Assembly: GCA_035529175.1 (NCBI GenBank) | Contig: DATKXG010000262.1 | Location: forward strand, 1-46,259 | Direction: 5' to 3' | DNA from: Ilumatobacteraceae bacterium | GTDB taxonomy: Bacteria; Actinomycetota; Acidimicrobiia; Acidimicrobiales; Ilumatobacteraceae | DNA: 46,259 bases | In this document: positions 1 through 46,259 of the stretch, piece by piece | Layout of the letters: each line of letters begins with the position of its first letter | How positions within the stretch are numbered: the first letter of the stretch is position 1 | Notes under the pieces: generated by a model | Database searches by the model: none | Seen by the model: the letters and a program-made list of their open reading frames with translations, nothing else | What the model was told of the DNA's origin: nothing | Made by a program: the position numbers and the translations under genes

Positions 1-111
1 GATGGCGATGTTCCAGTCGTCGAGATACGACGGGATCGAGTTCCCGGACCCGCTCCCCACGATGATCAGATCGAACGATTCGAGGGACGGGTCGGTGTCG
101 GTGCTGCTCAC
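1..111 (-). CDS. First 37 codons of a FAD-dependent pyridine nucleotide-disulfide oxidoreductase (mycothione/glutathione-reductase-like); continues off the left edge
   Basis: The reverse strand from GTG at 111 reads VSSTDTDPSLESFDLIIVGSGSGNSIPSYLDDWNIAI. DLIIVGSGSGN is a GxGxxG dinucleotide-binding fingerprint at the extreme N-terminus, as in Mtr/Lpd-type flavoproteins. It is too short for the ORF track and is truncated by the window. Confidence 0.5.
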   Translation of the reverse strand, partial: MSSTDTDPSLESFDLIIVGSGSGNSIPSYLDDWNIAI

Positions 112-184
112 GAAGACATCACAACCGCAATCCGCCCCCAAAGCTTCCCCTGAACTGCAGCATGGTTCCCGCAGCCCCGGGCTC

Positions 185-700
185 ATGGAACCACGAGCGG
201 GCCGTAGGGTGAGGCGCGTGTTGGATCGACGGACAGGCGATGGGTTCATGCGGTGCAGCGACGGCCACGTGCGCTGGGGTGTCTACGGCGCGGCAGGCGT
301 GGTGTTCGTCGTTCGGGACGCGCACGACGAGCCGCTGGTGATGTTGCAGAAGCGCAGTGCGATGGCCCACGAGGGCGGCAACTGGTCGTGCGCCGGCGGC
401 GCACTGGACCTCGGCGAGACCGCGTACGAAGGCGCGTTGCGTGAGGCGTACGAGGAAGTCGGCGAACCGACGAGCCCGCCCCGACTGCTGGGCGAGTACG
501 TGTTCGAGCCGGCCACCGATTGGAAGTACACGACCATCGTGGTCGAGGTCGACGAGCCGTTCGGATCGTCGATGAACTTCGAGACCGACGAGGTCGAGTG
601 GTTCCCGCTCGACTACGTCGATCAACTGCCGTTGCACTTCGGCTTCGCCGCAGCGTGGCCGCATCTGCTCGAGATCGTCGAGCGGGGACCGCAGTCGTGA
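185..700 (+). CDS. NUDIX hydrolase
   Basis: Nudix box GGALDLGETAYEGALREAYEEVGE (GX5EX7REUXEEXGU) lies in the 2..700 ORF. The first ~60 codons of that ORF overlap the divergent minus-strand gene start, so ATG 185 is proposed (ATG 248 is an alternative). Stop TGA is at 698-700. Confidence 0.75.
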   Translation: MEPRAGRRVRRVLDRRTGDGFMRCSDGHVRWGVYGAAGVVFVVRDAHDEPLVMLQKRSAMAHEGGNWSCAGGALDLGETAYEGALREAYEEVGEPTSPPRLLGEYVFEPATDWKYTTIVVEVDEPFGSSMNFETDEVEWFPLDYVDQLPLHFGFAAAWPHLLEIVERGPQS

Positions 701-2817
701 GCACGCGCACCGTCGACGGAACATGCCATCACGACTGCCCTGACTCCTGTGGCTGGACCGTGACGGTCGACGAGACCGCGGGGCCGTCACCAGTGGCCGT
801 GAAGCTGCGAGGCAATCCCGACCATCCGTACTCGGCCGGCGAGCTGTGCCCGAAGGTCAACCGGTTCCTCGACCGCGTCTACTCCCCCGACCGGATCCTG
901 CATCCGCTGCGTCGCGTCGGCCCGAAGGGCGCCGGCATGTTCGAGCGGATCAGCTGGGACGACGCGCTCGCCGAGATCGGACAACGGCTGCGCGAGGTGA
1001 TCGACACACGCGGCGCCGAGGCGGTCCTCCCGTTCTCCGACGCCGGCAACCAGAGCCTGCTGTCGATGATGGGCATCAACGGTCGGTTCTTCGCGCACAT
1101 GGGGGCCTCGAAGCTCGAACGGGCGATCTGCGGCCCGACGGTCGGCCACGGCATGCGGATGACCAACGGAACCGGCCGCGGCATGGACGCACTCGAACTC
1201 GAGCACTCGCAGTTGATCATCCTCTGGGCGACGAACACCAAGTTGACCAACCGGCACCTGTGGCCGACGATCGAGACCGCCCGAGCACGCGGTGCGCGAC
1301 TCGTCGTCATCGACCCCATCCGGACGGTCACCGCCGAGGCGATCGACGAAGCGCGTGGCGATCGATTCATCCAGCCGCTGCCGGGGACGGACATTGCGAT
1401 GATGCTGTCGATGATGCACGTCATCATCCGTGACGGACTCACGAACGATGCGTGGATCGCCGACCACACCACCGGCTTCGAGGAACTGAGCGATGCCGTG
1501 TCTGACTGGACGCCACAGCGAGCCGCCATCGAGACCGGCGTCGACGCGGACGTCATCGAGCAGCTCGCCGTCGACTACGCGACCGTTCGCCCGGCAGGGA
1601 TCCGCAGCCTGATCGGGGCCGAGCACCACGAGAACGGCGCGATGTTCTACCGCACGCTCGCCTGCCTACCCGCCCTCATCGGTGCCTGGTCCGAGCGGGG
1701 CGGCGGCATCGCGAAGAGCGTCGGTTCGTACAGCGACGCGCTGGTCGACGGCGTCGCCCTCATGCGCCCGGAACTCGAACGTGCGGGCGGACGGCGCGAG
1801 CCGCGGACGCTGAACATGAGCCGCCTCGGCGAGATCCTGACGGCGCCGCACGCCGGCGAGGCGAGCGGTCCCGGCGTGCACGCGCTGATCAACTGGAACT
1901 GCAATCCGCTCGTGACCGTGCCACGGGCCGAATTGATCCGGGCCGGCATGGAACGAGACGACCTGTTCACCGTCGTCCACGAGCAGTTCCTCACCGACAC
2001 CGCCCGGTACGCCGACATCGTGCTGCCCGCTGCCACCCAGATCGAGAGCGACGACGTCGTGCTGCCGTGGGGCCACCTGTGGATCGGCTGGAACGGCGCC
2101 GCGATCGACCCGCCGGGCGAGGCCTGCTCGAACACCGAGCTGTTCCGTCGCCTCGGCCGGGCGATGGGATACACCGAGCCGTCGCTCTTCGACGACGACC
2201 ATACGCTCCTGCGCGCCGCGCTACCGACGATCGACCTCGAGGAGCTGCAGCGAGTCGGCTGGGTCCGGGCGCCCTATCCGAACGACGGCCGCCCGTTCGG
2301 GGACGGTCACTTCGAGACACCATCGGGGCGGGTCGACCTGGCGTCCGATCAGCTGGAGCGGATGGGTCAACCACGCGTCCCGGTGTACATCGCTCCGCGT
2401 GAGGGACCGGGCGGCGACGCCGATCTCCACCGGCGCTATCCGCTGCAGTTGCTCACGCCGAAGCATCACACCCGCTTCCTCAACTCGGGCTACGCCGATC
2501 TGCCCAAGCACGGCCCCGTCGAGGGAGGACCGTTCATCGAACTCGTCGCCGCCGATGCAGCGGCACGCGGGCTCGACGCGGGCTCGATCGCCCGGGTCTG
2601 GAACGACCGGGCGTCGGTCGTCGTCCCGGTGAAGATCACCGAGCGTCTCCGTCCAGGCGTCGTCGCCATCCCTTTCGGTTGGTGGAGCCGCCATCATCCG
2701 GACGGCCGCATCGCCAACAGTCTCACCAACGACACCCTGACCGAGTGGGGCGGCGGCGTCGCCTATTCCGACACCCTCGTCCAGGTCGAAGCGGAGAGTG
2801 GTACATCGGGGGTCTGA
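697..2817 (+). CDS. Molybdopterin (bis-MGD) oxidoreductase, MopB superfamily, soluble catalytic subunit
   Basis: The N-terminal Cys cluster CHHDCPDSCGW is an Fe-S binding motif. The length and C-terminal region (VWNDRASVVVPVKITERLRPGVVAIPFGWW) are typical of the molybdopterin dinucleotide-binding beta-barrel. GTG 697 overlaps the NUDIX stop (GTGA); the ORF-track start at 520 would overlap NUDIX by 180 nt. Confidence 0.85.
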   Translation: MSTRTVDGTCHHDCPDSCGWTVTVDETAGPSPVAVKLRGNPDHPYSAGELCPKVNRFLDRVYSPDRILHPLRRVGPKGAGMFERISWDDALAEIGQRLREVIDTRGAEAVLPFSDAGNQSLLSMMGINGRFFAHMGASKLERAICGPTVGHGMRMTNGTGRGMDALELEHSQLIILWATNTKLTNRHLWPTIETARARGARLVVIDPIRTVTAEAIDEARGDRFIQPLPGTDIAMMLSMMHVIIRDGLTNDAWIADHTTGFEELSDAVSDWTPQRAAIETGVDADVIEQLAVDYATVRPAGIRSLIGAEHHENGAMFYRTLACLPALIGAWSERGGGIAKSVGSYSDALVDGVALMRPELERAGGRREPRTLNMSRLGEILTAPHAGEASGPGVHALINWNCNPLVTVPRAELIRAGMERDDLFTVVHEQFLTDTARYADIVLPAATQIESDDVVLPWGHLWIGWNGAAIDPPGEACSNTELFRRLGRAMGYTEPSLFDDDHTLLRAALPTIDLEELQRVGWVRAPYPNDGRPFGDGHFETPSGRVDLASDQLERMGQPRVPVYIAPREGPGGDADLHRRYPLQLLTPKHHTRFLNSGYADLPKHGPVEGGPFIELVAADAAARGLDAGSIARVWNDRASVVVPVKITERLRPGVVAIPFGWWSRHHPDGRIANSLTNDTLTEWGGGVAYSDTLVQVEAESGTSGV

Positions 2818-2832
2818 CCCCAGATGTACCAC
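2798..2832 (+). terminator. Strong hairpin spanning the stop codon of the molybdopterin oxidoreductase (candidate intrinsic terminator without a U-tract)
   Basis: GTGGTACATC-GGGG-gtctga-CCCC-a-GATGTACCAC: 14 bp of stem with one bulge. The TGA stop (2815-2817) sits in the loop. No T-run follows, which is common in high-GC actinobacteria. Confidence 0.45.
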
Positions 2833-2864
2833 CGGGGTCTGCAGGCCATCGGTAACCTGCGGCC

Positions 2865-4109
2865 ATGGCCGCTGACCTGATCTACGCATTCAGGGTGATG
2901 CGGCTGCCGTTGCTCGACGCCGGCGGGGCACCGATCGGACGCATCGAGGACATCGTCGCGATCCCCGGGCGCGCCGGCAAGGGTCGGGAACCGGCGATCC
3001 CCCCACGGGTCGTCGGGTTCGTCGCCAACAGCCAGCGCCGACGGATCTTCGTGAACGCCAACCGCATCGCGGAACTCAACAGCGATGGCGCACGGCTGCG
3101 GAGCTGGGACGTCGATCTCAACCCGTTCAAGCGCCGCCCCGGCGAGGTGCTGATCGGCGGCGAGCTGATCGATCGGCGCATCGGCGACGAGACCGTCAGC
3201 GACATCGCCCTGCGACCCCAGGAAGACGCCCGTTCCACCTACTGGGTCATCGACAAGGTCCGCCTGGCGCGCAGGAACACCCTGCGGCGGCGTCCCAGCT
3301 ATCGTCTCGTCGACTTCGACGAGGTCCCCGCGTTGTTCGAGGCGCAGACGGCGATGCAGGCCGAAGCTGCCCGCTTGCGCGAGTTTCACCCGGCCGAGGT
3401 CGCCGCGGTGGTCAGAGCGCTGCCGATCGACCAGCGCCGGCAATTGGCCGAGGCCATGGACGACGAGCGCCTCGCGGACGTTCTCGAGGAGCTGCCCGAG
3501 GAAGAGCAGGTGCGCATCGTCGAACAGCTCGACCGCGACCGCCTCGTCGGCGTGTTCGACGAGATGGAGTACGACGACCTCGCCGACCTGTTGGGCGAGA
3601 TGAAGCCCGACGATCAGGAGCGCATGCTCGGCGTGATGGACGTCGACGACGCCGAGGTCGTCCGGCGCCTGTTGTCCTACGAGGAGGGCACCGCCGGTGG
3701 CTTGATGACCCCGGAGGTGATCATCCTCGGCCCCGACGCCACCGTGGCCGAAGCACTGGCGCAGGTCCGTGACCCTGACTGGGTGGTCAGCATCGCCACG
3801 CAGGTCTTCGTCACCCAGGCGCCGTACAAGGCACCGACCGGCAAGCTCGTCGGCGTCGTCCACATGCAGCGCCTCCTGCGCGAACCACCGAACATGGGGA
3901 TCGGGCGCCTCGTCGCCGACGACCCGACGGTGACCCCGGATGCCACCGACCGTGAGGTCGCCGAGATCCTTGCCAGCTACGACCTGCTCGCCGTTGCCGT
4001 CACCGACGAGGCCGGTCGATTCCTCGGCGCAGTCACCGTCGACGACGTGCTCGACCGGATGTTGGGTGTCGGGTGGCGCGCCCGACGCAAACGGGCAGTC
4101 GAGACATGA
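2865..4109 (+). CDS. MgtE N-terminal domain / tandem CBS domain protein with PRC-barrel-like N-terminus; no membrane domain
   Basis: The acidic helical MgtE_N-like stretch is DERLADVLEELPEEEQVRIVEQLDRDRLVGVFDEMEYDDLADLLGEM. It is followed by a CBS pair (LMTPEVIILGPDATVAEAL ... DLLAVAVTDEAGRFLGAVTVDDVLD). No hydrophobic MgtE channel segment is present. Confidence 0.8.
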   Translation: MAADLIYAFRVMRLPLLDAGGAPIGRIEDIVAIPGRAGKGREPAIPPRVVGFVANSQRRRIFVNANRIAELNSDGARLRSWDVDLNPFKRRPGEVLIGGELIDRRIGDETVSDIALRPQEDARSTYWVIDKVRLARRNTLRRRPSYRLVDFDEVPALFEAQTAMQAEAARLREFHPAEVAAVVRALPIDQRRQLAEAMDDERLADVLEELPEEEQVRIVEQLDRDRLVGVFDEMEYDDLADLLGEMKPDDQERMLGVMDVDDAEVVRRLLSYEEGTAGGLMTPEVIILGPDATVAEALAQVRDPDWVVSIATQVFVTQAPYKAPTGKLVGVVHMQRLLREPPNMGIGRLVADDPTVTPDATDREVAEILASYDLLAVAVTDEAGRFLGAVTVDDVLDRMLGVGWRARRKRAVET

Positions 4110-4642
4110 AGCGCCGCGAGGACCTGACGACACCGCGCACGGCAGGCCGCGTCGGGGTGTCGTACGACTCCGACACGTTCGGCCGGTTCAGTGAGTCGAT
4201 CGCGAACTTCCTCGGCACTGCACGGTTCCTGGTCTGGCAGACCGTGGTCATCACGGTGTGGATCCTGCTGAACACCGTCGTGCCCGCGCGGCTCCAGTTC
4301 GACCCGTGGGACCGCGGGCTGGTGCTGCTCACCCTGGTGCTGTCGATCCAGGCCTCGTACGCCGCGCCGCTGATCCTGCTCGCACAGAGTCGCCAGGAGC
4401 GTCGCGACCGTGTGACGTCACAGAACGACCGCGAAGTGGCCGAGCGCACCCAGGCCGACACCGAGTTTCTCGCCCGGGAGATCGCAAGTGTCCGCCTGAC
4501 GATGTCCGACATGGTGACGGGCGAGGCGTTCGACGACCGTCTCGATCGGCTCACCGAGGTGGTCGAGCGGCTCGCCACACGCGTCGAGCAGCTGACACGT
4601 GATGCCGACGACGGTCCCGACGACGTCAGGGATTCGCCCTGA
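4106..4642 (+). CDS. DUF1003 family membrane protein
   Basis: There are two TM helices (FLVWQTVVITVWILLNT; GLVLLTLVLSIQASYAAPLILL) followed by QSRQERRDR and a coiled-coil tail, the typical DUF1003 layout. ATG 4106 overlaps the upstream stop (ATGA). Confidence 0.8.
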   Translation: MKRREDLTTPRTAGRVGVSYDSDTFGRFSESIANFLGTARFLVWQTVVITVWILLNTVVPARLQFDPWDRGLVLLTLVLSIQASYAAPLILLAQSRQERRDRVTSQNDREVAERTQADTEFLAREIASVRLTMSDMVTGEAFDDRLDRLTEVVERLATRVEQLTRDADDGPDDVRDSP

Positions 4643-5585
4643 TGCGCTGGGTCGACGGCACGCCGGTGAACTCCTGCAGCCGCACCCCGAGCTGACTGAC
4701 CGTCCGCAGGATCCCGTTGGTGTCGAGCCCGGCGTCGCCGGCTCGACTCACCCCACTGGGAAGCCGGCCGTTGAGCGCCTCGACGGCGAATGCCGACGCC
4801 GTGGCGGCGGTGGCCGTCGCAACGAGTTCGGCGATCCCGACGATCGAGGTCACGCGTCCACCCGCCGCGTCGGTCCCCCGCGCCTCGACACGCACCGCTC
4901 CGACGCCGCCTTCGCGGTGTGGGGGGCTGAGCATCGGCAACCAGGCGGTGAACCGGTCGCGTCGATTGGCCGACACCCGCGCCGAGATCCGGTCGGCGTC
5001 GGAGAACGATTCGTGCAGCAGGAGCGGAGATGCCAGCTCGGCGCGGTAGCAGTCGTAGGGCCCGACAGGCTCGGGGAACCAGCACAGCTCGCGACCCGAA
5101 CCAGCCGTCGGCTGGATCCATTCACCGTCGTGGAACCCGAGTGCGCGTCCCCTGAGTGCTCGGTGGTGCCGGCGCGCGCACGCTGGACCTGCGGTGCCGT
5201 GGATCGAGACATGGATCTCGTCGCAGGTCGAAAAGTTCGCGGCCGACAGTCGTGCGAGCAGACCGGTCAGGCCCGGATCCATGCCGGCACCGACGACGAT
5301 CGGCACCCCGGCCGCTCGTGCGTCGTCGTCGAGGTCGAGCATCGATCGGACGTCCGCGAGGTCGTCGCTGACGGAGACGACGCCCACGCCGCGATCGACG
5401 AGCTTCCGGGCCAGGTCCCCATGAGCGCTTCCGTGGGCGAGCACTGCGACCGAGACGTCATCAGGGAGATCACGACCGCTTCGAGGGTCGTGATCGATCA
5501 GCGTCACGCCGCCGACCACCGTCGGCAGCCGACGGGTGATCCGTTGGCCGACGACACCGCGGCCGACGACCGCAACCACCGACAT
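4626..5585 (-). CDS. Saccharopine dehydrogenase-like NAD(P)-binding oxidoreductase
   Basis: From ATG 5585 the protein starts MSVVAVVGRGVVGQRI (Rossmann GxGxxG), then IVVGAGMDPGLTGLLA, typical of the Sacchrp_dh_NADP family. The upstream part of the 372-aa ORF is Arg/Pro-rich and unlikely to be coding. Confidence 0.65.
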   Translation of the reverse strand: MSVVAVVGRGVVGQRITRRLPTVVGGVTLIDHDPRSGRDLPDDVSVAVLAHGSAHGDLARKLVDRGVGVVSVSDDLADVRSMLDLDDDARAAGVPIVVGAGMDPGLTGLLARLSAANFSTCDEIHVSIHGTAGPACARRHHRALRGRALGFHDGEWIQPTAGSGRELCWFPEPVGPYDCYRAELASPLLLHESFSDADRISARVSANRRDRFTAWLPMLSPPHREGGVGAVRVEARGTDAAGGRVTSIVGIAELVATATAATASAFAVEALNGRLPSGVSRAGDAGLDTNGILRTVSQLGVRLQEFTGVPSTQRIRANP

Positions 5586-5790
5586 CACGTGTCCGGCAGC
5601 TCGAGCGGGCGCCAGCCTCCGTGCTGCGGTGGGGTACCGCCCGAGCCGCGCACCCTCAGGATCGCCGCGGCGAGACCCATCAGGGCGATGGCCGAGAACG
5701 CACGTCGGAGGAACTTCATCCGACCGGCAGGGTAGCCCGCTCACCGCGCCGCGGGCGTCGGCGGACGTGCGGTGAACATCGACCGGGTAG

Positions 5791-5864
5791 TGGGGCTAAC
5801 AAGAATCGAACTTGTGACCTCTGCCTTATCAGGGCAGCGCTCTAACCGACTGAGCTATAGCCCC
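5791..5864 (-). tRNA. tRNA-Ile (anticodon GAT)
   Basis: The reverse complement reads GGGGCTATAGCTCAGTCGGTTAGAGCGCTGCCCTGATAAGGCAGAGGTCACAAGTTCGATTCTTGTTAGCCCCA. It has a 7-bp acceptor stem GGGGCTA/TAGCCCC, anticodon loop CT-GAT-AA and T-loop GTTCGATTC. CCA is not encoded. Confidence 0.95.
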
Positions 5865-5888
5865 GGCAAGTCGGAGAGGCTATCGGTC

Positions 5889-5929
5889 GGCGAGGTTCTT
5901 CACGCCTCGCCCCACGATCGAAATCGTGG
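5889..5929 (-). terminator. Two adjacent hairpins immediately downstream of the DUF3566 gene
   Basis: CCACGAT-cgaa-ATCGTGG (5912-5929) and GGCGAGG-ttcttcacg-CCTCGCC (5889-5911) sit directly after the stop at 5931-5933 and before the tRNA. Confidence 0.4.
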
Positions 5930-5930
5930 T

Positions 5931-6914
5931 TCAGCGGGGCAGACCGCCGCTGTCGTCGATGAACGCCTCGCGCACGATGGGTCCCGATTGGTCGTAGGAC
6001 ACGTGCGGAACTTCGGGCTCGGCCCTGCGTACCACGAACCGGCGCATCGGTGACGGCCTCGCCTCGACGACCTCCTCTTCGAGCACGGTGAACCGCATTC
6101 CGCCGACCAGGTCGGTGATCAGGTTGAACAACGTGGCGAGCAGCACGGCGAGGCCAGTGAGTCCGATCACCACGAACAGTCCGCCGATCCAGGCGTTGTG
6201 GTAGATCTCGCCGCCGTTGAACTCGAACGACGACCAGCCGAACGACTCGAAGAACCGTTCGACGTTGTCGACGGTCCCCGTGGCGTAGGCGACGTTCCAC
6301 AGCAGTACGCCAGCGGTGAGCACGATCAGATACAGCACGATGTTCGCGACGATTGCGATCTTGAACACGCTCCACGGGTCGACGTGGCGAACCACCCGGG
6401 TGACCCGGCGAACACGCGGCTTGCGGCCGAGCACCCGCGGCACCGTCATCGGGATGGGGTTGGGCGCCGGGTCGTAGTCGGGTGAGCGGCGAGGTCGCCG
6501 GATCGCCGACGACGTGTCGTCCTGGGGTGCGAACGCCACGGTGGGGCCGTCGATCTCGGCCCGACGGAGCTCTTCGAGCACGTCGTCGCTCACCTCGGAG
6601 TCGTCGGCTTCGCGCCCGATCAGCGGATCGATGACCTGAGCGTCGGCTCCGACCACGTCGGGCTCGCCGTCCTGGTCGTCCTCGTCGTCGTCCTCGGTGG
6701 CCAAGATGATCTCGGGCAGTTCGTACGAGTCGTCGGCATCGTCGTCGGACTCGACGGGAGGCTCCGCCACCAGTGCGTCCCCGACCGAGTCGTCCTCGGC
6801 ACGATCGGCGGCGTCATCGTCGAGGTCCTGTTCGAGGTCATCGTCGAGGTGATCGTCGAGGTGATCGTCGAGCGCGTCGATCTCCCGATCGAGATCGCGC
6901 TCGGTCTTGCTCAT
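5931..6914 (-). CDS. DUF3566 domain transmembrane protein with highly acidic N-terminal region
   Basis: The C-terminal region DPWSVFKIAIVANIVLYLIVLTAGVLLWNVAYATGTVDNVERFFESFGWSSFEFNG...LFNLITDLVGGMRFTVLEEE matches the DUF3566 proteins found downstream of gyrA in actinobacteria. The start is set at ATG 6914 (MSKTERDLDREI). Confidence 0.85.
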   Translation of the reverse strand: MSKTERDLDREIDALDDHLDDHLDDDLEQDLDDDAADRAEDDSVGDALVAEPPVESDDDADDSYELPEIILATEDDDEDDQDGEPDVVGADAQVIDPLIGREADDSEVSDDVLEELRRAEIDGPTVAFAPQDDTSSAIRRPRRSPDYDPAPNPIPMTVPRVLGRKPRVRRVTRVVRHVDPWSVFKIAIVANIVLYLIVLTAGVLLWNVAYATGTVDNVERFFESFGWSSFEFNGGEIYHNAWIGGLFVVIGLTGLAVLLATLFNLITDLVGGMRFTVLEEEVVEARPSPMRRFVVRRAEPEVPHVSYDQSGPIVREAFIDDSGGLPR

Positions 6915-6960
6915 CTCGGGAAGTGTAGGCAGGATCGCCCGGACCGAGCCGTCACGTGCC

Positions 6961-7269
6961 TCACGGAGCGTCACTTGCCGCGGCGTCGGCGGTGGCCGTT
7001 CCGAGGCGAACGACGACGGTGACCCGCCCGGCATTCGGTCCACGAGCGAACGACACCAGCGTTGCACCGTGGCGTCGCGCCAGCGTCTCGGCGGCCTCGC
7101 GTCCACCGATCACCGCGCCCAGCGCCGCTGCATCGGCGGCGGTCTGTGCTCGCGTCCTGTCGATCGCCCGTCCACCGACGACGACGAGCGCCGCCGACAG
7201 CGAGACGAACAGCACCGTGGCGAGCACCAGCACGAGCACGGCGGCCTGGCCGCGATCACGTCCGCTCAT
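6961..7269 (-). CDS. TadE-like / Rv3654c-family small membrane-anchored protein (orphan)
   Basis: From ATG 7269: MSGRDRGQAAVLVLVLATVLFVSLSAALVVVGGRAIDRTRAQTAADAAALGAV... An N-terminal hydrophobic helix followed by R-x-R/A-Q-x-AADxAAL is the signature of the helicase/secretion-neighbourhood TadE-like family. GC3 is high in this frame. Confidence 0.6.
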   Translation of the reverse strand: MSGRDRGQAAVLVLVLATVLFVSLSAALVVVGGRAIDRTRAQTAADAAALGAVIGGREAAETLARRHGATLVSFARGPNAGRVTVVVRLGTATADAAASDAP

Positions 7270-7336
7270 CGTCACCTCCCGTCGGAATGGAGTCGCGGGC
7301 GACCGATGGTCGCGAGTTGCGCCAGGGCGCCTGGGG

Positions 7337-9787
<2,451 letters not shown>

Positions 9788-9813
9788 GGTTCGGTCTCAG
9801 CAGCAGTTCTGTG

Positions 9814-11844
9814 TCAGAAGTCGAGGTTGCGCACGTCGCGTGCGTTGGTGGTGATGAAGTCCTTGCGGCTCGCGACGTCGTCGCCCATCAGGATCGACGT
9901 GATCTCGTCGGCCAGGGCAGCCTCTTCGACGTTGACCTGCAGCAGGGTGCGGGTGCCGTCGAGCATCGTTGTGGTGCGCAGCTCCTCCCAGTCCATCTCG
10001 CCGAGGCCCTTCAATCGCTGGAACGGCTTCTTGTGGTTGGGTCGTTCTTCGAGGAAGGCCGCCTTGGCGATGTCGTCTTTGAGGTACACCTTCTCCTTGC
10101 CGATTTCGGTGGAGTACAGCGGCGGCTGCGCGATGTAGCAGTAGCCCGCTTCGACCATCTCGCGCATCTGACGGAAGAAGAAGGTGAGCAACAGGGTGCG
10201 GATGTGGCTACCGTCGACGTCGGCGTCGGCGAGGCAGATCACCTTGTGGTAGCGGGCCTTGGTGACGTCGAACTCGTCGCCGACGCCGGCGCCGATCGCG
10301 GTGATCAACGCCTGGATCTCGTTGTTCTTCAGCATCTTGTCGACGCGGGCCCGTTCGACGTTGAGGATCTTGCCGCGGATCGGCAGGATCGCCTGCGTGC
10401 GCGGGTCGCGGGCGTCGACGGCGGTACCGCCGGCGGAATCTCCCTCGACGATGAACAGCTCGGACTCGTCGGCGTTCTTCGACGAGCAGTCCTTGAGCTT
10501 GTCGGGCATGCCCGCGCCGGACAGCGCCGTCTTGCGACGGATGGCGTTGCGGGCGTTCTTCGCCGCGACGCGCGCTTGCGCGGCAGCGAGGCCCTTCTTG
10601 ACGACCTTGTTGGCCTCGGTCGGGTTCTCCTCGAGCCACTCGGCCATGCGCTCGTTGGTGGCCTTCTGCACGAACGACCGCATCGGAACGTTGCCGAGTT
10701 TGGCCTTCGTCTGGCCCTCGAACTGCGGGTCGCGCAGCTTCACGGAGATGATCGCCGTGATTCCCTCGCGGATGTCCTCACCCGTGAGGTTGGGATCTTT
10801 CTCCTTGATCAGGTTCTTTGCCCGGGCGTACTTGTTGACCACGGAGGTGAGTGCCGTCTTGAAGCCTTCGACGTGCATGCCACCCTCGATGGTGGAGATG
10901 CCGTTGGCGTAACCGTGGATGCCCTCGTAGTACCCGGTGTTCCACTGCATGGCAATGTCGAGCATCTGGCCGTCGGCTTCGTCCTCGTCCTCGAACTGAC
11001 AGACCTTGGAGAACAACGGCTCCTTGGTGGCGTTGAGGTGCTTGACGAAGTCGACGATGCCGCCTTTGTACTGGTACTCGACCTGCTGTTCGCGGCCTTC
11101 GCGCTGGTCCTCGAAGGCGATGATCAGGCCACGGTTGAGGAACGCCATCGTCTGGAGGCGCTCGAGGACCGTGCGAGCGACGAACTCGACCCCCTCGGCG
11201 GCAAAGATCGTGGGGTCGGGCCAGAACGTGATCGTGGTGCCGGTGGTACGCCCTCGCTTGGGAGTGTCGCCGACGACGACCATCTTTCCCTGCGGTTTGC
11301 CGCCCTTGGCGTACTCCTGGCGATGGTGCTTGCCGCCGCGGTCGACTTCGATGATGAGGCGTTCGGACAAGGCGTTGACCACCGAGACGCCGACGCCATG
11401 GAGGCCGCCCGACACCTTGTAGCCGTCGCCGCCGAACTTGCCGCCGGCATGGAGCACGGTGAGCACGACCTCCGCGGCGCTCTTGCCCTTGTGTTCGCCG
11501 GACGTGAACGGGTCGACCGGGATGCCTCGTCCGTTGTCGTCGACCTGGCAGCCGCCGTCGGCGAGCAGCGTGACACCGATGCGCGTGCAGTGACCGGCCA
11601 TCGCCTCGTCGACGGAGTTGTCGACGACTTCCCAGATCAGGTGATGCAGGCCCTGCAGACCGGTGGAGCCGATGTACATGCCCGGGCGCTTGCGCACCGG
11701 GTCGAGCCCTTCGAGGACCTGAATGGCCTTGGCGTCGTAGGCGGCGGTCGTCGTGGCGGAATTGGTCGATTTCGACGACTTCCTCACCGGAGCCGGTGCG
11801 GTTTCGGTGGCGTCGTTCGATGTTGCTTCGGTGTCGTTGGACAC
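9814..11844 (-). CDS. gyrB: DNA gyrase subunit B
   Basis: IQVLEGLDPVRKRPGMYIGST, GLHHLIWEVVDNSVDEA (GHKL ATPase), the Toprim EGDSAGG motif and the C-terminal LKGLGEM are all present. The start is set at GTG 11844, preceded by GAGG 5 nt upstream. In-frame upstream starts (11892, 11955) cannot be excluded. Confidence 0.95.
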   Translation of the reverse strand: MSNDTEATSNDATETAPAPVRKSSKSTNSATTTAAYDAKAIQVLEGLDPVRKRPGMYIGSTGLQGLHHLIWEVVDNSVDEAMAGHCTRIGVTLLADGGCQVDDNGRGIPVDPFTSGEHKGKSAAEVVLTVLHAGGKFGGDGYKVSGGLHGVGVSVVNALSERLIIEVDRGGKHHRQEYAKGGKPQGKMVVVGDTPKRGRTTGTTITFWPDPTIFAAEGVEFVARTVLERLQTMAFLNRGLIIAFEDQREGREQQVEYQYKGGIVDFVKHLNATKEPLFSKVCQFEDEDEADGQMLDIAMQWNTGYYEGIHGYANGISTIEGGMHVEGFKTALTSVVNKYARAKNLIKEKDPNLTGEDIREGITAIISVKLRDPQFEGQTKAKLGNVPMRSFVQKATNERMAEWLEENPTEANKVVKKGLAAAQARVAAKNARNAIRRKTALSGAGMPDKLKDCSSKNADESELFIVEGDSAGGTAVDARDPRTQAILPIRGKILNVERARVDKMLKNNEIQALITAIGAGVGDEFDVTKARYHKVICLADADVDGSHIRTLLLTFFFRQMREMVEAGYCYIAQPPLYSTEIGKEKVYLKDDIAKAAFLEERPNHKKPFQRLKGLGEMDWEELRTTTMLDGTRTLLQVNVEEAALADEITSILMGDDVASRKDFITTNARDVRNLDF

Positions 11845-12034
11845 TCGTACCTCGATACTTCTGGCTGTCTGGCGGACATGCCGAAAAGGCATGCTGTTCT
11901 TGGCGTTCAACGAGGTCGGCCGGTTGATGTTCCGGTGTTCGTCCGGGGGGTGCAACCAGCGCCCACGTTGACGTCGCGAGTGGGTTCCATCCTACCAGCG
12001 GGGTGTCACAGAGTCGGGGAACCCGCGGGCGGAA

Positions 12035-12358
12035 TCACCGTCGTGACGACCCTGCCACACGCACCTCGATGTGCTCGATGTCGACCCCTGCGACCTCAGC
12101 GAGGCGGGCGGTGATCGTGCTGGACAGGAACTTGACCTGGGTGGCCCATGCCGGCTCGTCGGCCTCGACGGTGAGCACGCCCTGATCGAGCCGGACGGGA
12201 CGGACGTGCGCGGCGACGGTGGGGCCGACGGCGTCGTCCCAGCGTCCGAACACCCCACCGATCTGGATCCGGTCGGTGCCGCGCAGCGACTTCATGATCG
12301 AGTCGAGAGATCGAGAGATCGGCACCGGGTCGGACACGGCAGTCACCGTACTCCGCAT
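12035..12358 (-). CDS. DUF721 domain protein (DciA-like, position of M. tuberculosis Rv0004)
   Basis: This 107-aa protein contains WDDAVGPTVAAHVRPVRLDQGVLTVEADEPAWATQVKFL, the DUF721 core. It has the conserved position between recF and gyrB. Confidence 0.8.
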   Translation of the reverse strand: MRSTVTAVSDPVPISRSLDSIMKSLRGTDRIQIGGVFGRWDDAVGPTVAAHVRPVRLDQGVLTVEADEPAWATQVKFLSSTITARLAEVAGVDIEHIEVRVAGSSRR

Positions 12359-12424
12359 GCCTCGGGCGCCGGTGTGCGATGAGCGAACCGACCGGTTACC
12401 GACACATGACTCATCGCTGGTGGA

Positions 12425-13498
12425 TCAGACGACGCGACCGGCGTGGACGCGGAGGATCCGGTCGGCGCGCGCAGCGGGGGGAAGTTCGCTGGCGGTGGTG
12501 ATGATCACCTGGCCGGACGGGAGATGATCGAGCAACGCCGTCGCCCGGTGATCGTCGAGTTCGGAGAGGACGTCGTCGAGCACGAGGACCGGCGCGGAAC
12601 CGGTCCGATCGGTCACCAGCCGATGACTTGCGAGGCGCAGGGCGAGCGCCAGCGTTCGTTGCTCACCCTGCGACGCGTGGGTGCGGCTGGGGAGTCCGCC
12701 GATCGACATGGTGAGTTCATCACGGTGCGGTCCGACGGTACTGACACCGCGCCGGATGTCGAGTGGGCGCGAGGCGGCGAGCGCCGCGGTGAGTCCGCTC
12801 GAACGCCATGGCGGTTCGTAGACGAGATCGATCGGCGTCGGGCTGCCGGCCAGCTGTTCGTAGGCCTCCTGCACCATCGGAGCGAGGCGCGCGACCAGGG
12901 TCGAGCGGGCGTAGCCGAACTGGTCCGCGATGTCGGCGAACTTCGCGTCCCAGACGTCGAGCGTGACCTCGATCTCGTCGGTCAGCCGGCCGCCAGCCTG
13001 CTTGAGCAAGGTGTTGCGCTGGCGCACGATGCGGTCGATCTCGAGCCGGACCGTGTCGTACTTGACCGCGAGCGCGACGAGCGTGTCGTCGAGGTAGCGG
13101 CGCCGTTCGCCCGGGCTTCCCTTGACGAGGATCAGGTCATCGGGCGAGAACACCGTGACACGGACCGTGCCGAGTAGATCTCGTACCCGTTTGAGCCGTT
13201 GGCGGTTGACCTGGACGCGATTGCGGCCTGCCGCGGCGAGTTCGATCTCGATGAGGCTCTCGCGTTCGTCGTCGAGCACGGTGGCGCGGATGATCGCCGT
13301 CGACGCACCCACCCGGACCAGGGCATCACCCGGTGCGGAGCGGAAGCTGCTGAGGGTGGCCAGGAACGCCAGTGCCTCGGCGAGGTTGGTCTTGCCCTGG
13401 CCGTTGTCGCCGATGACCGCGGTCGTGCCCGAGGTCAGCTCGAACGTCCCCGACGCATAGTTCCTGAAGTCGACGAGTTCCAGATGCGACACGATCAT
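12425..13498 (-). CDS. recF: DNA replication and repair protein RecF
   Basis: LELVDFRNY and Walker A GDNGQGKTNLAEAL are at the N-terminus. The signature SQGEQRTLALALRLA and Walker B VLVLDDVLSELD are at the C-terminus. Confidence 0.95.
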   Translation of the reverse strand: MIVSHLELVDFRNYASGTFELTSGTTAVIGDNGQGKTNLAEALAFLATLSSFRSAPGDALVRVGASTAIIRATVLDDERESLIEIELAAAGRNRVQVNRQRLKRVRDLLGTVRVTVFSPDDLILVKGSPGERRRYLDDTLVALAVKYDTVRLEIDRIVRQRNTLLKQAGGRLTDEIEVTLDVWDAKFADIADQFGYARSTLVARLAPMVQEAYEQLAGSPTPIDLVYEPPWRSSGLTAALAASRPLDIRRGVSTVGPHRDELTMSIGGLPSRTHASQGEQRTLALALRLASHRLVTDRTGSAPVLVLDDVLSELDDHRATALLDHLPSGQVIITTASELPPAARADRILRVHAGRVV

Positions 13499-13708
13499 GA
13501 AGAACCCGCAGTCTCACAGAACGAACACCATCACCACCCACGTTTGTGTTCAGAACTTGGTGGAACGGGTCACGCAAATCCGTACGCAAACGGACAACGC
13601 CTCGACGAAAAACTCGCGTACAGCCGGCGAGGGAAGCGCCAGCGACGAGCCGGACCGAGGCCGACCCCGAACGACACGCTCCGAATTTCGGTGAGGCCTC
13701 GGAACTTG

Positions 13709-14812
13709 CTACGGCACGCGTACCGGCATGAGCAGGTACAGGTAATCGTCGCGTCCGACGCCGCGGAGGACCGCCGGCTTCATCGGATCCATCGTGGCGA
13801 GGGTGACGTCGTCGCTGTCGATGGCGTCGATGCCGGCCGAGAGGTAGTCGGGGTTGAACGCGACGGTCATCTCGGTGCCGTCGTAGCTGGCGTCGATCTC
13901 CTCGACCGCGTTGCCGACGTCCTGGGTGATCGCGGTCAGCTGCACGGTGTCGCCGCCGAGCGTCAGGCGCACGGGGGTCGAGTCCTGGGCGAGGATCTTG
14001 ACGCGGCGGATGGCTTCGAGCATCGCGGCCTTGCCGACGGTGAGCAGGTTGGGATAGCTCGACGGCAAGAGGTTGCGATAGTTGGGGAATTCGCCTTCGA
14101 TCAGCCGCGTGCTGAGACGGGTCCCACCGGCTTCGAAGGTGGCTTCGCGCTCGCCGAGGCGCACCTGGAGTTGTTCGACATCGCCGAGCAGGCGTTGGAG
14201 TTCATTGAGGGCTCGACCCGGGATCAGCACTTTCTGACCTGCTGCGAGCACGCCGGTGTCGGGCAGGTCGCGAACTGCGAGCCGGTACGAGTCGGTGGCG
14301 ACCATGCGCAGTCCGTCCTCGTCGGAGGCGAGCAGGACACCGGTGAGCACGGCGCGGGCATCGTCGGTGGACGCGGCGCGTACGACCTGGCGTAGCGCGT
14401 CACCCATGGCCTCGGCCGGCAAGGTCACCGGGTCGGCCGTGGGTTCGGCCTGGGTCGGGTAGTCGTCGAGCGACAGCGGCCGCACCGAGAACTGGGAGCG
14501 ACCGGCACTGATCGACATCTCGTCGTCGCCGAGTTCGACATGGACAGCACCGGCCGGCAGTGCCTTGACGATGTCGCCGACGAGGCGGGCCGGCACGACG
14601 GCGGCGCCATCGCGTTCGCCACCGACATCGACGCTGAGCCGGATGGTCAGCTCGAGGTCGGTACCGGTGACGGTGAGCGTGTCTCCTTCGACGTGCATGC
14701 GGACGCCGGCCAGGACCGGCAGCGTGCCCGTCCGGTTCGTCGCCGCCCGTCCAGCTGAGCCGATGGCATCGGCGAGCACATCACGTTCGCAACGAAATTT
14801 CACAGTGGGCAC
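13709..14812 (-). CDS. dnaN: DNA polymerase III beta sliding clamp
   Basis: VKFRCERDVLADAI...LPVLAGVRMHVEGDTLTVTGTDLELTI, ending LYLLMPVRVP. GTG 14812 follows GAGGAG; the second GTG at 14803 (VKFR...) is an equally plausible start. Confidence 0.95.
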   Translation of the reverse strand: MPTVKFRCERDVLADAIGSAGRAATNRTGTLPVLAGVRMHVEGDTLTVTGTDLELTIRLSVDVGGERDGAAVVPARLVGDIVKALPAGAVHVELGDDEMSISAGRSQFSVRPLSLDDYPTQAEPTADPVTLPAEAMGDALRQVVRAASTDDARAVLTGVLLASDEDGLRMVATDSYRLAVRDLPDTGVLAAGQKVLIPGRALNELQRLLGDVEQLQVRLGEREATFEAGGTRLSTRLIEGEFPNYRNLLPSSYPNLLTVGKAAMLEAIRRVKILAQDSTPVRLTLGGDTVQLTAITQDVGNAVEEIDASYDGTEMTVAFNPDYLSAGIDAIDSDDVTLATMDPMKPAVLRGVGRDDYLYLLMPVRVP

Positions 14813-15056
14813 TTCTCCTCATGCAGGGATGTCTCAATGTTCAATGTCAGTAGTAGGTGCTGTGGATTGGGGACAACCACGCGTTGTTGCAGCGTAGAGC
14901 GGTTGCGGGCGTCCACACGGGATGGGCGGGTGTTCCCCATGTCGCGAATTCCAACGATGTGCTCCGGTGGACAAGATGGTGTTGTCCACGGGTTCGCCGT
15001 CGTTGTCCGGTCGCCGTCCCCAATGTTGTTCGCGACGGGATCTCCTGGCGGTGAGA
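14813..15056. other. Candidate oriC (dnaA-dnaN intergenic spacer with a DnaA-box cluster and an AT-richer segment)
   Basis: Matches to the actinobacterial DnaA box TTGTCCACA/TGTGGACAA: TGTGGATTG 14861-14869, GCGTCCACA 14909-14917, GGTGGACAA 14966-14974, TTGTCCACG 14982-14990 and TTGTCCGGT 15003-15011. The locally AT-rich CTCAATGTTCAATGTCAGTAGTAGG (14833-14857) includes a tandem TCAATGT x2. Confidence 0.65.
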
Positions 15057-16445
15057 TCATGCCTTCAACTGCTGCAGCAGATCCGTGACCTGGTCGTAGA
15101 TCTGTTTGCGTTCGCTCATCAGGCGTTGGATCTTCTCGTTCGCGTGAATCACCGTGGTGTGGTCACGACCGCCGAACAGCCGGGCGATCGCCGGGTAGCT
15201 CAAGTCGGTGAGCTCACGGAAGACGTACATGGCGATCTGGCGGGCGGTGACGAGCGGGCGTTGGCGACTCCGGCCCTTGAGGTCCTCGACGGGGAACCTC
15301 AAGATGTCGGCGATGTCGGCGAGCAGCTCCTCGTCGGTGCGAGCCTTGGGCTTGCTGTCGTTGAGTAGGTCGGCGAGCTGCGTCTCGGCCAGGTCGGTGG
15401 TGATCGGTACCTGATTGAGGCTGGCGTAGGCGGTGACCCGGATCAGTGCGCCTTCGAGCTCGCGGATGTTGGTGGCGATGTTGGTGGCAATGAACTCGAG
15501 GGTCTCGTCGGGGACCAGCACCCGGTCGCGCTCGGACTTGTTGCGCAGGATGGCGAGTCGGGTCTCGAGGTCGGGTGGCTGGATGTCGGTGATCAACCCC
15601 CATTTGAAGCGCCCGCGGAGACGTTCCTCGAGCGTGGGGATGGCGTCGGGCATCCGATCGGAGGAGATGACGACCTGCTTGTTCGCGCCGTGGAGCGAGT
15701 TGAACGTGTGGAAGAACTCCTCCTGGAGCCCTTCCTTGCCGGCGATGAACTGGATGTCGTCGATCAGCAGGACGTCGATGTCTCGATACCGGCGACGCAG
15801 CGAGTTCGTGGTGTTCTGGCGGATCGCGTCGACGTATTCGTTCATGAACGTCTCGGTCGAGACGTAGCGCACCTCGTGGTGCTGGTAGTTGGAGTGGACG
15901 TAGTGCCCGATCGCGTGCAGCAAGTGGGTCTTGCCGAGCCCGGCGGAGCCGTAGATGAACAGCGGGTTGTAGCTACGGGCCGGGGTTTCGGCGACGCGGA
16001 GGGCCGCGGCGAGCGCGAACTGGTTCGAGGCGCCCTTGACGAAGGTCTCGAACGTGTAGCGCGGGTTGAGTCCGGCCTCATCGAGCAGCAGTGATCGCGT
16101 GGCGTCGGATCGGAGCGTTGCGGCGTGCAGTTCGGCCGCTTCGTCGTCGGAGGGCGCCGCGCTCGCGCCTTCCGGCTCGGGCTCGGTGGTCTCAGCGGTC
16201 GTCTCGACGTCGATCTCGACCGAGCGATGGCCCTCGTTCGCGTCCTGCAACGCTTCGGTGACGAGGGGCAGGTAGCGGCTCATGATGCGATCGCGCACGT
16301 AGCCGCTGGGTGCGAGCAGACGCAGGGTGTCGCCGTCGGAGGGCAAGGGTGACACATCCTGGAACGTCGAGAACCAGACCGACTCGGCGAGCTGTGATCG
16401 GAGCGAGAGTGTCACCTGTGTCCACACGTCTGCGCTGTCTGTCAC
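15057..16445 (-). CDS. dnaA: Chromosomal replication initiator protein DnaA
   Basis: AAA+ Walker A GSAGLGKTHLLHAIG, box VII and the C-terminal DNA-binding domain (RQIAMYVFRELTDLSYPAIARLFGGRDHTTVIHA) are present. The start is set at GTG 16445, preceded by GGGAG. The ORF-track GTG at 16481 would place DnaA boxes inside the coding sequence. Confidence 0.95.
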   Translation of the reverse strand: MTDSADVWTQVTLSLRSQLAESVWFSTFQDVSPLPSDGDTLRLLAPSGYVRDRIMSRYLPLVTEALQDANEGHRSVEIDVETTAETTEPEPEGASAAPSDDEAAELHAATLRSDATRSLLLDEAGLNPRYTFETFVKGASNQFALAAALRVAETPARSYNPLFIYGSAGLGKTHLLHAIGHYVHSNYQHHEVRYVSTETFMNEYVDAIRQNTTNSLRRRYRDIDVLLIDDIQFIAGKEGLQEEFFHTFNSLHGANKQVVISSDRMPDAIPTLEERLRGRFKWGLITDIQPPDLETRLAILRNKSERDRVLVPDETLEFIATNIATNIRELEGALIRVTAYASLNQVPITTDLAETQLADLLNDSKPKARTDEELLADIADILRFPVEDLKGRSRQRPLVTARQIAMYVFRELTDLSYPAIARLFGGRDHTTVIHANEKIQRLMSERKQIYDQVTDLLQQLKA

Positions 16446-16471
16446 TTGAGTCTCCCGATCGTCGTCGACAG

Positions 16472-16504
16472 TGGTCCACACCGTTGTCCACAGAATGTGG
16501 ACAT
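16472..16504. promoter_or_regulatory. Cluster of three DnaA boxes directly upstream of dnaA (autoregulatory region)
   Basis: TGGTCCACA 16472-16480, TTGTCCACA 16484-16492 (perfect) and the inverted TGTGGACAT 16496-16504. Confidence 0.6.
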
Positions 16505-16628
16505 GTCGGCGACCTACTGCGGGACAGCGAACCTACCACGTGTGATCGGTGAGGAAAACTTGGCTGACCATTGCGACGACAGGCCCAAATATGGGTCGTA
16601 CGCTGGTCTCATCCGTGCTGGCCGATCT

Positions 16629-16637
16629 TGTGGACAA
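16629..16637. promoter_or_regulatory. Perfect DnaA box in the dnaA-rpmH divergent intergenic region
   Basis: TGTGGACAA is the exact reverse complement of TTGTCCACA. Confidence 0.5.
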
Positions 16638-16790
16638 CTTACATCGGTGTGGTTTGGCATCGCCGGTTGGCACAAGTGCCAGGGTGGCCGTAGCCTTGCC
16701 AGGTCAGTCCGTGAGGCGCGCACCCGATCGAATGCGATCGATGTGGTCGTCGGCGGAACGTGATTTGCCTCGAACCGTCCGGAGTCAGCC

Positions 16791-16925
16791 GTGAAGCGTA
16801 CCTATCAGCCCAACAAGCGCCGCCGAGCCCGCAAGCACGGGTTCCGTGCGCGCATGAGCACTCGCGCCGGTCGTGCGGTGTTGAAGTCCCGCCGGGCCAA
16901 GGGCCGGGCCCGACTCTCCGCTTGA
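16791..16925 (+). CDS. rpmH: 50S ribosomal protein L34
   Basis: GTG 16791, preceded by GGAG at 16781-16784, gives [44 protein letters not shown] (44 aa). It is below the ORF-track size cut-off. Confidence 0.95.
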
Positions 16926-17299
16926 TCGACCGGGTCCGCGAACGCGACGCCTTCGTCCGCCTTCGGCGCGACGGGGTTCGGGTGCGGGCCGATCCGCTGT
17001 GGTGTTCGTTCGTCCTCGATCCCGACCTGGCTCCCCCGCAGGTGGCGTTCGCCATCGGTCGCGCCGTCGGTTCGGCCGTATCCCGCAATCGCTTGCGCCG
17101 TCGACTCCGTGCGGTGCTGGCGAACTCCGACGTCCCGCCGGGTCTGTATCTCGTCGGCGCGCGCGTTCCCGCGTGCGAACACACGTTCGCCGACGTGGAG
17201 CGCTCGGTGGCGGAACTGCTGCGCAAAGTGCGCACGCACCAGGACACAGTGCGGACGCACCAGGACACAGTGCGCAGCGACCGGAGCCTGCCGACATGA
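16922..17299 (+). CDS. rnpA: Ribonuclease P protein component
   Basis: [30 protein letters not shown]...[24 protein letters not shown] carries the RNR-type motif. TTG 16922 overlaps the rpmH stop (TTGA). The position between rpmH and yidD is conserved. Confidence 0.85.
17228..17280 (+). repeat. 21-bp tandem repeat (about 2.5 copies) inside the 3' end of rnpA
   Basis: GTGCGCACGCACCAGGACACA (17228-17248), GTGCGGACGCACCAGGACACA (17249-17269), then GTGCGCAGCGA. It encodes [18 protein letters not shown]. Confidence 0.9.
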
Positions 17300-17556
17300 C
17301 GTGGAGCCAGCGTCGAGCACTGAGGTGGATCGAGGCGTATCAGCGTGCCTTTGCCGGCCGCCCATCGCCCTGCCGGTTCTATCCGACGTGTTCCAACTAT
17401 GCCCATGAGGCATTCGAGGTCCATGGTACCGCTCGTGGTGGTTGGCTGACCTTCACCCGGCTGCTGCGTTGTCGACCCCTGGGGCCGAGTGGCTTCGATC
17501 CCGTCCCTGATCCCACACCGAACGTTCACAACCTCACTGAGGGTGATATTCGGTGA
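17296..17556 (+). CDS. yidD: Membrane protein insertion efficiency factor YidD
   Basis: [30 protein letters not shown]...[17 protein letters not shown] is the YidD signature. ATG 17296 overlaps the rnpA stop (ATGA). Confidence 0.9.
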
Positions 17557-17589
17557 TCATGCTGCCCCACCGAGAGGTCGACTGAGTCG

Positions 17590-18753
17590 ATGTTCGAGAT
17601 TCCTGCTGCCCTGCTGTCGTGGTTCTACGGACTGACGAACAGCTACACCATCGCCATTGCGATGATCGCCGCCGTCGTGATGGCGATCACGACGCCGCTG
17701 ACGCTCAAGAGCACCAAGGGCATGCTCGAGATGCAGAAGTTGGCGCCCGAGATGCGCAAGTTGCAGAACGAATACCGCAACGACCGCACCAAGCTCAACG
17801 AAGAGATGATGAAGCTCTACCAGGAGCACAAGGTCAATCCGATGGCCTCGTGTCTGCCCCTGCTCGCGCAGGCTCCGGTGTTCTACATCATGTTCCGGGT
17901 GATGCGCGGCATGGCCTACCGTCCCGTCGGGGCTGCTCGGCCGGTGTCCGACGCGGTGTGGACGGCGTTCGGTCGAGCCGACGAGGTTGCCGATCCGGGG
18001 TTCATTCCCCGGTATCTGGCGATCGACTCTGCGCTGTACAAGTCGCTCTTCGGCGAGCAGTCGATCATGTCGCTCGGCCTCGACTTGTCGAAGTCGGCCG
18101 CCCAGGCCGTCGGCGATGGGTTCGGCACTGGGATCTGGTACGTGCTGCTGGTCGTGCTGCTCGGGGCGCTGTACTTCGCCCAGCAGCGCATGGTTGCTGC
18201 TCGGGCGTCGATCAGCCCGACGATGTCGGCGGGTCAGCAGAAGCTGATGCAGTACCTGCCCGTGTTCTTCGCGATCTTCCAGATCTTCTTCCTGGCCGCA
18301 CTCGTCGTCTACTACGTCTTCCAGACGATCTTCCGAATCATGCAGCAGGCATACATCACCCGCGCGTTCTACGGCCACGACGAGTCACTCGGTCGGCAGG
18401 CCCAGCGCGCCGGCGAATCCGCTCGGGAGGAGGCCAAGAAGAATCCCGATGGCGGCGGTGGGTTCTTCGCGCAGGCCAAGCGTGATCTCGCCGGTCCGGC
18501 CGCCGACACCAAGGGTGCCGGCAACCCGAAGAACAGCAGTGCCAAGAAGCCCCCGACGAAGGACGCCACCGCCGCGAAGCCGGGGCCGACGCCGACGAGC
18601 AAGCGGGTGACGCCTCCCAAGAATCGCCCGACGCCGTCATCCGGGGCGAAGGGTCGGCCGACGCCGACACGACAAGAGGCGCAGGCCAACAAGACCAAGT
18701 CGAAGAAGTCGTCGAAGTCCACGCGACCGAACTCGCCGAAGAAATCCTCCTGA
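17590..18753 (+). CDS. yidC: Membrane protein insertase YidC (Oxa1 family) with long Lys/Pro-rich C-terminal tail
   Basis: PLTLKSTKGMLEMQKLAPEMRKLQNEYRNDRTKLNEEMMKLYQEHKVNPMASCLPLLAQAPVFY is the conserved 60-kDa IMP core. The last ~110 aa are basic low-complexity sequence (KKPPTKDATAAKPGPTPTSK...). Confidence 0.95.
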   Translation: MFEIPAALLSWFYGLTNSYTIAIAMIAAVVMAITTPLTLKSTKGMLEMQKLAPEMRKLQNEYRNDRTKLNEEMMKLYQEHKVNPMASCLPLLAQAPVFYIMFRVMRGMAYRPVGAARPVSDAVWTAFGRADEVADPGFIPRYLAIDSALYKSLFGEQSIMSLGLDLSKSAAQAVGDGFGTGIWYVLLVVLLGALYFAQQRMVAARASISPTMSAGQQKLMQYLPVFFAIFQIFFLAALVVYYVFQTIFRIMQQAYITRAFYGHDESLGRQAQRAGESAREEAKKNPDGGGGFFAQAKRDLAGPAADTKGAGNPKNSSAKKPPTKDATAAKPGPTPTSKRVTPPKNRPTPSSGAKGRPTPTRQEAQANKTKSKKSSKSTRPNSPKKSS

Positions 18754-18805
18754 CCGTTGGGCGAATGGGCGCCCGGTCACCGTGCAGCAGAAAGAGAACA
18801 TCACC

Positions 18806-19693
18806 ATGGAGTGGGTCGAAACCACCGCAAAGACCATCGAGGCCGCTCGTGAGGCGGCGCTGGATCAACTCGGCGTTGGCGCCGACGAGGCCGAGTTCGA
18901 GGTGATCGAGGAACCCCGTCCGGGTCTGTTCGGCCGGATGCGCGGCGAGGCTCGGTTGCGGGCACGGGTCCGTCCGGCCCAGGTCCGACCGAAGCAGGAA
19001 CGACGCCGGAAGGGCCGTTCGGACGCAACGAAGGCCAAGGCAGACAACGCGTCGACGAAGGACGCCGCCAGCGACGAGTCGAGCAACGCGACGTCGGCGG
19101 CGTCGGGCGAGACGACCGTCACGCCGTCGAAGAACTCATCGGGCGAGACGCCCGCCGCCAGTCGATCCACCACCAAGCGCAGCAAGCAGAACGAGGAGCA
19201 GAAGATGAGCAACGAGGACCGCCCCGAATCGACCGTGACGCCCGAGGAGGTCGGGGCTGCAGCCGTGGCATTCATGGACGGGCTCACCGCTGCGTTCGGC
19301 GTTGACGGCTCGTCGACCCTGAACGTCGACGAGCTCGAACTGCGCGTCGATGTGACGGGGTCCGAGCTGGGACTCCTCGTCGGCCCCGGCGGCCGTACCC
19401 TCAACGCGATTCAGGACCTGGCCCGAGTGTCGGCGCAACGCCGCCTTGGTGATCACGAGACGCGACTGCGCATCGATGTCGCCGGCTACCGAGAGCGGCG
19501 AGAGGCCGCGCTGTCGGCATTCGCACGAGACATCGCCGACCAGGTCCGGACGTCGGGAACGGCTCGTTCGCTCGAACCGATGAGTTCGTCTGATCGCAAG
19601 GTCGTCCACGACGTGCTCAACGAGGAAGCCGACGTGTCGAGCCGGTCGGTGGGCGAGGATCCGGATCGCCGGATCATCGTCGAGCCCGCCTGA
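18806..19693 (+). CDS. jag: Jag/KhpB-type RNA-binding protein (Jag_N, KH and R3H domains)
   Basis: MEWVETTAKTIEAAREAALDQLGV (Jag_N), then LLVGPGGRTLNAIQDL (KH) and EPMSSSDRKVVHDVL (R3H). ATG 18806 is preferred over the ORF-track GTG 18782. Confidence 0.9.
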   Translation: MEWVETTAKTIEAAREAALDQLGVGADEAEFEVIEEPRPGLFGRMRGEARLRARVRPAQVRPKQERRRKGRSDATKAKADNASTKDAASDESSNATSAASGETTVTPSKNSSGETPAASRSTTKRSKQNEEQKMSNEDRPESTVTPEEVGAAAVAFMDGLTAAFGVDGSSTLNVDELELRVDVTGSELGLLVGPGGRTLNAIQDLARVSAQRRLGDHETRLRIDVAGYRERREAALSAFARDIADQVRTSGTARSLEPMSSSDRKVVHDVLNEEADVSSRSVGEDPDRRIIVEPA

Positions 19694-19699
19694 TCCCGC

Positions 19700-20287
19700 A
19701 TGAACGACGAGCCCTCCGTGGCGCTCGTCGATGCGCTGCTGGATGCGCAGCGACTCGGATTCCTCGGATCACGCCCGATCCCTGAGGTGATCGAGCACGC
19801 ACGCGGGTTCGTTCGTGCCCTGCGGGCGTGCGAGAACGATCGCGTGATCGAGTCCGTCCTCGATCTGGGGAGCGGTGGTGGCGTGCCGGGATTGATCATC
19901 GCTCATGACCTCCCGACCGTCCGCCTGACGCTGCTGGATCGTCGGGCGAAACGTACCGACGCCCTGGAGCGCCTGGTTCGCCGTCTCGGCTGGCAGGATC
20001 GGATCACGGTGGCGTGTACCGACGTCACGACCTTCGCCCCTGACGACCTGTTCGACGCGGTCGTTGCGAGGGGATTCGGACCACCGGAGTTCACTCTTGC
20101 GCAGGCGGTGCGTTTCGTGCGTGATGGCGGACCGATCGTGATCAGTGAGCCGCCGGATGTGGATCGATGGGACGATCGACTGCTCGCTGACCTGGGACTT
20201 CGTCGAGTCGAGGCCCCGACCAGTTCGCCCAGTGTTGGGGGACCGGGGGACCTCGACGGTCTGGTCGCCGTGTTCCTCCCCCGTTGA
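19700..20287 (+). CDS. rsmG: 16S rRNA (guanine527-N7)-methyltransferase RsmG
   Basis: The SAM motif is VLDLGSGGGVPGLIIA. The position between jag and parA is conserved, and the length (195 aa) fits. Confidence 0.9.
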   Translation: MNDEPSVALVDALLDAQRLGFLGSRPIPEVIEHARGFVRALRACENDRVIESVLDLGSGGGVPGLIIAHDLPTVRLTLLDRRAKRTDALERLVRRLGWQDRITVACTDVTTFAPDDLFDAVVARGFGPPEFTLAQAVRFVRDGGPIVISEPPDVDRWDDRLLADLGLRRVEAPTSSPSVGGPGDLDGLVAVFLPR

Positions 20288-20304
20288 CATTCGGGGGTCC
20301 CCGA

Positions 20305-20320
20305 TGTTTCACGTGAAACA
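20305..20320. promoter_or_regulatory. parS centromere site (perfect 16-bp palindrome)
   Basis: TGTTTCACGTGAAACA is identical to the canonical ParB-binding parS consensus. It lies between rsmG and parA. Confidence 0.95.
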
Positions 20321-20365
20321 TCCGCAGCCCCTGCGATCCACGGCGCGCTCACGCGGATCGTCGGG

Positions 20366-20381
20366 TGTTTCACGTGAAACC
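20366..20381. promoter_or_regulatory. parS centromere site (15/16 match)
   Basis: TGTTTCACGTGAAACC lies 61 bp downstream of the first site (start to start). Confidence 0.9.
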
Positions 20382-20498
20382 TTCGATTTGCGGCCGACAA
20401 TGCTTGTCTTCCGACGGTGAATCCGCAAGAGTGTGCGGGTCCCTCGCCCCGCACGGCATCATGGTGCCGTATGGTCGTGCCGTAGAACGGAGAACCTG

Positions 20499-21320
20499 TT
20501 GTCGGAGTACGACATCCACACCGAGTCACCCGAGCCCACTCCCCCGGTTCACCAACTGCCCCGAGTCATCGCGCTCGCAAACCAGAAGGGTGGCGTCGGC
20601 AAGACGACGACGACGGTCAACCTCGGTGCCGCCCTGGCCGAGATGGGTCTGCGCACCTTGATCATCGATCTCGACCCGCAGGGCAACGCGTCGACCGGAC
20701 TCGGCATCGAGAACCGTGGTCTCGAGCACTCCATGTATCACGTGCTGATGCACGAGGAGCCACTGGAGAACGTGGTCGAGCCCACCGACGTGCGCAATCT
20801 CTTCGTTGCGCCGGCATCGCTCGACTTGGCCGGCGCGGAGATCGAGCTCGTGCCGGCATTCAGCCGTGAACAGCGGCTCAAGCGTGCGATCGAGGCCGTT
20901 CGCGACGACTACGACTACGTCCTGATCGACTGCCCGCCGTCACTGGGATTGTTGACCGTCAACGGCCTGGCCGCCGCCAGCGAGGTGCTGGTCCCCATCC
21001 AGTGCGAGTACTACGCCCTCGAGGGTCTCGGTCAGCTGCTCCGCAACGTGGACCTCGTCAAACGGAACCTGAATCCCACGCTGGAGATGAGCACCATCTT
21101 GTGCGTGATGTACGACGCACGCACCAAGCTCTCCGGCCAGGTGGTCAGCGAGGTGCGCGAGCACTTCGGCGAGAAGGTCCTCAAGTCGGTGATCCCTCGA
21201 TCGGTCCGGTTGTCGGAGGCCCCGTCGTTCGGACAGCCCATCACCACGTTCGATCCAACTTCCCGTGGGGCGATTGCCTATCGGGACGCTGCACGGGAGG
21301 TTCACCATGGCTCGATCTAG
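20499..21320 (+). CDS. parA: Chromosome partitioning ATPase ParA/Soj
   Basis: The deviant Walker A is NQKGGVGKTTTTVNLGAALA, with DCPPSLGLLTVNGL and SEAPSFGQP also present. The start is uncertain: TTG 20499 follows GGAGA, and the ORF-track GTG is at 20433. Confidence 0.93.
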   Translation: MSEYDIHTESPEPTPPVHQLPRVIALANQKGGVGKTTTTVNLGAALAEMGLRTLIIDLDPQGNASTGLGIENRGLEHSMYHVLMHEEPLENVVEPTDVRNLFVAPASLDLAGAEIELVPAFSREQRLKRAIEAVRDDYDYVLIDCPPSLGLLTVNGLAAASEVLVPIQCEYYALEGLGQLLRNVDLVKRNLNPTLEMSTILCVMYDARTKLSGQVVSEVREHFGEKVLKSVIPRSVRLSEAPSFGQPITTFDPTSRGAIAYRDAAREVHHGSI

Positions 21321-22230
21321 TGGACTCGGCAAAGGGCTGAGTTCGATCATTCCGGGAGCGGAGCTGCCCGACGCTGACGCGTCGCAGGGGGCCGTGTTGT
21401 CCGAGGTCCCGGTCTCGGCGGTCTCACCCAACCCGAATCAGCCTCGTGTCCACTTCGATGAGGAGAGCCTGACCGAACTGTCGGCCTCGATCACCGAGAT
21501 GGGCGTGCTGCAACCGATTCTGGTGCGGCCGCTCGCCGAGGGGGCCTTCGAGCTGATCGCCGGGGAACGGCGTTGGCGGGCAGCGCAACGAGCAGGCCTG
21601 ACGACGATCCCTGCCGTGATCCGTCTCACCGACGATGTCAGCTCGGTCGAGCAGGCCTTGGTCGAGAACCTCCACCGCCAGGACCTCACCGCCCTCGAAG
21701 AGGCCGCTGCGTTCCAGCAGTTGCTCGACGAGTTCGGGTTGACCCATGATCAGGTCGCGACGCGCGTCGGCAAGAGCCGATCGGCGATCACCAACAGCCT
21801 CCGTCTGCTCGGACTCCCACCTGCCGTGCAGCATCTTCTGGCCGATGGTCAGCTGAGCGCCGGCCATGCCCGAGCACTTCTCGGCACACCCGATCGCAGT
21901 CGGCAGGAGCAGCTCGCCCGCGAGGCCGCGGCCGGCGGTTGGTCCGTGCGCATGGTCGAGGACGCGGTGCGCGCCGACGTCGCCGGTCCCGATGGAACCG
22001 ACGAGAAGGTTGCTGACGACGACGTGCCGGCGGCGCCGCCCGCGGATGGTGCCGGGCTCACTCCGTCGACACGGCTGCGTCCGCCCGGCCTCCTGGAACT
22101 CGAGCACCTCCTGGCCGAGTACCTCGACACGCGCGTGAGTGTTCAGATGACCGCCAAGAAGGGTCGAGTGACCATCGAGTTCGCCGACCTCGAGGATCTC
22201 GAACGCATCTACCGAGCGATGACCAGCTGA
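21307..22230 (+). CDS. parB: Chromosome partitioning protein ParB/Spo0J
   Basis: MARSSGLGKGLSSIIPG, the ParB box LQPILVRP...ELIAGERRWRAAQRAGL and the HTH region QVATRVGKSRSAITNSLRLL are present. ATG 21307 is preceded by GGGAGG. Confidence 0.95.
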   Translation: MARSSGLGKGLSSIIPGAELPDADASQGAVLSEVPVSAVSPNPNQPRVHFDEESLTELSASITEMGVLQPILVRPLAEGAFELIAGERRWRAAQRAGLTTIPAVIRLTDDVSSVEQALVENLHRQDLTALEEAAAFQQLLDEFGLTHDQVATRVGKSRSAITNSLRLLGLPPAVQHLLADGQLSAGHARALLGTPDRSRQEQLAREAAAGGWSVRMVEDAVRADVAGPDGTDEKVADDDVPAAPPADGAGLTPSTRLRPPGLLELEHLLAEYLDTRVSVQMTAKKGRVTIEFADLEDLERIYRAMTS

Positions 22231-22386
22231 CGTCCCTGCCGTGACGACGCGCCACTGATCAACGTGCGCGTGAACCTGAGAGTTGAGGCTCGGTCAGACC
22301 GACCACGATCCGTCGCCGAATCCCGCCGTTCACCTGGATCACCCACGCTGCGTGTTCGTCATCTCAACGTCACGTCGAGACAAACT

Positions 22387-22409
22387 CACAGGCTGTGCGA
22401 AAGCCTGTG
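22387..22409 (-). terminator. Hairpin 7 nt downstream of the cwlM-like stop, between convergent genes
   Basis: CACAGGCT-gtgcgaa-AGCCTGTG has an 8-bp stem. Its right arm overlaps a TGTGGACAA 9-mer at 22406-22414. Confidence 0.4.
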
Positions 22410-22415
22410 GACAAC

Positions 22416-23393
22416 TCAGAAGTCGGGGGATGAACCACCGGTCGCCCACAAGGTGAGCGCCCCGACGACGGCGTCGGTCACGGCGTCGGTTGCGTCGACG
22501 GCGGCACGCACCGGACCCAGCGAACACAACACCGCAGGCATGCGGGTCTCTCGAAGCACGGGGAGTCTCATGCCTCGTACCTCGGGCCGCTGGAGCTGTG
22601 CGGTGCACCACCCGGCGGCGATGCGGGTGGCCAGGGCTCGTCCACCGATCGACTCGAACGTGGGTACGGCATAATAGGAGATCAAGGAACGGGTGTCCGA
22701 CCGGGCCTCGAACCCGACGTAGAGATGGGCCCCGAAGCGGTTCGCTGCGGCCGCCTGGGCACCGGCTTCGTACTCGTCGGTCGACATGACCGTCGCTCCA
22801 CTCGTTCGCAGCGCACGCGTCACGGAGCGCGTGATCGAGCTGAGTCCGCCGAACTGCCCGACGACGATGCGCAGGGTGATCAGCGACGCGTGTTCGGTCA
22901 GGGCTTCCCGTACCGACGCGACCCCGGGGCCCGAGCCGGTTTGACGCCGGAGCGACTCGAGCGTGCGAATCGTGTGCGGGCCGCAGATGCCGTCAGGGAC
23001 CAGTCCACCGTTGCGCTGGAAGTCCTCCAGTGCACGCACGGTCGCCGGTCCGAAGATCCCGTCGGGTCGCCCGCAGTCGAATCCGAGCTGGTTGAGTGCG
23101 CTCTGGAGCTCGGCGACGTCGTCGCCTCGCAGCTGGGGTGCCGCCAGCACCAGGAGCCGGTCACCCAGCCGCCAACCCGCCTCGATGAGCGCCATCCACG
23201 TGTGTTCGTCGCAGGCGCCACTGATGTGCAGGCCGCGCAGGCGTTGGAAATCCGTGACCGCTCGCTGCGTGGACGCGCCGAAGTGCCCGGGAGTGTCGCC
23301 GGTCGGCGCCAGTCCTGCCGAACCGAGACGACGCTGGAGATCGCGGACTGGCTCGCCGCGCTGCCCCTGCCTCAGCGGGAAGAGACCCGTCAG
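22416..23393 (-). CDS. cwlM: CwlM-like protein: two peptidoglycan-binding repeats plus an N-acetylmuramoyl-L-alanine amidase (Amidase_3-like) domain; start codon unresolved
   Basis: The ORF-track CDS 22416..23195 has repeat 2 (LRGDDVAELQSALNQLGFDCGRPDGIFGPATVRALEDFQ) and an amidase-like C-terminus (HLYVGFEA...MPAVLCSLG). The same frame upstream, open with no stop, encodes repeat 1 (LRQGQRGEPVRDLQRRLGSAGLAPTGDTPGHFGASTQRAVTDFQRLRGLHISGACDEHTW-M). There is no ATG/GTG/TTG there. The 5' limit is drawn at CTG 23393, which overlaps the trxA stop. Confidence 0.75.
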   Translation of the reverse strand: MTGLFPLRQGQRGEPVRDLQRRLGSAGLAPTGDTPGHFGASTQRAVTDFQRLRGLHISGACDEHTWMALIEAGWRLGDRLLVLAAPQLRGDDVAELQSALNQLGFDCGRPDGIFGPATVRALEDFQRNGGLVPDGICGPHTIRTLESLRRQTGSGPGVASVREALTEHASLITLRIVVGQFGGLSSITRSVTRALRTSGATVMSTDEYEAGAQAAAANRFGAHLYVGFEARSDTRSLISYYAVPTFESIGGRALATRIAAGWCTAQLQRPEVRGMRLPVLRETRMPAVLCSLGPVRAAVDATDAVTDAVVGALTLWATGGSSPDF

Positions 23394-23728
23394 TGCGTCG
23401 TCGCCAGGAATTCGTCGAGCTCCTGGAGCAGGGCGCCCTTGCTCTTGGCGCCGACGAGTCGCTTGGACACCTCGCCGCCGGAGAAGACCAGCAGGGTCGG
23501 GATGCTCATCACGTTGTACCGCATCGCCAGGTCCGGATGATCGTCGACGTTCAGCTTGGCCACCGTGACATCACCGGCGTGCTCGTCGGCGATCTCGGCC
23601 AGGATCGGAGCGATCTGCTTGCACGGACCACACCATTCGGCCCAGAAGTCGACGATGACGGGCTTGTCTGAGCCGATCACACTCTCATCGAAGGTGTTGG
23701 AGGACAGGTTGACGATGCCGTCTGCCAT
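23390..23728 (-). CDS. trxA: Thioredoxin
   Basis: The active site is WAEWCGPCK; the protein is 112 aa with a canonical fold length. Confidence 0.97.
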   Translation of the reverse strand: MADGIVNLSSNTFDESVIGSDKPVIVDFWAEWCGPCKQIAPILAEIADEHAGDVTVAKLNVDDHPDLAMRYNVMSIPTLLVFSGGEVSKRLVGAKSKGALLQELDEFLATTH

Positions 23729-23869
23729 GACGCAATCCTTTCAGAGTTCCCCGGTCGAGGATTCACGAGCAGGGTAGGGCGCTCATGACGGGATCGGTGC
23801 AACCTCGATGACAACGGGAACATTCCCGACCGCGCTCCCGACCGCGCCGTCGACCGATCGAGCGGCCGA

Positions 23870-24823
23870 TCAGTGGTGGACGTTGGCTTCCAACCAGCGC
23901 TCGGCGTCGATTGCCGCCATGCAGCCGGAGCCTGCAGCGGTGATCGCCTGGCGGTACACGTCGTCTTGGACGTCGCCGCACGCGAACACGCCCTCGACGT
24001 CGGTGTAGGACGAATCGGGACGGGTGATCAGGTAGCCGGTGTCCGGGTGCATCGCGAGCTTGCCGGCGAACAGGTCGGTGTTGGGGCGATGTCCGATCGC
24101 GATGAACAGCCCGGTCACGGGCAGCGTCGACACCGAACCATCGACGGTGTCGGTGAGCTCGATGCCGGTGACCGAGGTGTCGCCGAAGATGTCGGTGACC
24201 TGGCTGTTCCAACGGAACTCGATCTTCGGATTGGCGAACGCCCGGTCCTGCATGATCTTCGACGCGCGGAGTTCGTCGCGGCGGTGCACGATGGTGACCT
24301 TGTCGGCGAACTTGGTGAGGAACGTGGCCTCCTCGATCGCCGAGTCACCTCCGCCGACCACGGCGATCTCGTGGCCACGGAAGAAGAAACCGTCGCAGGT
24401 GGCACACGTCGACAACCCGTGTCCGATGAGGCGTTGCTCCGGCTCGAGGCCGAGCATCAGCGATTGGGCGCCGGTGCTGACGATCACGGCCTGAGCTCGG
24501 TACTCGGTGTCACGCACCCAGACCCGGAACGGTCGCTCGGAGAAGTCGACGGCCGTGACCTTCTCGGTCAGGATCTCGGTGCCGAAGCGCTGCGCCTGGG
24601 CTCGCATGTTCGCCATCAGCTCGGGGCCCATGATGCCGTCGGGAAACCCCGGGAAGTTCTCGACCTCGGTGGTGAGCATCAGCTGACCGCCGGGCTGGTC
24701 GCTCGTGCTCGACGGCTCGCCCTCGATCAACAGCGGTGCGAGGTTCGCACGAGCGGCGTACACCGCTGCGGTGAGGCCCGCCGGTCCGGATCCGATGATG
24801 ATGACGTCGCGAACGTCTGACAT
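23870..24823 (-). CDS. trxB: Thioredoxin-disulfide reductase
   Basis: IIIGSGPAGLTAAVYAARA (FAD), redox-active CATCDG and the NADPH motif VVGGGDSAIEEATFL are present. GGAGGAAG precedes the ATG. Confidence 0.97.
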   Translation of the reverse strand: MSDVRDVIIIGSGPAGLTAAVYAARANLAPLLIEGEPSSTSDQPGGQLMLTTEVENFPGFPDGIMGPELMANMRAQAQRFGTEILTEKVTAVDFSERPFRVWVRDTEYRAQAVIVSTGAQSLMLGLEPEQRLIGHGLSTCATCDGFFFRGHEIAVVGGGDSAIEEATFLTKFADKVTIVHRRDELRASKIMQDRAFANPKIEFRWNSQVTDIFGDTSVTGIELTDTVDGSVSTLPVTGLFIAIGHRPNTDLFAGKLAMHPDTGYLITRPDSSYTDVEGVFACGDVQDDVYRQAITAAGSGCMAAIDAERWLEANVHH

Positions 24824-24885
24824 GGCACTTCCTCCAGGGGTCGATTCGTGGTGCAGGATGGCGCGGGCGGCGGCCGGTTCGTCGC

Positions 24886-25209
24886 TCAGGTCGTGGCCGC
24901 GTTGCGTTTGCGGAACAGCACGATGCCGATCACGCTGAGGATGCCGCCGACGATGAAGTAGCTGAGATACACCGCTTGGCTCCAGTCGACGGCCAGTGCG
25001 AGCAGCGCCTGCAAGCCCCGCATCGATCCGATGATGAAGATGAAGACGATGAGGACGCCGAGGATGGCTGCGAGGAACCCGAACACGGCGCCACGGGCGG
25101 CGTAGACGGCCTTCTGGGTGGTCTGCATCCGGAAGGAGTCGATGAGGCTCACCAACTTGTCGGTGGTCTCGGTGGCCCAGTTCGGATCGGTGAGCGGGTT
25201 GGCCGGCAT
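24886..25209 (-). CDS. Small hypothetical membrane protein (2 predicted TM helices)
   Basis: From ATG 25209: MPANPLTDPNW...AVFGFLAAILGVLIVFIFIIGSM ... VYLSYFIVGGILSVIGIVLF. The N-terminal 89 aa of the ORF-track model are Arg/Pro-rich and overlap the anti-sigma gene in another frame. Confidence 0.55.
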   Translation of the reverse strand: MPANPLTDPNWATETTDKLVSLIDSFRMQTTQKAVYAARGAVFGFLAAILGVLIVFIFIIGSMRGLQALLALAVDWSQAVYLSYFIVGGILSVIGIVLFRKRNAATT

Positions 25210-25231
25210 GTCGGCGAGGCTAGCCGCGCAC

Positions 25232-26143
25232 TCAGGGCAGTCGCGCCCGAGCGACCTCGGCGCAGTCGGCAGCTCGGTAGGCGATCGCCAAATTGCGGCT
25301 CTCGTCGATTCCCACCACGACCGGGACATCGCGGTACACCGCAGGTCCCACGATGGTGTCGACGCCGAGACAGCGGGGGAGTTCGGCCTCGGCGAGGAAC
25401 GTCTCGGCGTCGGACAGGTCCTCGCCGCCCTCCGCGCTCGTCGCTGCGGGCACGTCGTCGGAGGAGATCGGCGCACCCACGGCCGCGGCCGCGAAGTCGG
25501 CGAGATCGGTCACGTTGTCGAGTTGATCGAGCCCGACGTTCTCGCCGGGAGGTGCGGCGTTGTCGATCCCGGTGTCCAGCTCGACCGTCGCCTCGTCGGC
25601 GGCCCCGGCGGCCGGTGCCGGCAGGTCGCTGTCGGCAGCGTCGGCACGTGCGGATTCCGTGAGCGTTTCGGCCCCGCCGTCGCTCGAGGTTTCCTCGCTG
25701 GACGCTTCGTCGTCGGAGGCGGTCGACGAGAGCTGAAGTGCCACGCCTCCTGCCAGCACCAGGACGAGGGCGGCCGCGGCGCCGGTGAGCCAGCGCGTCG
25801 ACGTGCCCCGTGAGGAGCGCCGGCGACTGCTGAGCTGAGTGGGTGCCGTGACCGAGGCGGCGCCGGCGACGGCTGCAGCATCGACGCCCGCCGGCGTGCT
25901 GTCGCGCCGGGCGCCGGTGCGCTCGCGCTCGGGAAGGCGATCCCAGACCTCGAGCGCCGTCGCGAGTTGCGTCTCACGAATCGAGATCGCCTGCGGCTCG
26001 ATGTCGCCGAGCAGGGCCCGAACCGATCGGAGCCGGTCGACCTCGGCGAGGGCCTCCGTGTCGTTCTCCACCCGGGCGCGCTCGTCCCCGGTCACGTCAT
26101 CGTCGAGGTACGCGCTCGCGAGCAGGGTCAGGTCGTCGTTCAT
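25232..26143 (-). CDS. Putative anti-sigma factor, single-pass membrane protein (no zinc HxxxCxxC motif)
   Basis: The N-terminus is MNDDLTLLASAYLDDDVTGDERARVE (anti-sigma N-terminal helix style). A central TM (WLTGAAAALVLVLAGGVALQL) and an acidic extracytoplasmic region follow. ATG 26143 overlaps the sigma factor stop (ATGA). Confidence 0.65.
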   Translation of the reverse strand: MNDDLTLLASAYLDDDVTGDERARVENDTEALAEVDRLRSVRALLGDIEPQAISIRETQLATALEVWDRLPERERTGARRDSTPAGVDAAAVAGAASVTAPTQLSSRRRSSRGTSTRWLTGAAAALVLVLAGGVALQLSSTASDDEASSEETSSDGGAETLTESARADAADSDLPAPAAGAADEATVELDTGIDNAAPPGENVGLDQLDNVTDLADFAAAAVGAPISSDDVPAATSAEGGEDLSDAETFLAEAELPRCLGVDTIVGPAVYRDVPVVVGIDESRNLAIAYRAADCAEVARARLP

Positions 26144-26724
26144 GTCGGATCCATTGGACGTTCGTCGGGGTCTGATCGGTTCCCACGAATTCCTCGTCGA
26201 TGATCGTCGAGGCGCAGCTCGGCGGCCAGCGCGGCCCGGCCACGGGAGATACGCGACTTCACCGTGCCGACCGGGACGTCGAGCACCTCGGCGATCTCGG
26301 CGTAGTCGAGGTCGGCGACATCGCGGAGCACGACCGCGATCCGCAGGTCATCCGACAGCTGGTCGAGTGCGTCGTCGAGCAGGAGCCGATCGGGGAATCG
26401 TTCGGTGTGCAGGTTGGCCACCGGATCAACGGTCTCGGGCCGGTGAGCCTCGTCGACCGCGTGCAAGCCCGGCCGGCGCTGGCGCTTGCGGAGTTCGTCG
26501 AGCGACGCATTGGTCGCGATGCGGTAGGCCCAGGTGCCGAACGAGGAGCGACCGTCGAAGCGAGGAAGGTTGCGAACGATCTTGATCAGCGCCTCCTGAC
26601 AAGCATCGTCGGCATCGCGTGTCCCGCCGGCGACCCGGCGGCAGACGGCGTGGATCCGGTCGTAGTGACGGCGCAACAGCTGATCGAGCGCGAAACGATC
26701 ACCGCCCTGTGCGGCGGCGACCAA
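26140..26724 (-). CDS. ECF-type RNA polymerase sigma-70 factor (SigM-position)
   Basis: Region 2 is DACQEALIKIVRNLPRFDGRSSFGTWAYRIATNASLDELRKR. Region 4 is VLRDVADLDYAEIAEVLDVPVGTVKSRISRGR. The start is TTG 26724; the sigma-like sequence LDDAAL continues upstream without a canonical start. Confidence 0.9.
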   Translation of the reverse strand: MVAAAQGGDRFALDQLLRRHYDRIHAVCRRVAGGTRDADDACQEALIKIVRNLPRFDGRSSFGTWAYRIATNASLDELRKRQRRPGLHAVDEAHRPETVDPVANLHTERFPDRLLLDDALDQLSDDLRIAVVLRDVADLDYAEIAEVLDVPVGTVKSRISRGRAALAAELRLDDHRRGIRGNRSDPDERPMDPT

Positions 26725-26850
26725 GGCGGCGTCATCGAGTTGGCGAGGAATGCAGCGAGCGTAACGAACGGGTCGGAGGCGTCGCGGGATGTCCGCTGTA
26801 CGTGGGTGGCGCGTACGGGCCGTGCTGCCCGGCCGGTCGGCGATCGAGGA

Positions 26851-28578
26851 TCAGCCGACGACGGCGATCTCGCCGAGGCGACCCCGATACGGGTTCGCGT
26901 CGCTGCAGGTTCCGTCGCGACCGAGCTCCTTGAGCAGGATCAGGATGTGTCGGGCGGGTGCTGCCGGCACGGGTGACGTCAGGGTCTCGGGGTCGTTGGC
27001 GAAGGTCGTCGAAGCGAGCGGCGCCCCCCAGGCATCGAGTGAGGTCGGGATCGCCTCGGCGTCGGACGCGAAGAAATCGACCTGGTACGGACCGGTCTGC
27101 ACGTCGACGGTGATCGCCTGCTGCGCCAGGCCGTCGAACGTGACCACCAGGCCGACGCCGGGCTTGCCCCCCATGTACCGCGACGAGTAGCACGTCGTCG
27201 GCCACGACGTGGCGGCGTTGCCGTCGGCGAGCGACAACACGGCGTCGGCGTCGTTCTCGGTGCCGTCGCCGCTCGGGTCGTACGCGGTGACGGTGGCGAT
27301 GGTGGCAGGTCCGACGACCGCGGCGGCTTCGCTCGGTGCCTCGCTCGCCTGCGGCGCGGGCAGCGCCGTCGTGGTGGTGACCGGGTCGCCGCCGCCGAAG
27401 CTCATGCTCGACCACAGCAGCACACCCACCACGAGACCCGCGACAAGCAACAGTGCGACGACGGTGAACGCGGGCCGCCATTCCTGCGTGAGTCCCTTGG
27501 CGGGCTTACCGCGCGGCGCGACCGCCGGGGGCGTCTGATCGCGGGTGTTGGTCGCCGGTGTGGGCGAGCTGTGCACGTGTGCCACCTCACCGGGGATCGG
27601 GCCCGTCGGGCGGGTGGCCCTGGCTCGATCCTCCGCGCGCCCGGCGACGTCCGACGGTGCACGCCGAAGCCGCTTCGCGCCGAACGGGCCGACCGGTGAG
27701 TGCTCGTACGGCGTCGGGTCGATCGGCGGGGGACCCTCCTTCGCTGCGTCGCGCAGCGTCGCGACCAGCTCCGCGCCGGTTGCCGGTCGCTGTGCCGGAT
27801 TGCGCGCCAAGAGCTTGTGGATCGCGACGACCAGCTTCGTCGGCAGGGTCGCGCGAAGTCGGGTGAGGTCGGTGGGATCGCGCTGCAGGCGGGCGAGCGC
27901 GGTATCGGCGTCGGTCTCGCCGAGGAACGGAACCCGTCCCGCCAGGCACTCGTACAGCACGAGCCCCAGCGAGTACAGATCGGCGCGGCCATCGAGCTTC
28001 TTGCCGCGCACCTGCTCCGGGGACAGGTACTTGGCCGTGCCCATCATGATGTTGTCGCTGGTCAGGTCGGCCTCGGCCGACTGCAGTCCCTTGGCGATGC
28101 CGAAGTCGGTGAGCAGCACCCGGCCATCGGACGTCATCATGATGTTGCCCGGCTTCACGTCGCGGTGGACGAACCCGGCCTCGTGGGCATGGTCGAGTGC
28201 GGCGGCCACGCAGGTGCCGATGTGACACGTGAGTTCCGGGCTCAACCGCTTCTGGGTGTCGAGGACCTGGCGAAGGCTCTTGCCCTCGACGAGCTGCATC
28301 ACCACCGCTTGGCGGCCGTCCTGTTCGAAGACGTCGTGGACGGCGACGATGTTCGGATGGTTGAGGCTGGCAGCTGCGATCGCTTCGCGTCGGAATCGCT
28401 CGGCGACGACGGGGTCGGTCGCGAGCGACGGCTTGAGCCACTTGACCGCCACCTTGCGATCGAGGGTGAGATCGACCGCCAACCACACCTCGGCCATGCC
28501 GCCCTGCGCGAGCATCCGCTGCAGTTCGTATCGCTGCGCGATGACGGTGTGAGTGGGAGGCGGAGCCGCAGCGGACAT
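26851..28578 (-). CDS. Transmembrane Ser/Thr protein kinase with C-terminal extracellular discoidin (F5/8 type C)-like domain
   Basis: The Hanks kinase motifs are VAVKWLK, HRDVKPGNIMM, DFGIAKG and GTAKYLSPE. A Pro-rich linker and a TM (FTVVALLLVAGLVVGVLLW) follow. The ectodomain contains LSLADGNAATSWPT and CSDANPYRGRLGEIAVVG. No PASTA repeats are present. Confidence 0.9.
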   Translation of the reverse strand: MSAAAPPPTHTVIAQRYELQRMLAQGGMAEVWLAVDLTLDRKVAVKWLKPSLATDPVVAERFRREAIAAASLNHPNIVAVHDVFEQDGRQAVVMQLVEGKSLRQVLDTQKRLSPELTCHIGTCVAAALDHAHEAGFVHRDVKPGNIMMTSDGRVLLTDFGIAKGLQSAEADLTSDNIMMGTAKYLSPEQVRGKKLDGRADLYSLGLVLYECLAGRVPFLGETDADTALARLQRDPTDLTRLRATLPTKLVVAIHKLLARNPAQRPATGAELVATLRDAAKEGPPPIDPTPYEHSPVGPFGAKRLRRAPSDVAGRAEDRARATRPTGPIPGEVAHVHSSPTPATNTRDQTPPAVAPRGKPAKGLTQEWRPAFTVVALLLVAGLVVGVLLWSSMSFGGGDPVTTTTALPAPQASEAPSEAAAVVGPATIATVTAYDPSGDGTENDADAVLSLADGNAATSWPTTCYSSRYMGGKPGVGLVVTFDGLAQQAITVDVQTGPYQVDFFASDAEAIPTSLDAWGAPLASTTFANDPETLTSPVPAAPARHILILLKELGRDGTCSDANPYRGRLGEIAVVG

Positions 28579-28654
28579 GACTGAGGACGAACGCTAGCTG
28601 TGGCGCGACGCGCCGGGCCGTCAATCCGGCGCCCGGAGCACACGAACCCAGCGT

Positions 28655-29548
28655 TCAGGGAGTGGTGACCTGGAACGCGACGCCGATCGTGCCGCGCCCG
28701 CCGTGGGTGCCGATCACGGGACCGATCTCACCGATGACGATCTCGTCGGTGTGGTACGGGGCGAGCATCTCGACGAACAGGTCGACGTCGCTGCAGACGG
28801 CGTGCAGCACCGCCAGGTTCTCGATGTTGCCCTCGAACTTCTTGACCGTGTCGACGAGGTGAGCGAGCGCCTTCGATCGGGTGCGCTGCTTGCCGGCCTG
28901 CTCGACGACGCCACCGGTGACCTCGATGATCGGCTTGATCGACAATGCAGTGGCGAGCAAGGCCTTGGCGTTGCCGATTCGGCCGCCCTTCTTCAGGTTC
29001 TCCAGGGTGTCGAGCGCGCCGTACACCCGGGTTCGCCCGACCAGGTCGTTGGCGAGCGCCTCGATCTCGTCGATGCCGGCGCCGTCGCGGGCAGCGCGGG
29101 CGCACGCGAGTGCGATCGTGCCGAGGCCCATCGAGATCGTCCGGCTGTCGATCACCCGCACGTCGAGGTCGATGTCGGGGTCGTCGGCGATCGCTCGCGC
29201 AGCGAGTTGGGCGGACTGCATCGTCGCCGACAGCGCCGACGACAACGAGACCACGACGATGCCCGTGGCTCCCGTCGCTGCGGCCGACCGATAGGTCTGC
29301 TCGAACTGCCCAGGTGCCGGCGCTGCCGTCTCGGGCAGCGTGTCGGAGTTGACGCAGCGAGTCCAGAACTCGGCGGTCGACAGCTCCTCGCGGTCGATGA
29401 ACTCGTCGTCGCCGAAACGGATCGCGAGCGGCACGATGCTGATGCCGAGGCTCTCCGCGATGTCGGCAGGGAGGTCGCAGGAGCTGTCGGTGACGACGTG
29501 CACGGTGGGTGCGGGCACGACGGCGGTCGGGTCGATCGGGTCAGTCAC
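28655..29548 (-). CDS. DegV family fatty-acid-binding protein
   Basis: VHVVTDSSCDLPADIAESLGISIVPL ... TAAPAPGQFEQTY is the DegV signature. GTG 29548 overlaps the upstream stop (GTGA). Confidence 0.88.
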   Translation of the reverse strand: MTDPIDPTAVVPAPTVHVVTDSSCDLPADIAESLGISIVPLAIRFGDDEFIDREELSTAEFWTRCVNSDTLPETAAPAPGQFEQTYRSAAATGATGIVVVSLSSALSATMQSAQLAARAIADDPDIDLDVRVIDSRTISMGLGTIALACARAARDGAGIDEIEALANDLVGRTRVYGALDTLENLKKGGRIGNAKALLATALSIKPIIEVTGGVVEQAGKQRTRSKALAHLVDTVKKFEGNIENLAVLHAVCSDVDLFVEMLAPYHTDEIVIGEIGPVIGTHGGRGTIGVAFQVTTP

Positions 29549-31857
29549 AGGGCATCAGATCCTACTTGGCCGTTGCTCGGGTGACGCTCGCGGCCATCTC
29601 CGGTGAGTTCGGACCGGCGCCGGTTGCGCCAGTGGGTGAACCACCACGTCAACAACACCAGCACGAATCCACCCGTCAGCACCTGGCCGAGCCCGGTGAG
29701 TGCGGTCACCCGCGCGGTCAACGTGACCGGCTCGCCGAGGGCCTCGCCGGCCGGGGTCGCCACCACGAGATTGATCGACGACGTCCCGTTGGATTCGGCC
29801 TCGACCGGCACGATCACGCTGGTCTCGTCGAGCGGTCGCAAGGTCACCCGCTGGTCGCCCTCCGGGAACGTGACCTTCGAGGAGTCGAGCGCGACGACGA
29901 CGTCGAGTGGCTCGGCGAGGTTGTTGCCGATGCGCACCTCGATCGTGCCGCTGCGGCCCGTCAGGGTGAACGTGAAAGGTTCGGGCATCTGGACTGCCTG
30001 CTTCAACTCGTCGGCCTCGGCGAGCAGCTCCTCGGTTGCCGCCTCGACCTCGGAGTCGGAGTAACCGGTGGAGATCAGGCTGTCGAGTTCGGCGGCCCAT
30101 GCTGCCGGACGGGGGTCGTCGGGAGGCAGCATCGATGCGGCGCTCGCCAACTCGAGCGCCGTGGCGTCGAGCAGCTCGATGCGGGCATCGAGCGACGGTC
30201 CGGCGACGTCGGGCAGCTGCACGGTCATCGGCTCGCCGTCGTCGAGAGCGACGTCGGTGACACCGGTGAGCGCCGATGCGGCCGTGAAGCGGATCGACGG
30301 GGTCGTCGTGACGAGTTCGGTCATCGCCTGGATCAAGCGCGGGTCGGGACGTGCGAGGTCGGGGGTGGTGAGCACTCTGCTGCGCCGGGGTGGAGCGGTC
30401 GGTCGAGTGGTCGAGGCAGCAGCCGACGCGTCCTCGTCGGCCTGTTCGACCAGCATCTCGGCGACGGTCTGGACACTCCACTCGATCGCGGTCGACCTGG
30501 CCAGGATCCGGTCGGCGGCCGCTGGCGTCAGCTGCTCGGACAGTGGATCGACCACCAGGAACGGCAGCGTGCCACCGTCGGGGAGTTCCGCCTCGACGAA
30601 TCGATCGGTCGGCGGGAGATCATCGCTGATCGATTCCTCGTAGACGTCGGCGCCGATCACCACGAAGCGTGTGCCGAGGTCGCGCAGGTGCTGGGCGCCG
30701 CCGGCGCTGAGCTCGTCGGTGGTGATCCAGACGCCGCGTCGCGACGGCGTGGTCGGCACCGCATCGGTGAGCACGTCCTCACCGGCGCGTACCAGCCGGG
30801 TGTAGGCATCGGCGCGACCCGCAGCCACGGCGGACGACACGTCGAGCGGCAGCAGCGGCAATGCGACCAGTTCGTCGCCGTCGAGTGAGGTCGCGAGGCG
30901 CTCCGATCCAGCGGGTGTCGAGGCCGCCTCGGCCATCAGCGGAGGTGGGACCTCGAGGGTCACCGGAACGTCGACCCGTGCGGCGAGGTCGATCGACTCG
31001 TCGAGTCGATCGCGGGCGAGATCGACCGTCGCCGCGTCGGCTCGTGGGAGCGGTGCGGGTGTGACGGCGATGACCGCCAGATCGATGGGGGGAGCGACCT
31101 CGACGTCGGTGTCGTCGGCACCTGCGAGGCGTTGGACGACGGTGCCCGCCGTGGCAACGATGTTGCCCTCTTCAGGATCGCCGAGCAGCAGCTGGACCCG
31201 GATGGGGTAGAGACCAGGACGCTGCATTTGCAGGCGCGTCTCGATGCTGTCGACGACGTCGGTACCGATGTCGAGCGTGAGGTTCACGGTGCCGTCGTCG
31301 TTGCGGACCAACAGCGGGCGAGCGTCGAGTCTGACGCCGTCGATGGCGTTCCCGGCGACCGAACGGAAGGCATCGGGGTCGACGTCGCTCCCCACGAGCG
31401 GTTCGACGTCGTCGACGTCGGTGAGGGTCGGATAGTTCGCGATCTCGATCGTGAGCGCCGAAGGCTCGACCGGGGTCGGGTCGGTCGGCTCGGCCGGGTC
31501 GGTCGGCTCGGCCGGATCGACGGGCTCGGCCGGATCGACGGGCTCGGCCGGATCGACGACCGCTGGTTCCGGTGCTGCGGGTGGCGCCGGCGGCACGAGT
31601 TGGAGCGGGTCGCCGACGAGGCCGGTGAGCAGGTAGCGGAGTTGGACGTCGCCGTTGGGGTCGGTGGCGAACTGCTGGCCGATCAGTTCGAGCCGCGCCG
31701 CGTCGACGGACTGGGCAGGTCGCAGGTCGGTGGCGTCGGCCGTCGACCCGGGCGGGGACACCGCGATGAGCAGACCGAGGAACAGTGCGACGAACGTGGC
31801 CACGTTCACGTTCGTGATCCGGTTGCGCCGGTCGCCGTGCGGGCGACGGGTGGTCAC
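29545..31857 (-). CDS. Large exported protein with N-terminal signal/anchor and C-terminal TM helix (Rv3909-like, DUF6049-type)
   Basis: From GTG 31857: VTTRRPHGDRRNRITNVNVATFVALFLGLLIAVSPPGSTADA (signal). About 700 aa of Asp/Leu/Pro-rich ectodomain follow, then the C-terminal TM GGFVLVLLTWWFTHW + RNRRR. The position next to the sigma/kinase block matches Rv3909. The upstream 259 aa of the 1029-aa ORF overlap the GNAT gene and are rejected. Confidence 0.75.
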   Translation of the reverse strand: MTTRRPHGDRRNRITNVNVATFVALFLGLLIAVSPPGSTADATDLRPAQSVDAARLELIGQQFATDPNGDVQLRYLLTGLVGDPLQLVPPAPPAAPEPAVVDPAEPVDPAEPVDPAEPTDPAEPTDPTPVEPSALTIEIANYPTLTDVDDVEPLVGSDVDPDAFRSVAGNAIDGVRLDARPLLVRNDDGTVNLTLDIGTDVVDSIETRLQMQRPGLYPIRVQLLLGDPEEGNIVATAGTVVQRLAGADDTDVEVAPPIDLAVIAVTPAPLPRADAATVDLARDRLDESIDLAARVDVPVTLEVPPPLMAEAASTPAGSERLATSLDGDELVALPLLPLDVSSAVAAGRADAYTRLVRAGEDVLTDAVPTTPSRRGVWITTDELSAGGAQHLRDLGTRFVVIGADVYEESISDDLPPTDRFVEAELPDGGTLPFLVVDPLSEQLTPAAADRILARSTAIEWSVQTVAEMLVEQADEDASAAASTTRPTAPPRRSRVLTTPDLARPDPRLIQAMTELVTTTPSIRFTAASALTGVTDVALDDGEPMTVQLPDVAGPSLDARIELLDATALELASAASMLPPDDPRPAAWAAELDSLISTGYSDSEVEAATEELLAEADELKQAVQMPEPFTFTLTGRSGTIEVRIGNNLAEPLDVVVALDSSKVTFPEGDQRVTLRPLDETSVIVPVEAESNGTSSINLVVATPAGEALGEPVTLTARVTALTGLGQVLTGGFVLVLLTWWFTHWRNRRRSELTGDGRERHPSNGQVGSDAL
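31478..31560 (-). repeat. 18-bp tandem repeat (about 4.6 copies) inside the Rv3909-like gene, encoding (DPAEP[V/T])n
   Basis: Plus-strand units are GGGTCGGTCGGCTCGGCC x2 (31478-31513), GGATCGACGGGCTCGGCC x2 (31514-31549) and a partial unit. The protein reads VDPAEPVDPAEPVDPAEPTDPAEPTDP. Confidence 0.9.
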
Positions 31858-32591
31858 CGCAGCACTCGTTCGAGGATCAGCAGCGCCCCTGGTTGCCGCT
31901 CGAACCCGATCGACTCGTACAGCGCGAGTGCTGGCCGATTGTCGGCCGCGGTGTTCACCATCACCCGCGACACGCTGCGCCGGTGCATCCATCGCAGCGC
32001 GTCGTCGAGCAGCAGTTGGGCGAATCGGCGCCGTCGTGCACTCGGGTCGACCGCGAGCCGTTGCACGTAGCCCGAGCGGTCGGCGCGTCCGCTGATCGAG
32101 AACGCGACCATGCGACCGTCGAGGTGCACGCTGCGCGACCGGTGGTAGGGCGTGGCGTTCATGATGTCCGCCAAGGCCGAGGCGTCGTTGGCCCACGGCG
32201 ACGAGAACGATCGGCGGTCGATGTCGGCGGCCTCGTGCAGCATCGACGGGCGGAGGCGTCGCAGCCGGACCGTGCCCGCCGCCTGCGGGATCGAAACGCT
32301 GCCGGACGACCGGTTCACGGGCGGGGGGTCGGCAATGGCTCGGTCGAGCAGGGTCAAGGTGTCGGCTACACGGAATCCCGACTCGAGGAAGGGCGCGGTG
32401 GAGTCGGGGAAGAGCGCTCCGGTGCGTACGGTCGTCGCGCCGGTCGACGCGGCGTCCGCGACCCACTGCGCGATGTCGGTCGTGGTGGGCACCATGTGAT
32501 GGTCGAGCAGCACGAGGTGCGCGACACGGTCGTCGTACGGCCAGCGCCCCAAGCGGGCCCGTGCGGGACGTGCGGCCGCCAGACTGCTCAC
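31854..32591 (-). CDS. GNAT family N-acetyltransferase (two-lobed)
   Basis: The C-terminal half, YVQRLAVDPSARRRRFAQLLLDDALRWM...VNTAADNRPALALYESIGFE, has the acetyl-CoA-binding motif A (Q/RxxGxG/A-like) and the beta-bulge region. The start is GTG 32591. Confidence 0.8.
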   Translation of the reverse strand: MSSLAAARPARARLGRWPYDDRVAHLVLLDHHMVPTTTDIAQWVADAASTGATTVRTGALFPDSTAPFLESGFRVADTLTLLDRAIADPPPVNRSSGSVSIPQAAGTVRLRRLRPSMLHEAADIDRRSFSSPWANDASALADIMNATPYHRSRSVHLDGRMVAFSISGRADRSGYVQRLAVDPSARRRRFAQLLLDDALRWMHRRSVSRVMVNTAADNRPALALYESIGFERQPGALLILERVLR

Positions 32592-32681
32592 AGGCCCTGA
32601 AGGTACTCGGCGGCGGGCACGGCCTCACCGTCACGACTCGGCTCGACCTCGCTGTGGACGAGAGGTCCTAGCCTTGCGGTC

Positions 32682-34133
32682 GTGGTTCCCGAACGTCTGA
32701 CGCCCGTGCTGCGCGAGTTGGCGCCGCTCGCAGGTCGGTTCCGCGACGCAGGTCACCGCTTGTACCTCGTCGGAGGCACGGTGCGCGATCTGTTCGTCGC
32801 GTCCGGGCGTGACGACTTCGATCTGGATCTGACCACCGACGCCCGGCCGGCGGAGATCAAGCGCTGCCTCGAGGGCTGGGCGGATGCGATCTGGACGCAG
32901 GGAGAGAAGTTCGGCACGATCGGGGCGCAGGTGCGCGACCGAGATTCTGGGTTCGAGCGGACCTACGAGATCACGACGTTTCGCGCCGAGGCCTACACCG
33001 ACGAGTCACGCAAGCCGCACGTCGTGTTCGCCGACGAGATCGAGGCCGACCTGTCGCGGCGCGACTTCACGGTGAACGCGATGGCGCTCGAGTTGACCGG
33101 CGAGGACGACGTTCCGACGCTGATCGACCCGTTCGACGGTGCCGTCGATCTCGCCACCCGTGTGTTGCGCACCCCGATCGGACCGGAGATCAGCTTCAGC
33201 GACGATCCGTTGCGGATGCTGCGCGCCGCCCGGTTCATCGCCGGATATCAGCTGTCGCCGACGCCGGAGCTGGTCGAGGCGGTCCGCGAGATGGCGCCTC
33301 GGCTGGAGATCGTGTCGGCCGAGCGCATCCGTGACGAACTCGACAAGCTGCTCGTCGTCGATCACCCGGCCGCCGGCCTCTGGTTCCTCGTCGACACCGG
33401 CCTCGCCGATCAGTTCCTGCCCGAGCTGCCGGCGATGCGGTTGGAGCACGATCCGATCCATCGCCACAAGGACGTTCTGACTCACACGATCGCCGTGGTC
33501 GAGAACGTGCGCCCACCCCACGAACACCCCGCGATCGTGGCCGGGGAGCGACCCGCGTTCGACTTCCGACTCACCCGGCTCGCCGCGCTGTTCCACGACA
33601 TCGGCAAGCCCCGCACCAGGGGCTACCTCGACGGCAAGGGCACCACGTTCCACCACCACGACGCGGTCGGCGCCCGGATGACCCGCAAGCGCATGAACGC
33701 GTTGCGGTACTCGAACGACGACGTGGCGGCGGTGACCGAACTGGTGGCGCTGCACCTGCGCTTCCACACCTATTCGATGGGGTGGTCCGACTCGGCGGTG
33801 CGCCGCTACGTGCGCGATGCGGGTGACCTGCTCGCCGAACTCAACGTGCTGACGCGTTGCGACTGCACCACGCGCAACGAGAAGAAGGCGGCCCGCCTGT
33901 CCCGACGGATGGACGAGCTCGAGGAGCGCATCGACGAGCTCGAAGCGGCCGAGGAACTGGCGGCGCTGCGACCCGAACTCGACGGCAACGCCGTCATGCA
34001 GCACCTCGGTATCGGCCCGGGGCGCGATGTCGGCGACGCGATGAAGTTCCTGATGGACATCCGTCTCGACGAAGGCGTGCTCGGCGACGGCGAGATCCGT
34101 CGCCGGCTCGATGCGTGGTGGTCTGCTCGCTGA
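32682..34133 (+). CDS. cca: CCA tRNA nucleotidyltransferase (PcnA-type, with HD domain)
   Basis: YLVGGTVRDLF...DFDLDLTTDARP is the Pol-beta nucleotidyltransferase GG/DxD motif. RDFTVNAMA, LRAARF and the HD region LFHDIGKP are also present. Confidence 0.9.
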   Translation: MVPERLTPVLRELAPLAGRFRDAGHRLYLVGGTVRDLFVASGRDDFDLDLTTDARPAEIKRCLEGWADAIWTQGEKFGTIGAQVRDRDSGFERTYEITTFRAEAYTDESRKPHVVFADEIEADLSRRDFTVNAMALELTGEDDVPTLIDPFDGAVDLATRVLRTPIGPEISFSDDPLRMLRAARFIAGYQLSPTPELVEAVREMAPRLEIVSAERIRDELDKLLVVDHPAAGLWFLVDTGLADQFLPELPAMRLEHDPIHRHKDVLTHTIAVVENVRPPHEHPAIVAGERPAFDFRLTRLAALFHDIGKPRTRGYLDGKGTTFHHHDAVGARMTRKRMNALRYSNDDVAAVTELVALHLRFHTYSMGWSDSAVRRYVRDAGDLLAELNVLTRCDCTTRNEKKAARLSRRMDELEERIDELEAAEELAALRPELDGNAVMQHLGIGPGRDVGDAMKFLMDIRLDEGVLGDGEIRRRLDAWWSAR

Positions 34134-34170
34134 AGTCCGCGGTCGGCGGAGCGCACGGCTCTAACGTTGG

Positions 34171-36537
34171 GTGGTGATCTCCGGCGGCCGTCATCATGGC
34201 GACAACGACGACACCGACTCGGATCTCGCCGGGCTGTTGTCGTCGAACGATCGCCCGCACCGCGCGTGGTGGTTGATCCTGCCGATCGTCGCTGTGTCAG
34301 CGGCGCTCGTGGTGTTCGCCGGGATGCGAGCAGGAGCCGACCCCGGTCCCGAGACGATCGGTGTGGTCGTGGGGATCGCGTTGTTGGCACTGGTCGCCAT
34401 CGTGGCAACGGTGCTCGAATCACGCCGGATCGGCCGTCGCTCCCAGCGCACCATCGATGAGCTCTCTCGCACGCAGTCGGAGATCCGCAGGCTGCTCGAC
34501 GACCTCCCGGACGCCGTGATGGGTCTCAACGACCGTGGACTGATCGAATCGGCGAACCAGCGAGCAGCGCTGCTCACCGGGCGAACGATCGACGAACTCG
34601 TCGGCCGTGCGTTCCTCGAGATGATCGGCAGCGACGACCGCGAGTCGGTGACCGAACGATGGCACTTCGACCAAGCGACGCCGGGGGACCTCGACGTCAC
34701 GGGCGACCTGACCGGGCCCATCGGCAACCACGTCGTGTTCGAACTGGTCGATGCCGACGGCGAACCGCATCTCGTCGAGGCATCGCTGCACCGTCCGTCG
34801 GTGACCGACGGTCGGGGCGGTGGACTGGTGGTGTTGCTGCGCGACGTCACCGACCGCGCCCGCACGACCGTGGCGCTCGAACAGGCTCGCCGTCGCTTCC
34901 AGCAGGCGTTCCATTCGGCGCCGACCGGCATGGCGCTGGTGCGACTCGACGACAGCCGCATCGTCGACGCCAACCAGTCGCTGGCCGACATGCTGGCTCG
35001 ACCCCTGTCGTCGTTGGTGGGGATCGGCATCCGTGAGATCACCCATCCCGACGATCTCCGCGCCGCTGCCACGCAGCGGGCCCGCCTCGAGTTGGGCATC
35101 GCCGACACGTATCTGCTGGAGCAGCGGTACGTGCGCAGCGACGGTGCGTTCGTGTGGGCGCGAACCCGGGTGTCGGTGACCGAGGACGAGGGTGTGGCGT
35201 TGGCGATCACCCATATCGAGGACGTCACCGAGCAGCGCATGGTGGCCGAACAGCTGACCCATGCCGCCACGCACGACGGGCTGACCGAGTTGCCCAACCG
35301 CGCCGCGCTCGTCGAACGCCTCGACGAGCTCCTGGCGCGCGCCGATGTGGGGCAGGTGTCGGTGTTGTTCATCGATCTCGACAACTTCAAGATCGTCAAC
35401 GACAGCCTCGGCCACGGTGTGGGCGACGAGCTGTTGCGCCAGGTCGCGAGCCGTCTGCGCCACGTGATGCGCGACACCGACCGCCTGGCTCGTCTCGGCG
35501 GCGACGAGTTCGTCGTATTGGTCGACGGCGGCGTCGACCCCGCCGTGGTCGCCGAGCGGCTGCGACGGGCGGTGCAGCGGCCGATCGTCATCGACGAGCA
35601 CGAGCTGGTCGTGACCGCCAGCATCGGATTCGCCGTCAACTCCAGCAGCGAACTCACCGCAGACGAACTGCTGCGCGACGCCGACGCCGCGATGTACAGG
35701 GCCAAGGCGGCAGGCCGCGACCGGGTCGAGGCGTTCACCGAGGAGACGCGGGCTGCGTCGGTGGCTGCACTGCAGACCTCGAGCGAGCTCCGTCGCGGGC
35801 TCGAGCGTGGTGAGGTCGTGCCGTACTTCCAGCCGATCGTCGATCTCGAAGGCGGCCAGGTCGTCGGCTTCGAGGTGCTGGCTCGTTGGCTGCATCCCGA
35901 TCGCGGGTTGCTACTGCCCGGCCAGTTCCTGCCGATGGCGGAGGAGTCGGGCCTGATCGTCGACCTCGGCGCCGGCATCCTGCGCGACTCGCTCGCACAG
36001 CTCGCGCACTGGCGCGCGGTGGGGCTGCAGTTCGCGTCGTGCTCGCTGTCGATCAACGTCGCGACGCAGCAGCTGATCGACGGCCGGTTCCTCGACGTCG
36101 TTCACGATGCGCTCGGCGAGACCGGCATCGATGCCGACTCGTTGTGGCTGGAGATCACCGAGACCGCCCTGATGGCCGACACCATTGCCGCCGGCCGGGC
36201 GCTGCGGGATCTACGCGGGCTGGGTCTGCACCTGTCGGTCGACGACTTCGGCACCGGCTATTCGTCGTTGACGTATCTCAAGCGGTTCCCGGTCGAGGCC
36301 ATCAAGATCGACCGGTCGTTCGTCACCGGGTTGGGCCTGGAGGCCGACGACACCTCGATCGTCGAAGCGGTCGTCCGGCTCGGGCACTCACTGGGGTTGT
36401 CCGTGGTCGCCGAAGGCGTCGAGACTCCGCTGCAGCTGAACCGGCTGCGCGAGCTGGGCTGCGACAAGGGCCAGGGCTACCTGTTCGGCCGTCCCCGCCC
36501 CGCCGGCATCACCGCCAACGAACGCGCCGACGCCTGA
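34171..36537 (+). CDS. Membrane-anchored PAS-PAS-GGDEF-EAL cyclic-di-GMP turnover protein
   Basis: Two N-terminal TM helices are followed by two PAS-like segments. The GGDEF domain has an intact RLGGDEFVVL, and the EAL domain has FEVLARW, EITE, DDFGTGYSSL, KIDRSF and QGYLFGRP. Confidence 0.92.
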   Translation: MVISGGRHHGDNDDTDSDLAGLLSSNDRPHRAWWLILPIVAVSAALVVFAGMRAGADPGPETIGVVVGIALLALVAIVATVLESRRIGRRSQRTIDELSRTQSEIRRLLDDLPDAVMGLNDRGLIESANQRAALLTGRTIDELVGRAFLEMIGSDDRESVTERWHFDQATPGDLDVTGDLTGPIGNHVVFELVDADGEPHLVEASLHRPSVTDGRGGGLVVLLRDVTDRARTTVALEQARRRFQQAFHSAPTGMALVRLDDSRIVDANQSLADMLARPLSSLVGIGIREITHPDDLRAAATQRARLELGIADTYLLEQRYVRSDGAFVWARTRVSVTEDEGVALAITHIEDVTEQRMVAEQLTHAATHDGLTELPNRAALVERLDELLARADVGQVSVLFIDLDNFKIVNDSLGHGVGDELLRQVASRLRHVMRDTDRLARLGGDEFVVLVDGGVDPAVVAERLRRAVQRPIVIDEHELVVTASIGFAVNSSSELTADELLRDADAAMYRAKAAGRDRVEAFTEETRAASVAALQTSSELRRGLERGEVVPYFQPIVDLEGGQVVGFEVLARWLHPDRGLLLPGQFLPMAEESGLIVDLGAGILRDSLAQLAHWRAVGLQFASCSLSINVATQQLIDGRFLDVVHDALGETGIDADSLWLEITETALMADTIAAGRALRDLRGLGLHLSVDDFGTGYSSLTYLKRFPVEAIKIDRSFVTGLGLEADDTSIVEAVVRLGHSLGLSVVAEGVETPLQLNRLRELGCDKGQGYLFGRPRPAGITANERADA

Positions 36538-36559
36538 CGTCGCCACTCGACCACGAGGC

Positions 36560-36605
36560 GATGAGTTTGCGCGTGGACAGGTCGCGCGGAAACTCATCGC
36601 TCGGT
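36560..36605. repeat. 46-bp hairpin-forming repeat, copy 1
   Basis: GATGAGTTTGCGCG-TGGACAGGT-CGCGCGGAAACTCATC-GCTCGGT has a 14-bp stem with a 2-nt bulge. It lies 23 bp after the GGDEF-EAL stop. Confidence 0.9.
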
Positions 36606-36621
36606 TCGTCGGCTCGGAGGT

Positions 36622-36667
36622 GATGAGTTTGCGCGTGGACGGGTCGCGCGGAAACTCATCGCTCGGT
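36622..36667. repeat. 46-bp hairpin-forming repeat, copy 2
   Basis: It is identical to copy 1 except for one loop base (TGGACGGGT). It is offset by 62 bp and abuts the stop codon of the convergent methyltransferase gene. Confidence 0.9.
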
Positions 36668-37263
36668 CAGGAGCCTTCCTTGCGCGCGCGCAGGACGAGG
36701 GCGGCGGGTGCCGGGCTGTGCGCCGTGGCACCGAGTTCGAGGAGTTGATCGATGCGGAAGTTCGCCCGGGTCAGTGCGGTGAACCACTCGCCGATCGTGC
36801 GGGCGCCGGTGCCGTAGGGATGCTCGGGCGAGATGTCGGCGAACGGATGCGGCATCGAGAGCACGAGGGGCATCCCCGGCTTGAGGATCCGATGTACCTG
36901 GCGAAGGAGCCGCCCGAGGTCGTCGACGCGGTCGATCGTGTGGGCGGCCAGCACCACCTCGCACGATGCGGAGGCGACGTCACCCAGGTCAGCGAGATCG
37001 GTCTCGAGGCACTGGACCTGGAGCTCCGCCGCCGTCGCACGGCGGCGGGTCTCGGCGATGCGTTCGACGTCGGTGTCGATGGCGATCGACTTCGCGCCGG
37101 CGCGAGCGAATGCCACCGAGTTGAACCACGGTGAGATGCCGAGCTCGATGGCGCGTCGGCCGTCGCCCACCTCCCCACACAGTCGGAGTTCGTCGTCGCC
37201 CGGCGTGCCGGGCCCGTAGTTGATGTCAGCGACCACGACCCCAGTGTGCCCGCTGGACGCCAT
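36667..37263 (-). CDS. Class I SAM-dependent methyltransferase
   Basis: From ATG 37263: ...RRAIELGISPWFNSVAFARAGAKSIAIDTD (motif I / post-I) and HRILKPGMPLVLSM (motif IV region). The upstream 140 aa of the ORF-track model overlap the divergent DUF5318 gene and are rejected. Confidence 0.75.
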   Translation of the reverse strand: MASSGHTGVVVADINYGPGTPGDDELRLCGEVGDGRRAIELGISPWFNSVAFARAGAKSIAIDTDVERIAETRRRATAAELQVQCLETDLADLGDVASASCEVVLAAHTIDRVDDLGRLLRQVHRILKPGMPLVLSMPHPFADISPEHPYGTGARTIGEWFTALTRANFRIDQLLELGATAHSPAPAALVLRARKEGS

Positions 37264-37323
37264 GTCGTCGGGGATCGGTTGGCGATCAGCGCGCCGCTGC
37301 ACGAGCCGGTAGTGTCGGCGGCC

Positions 37324-37740
37324 ATGGCGTTCACGGTCGGCGCACTTCGTGGGTCGGATGGATCGCGGGGCCTGGTCGATCACCGGCTGGCCCGTCGAAT
37401 GCTGATCAGCCAGGTGAAGAAGGGCCGTGTTCCGCTCGACCAGGTGTGCGACGCGCATCCTGAATTGATCCGCGCCGCTCGCAATGTCGGGACGCAGACC
37501 TCGACGCTGTGTCCCATCTGCGAGGAGTCGGACCTCAAGCTGGTCACCTATGTGTTCGGGCCCCGCCTGTCGGCGCAGGGCCGTTGCGTGTCGACGGCCA
37601 AGGAGATGCGCCAGCTCAACGACCGGGCCGAGGAGCTGAGCGCCTACGTCGTCGAGGCGTGCGTCGAGTGCCGTTGGAACCATCTGCTGAGAGTCATCCC
37701 GGTCGGCGGGCGACGCTCAGCGGCGCGCGCCACTCGATGA
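37324..37740 (+). CDS. DUF5318-like zinc-ribbon protein
   Basis: From ATG 37324: VDHRLARRMLISQVKKGRVPLDQVCDAHPELIRAA...CPICEES...YVVEACVECRWNHL. The two CxxC pairs and the overall pattern are typical of this actinobacterial family. Confidence 0.7.
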   Translation: MAFTVGALRGSDGSRGLVDHRLARRMLISQVKKGRVPLDQVCDAHPELIRAARNVGTQTSTLCPICEESDLKLVTYVFGPRLSAQGRCVSTAKEMRQLNDRAEELSAYVVEACVECRWNHLLRVIPVGGRRSAARATR

Positions 37741-38339
37741 CCGGACCGTCGACGGCGCGGCGTCTTGCCGTCGCGGCGATCGCGGCGATCGCGGTGGTCG
37801 CGGTGGTCGCGCTGGCAGCGTGTGCGAGCGATCCCGACCCGGCGAGCTCGGAGGCAGACACGCCTGATCCGACGACAACCGACCCGACAGCCGAGGCGGG
37901 CCGGCAACCCGAGGGGTTCACGACGATCCAGGCACTGATCACCGAGACCGACGGCGAGGTGTGCGAGGTCTGCCTGTGGCTCGCCGACGACTCGGCCGAA
38001 CGCGGTCGCGGGCTGATGGGCGTCACCGACCTCGGTGATCCGGTCGGGATGGCGTTCCGGTTCGACGAACCGACCGCGGGCTCGTTCTACATGTTCCAGA
38101 CGCCGACCCCGCTCTCGATCGCCTGGTTCGGTCGCAACGGTTCCCACGTCGGATCGGCTGACATGCCGCCGTGTCTGGACAGGCCGGCAGGCGAGTGCCC
38201 CTTGTATTCGCCGGGCGCCGAGTACGACCTCGCCATCGAGGTGTTCGAGGGCGGTCTGGAGGCGTTGGGTCTGGTCCCCGGATCGCGAGTGGAGCTCGTC
38301 GAGGGCTCCGAGTCCGAGCGCTGCCCCGAGGCCGGCTGA
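37737..38339 (+). CDS. DUF192 domain lipoprotein
   Basis: ATG 37737 overlaps the upstream stop (ATGA). The signal plus lipobox is VVALAAC. The DUF192 core is AERGRGLMGVTDLGDPVGMAFRFDEP...FYMFQTPTPLSIAWF...CPLYSPGAEYDLAIEV. Confidence 0.8.
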   Translation: MTGPSTARRLAVAAIAAIAVVAVVALAACASDPDPASSEADTPDPTTTDPTAEAGRQPEGFTTIQALITETDGEVCEVCLWLADDSAERGRGLMGVTDLGDPVGMAFRFDEPTAGSFYMFQTPTPLSIAWFGRNGSHVGSADMPPCLDRPAGECPLYSPGAEYDLAIEVFEGGLEALGLVPGSRVELVEGSESERCPEAG

Positions 38340-38352
38340 TCCCGGCCGGGGG

Positions 38353-39084
38353 TCATGGCGGCGAGGCCTGCGTGTTCACGGGAGCCGCAGCGATCTCGCC
38401 ACAGTCGCCGGCGAGGAAGGAGTGCAGGAGGTCGGTACCCGCGCGGCGGGCTGCCTTCAGGTGCTGGCCCTTCTGGGTCGTCGCGTCAGCGTCAGGACTG
38501 TTGGTCACGAACTTCAGCCCGGCCAGCGGGACGTCGAGCTCCGCGCACAGCCAGGCGATCGAGTAGAGCTCGTACTCCTCGATGTCTCCCGTGAGCCACA
38601 TCGGCCAGTGCCGATCGTGTGGCGTGGAATAGCGCCCCCCGCTGAAACACGTGACCGGCGGACCCGACCACGCCGTCGGGGTGGCGAGCTCGAGCGGCGC
38701 GTTGGCGTACTCCCATCCACGAAAGTTGAAGAAAAGGTCCCACTGTCGCGAGAACCGGACGAAGTACGCACGCTCGAGTCCGGTCCCGTCAGACCAGCCG
38801 TACCGGCCGCACGATCCGAAATTGACCACTTGGGCGAACTGCAGGTCATCGGGAGGACGCAGGAGGAATCGGGCGGTCACCGCAGCGATCGCCGGGCCAC
38901 CCGAGCCCGTGACCACCACGACGAGGTCACCGAACCTCCACGCCATCTGCTCGTTCGAACCGCTTGCCGGCACTCGCCAGAACGGCACGGAGCCCGCCGG
39001 CACGAGATCCGACGCCTCGTCTTGATCGGCGATCACGACGAGTGTGGGCCGGTCCACCGACGGCGGGGCCCCGGATCGGGTCAC
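38353..39084 (-). CDS. Phosphorylase-superfamily (PNP_UDP_1 fold) protein, MTA/SAH-nucleosidase- or futalosine-hydrolase-like
   Basis: VVVVTGSGGPAIAAVTA (cf. GIGKVAAA), VVNFGSCGRYG (cf. NTGSAGG) and GDIEEYELYSIAWLCAELDVPLAGLKFVTN (cf. VEMEATAIAHVC..VPFVVVRAISD) match the family. GTG 39084 overlaps the upstream stop (GTGA). Confidence 0.65.
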   Translation of the reverse strand: MTRSGAPPSVDRPTLVVIADQDEASDLVPAGSVPFWRVPASGSNEQMAWRFGDLVVVVTGSGGPAIAAVTARFLLRPPDDLQFAQVVNFGSCGRYGWSDGTGLERAYFVRFSRQWDLFFNFRGWEYANAPLELATPTAWSGPPVTCFSGGRYSTPHDRHWPMWLTGDIEEYELYSIAWLCAELDVPLAGLKFVTNSPDADATTQKGQHLKAARRAGTDLLHSFLAGDCGEIAAAPVNTQASPP

Positions 39085-40106
39085 GTCGCGACGGCCCGGA
39101 ACAGTGGCCCGGCGTGGCGCCCATCACCGATCGGGATCTTCGTGAGCGCCCGCCCCTGGTACTCGAGCTGGTACATCAGCGGCACCGCGTCGATCAGGCG
39201 CTGCTGGTCACCGTTGAGCCCGGCCTCGAGCGACGCCAGCACCTCTTGGTAGGTGCCGTCACAGATCTCGATCAGCCGGACGATCTCCGGGTCCAACTCG
39301 TCGGACTCGACTCGCTCACGCAGACGCGGGTCGATGTGACGAACGGCGCTCGTGTCGACGAGAATCGGAGGACCACTCGGGAAGTGTGGGCGATCGCCGG
39401 GCCGGTACTGCCGCCCTTCCACGATCTCGTCGAAGCGGTAGTAGTGCGCGAGTTCACGTCGCTCGCCGAACAACAGGTGGTCACCGTCCCACACGGTCTC
39501 GTCGACGCCCTCACCCTGGGCGACGATCTCGGCGAGGGCGAGCATCGCCGTATCGAGGTCGGTCACGACGACCGTCTGACCGCCCCCGCCGTAGTACGCA
39601 GTGTGAGGCTCGACCTGGCAGCCCAGGTTGACCCCGCGTTCGAACAGATCGGCACCGAGGGACTCGAAGCCCTCGGCGATGGCCGCGTAGAACTGGCCGA
39701 TCGTGTCGAAGTGATCTGGCTGCGATGACGCTTCGTGGGCGGCGGGCTGCTCGATCGAGCAGAACAACTTCAAGGCCTTGGGACCGAACGAGCGAAGGCG
39801 CATCTCGATGCCGTCGCTGTGCCGGAGCACACCCGGGTACGACGGCGCAGCGGTTCCCGTGACCTTCGGTCCCTGGCCGTTGCCGCGGACTGCGTGCAGC
39901 AGGTTGGCCGCGAGGCACATGTGCAGCATCTCCTCCATGACGACCGACCGCAACAGCTGCTGCACCTCGCGGTTCTTGCCCTCCTCGATCGAGAACAATG
40001 CGGTCAGGTAGAGCGGAATGGTGCTCAGCTCCAGTTCGATCGCCCACTGGAGATGGCGACAGAGATCCTCACGGGTCTCGATGTGGCGGGGTGACGGCGA
40101 CATCAT
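39081..40106 (-). CDS. Ferritin-like (VioB/RebD-type ferritin-like domain) putative di-iron protein
   Basis: From ATG 40106: LQWAIELELSTIPLYLTALFSI, then VVMEEMLHMCLAANLL (ExxH) and RRELAHYYRF (second ExxH). The 202 N-terminal residues of the 543-aa ORF lie inside the GMC gene in another frame and are rejected. Confidence 0.7.
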   Translation of the reverse strand: MMSPSPRHIETREDLCRHLQWAIELELSTIPLYLTALFSIEEGKNREVQQLLRSVVMEEMLHMCLAANLLHAVRGNGQGPKVTGTAAPSYPGVLRHSDGIEMRLRSFGPKALKLFCSIEQPAAHEASSQPDHFDTIGQFYAAIAEGFESLGADLFERGVNLGCQVEPHTAYYGGGGQTVVVTDLDTAMLALAEIVAQGEGVDETVWDGDHLLFGERRELAHYYRFDEIVEGRQYRPGDRPHFPSGPPILVDTSAVRHIDPRLRERVESDELDPEIVRLIEICDGTYQEVLASLEAGLNGDQQRLIDAVPLMYQLEYQGRALTKIPIGDGRHAGPLFRAVAT

Positions 40107-41905
40107 CGCTTCCCGAGGTCGTTGAGGATCGCTCGCGAGGCCCGGTACACCAACGCTGCCATCGTGAGCGACGGGTTCGACGTACCGATCGTCGGCATGC
40201 TGCCGCAGCCCACGAGGAACAGGTTCTCGTGGTCCCACGACCGCAGGTCGGTGTCGGTCACCGAGGTCGTCGGGTCGGCGCCCAGGCGGTGTGTGCCGAC
40301 GATGTGTCCGGCGCCGTGGAACGACAACGACTCGTGTCGGTGCGTCATGTAGCCGGGATCGCCGGGGTGATACGCCGTGAACTCTTCGATCTCGAGTCGG
40401 TCGTAGACCTGGCGCGTGAACTCGCGTGCGGCGACCATGCCGTTGCGCGTGTAGGCGTCCACGTCGTAGTCGATGACGGGTCGGGGTGCGCCGAGCGCAT
40501 CGACGTACCGGCGGTCGATCGTGACGCGATTGCGTGGATCGGGGAGCTGCTCGACGAGGAATCCGAAGCGGGTCTGGCGCGGCAGCTCGTTCGCAAGCGA
40601 CGCCCGCAACTCCGAGCCGTACTTGCCCTCCAAGCGGACCATGCGCTCCACGTCGCTGCCGGGCGAGAACGCAGCGAACGTCCAGCCCCAGTTGGTCAGG
40701 TCCGTACGCCACGCCGCCCGGCGCGACCGGAAGTCACCGTCGCGGAGTGACGGGATCCCCGATGTCAGCCCGGGTCCGCGATACGAGCCGAGGTTCTCCG
40801 GCGCGAGTCCCCACGTGAGGAGGTACGGATGGTCCATCAGATTTCGTCCGACCTGGTCGCTGCTGTTCGCCGCATCGGACGCGAGCAACAGCTTGGCGGT
40901 CTCGATCGCGTGCGCCGCGATGACGTACACCTCTGCCGTCACGACCTCGGGTGTGCCCACGGGAGGGATGCTCGCGGGGTCGTATGCGGTGACTTCCAGC
41001 CCGGTCACCTTCGTGCGGTCGGCACTCAGCTGGACCCTGGTGACGATCGACTGCGTGCGGATGTCGATCAATTCCTGCGGCGCGGTCGCCCACGTCTTGC
41101 CCGCGTTCCACTTCGCCTGCACCGGACAGATCGGAGTGCACGACGCGTTGCCCTCACAGCGCTCCCCGACACCGGGCGCACCGGGCGCACCGATCGGTGT
41201 GTAACCCCGGCCACCGTCGTAGTCGGCGTTGGGGATGCTGTTGCGCGAGTGGGCCAGCGGCTTGAACGCGATCTCGAGTTCGTCGCCGTCGAGCGTGACC
41301 GTCGTGCCGTCGAGGTGCTTGCCGAACCACTTGTCCTGGTAGCTGGGCGGGATGCGGTGCATCGGGAAGACGTAGCCGTCGCGGAAACCGATCCCGTGAA
41401 ACGTCTGGTCCTCGACCTCGGCGGCCACGCCGAGTTCGAACTCGGCTGCCTCGTAGTCGGCGTTCATCTCCTGGTACGGGATCGCCCAGTCGACGCCGAC
41501 GCCGTAGCGAGATTGCATCTCGAAGTCGGCCGGGACCATTCGGAACGACATGCCGAGCCAGTGCAGGCTCGTACCCGATCGCTCTCGCTGGTAGTTGCTC
41601 GAGAACGGCAACGGGCCGTTCTGGACCATGTACCCACTCGTGTTCGGCTCCCCCTCCTCGATCTTGGCGAGTTCGAGCACCGACGGCGCCGGCGCGTACT
41701 GGTTCGGCAGGTACGGCGAGTTCGGCGTCTTGAACGGGTTCTCGTGGAAGTACCGGACGTTGCTCTCGTAGTCCTCGGCGGTGGCGCCCGTGGCGTTGCC
41801 TGCTTCGAGGACGAGGACCCGGCAGCCATGTTCTGCGAGACGCTTGGCCATCAACGCGCCGACGAACCCGGCCCCGACGATGGCGACGTCGTAGTCGGCG
41901 CTCAC
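40103..41905 (-). CDS. GMC family FAD-dependent oxidoreductase (sugar/polyol dehydrogenase large-subunit type)
   Basis: From GTG 41905: VSADYDVAIVGAGFVGALMAKRLAEHGCRVLVLEAG (FAD GxGxxG). The C-terminal GMC motif is HGAGHIVGTHRLG...VTDTDLRSWDHENLFLVGCGSMPT. Confidence 0.88.
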   Translation of the reverse strand: MSADYDVAIVGAGFVGALMAKRLAEHGCRVLVLEAGNATGATAEDYESNVRYFHENPFKTPNSPYLPNQYAPAPSVLELAKIEEGEPNTSGYMVQNGPLPFSSNYQRERSGTSLHWLGMSFRMVPADFEMQSRYGVGVDWAIPYQEMNADYEAAEFELGVAAEVEDQTFHGIGFRDGYVFPMHRIPPSYQDKWFGKHLDGTTVTLDGDELEIAFKPLAHSRNSIPNADYDGGRGYTPIGAPGAPGVGERCEGNASCTPICPVQAKWNAGKTWATAPQELIDIRTQSIVTRVQLSADRTKVTGLEVTAYDPASIPPVGTPEVVTAEVYVIAAHAIETAKLLLASDAANSSDQVGRNLMDHPYLLTWGLAPENLGSYRGPGLTSGIPSLRDGDFRSRRAAWRTDLTNWGWTFAAFSPGSDVERMVRLEGKYGSELRASLANELPRQTRFGFLVEQLPDPRNRVTIDRRYVDALGAPRPVIDYDVDAYTRNGMVAAREFTRQVYDRLEIEEFTAYHPGDPGYMTHRHESLSFHGAGHIVGTHRLGADPTTSVTDTDLRSWDHENLFLVGCGSMPTIGTSNPSLTMAALVYRASRAILNDLGKR

Positions 41906-42357
41906 AGCGACACCTGTGTCTCGGTGCCCCATCCGTACGAGCCCCTGCCCGGCGGCAGCGACCACGAGCCGAATCCCGGCTGTTTTGCCGCCTGTGGGTG
42001 GCTGCCGATCGTCGGCCAGACGAGCCCTTCGGTGTAGGCCTCGGCGGACACCACCTTGCTGACGTCGGCGGCGCTGGCGCCGTGCTCGCTCCGCCATTCC
42101 GGGGGCAGCTGATCCCACTGCCCGAGGTACCACATCACGATGATGTTCCTGCAGAGCGGTCCGAACCGGGAGTGCTCCAGCAGGTGCTCGACGGGAAGGT
42201 CGGACGCTGCGAGCAGTGCGGTCACGTGGTGATCACCAACGATCGCGAGGAGTGTCGCGAGGTATGTGTCGATCATGCCCGTCCCGGCGAGCTCCGCCGT
42301 CGTGAAGCCCGTGAGTCGGGATGACAATGCGGAGAACTCGCTGGCGCCGGATCTCAT
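41902..42357 (-). CDS. Sugar dehydrogenase complex small subunit (FAD-SLDH / sorbitol dehydrogenase small-subunit-like)
   Basis: FSALSSRLTGFTTAELAGTGMIDTYLATLL...NIIVMWYLGQWDQLP...VVSAEAYTEGLVWPTIGSHPQAAKQPGFGSWSLPP follows the pattern of the small subunits that partner GMC flavoproteins. No Tat or Sec signal is visible. Confidence 0.6.
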   Translation of the reverse strand: MRSGASEFSALSSRLTGFTTAELAGTGMIDTYLATLLAIVGDHHVTALLAASDLPVEHLLEHSRFGPLCRNIIVMWYLGQWDQLPPEWRSEHGASAADVSKVVSAEAYTEGLVWPTIGSHPQAAKQPGFGSWSLPPGRGSYGWGTETQVSL

Positions 42358-43271
42358 TGCGGGACCACGAACACCGGACCATCCTCAGCCGAGACGATTG
42401 GTGACTGATAGGTCTGCGCCGCGACGGGGACGCGGTTGGCGACGAGACGCTGTAGGTCGTCGCGCATGTTCCACTTGTCGTTCTTGGTGCCGAGCTCGAG
42501 GGTCACCTTCGCTCCCTGCTCCGGCGTCAGGAACGCTGTGTCGAAGGTGTCGTAGAAGCTCCACCAGTTCGAGACCACCCGATTGCTCCCGTAGGGGTTC
42601 ACGCCGTACTCGATGATCGGTGAGGCATTGGCGGCGAACGTGTCGATGCCCGAGAGGTCGGCGTCGATCTCGAAGATCAGGGAGCCCTGCTTGTTGAGGT
42701 CGGCCATCGGATACTCCTTCGCGAGCTCCTCTGGCGGGGGCACGATGTCGTAGATGCCGTACTTCCAGGTGGTCACTTCCGGGTTGTTGGGAGCCGGGAC
42801 GGTGTAGTCGAAGAACGCGACGAACTTCGGTTCACCGAAGAAACCGCGACCGGCCGCGACGGCCTGCGGGCTGGAGCACGGAACGTGCAGGCGATACCCG
42901 CCGATGCTCTTGGTCTGGTCGTCACCACGTAGGTAGTCCTGCCAGGACATGAGCGGGACCGTGCCGTCGCGCGCCTCGGGATAGGCGTACACGTTGAACT
43001 CGACCTCCTCGACATGCTCGAGGAAGCTGTCGCCGTGGCCGGTGTATCGCTGCAGGTCGAGCGACACCATCGCATAGTCGTCGCCACCGTCGGTGAAGCG
43101 TGCCGCGCGCAGCCCGGCACCTGGCGCTGTGTCGGGGAGCACCGAGGCGACCAGGTCGACCTCGACCAGGTAGTACAGCCAGAACGATTGCAGCGATGCG
43201 TAGAAGAACGGCATCGTGAACCCCTGGATCGGCCCCGGGAACAATGCTGACTGGTCGACCTGTCCGGACAT
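42354..43271 (-). CDS. Hypothetical protein, first gene of the operon (possible acetoacetate-decarboxylase-like beta-cone fold; weak)
   Basis: ATG 43271 is preceded by GAAGGGGGA. There are no TM helices or signal peptide. The segments FWLYYLVEVDLVASVLPD..., YAMVSLDLQRY and VEFNVYAYP resemble the strand pattern of ADC/DUF2071-type proteins. This is pattern recognition only. Confidence 0.55.
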   Translation of the reverse strand: MSGQVDQSALFPGPIQGFTMPFFYASLQSFWLYYLVEVDLVASVLPDTAPGAGLRAARFTDGGDDYAMVSLDLQRYTGHGDSFLEHVEEVEFNVYAYPEARDGTVPLMSWQDYLRGDDQTKSIGGYRLHVPCSSPQAVAAGRGFFGEPKFVAFFDYTVPAPNNPEVTTWKYGIYDIVPPPEELAKEYPMADLNKQGSLIFEIDADLSGIDTFAANASPIIEYGVNPYGSNRVVSNWWSFYDTFDTAFLTPEQGAKVTLELGTKNDKWNMRDDLQRLVANRVPVAAQTYQSPIVSAEDGPVFVVPQ

Positions 43272-43331
43272 GGGTCCCCCTTCCACGGACGACCCCGCGG
43301 TCGACCTCGCCGTGCACCGTAGCCGGTCTCG

Positions 43332-46259
43332 TCAGGCCCGCCGGACGAACTCCGATCGTGGCCGGGAACGGCTCGCCTCGATGCGCAATTCGAGCGCTCT
43401 CGCCCCTTGCGGGACCGCACACTGCCGGGCCCGTTCGAGCAGCTCGTCGACCCGTGACGGATCGCCGCCGTCCGCACGGAGCACTTCGGCCCGCAAGCGC
43501 AGGAGTTCGGGTTCCCAGAAGTGCTCGTCCATCGAGTCGACGAGGCGTAGGGCTCCGTCGAGGGTCACCCCTGCCGCGGCGAGATCGCCTCCGACAGCCT
43601 GTGCGTGGCCGGCCAGACCGACGAAGTACGTCTCGCCGAGACGGGAGCCCTGCGCCTGCCACCTCTCGATGCCCGCCCACAGGTCGTCGACGGACGCGAC
43701 GTCGCCGAGCATCGCCCGCCCCCAAGCCAGCAGGGCATCGGCCCAGCCGACCCAGAAGGTGAAGCCGTGCTCGGCCGACAACGTCCGGGCCTCCTCGGCT
43801 CTGGTGATGGTGGCGGGCACGTCGGACTCGAACTGGCAGAGCCAGCTGTCGAAGCACAGGGCAAGGCAGATGGTGAACGGGTGGCCGAGCCTCCTGGCGG
43901 CGTGAACGGCGTCGTCGCTCATCTGCCTGGCGGTCTTGGAGTCGCCCATGATCCAGTGCGTCCACGCCGCATAGGCGCGTGATGTGATGATCGGATCGAC
44001 CACGTCGGTCAGGCTGCCGAGGTACGCGCCTGGCCGGTCGGCATCCGGAAGCCCGAGCGCTCGTTGGAGATGGTCGAGGGTGAGCGCCTGGTCCTGGCCC
44101 GTGTAGAACAGCACGCTGCCGAGCGCCCGCTCCGCGCCCGCTGTCAGCTCCACCCGGTGCGGCGCTGCCCTCGCCATCTTGTCGAGCTGACGAGCGAGCG
44201 AGACGGCGCGTTCGTACCGGGCCTGAAGAAGACGGACCCGAAAGAGGCCGTACAGGGCCGGGTAGGCATGCGAGTCGTCGCCAGCAGTCGCGGAGAGCTC
44301 CTGCGCTCGGGCGTACATCGCCTCTGCTTCCGGTGATCCGTACCCTCGCGTGGCGGTGGTGGGCACGCCCAGCCGCACCAGCACATCGATCTCGTACCGG
44401 TCACGGTCGGGGCCGGGTGGAAGCCGGTCGATCAGCTCGCGGGCGTGGGAGAGATGGGTCAGCGCCTCGTCGTGTGCCGAGATGGCGATCGCACGGTCAC
44501 CCGCGCGGAACAGGTACGGCAGGGCTCGCTCGGCCTCGCCAGAGAGTTCGAGATGCCGCGCGGACACCTCTGGTTCCGCCAAGCTGCGTTCAACGAAGCG
44601 TGACTCGAGTGCATCGGCGACCCGCGCGTGGAGCTGGCGACGAGTCGAGCGCAGCATCGAGTCGTACGCGACCTCCTGTTGCAGAGCATGACGGAACGAG
44701 TAGACGGCGGTGGTCCCCGCGCCGCGCCGGACGATCATGCCGGACGCCAGGAGGCGTTCGATGCGTTGGACGAACTCGTTCGTGTCGAGGCCACTCACGG
44801 CCTGAAGGAGACCCGCCGGCGCCTCGCGACCGAAGATCGACAGGATCCGCAGGACGTCCGATTCCGGTCCGAGCCGGTCGATACGCGCCATGAGCGAGTC
44901 ACGGAGGGTGGCGGGCACGGATGGATCGGTGTCCGGCGGGCTCGCGAGGACGAGGTGGGTGAGTTCCTCGGCGAACAGCGGCACGCCCTCGGTTCGCGAC
45001 GAGATCTGGCTGGCCAGCGACTCGGCGATCGTGCTCGTCCCGGCGACGGCCGAGATGATCTGGCTCACCTCACTCTCGCTCAGGCGTTCGAGTTCGATCC
45101 GCTGGTGGTTGGACGCCGACGGGATGTCCGGGCGGTGGTCGGATCGATGGGTGACGATGGTCATGATGTCGGAACTCGGTTGGTCGACGATGAACCGCTC
45201 GACGAGTTCTGCTGTCGTGCTGTCGATCCACTGGATGTCGTCGATGACGACGACGACGGGCTGACGCTTCGCTCGGTCCTCGACGAGTCGGGCCACGATG
45301 TCGAGCGTGTGCTGGCGGACGTGATCCGACGACCCGTCGACGACGCGGTACGGCTCGACGAGGGGGAGACCGACCAGCTGCGCGATCACGGGCACGGCCA
45401 GGCTTCTCGGTGTGCCGTTCTCGTCGGCCAACTGTTCGGCCCCTTCGATCGTCAGCGCGCCGTGTTCGCCCAGCAGGTACCGGCGGAACTGCTCGGCGGC
45501 GCTGTGCAGGTGACTGGCCTGGTGCAACATCGAGCAACGGAATTCGATCTCGATCGCCCCTTCGGCGCGCAGGAGGCGGAGCAACTCGCGAACGAGCCGC
45601 GTCTTGCCGATCCCTGGCTCTCCCGACAACCAGACCACCTGCGGATCGCCCGCCCGTGTCCGCCGCCACGCAGCGATCAGCTGATCGAGTTGGGCACTAC
45701 GCCCGATCAGCGGGGTGAGGCGCTGCTGGGCGGCTGCCAGATCGAGTCGGTCGCTGGCACCCGTGTCAGCAACGGCGGTGAAGACCTCGACCGGCTCGCT
45801 GATGCCCTTGAGTGCGTGCAGGCCCATCGACTCGAAATCGATGAAGCCCACGCACTCCTCACGGGCACTCGCGCTGACCGCGATCGTGCCGGTGGCTGCG
45901 ATCCCCTGGATCCTCGCCGCCATGTTGGGAGTGTCGCCCACCACGTCGCGCAGCTGCCGGTTGTCACCGGCGCCCATGTCGGTGATCACGGTCTCGCCGG
46001 TGTGCACGCCGACCCGTACGGCCAGGCCGGGGAAGTCGGAGCGGAGTCCGTCGACGGCATCGATCAGCGCGAAGCCGGCTCGGATGGCACGCACGCTGGC
46101 GAGCGCATCGGCGACGGGGTATCCGAAGTAGGCGAGCACGCCGTCACCCATGAAGTGGCCGACGTAGCCTCTCTCGGCTTCGACTGCAGCGCTGACGGCT
46201 CGTTGGTACGCCTGGACGACGGTGGTGAACTCCTCGACGTCCAACGACTCCGACATCGA
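43332..46259 (-). CDS. Class III adenylate/guanylate cyclase domain fused to a STAND-type AAA ATPase and TPR/helical repeats; N-terminus truncated by the window edge
   Basis: The cyclase core has HFMGDGVLAYFG, RVGVHTGETV and VVGDTPNMAARIQG. Walker A is LSGEPGIGKTRLVRELL and Walker B is PVVVVIDDIQWID, followed by about 500 aa of TPR-like helices. No LuxR-type HTH is seen at the C-terminus. The frame stays open at 46259 (…S-MSESLDVEEF), so the first beta-strand/metal Asp lies outside the window. Confidence 0.88.
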   Translation of the reverse strand, partial: SMSESLDVEEFTTVVQAYQRAVSAAVEAERGYVGHFMGDGVLAYFGYPVADALASVRAIRAGFALIDAVDGLRSDFPGLAVRVGVHTGETVITDMGAGDNRQLRDVVGDTPNMAARIQGIAATGTIAVSASAREECVGFIDFESMGLHALKGISEPVEVFTAVADTGASDRLDLAAAQQRLTPLIGRSAQLDQLIAAWRRTRAGDPQVVWLSGEPGIGKTRLVRELLRLLRAEGAIEIEFRCSMLHQASHLHSAAEQFRRYLLGEHGALTIEGAEQLADENGTPRSLAVPVIAQLVGLPLVEPYRVVDGSSDHVRQHTLDIVARLVEDRAKRQPVVVVIDDIQWIDSTTAELVERFIVDQPSSDIMTIVTHRSDHRPDIPSASNHQRIELERLSESEVSQIISAVAGTSTIAESLASQISSRTEGVPLFAEELTHLVLASPPDTDPSVPATLRDSLMARIDRLGPESDVLRILSIFGREAPAGLLQAVSGLDTNEFVQRIERLLASGMIVRRGAGTTAVYSFRHALQQEVAYDSMLRSTRRQLHARVADALESRFVERSLAEPEVSARHLELSGEAERALPYLFRAGDRAIAISAHDEALTHLSHARELIDRLPPGPDRDRYEIDVLVRLGVPTTATRGYGSPEAEAMYARAQELSATAGDDSHAYPALYGLFRVRLLQARYERAVSLARQLDKMARAAPHRVELTAGAERALGSVLFYTGQDQALTLDHLQRALGLPDADRPGAYLGSLTDVVDPIITSRAYAAWTHWIMGDSKTARQMSDDAVHAARRLGHPFTICLALCFDSWLCQFESDVPATITRAEEARTLSAEHGFTFWVGWADALLAWGRAMLGDVASVDDLWAGIERWQAQGSRLGETYFVGLAGHAQAVGGDLAAAGVTLDGALRLVDSMDEHFWEPELLRLRAEVLRADGGDPSRVDELLERARQCAVPQGARALELRIEASRSRPRSEFVRRA

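Follow-up and report, generated by a model that had tools for sequence, protein, structure and literature searches.

The operon and its junctions

The window analysed here, a stretch of 46,259 nucleotides from an Ilumatobacteraceae bacterium, carries five co-directional minus-strand ORFs at positions 38353–43271, in the order p1-p2-p3-p4-p5 (reverse-complement read and ORF table). Another co-directional gene, REG, lies 60 nt upstream of p1. The genes are as follows:

42354–43271, minus strand: p1, 305 aa, divergent protein of the acetoacetate decarboxylase (ADC) fold (beta-cone)
41902–42357, minus strand: p2, 151 aa, small subunit of the FAD-SLDH or 'hitchhiker' type, without Tat signal
40103–41905, minus strand: p3, 600 aa, GMC flavoprotein catalytic subunit of the FAD/3Fe-4S dehydrogenase-complex family
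39081–40106, minus strand: p4, 341 aa, ferritin-like protein (PF12902) with a predicted di-metal site and a C-terminal helical extension
38353–39084, minus strand: p5, 243 aa, divergent protein of the nucleoside phosphorylase/hydrolase fold, accessory gene of one clade
43332–46256, minus strand: REG, class III nucleotide cyclase, AAA_16 (STAND) ATPase and TPR region

Consecutive genes from p1 to p5 share start/stop overlaps, ATGA at 42354–42357, GTGA at 41902–41905, ATGA at 40103–40106 and GTGA at 39081–39084, exactly where an earlier note on this DNA had placed them. As the four-base overlap is the commonest operon junction in high-GC Actinomycetota, these overlaps indicate an operon and are unremarkable by themselves. 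What is above chance, judging from the homologous sequences, is that the gene set and its tight junctions are kept across phyla: the overlaps measure 4, 4, 1 and 4 nt in the homologous locus L054 and 14, 4 and 4 nt in that of a Ruegeria plasmid. The ATG of p1 at 43271 is preceded by a Shine-Dalgarno-like GGAAGGGGG and gives the same first residue as in homologues, and the Rossmann GxGxxG of p3, which begins at residue 11, fits the start chosen. The matching junctions of these homologous loci also back the starts. Longer ORFs for p3 and p4 (676 and 543 aa) were rejected; they run hundreds of bases into the upstream genes and have no backing from homologues.

Scans of p1 to p5 found no twin-arginine motif among the first 35 residues, no CxxCH and no stretch of 19 residues whose Kyte-Doolittle hydropathy exceeds 1.6. 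These scans agree with the earlier note, which had seen no cytochrome c, Tat signal or transmembrane helix.

The dehydrogenase core and its partners

The p3 protein matches GMC_oxred_C (E 2.3e-22) and GMC_oxred_N (E 1.7e-9) and aligns over its full length with the alpha subunit of the Burkholderia cepacia FAD-glucose dehydrogenase (BcGDH; E 1.4e-61) and with the large subunit of the Gluconobacter fructose dehydrogenase (FDH; E 4e-58). It carries a cysteine motif:

41126–41158, minus strand: p3 Cys250-x5-Cys256-x3-Cys260, predicted ligands of a 3Fe-4S cluster

These cysteines align with Cys212, Cys218 and Cys222 of BcGDH alpha, the ligands of the 3Fe-4S in its crystal structure (PMC6719666). 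All 45 homologues keep the first and third, and 44 keep the second. His115 of p3 is also kept and aligns with BcGDH His105, which is contiguous with FAD in the crystal density (PMC6719666). As read from the alignment with BcGDH and FDH, H534 and N577, conserved in at least 90% of homologues, may be the His/Asn catalytic pair.

The kinship of p2 to known small subunits is weak and remote: its family profile, A3, matches the FDH small subunit (7w2j_B) with an E of 0.0046, from residue 49 of the latter, near the expected end of a leader. PF12318 matches 9 of 19 p2 homologues, and the Serratia orthologue reaches the gathering score of the small-subunit model. Neither an RR motif nor a hydrophobic leader was found in any of the p2 orthologues examined.

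For the AF2 model of p1 (pLDDT 87.7), the best 24 Foldseek matches all belong to the ADC superfamily (MppR, Swit_4259, Sbi00515 and ADC; prob 1.0, TM 0.46–0.65). PF06314 matches 27 of 28 members of the p1 family (best E 4.5e-11), p1 itself scoring 22.2 bits, under the gathering cut-off of 29.8. With 199 representative clusters in 1.84 billion, the p1 family is a small, discrete one, and its profile found no match among PDB sequences. One residue stands out:

42825–42827, minus strand: codon of p1 Lys149, in the motif GRGFFGEPK, invariant in 28 sequences

Lys149 lies inside the sole stretch aligned by the Pfam ADC model (p1 120–158 with model 81–118) and aligns with Lys115 of the Clostridium ADC (GRELSAYPKK), with a weak score. 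This lysine makes p1 a putative Schiff-base enzyme.

PF12902 matches p4 with an E of 8.4e-54. The sole close structure to the AF2 model (pLDDT 91.8) is that of the uncharacterised Caulobacter protein CC_0557 (3hl1), beyond which the weak structural neighbours are Dps and ferritins. Two ExxH motifs are present:

39921–39932, minus strand: p4 E59-x-x-H62, first ExxH; E59 and H62 invariant in 30 sequences
39444–39455, minus strand: p4 E218-x-x-H221, second ExxH; H221 in 30 of 30 sequences, E218 in 26 of 30

E26 and E199 are likewise invariant in 30 sequences, giving a conserved pattern E…ExxH…E…ExxH with six predicted E/H ligands. Other members of the family are fused to CDGSH 2Fe-2S or Fer4_19 Fe-S domains or to ABM; the six ligands and the Fe-S fusions together suggest that p4 is reduced by Fe-S centres. 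This family far exceeds the module (at least 1792 clusters), and one member stands alone in Catenulispora. Pfam and InterPro link PF12902 with VioB, whose match to p4 is weak (E 2.5e-4; 19 bits against an equivalog cut-off of 1250).

The p5 protein reaches 33.4 bits with PNP_UDP_1 (cut-off 25.1). Its best specific match is futalosine hydrolase (E 1.3e-5), at 25 bits against an equivalog cut-off of 124.7, and it is also far under the cut-off for MTA/SAH nucleosidase. The family is tiny (23 clusters in 5.8 billion). All the assignments considered in the earlier note were borne out: a GMC flavoprotein, an SLDH-type small subunit (remotely), a ferritin-like protein with two ExxH, a nucleosidase-fold protein and an ADC-like p1.

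Conservation and fusions of the module

The survey covered 48 species-level loci anchored on p1. The genes p1, p2, p3 and p4 occur together in 37 of them; taken singly, GMC is found in 43, p2 in 40, p4 in 40, a REG homologue (at most 10 kb from p1) in 26 and p5 in one. The conserved unit is p1–p4, not all five genes. Beyond that one locus, p5 was found with the module only in relatives with at least 67% p1 identity; it belongs to the operon only among close Acidimicrobiia-type relatives, and two members of its family, from two genomes, lie outside the operon.

The module is present in Actinomycetota, Acidobacteriota, Pseudomonadota, Bacillota and Myxococcota, with hosts that include Serratia, Allosphingosinicella, Robertmurraya and a Ruegeria plasmid, and the flanking genes differ between the window and 90%-identical copies of the module. 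REG, which matches Guanylate_cyc and AAA_16 in Pfam, has its N-terminus beyond the end of the window (an estimated 25 aa or so are missing). The order REG-p1-p2-GMC-FER recurs on the Ruegeria plasmid and in L054, and Acidobacteriota loci have TPR-containing Ser/Thr kinases at the REG position, one of which, metagenomic, also has AAA_16. None of the 48 loci has a cytochrome c gene close to that of the dehydrogenase; the only multi-CxxCH ORFs are those of L042 and L044, both lacking a GMC gene. Nor do the loci surveyed share a transporter or downstream catabolic gene pointing to a substrate. As p4 is absent from otherwise intact modules (p2-GMC-p1 on a Streptomyces plasmid; L046 and L047), it is not obligatory.

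Several genes of the module are naturally fused. Among 120 clusters listed, eight measure 455–470 aa and the four that were read are all p1::p2 fusions, as is a 458-aa ORF of L018; p1 sits in these proteins at the position of the Tat leader. Fusions of p4 to p1 were found in P0292, P0299, P0330 and P0337, a p4::SnoaL::p1 fusion in P0368, and L062 has the order small-GMC-(p4::p1). These fusions argue for a single physical complex, which p1–p4 would probably form. In addition, P0315 joins a VAO-type flavoprotein to p1, which, with the ADC fold and the invariant Lys149, suggests that p1 acts after flavin oxidation.

No described system with the composition of p1–p4 was found in the literature searched; NCBIfam has no specific model, and RefSeq names the genes hypothetical, GMC or ferritin-like. 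Of the earlier interpretation, the five family calls, the view that the genes are undescribed as a combination and the suggestion of a complex, now strongly reinforced by the p1::p2 and p4::p1 fusions, are retained. The five-gene set as the conserved unit is not: that set is confined to a narrow clade, and the conserved cyclase-STAND-TPR gene upstream had been overlooked.

Proposed function and relation to known systems

The module can be viewed as a cytoplasmic dehydrogenase-lyase assembly in which the 3Fe-4S cluster has a di-iron protein, not cytochrome c, for its partner, a reading to which we give about an even chance of being right. In such a model, p1–p4 would make up a soluble enzyme of several proteins, located in the cytoplasm, whose catalytic core is that of an FAD-dependent dehydrogenase complex. 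The dehydrogenase, made of p3 (FAD and a surface 3Fe-4S) and p2, would turn a hydroxyl on a small polar metabolite into a carbonyl by oxidation. The lysine of p1 would form a Schiff base with this product, leading to decarboxylation, retro-aldol cleavage or elimination. By elimination and by analogy with fusions, electrons would pass from the 3Fe-4S to the di-iron site of p4 and thence to O2, p4 acting as a terminal oxidase or oxygenating the same substrate. The usual neighbour of the module is a signalling protein with TPRs and a cyclase or kinase output domain, and p5, added in this lineage, would perhaps deliver the substrate.

Other readings give the same proteins different tasks. It is conceivable, though unlikely, that they tailor a specialised metabolite in the manner of VioA/VioB or of MppR in enduracididine biosynthesis, the flavoprotein making a reactive carbonyl or imine that VioB-related, ADC-like or SnoaL-like proteins would couple or cyclise. 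The link of PF12902 with VioB points this way, as do the biosynthetic MppR and Sbi00515 among the nearest structures of p1 and the fusions with SnoaL_2 and ABM, domains common in polyketide tailoring; yet the VioB score of p4 is far below its cut-off. Some neighbourhoods are suggestive: co-directional genes for an ABC-2 exporter, an AMP-binding enzyme, a thymidylate-synthase-like protein, OYE, APH and GT2 in Robertmurraya, two further GMC genes and a UbiD decarboxylase extending the module in Serratia, and RidA genes adjoining p4 in Ruegeria and a Myxococcales locus. However, PKS, NRPS or other biosynthetic genes are not conserved next to the module in most of the 48 loci, the operon of the window lies about 22 kb from dnaA amid housekeeping genes, and the same four genes kept with a signalling protein across several phyla are what one would rather expect of a physiological or catabolic unit.

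Salvage or catabolism of nucleosides or glycosides, along the lines of the earlier note, appears less probable still: p5, or elsewhere a phosphatase, would free a ribosyl or glycosyl moiety, the GMC protein would oxidise it and p1 would then split the resulting keto-sugar, through a Schiff base or by elimination. The hints in favour of this chemistry are scattered and come from gene context. Glycosidic bonds are known to be broken by oxidation and subsequent elimination, and to our knowledge, from molecule names and general background, the substrates oxidised by the characterised members of the p3 family are all sugars, polyols or sugar acids. Accessory genes of nucleotide or nucleoside type turn up in different lineages: this operon has PNP_UDP_1, one metagenomic locus has Acid_phosphat_B inserted between p1 and p2 and a Metallophos gene following p4, L054 has Metallophos two genes downstream, and in Robertmurraya the thymidylate-synthase-like gene directly precedes p2. 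Against this, these families are generic and each occurs in one or few loci, the loci share no transporter or kinase for sugars or nucleosides, and p5 is missing from 47 of 48 loci, its family also occurring away from the module. Moreover, p5 scores far under every nucleosidase equivalog cut-off and, read by eye, has Asn at what we take to be the catalytic Asp position of MTA nucleosidase. Finally, it is improbable that p2/p3 function alone with a diffusible acceptor while p1, p4 and p5 have separate jobs (iron storage or oxidative stress for p4, for example). The p4-family members found singly, the Dps and ferritin neighbours and the modules without p4 would fit; but p1::p2, p4::p1 and p4::SnoaL::p1 fusions exist, the 37 complete loci keep all four genes in a conserved order with overlapping junctions, and p4, with 341 aa and its C-terminal extension, is far from the Dps and ferritin chains of about 140–185 residues.

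The proposed dehydrogenase-lyase assembly can be set beside several known systems. Like p5, the futalosine hydrolase MqnB, the MTA/SAH nucleosidase and HpnG are PNP_UDP_1 hydrolases, but p5 stays below their specific cut-offs and belongs to a family of just 23 clusters. The PF12902 kin of p4 are 3hl1, which has no assigned function, so that nothing can be transferred from it, and the central domain of VioB, StaD and RebD; unlike that domain, p4 stands on its own as a subunit and is coupled to an ADC-fold protein, with which it is fused in other cases. MppR (4jmd), Sbi00515 (4zbt), Swit_4259 (5upb) and ADC (3bgt) share the beta-cone fold with p1, whose invariant lysine, in a G-R-x-x-x-x-x-P-K motif, occupies the Schiff-base position. 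In contrast, structural identity is 9–13%, p1 has an insertion of about 25 residues (97–120) and does not keep the equivalents of Arg29 and Glu76 of the Clostridium ADC, and its family, unlike other ADC-like proteins, is tied to GMC, small-subunit and ferritin-like partners.

The closest kin of the core are the B. cepacia FAD-glucose dehydrogenase gamma-alpha-beta (6a2u, 8hdd), the Gluconobacter fructose dehydrogenase (7w2j) and the sorbitol, gluconate-2 and 2-ketogluconate dehydrogenases, a type of complex employed in glucose sensors. They share with p2/p3 a GMC subunit homologous end to end, with the same Cys-x5-Cys-x3-Cys ligands and the His aligned with the FAD-contacting His105, and a small subunit whose gene directly precedes that of the GMC subunit and whose family is the same, if only remotely recognisable. 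By contrast, p2/p3 lack a Tat leader, a multihaem cytochrome c subunit and a membrane anchor, which predicts a cytoplasmic complex, and the p3 homologues have all lost the equivalent of BcGDH Cys213, which forms the disulphide with the gamma subunit. The module also differs by its new partners, the ADC-fold protein and the PF12902 di-iron protein, conserved and sometimes fused, and by the TPR signalling protein that is its usual neighbour. It would thus be a cytochrome-free cytoplasmic form of the known sugar-dehydrogenase complexes, with two partners undescribed in the literature searched.

The operon and its surroundings

Five genes of the minus strand (p1 to p5) follow each other downstream of REG, a gene for a class III cyclase-AAA_16 (STAND)-TPR protein. 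The limits of p1 to p5 come from the ORF table and from a reading of the minus strand over 38300-43420.

43332-46256, minus strand: REG, 60 nt upstream of p1 and co-directional with it, N-terminus truncated by the end of the window
42354-43271, minus strand: p1, ADC-fold protein (ADC, acetoacetate decarboxylase), 305 aa
41902-42357, minus strand: p2, putative small subunit, 151 aa
40103-41905, minus strand: p3, GMC flavoprotein, 600 aa
39081-40106, minus strand: p4, PF12902 ferritin-like protein, 341 aa
38353-39084, minus strand: p5, PNP_UDP_1 protein, 243 aa

Both sources confirm the five co-directional genes and the four start/stop overlaps described in the earlier note (ATGA 42354-42357, GTGA 41902-41905, ATGA 40103-40106 and GTGA 39081-39084), and the start codons are consistent with those of homologues. 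As four-base overlaps are common in high-GC operons, these junctions mark an operon and are nothing unusual. The tight junctions retained in distant relatives are more telling than the window's own: the overlaps are 4, 4, 1 and 4 nt in locus L054 and 14, 4 and 4 nt on a Ruegeria plasmid. The operon terminates with p5, since a convergent DUF192 gene ends 13 nt away. Together with a DUF5318 gene (both within 37246-38339, plus strand), it runs towards the 3' end of the operon; the ORF listed for DUF192 begins within the DUF5318 ORF, so its real start is probably farther downstream. A promoter and terminator scan was uninformative (no promoter; two terminator-like sites for 1.9 expected). In a 788-aa ORF (34171-36537, plus strand), two genes away from the cyclase-STAND gene, GGDEF- and EAL-type motifs can be read by eye behind an N-terminal part of membrane and sensory character; the operon region thus appears to be flanked by two second-messenger proteins.

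The window also carries the gene set of a chromosomal replication origin (7337-18753):

7337-9796, minus strand: gyrA
9814-11991, minus strand: gyrB
12425-13513, minus strand: recF
13709-14818, minus strand: dnaN
15057-16532, minus strand: dnaA
17557-18753, plus strand: yidC

This set places the operon about 22-27 kb from dnaA, in the core chromosome.

Conservation of the gene set across genomes

Being the most specific component, p1 was chosen as the anchor of a scan of one genome per species (tblastn and ORF clustering), which yielded 48 loci, several of the incomplete ones being truncated by contig ends.

Genes found near p1 in the 48 loci (within 6 kb of p1, or within 10 kb for REG)
GMC gene (p3): 43/48
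p2: 40/48
p4: 40/48
p2, p3 and p4 together: 37/48
REG (large cyclase-AAA_16-TPR protein): 26/48
p5: 1/48

The five-gene combination put forward in the earlier note therefore has to be redrawn: four of its genes stand as a conserved core, to which the signalling protein REG is added, and p5, of nucleosidase fold, becomes a clade-specific add-on. Besides the four core genes and REG, the ORF clustering of the 48 loci revealed no conserved transporter or further catabolic gene, the other recurrent clusters being mostly antisense shadow ORFs. The order p1-p2-p3-p4 is found in Acidimicrobiia, Solirubrobacterales, Gaiellales, Acidobacteriota and Myxococcales, and the order p2-p3-(p3')-p4-p1 in Serratia, Allosphingosinicella, Robertmurraya and one Solirubrobacterales genome. 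A Ruegeria megaplasmid has the order REG-p1-p2-GMC-ferritin-like, identical to that of the window, under the RefSeq names 'adenylate/guanylate cyclase domain-containing', 'hypothetical', 'hypothetical', 'GMC family oxidoreductase' and 'ferritin-like protein'. The position of REG is held by a TPR-containing Ser/Thr kinase in two Acidobacteriota genomes (L025 14400-16331 and L028 14377-16575) and in one metagenomic locus, where the kinase also has an AAA_16 domain. With a cyclase in Actinomycetota loci and a kinase in Acidobacteriota-type ones, the sensor scaffold is conserved and the output domain varies. In L028, p1 comes directly after a small gene with a GAF domain.

Contigs encoding proteins about 90% identical carry all six genes (REG-p1-p2-p3-p4-p5) between flanks unlike those of the window, a pattern suggesting that these six move together as one block. 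p5 itself scores 33.4 bits against PNP_UDP_1 (gathering score 25.1) and is far under every equivalog cut-off, including those for futalosine hydrolase MqnB (25 vs 124.7) and MTA-SAH nucleosidase (16.6 vs 169). It is restricted to the window and its close relatives (L002 and L054-L057), L001 being without it. Its family comprises only 23 clusters and is not exclusive to this operon, as two homologues are located elsewhere. One of these, 70% identical (L060 10001-14252), adjoins an EamA transporter gene; an unrelated GMC gene, 21% identical to p3 and with its own 176-aa upstream partner, is 1.4 kb away.

Two loci have a richer context. On the Serratia fonticola chromosome (L035 4298-14163), an expanded module includes a small subunit, two tandem 3Fe-4S-type GMC genes, a ferritin-like::SnoaL fusion, p1, a third GMC-like gene and a UbiD-family decarboxylase, and adjoins a T6SS PAAR/Tle1 effector pair. 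In Robertmurraya kyonggiensis (L043 1232-16784), the module (p2-GMC-ferritin-like-p1) sits within a co-directional run, after an ABC-2 exporter, an AMP-binding enzyme and a thymidylate-synthase-like gene and ahead of an Old Yellow Enzyme, an APH-type kinase, an alpha/beta hydrolase and a GT2 glycosyltransferase; this run resembles a natural-product or modification cluster of nucleoside type.

The predicted dehydrogenase pair and its partners

p3 is a GMC flavoprotein (GMC_oxred_C 2.3e-22, GMC_oxred_N 1.7e-9, both over the Pfam cut-offs). Its residues 5-598 align with the alpha subunit of the Burkholderia cepacia FAD-glucose dehydrogenase (BcGDH; E 1.4e-61) and with the large subunit of Gluconobacter fructose dehydrogenase (FDH; E 4.4e-58). 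The BcGDH structure displays a surface 3Fe-4S cluster liganded by Cys212, Cys218 and Cys222 (PMC6719666), with which C250, C256 and C260 of p3 align and would be the cluster ligands; related loci supply 45 homologues, of which 44 keep the middle cysteine and all keep the first and third. A glutamate replaces BcGDH Cys213 in p3, and this disulphide cysteine is found in 0/45 homologues. H115 of p3 aligns with BcGDH His105, the histidine linked to FAD, and H534 and N577, conserved in at least 90% of the 45 homologues, are read from the p3-BcGDH alignment as the putative His/Asn catalytic pair.

p2 alone has no match in Pfam or among PDB sequences. Run against 177,635 PDB sequences, a profile of 19 orthologues ranks the FDH small subunit (7w2j_B) first (E 0.0046), with an alignment that begins at residue 49 of this subunit. 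The FAD-SLDH family PF12318 is matched by nine of 19 p2 homologues (best 1.2e-6), and the Serratia orthologue exceeds its gathering score. The apparent kinship of p2 to the 'hitchhiker' small subunits of this family is thus remote but consistent. No RR motif or hydrophobic leader of a Tat signal was found in p2 or its orthologues, and some relatives carry p1 as an N-terminal fusion. Signal peptides, TM-like segments and haem c motifs are absent from all of p1 to p5. Among the 48 loci, no GMC-containing one has an ORF with at least two CxxCH motifs; the sole two such ORFs sit in L042 and L044, both without a GMC gene. Judged from sequence, these comparisons show a catalytic core of the FAD/3Fe-4S dehydrogenase family without cytochrome c partner, and this core is predicted to be cytoplasmic.

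p4 belongs to PF12902, 'Ferritin-like' (8.4e-54; 183 bits vs a gathering score of 22.3). The one structure close to its AF2 model (pLDDT 91.8) is that of 3hl1, an uncharacterised protein of Caulobacter; beyond it there is only weak Dps/ferritin likeness. E26, E59, H62, E199 and H221 are invariant in 30 sequences and E218 is kept in 26 of them; this E…ExxH…E…ExxH arrangement (E26, E59-x-x-H62, E199, E218-x-x-H221) is the classic di-metal ligand pattern and makes a predicted metal site. Three family members (P0181, P0221, P0239 [L053 8001-9716]; 571-579 aa) are PF12902 proteins fused to the Fe-S domains Fer4_19 and zf-CDGSH, and sit outside any GMC context. They suggest that the orphan PF12902 family in general is a redox enzyme fed by Fe-S centres. 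The BioE ferritin-like oxygenase (PMC12704756) was considered as a relative and dropped, as that paper points to no relationship with PF12902.

Sequence searches of PDB chains with p1, p2 and p5 gave nothing usable, nor did the p1 family profile, so p1 required a fold comparison. The 24 best Foldseek matches of its AF2 model (pLDDT 87.7) all belong to the ADC superfamily (MppR, Swit_4259, Sbi00515, ADC; prob 1.0), which points to a beta-cone fold. p1 itself scores below the gathering score of PF06314 (22.2 vs 29.8 bits), and 27 of 28 p1-family members match this model at E<=0.01 (best 4.5e-11). Lys149 is invariant, in the motif GRGFFGEPK inside the Pfam-aligned stretch, and aligns with Lys115 (GRELSAYPKK) of Clostridium ADC; this hhalign match is statistically weak (E 0.06, probability 0.9) and serves for residue correspondence only. 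Lys115 is the Schiff-base lysine, and Arg29 and Glu76 are conserved with it in true ADCs; at the positions weakly aligned with these two, p1 has Gln28 and Gly78. The p1 family comprises 127 clusters in a collection of 5.8 billion proteins; in a set of 1.84 billion, clustering at 50% identity leaves it with 199 representative clusters.

Gene fusions link these proteins. Among 120 listed clusters of p1 homologues, eight have lengths of 455-470 aa, and the four that were read are p1 fused to p2; an ORF of L018 (458 aa) matches these fusions in length. In an exhaustive profile search, p1 was found behind PF12902 (P0292, P0299, P0330 and P0337), behind PF12902 and SnoaL (P0368) and behind SnoaL alone (P0279), and the P0292 gene is directly downstream of small-subunit and GMC genes. 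The 904-aa P0315 (L063 1542-4256) is a VAO-type FAD_binding_4 flavoprotein followed by a p1-type ADC-fold domain, and the p1 ADC-like family is thus also paired with an unrelated flavin oxidase. Since the small and catalytic subunits of BcGDH form a tight complex (PMC6719666), we infer from the fusions that p4, p1, p2 and p3 are chained in this order into one assembly. These fusions strengthen the earlier proposal of a complex. The family assignments made from the sequence alone also hold: a GMC flavoprotein with an SLDH-type partner (the latter remote), a ferritin-like protein with two ExxH motifs and conserved ligands, a PNP_UDP_1 protein and an ADC-like one, in five proteins without cytochrome c, Tat/Sec signal or TM helix.

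Proposed mechanism and likeness to known systems

It is possible, if rather unlikely, that the module is a self-contained cytoplasmic redox machine of a new type, in which the 3Fe-4S flavoprotein dehydrogenase has a direct electron link to the PF12902 di-iron protein and none to cytochrome c or the respiratory chain, the electrons of the substrate hydroxyl activating O2 on the spot (as an oxidase or by oxygenating the same molecule) and the attached ADC-fold Schiff-base enzyme completing the transformation. The mechanism judged most likely has the following steps. p2/p3 would oxidise a substrate hydroxyl to a carbonyl, a reaction for which all characterised relatives, to our knowledge, use sugars, polyols or sugar acids. 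The electrons would exit via the 3Fe-4S cluster to p4, the sole other conserved redox-type protein, and p4 would reduce O2, acting as an oxidase or oxygenating the substrate. The three CDGSH/Fer4_19 fusion clusters suggest that in p4 relatives the di-iron site normally receives its electrons from Fe-S centres. Against this central step, some modules are without p4, and the p4 family is far larger than the module and is also found alone. Lys149 of p1 may then capture the carbonyl product as a Schiff base, leading to decarboxylation, retro-aldol cleavage or elimination; such a step fits both the closest structural relatives, which bind 2-oxo acids covalently according to their structure descriptions, and the VAO-flavoprotein::p1 fusion. 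The TPR cyclase or kinase would couple the module to signalling.

Neighbouring genes give no more than suggestive hints of a nucleoside- or nucleotide-derived substrate or of a sugar acid. These are p5 in the window, Acid_phosphat_B and Metallophos in one metagenomic locus, Metallophos in L054, the thymidylate-synthase-like gene of Robertmurraya and the RidA genes of two loci. RidA, of the enamine/imine deaminase family, directly adjoins the ferritin-like gene in Ruegeria (L049 14802-15146) and in a Myxococcales locus (L040 6798-7391), which hints at a reactive imine or enamine intermediate.

The STAND and cyclase neighbour suggested an anti-phage defence system, which was rejected: PADLOC gave weak generic PycC hits to the REG cyclase domain only, and p1 to p5 match none of its defence models. 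The earlier view that the combination is not a described system agrees with the sources searched: NCBIfam has no specific model for any of p1 to p5, RefSeq product names for module genes are generic only, and the full-text literature searched, which covers part of the journals, holds no description of this combination.

All GMC/3Fe-4S dehydrogenases known so far are periplasmic complexes linked to cytochrome c. A branch that is soluble, cytoplasmic and served by another electron partner would broaden both the biology of the family and the engineering options for enzymes that serve in glucose and fructose biosensors by 'direct electron transfer' (PMC6719666). The module provides a testable functional context for two orphan groups, PF12902 (thousands of members, one uncharacterised structure) and the ADC-fold family (about 200 clusters). 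If the redox-machine reading were true, PF12902 and the new ADC-like family would gain their first function, and the STAND/TPR cyclase or kinase would be the module's dedicated partner in metabolite sensing. Only metagenomes represent the organism of the window; the presence of the module in cultivable Serratia, Ruegeria, Skermanella-type and Robertmurraya strains makes genetics and biochemistry feasible.

p4 is distinct from the iminophenyl-pyruvate dimer synthases VioB/StaD/RebD, which are about 1000 aa long, whereas p4 has 341 aa and scores 19 bits against their cut-off of 1250. p1 shares the beta-cone fold of the ADC superfamily but, in the weak alignment, not the Arg29 and Glu76 of true ADCs. 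The module would work like the FAD-dependent dehydrogenase complexes, to which p3 and, as a remote putative member, p2 belong; unlike them, it is without a Tat-exported small subunit and a multihaem cytochrome c subunit, and it adds two conserved partners that are unreported for these complexes.
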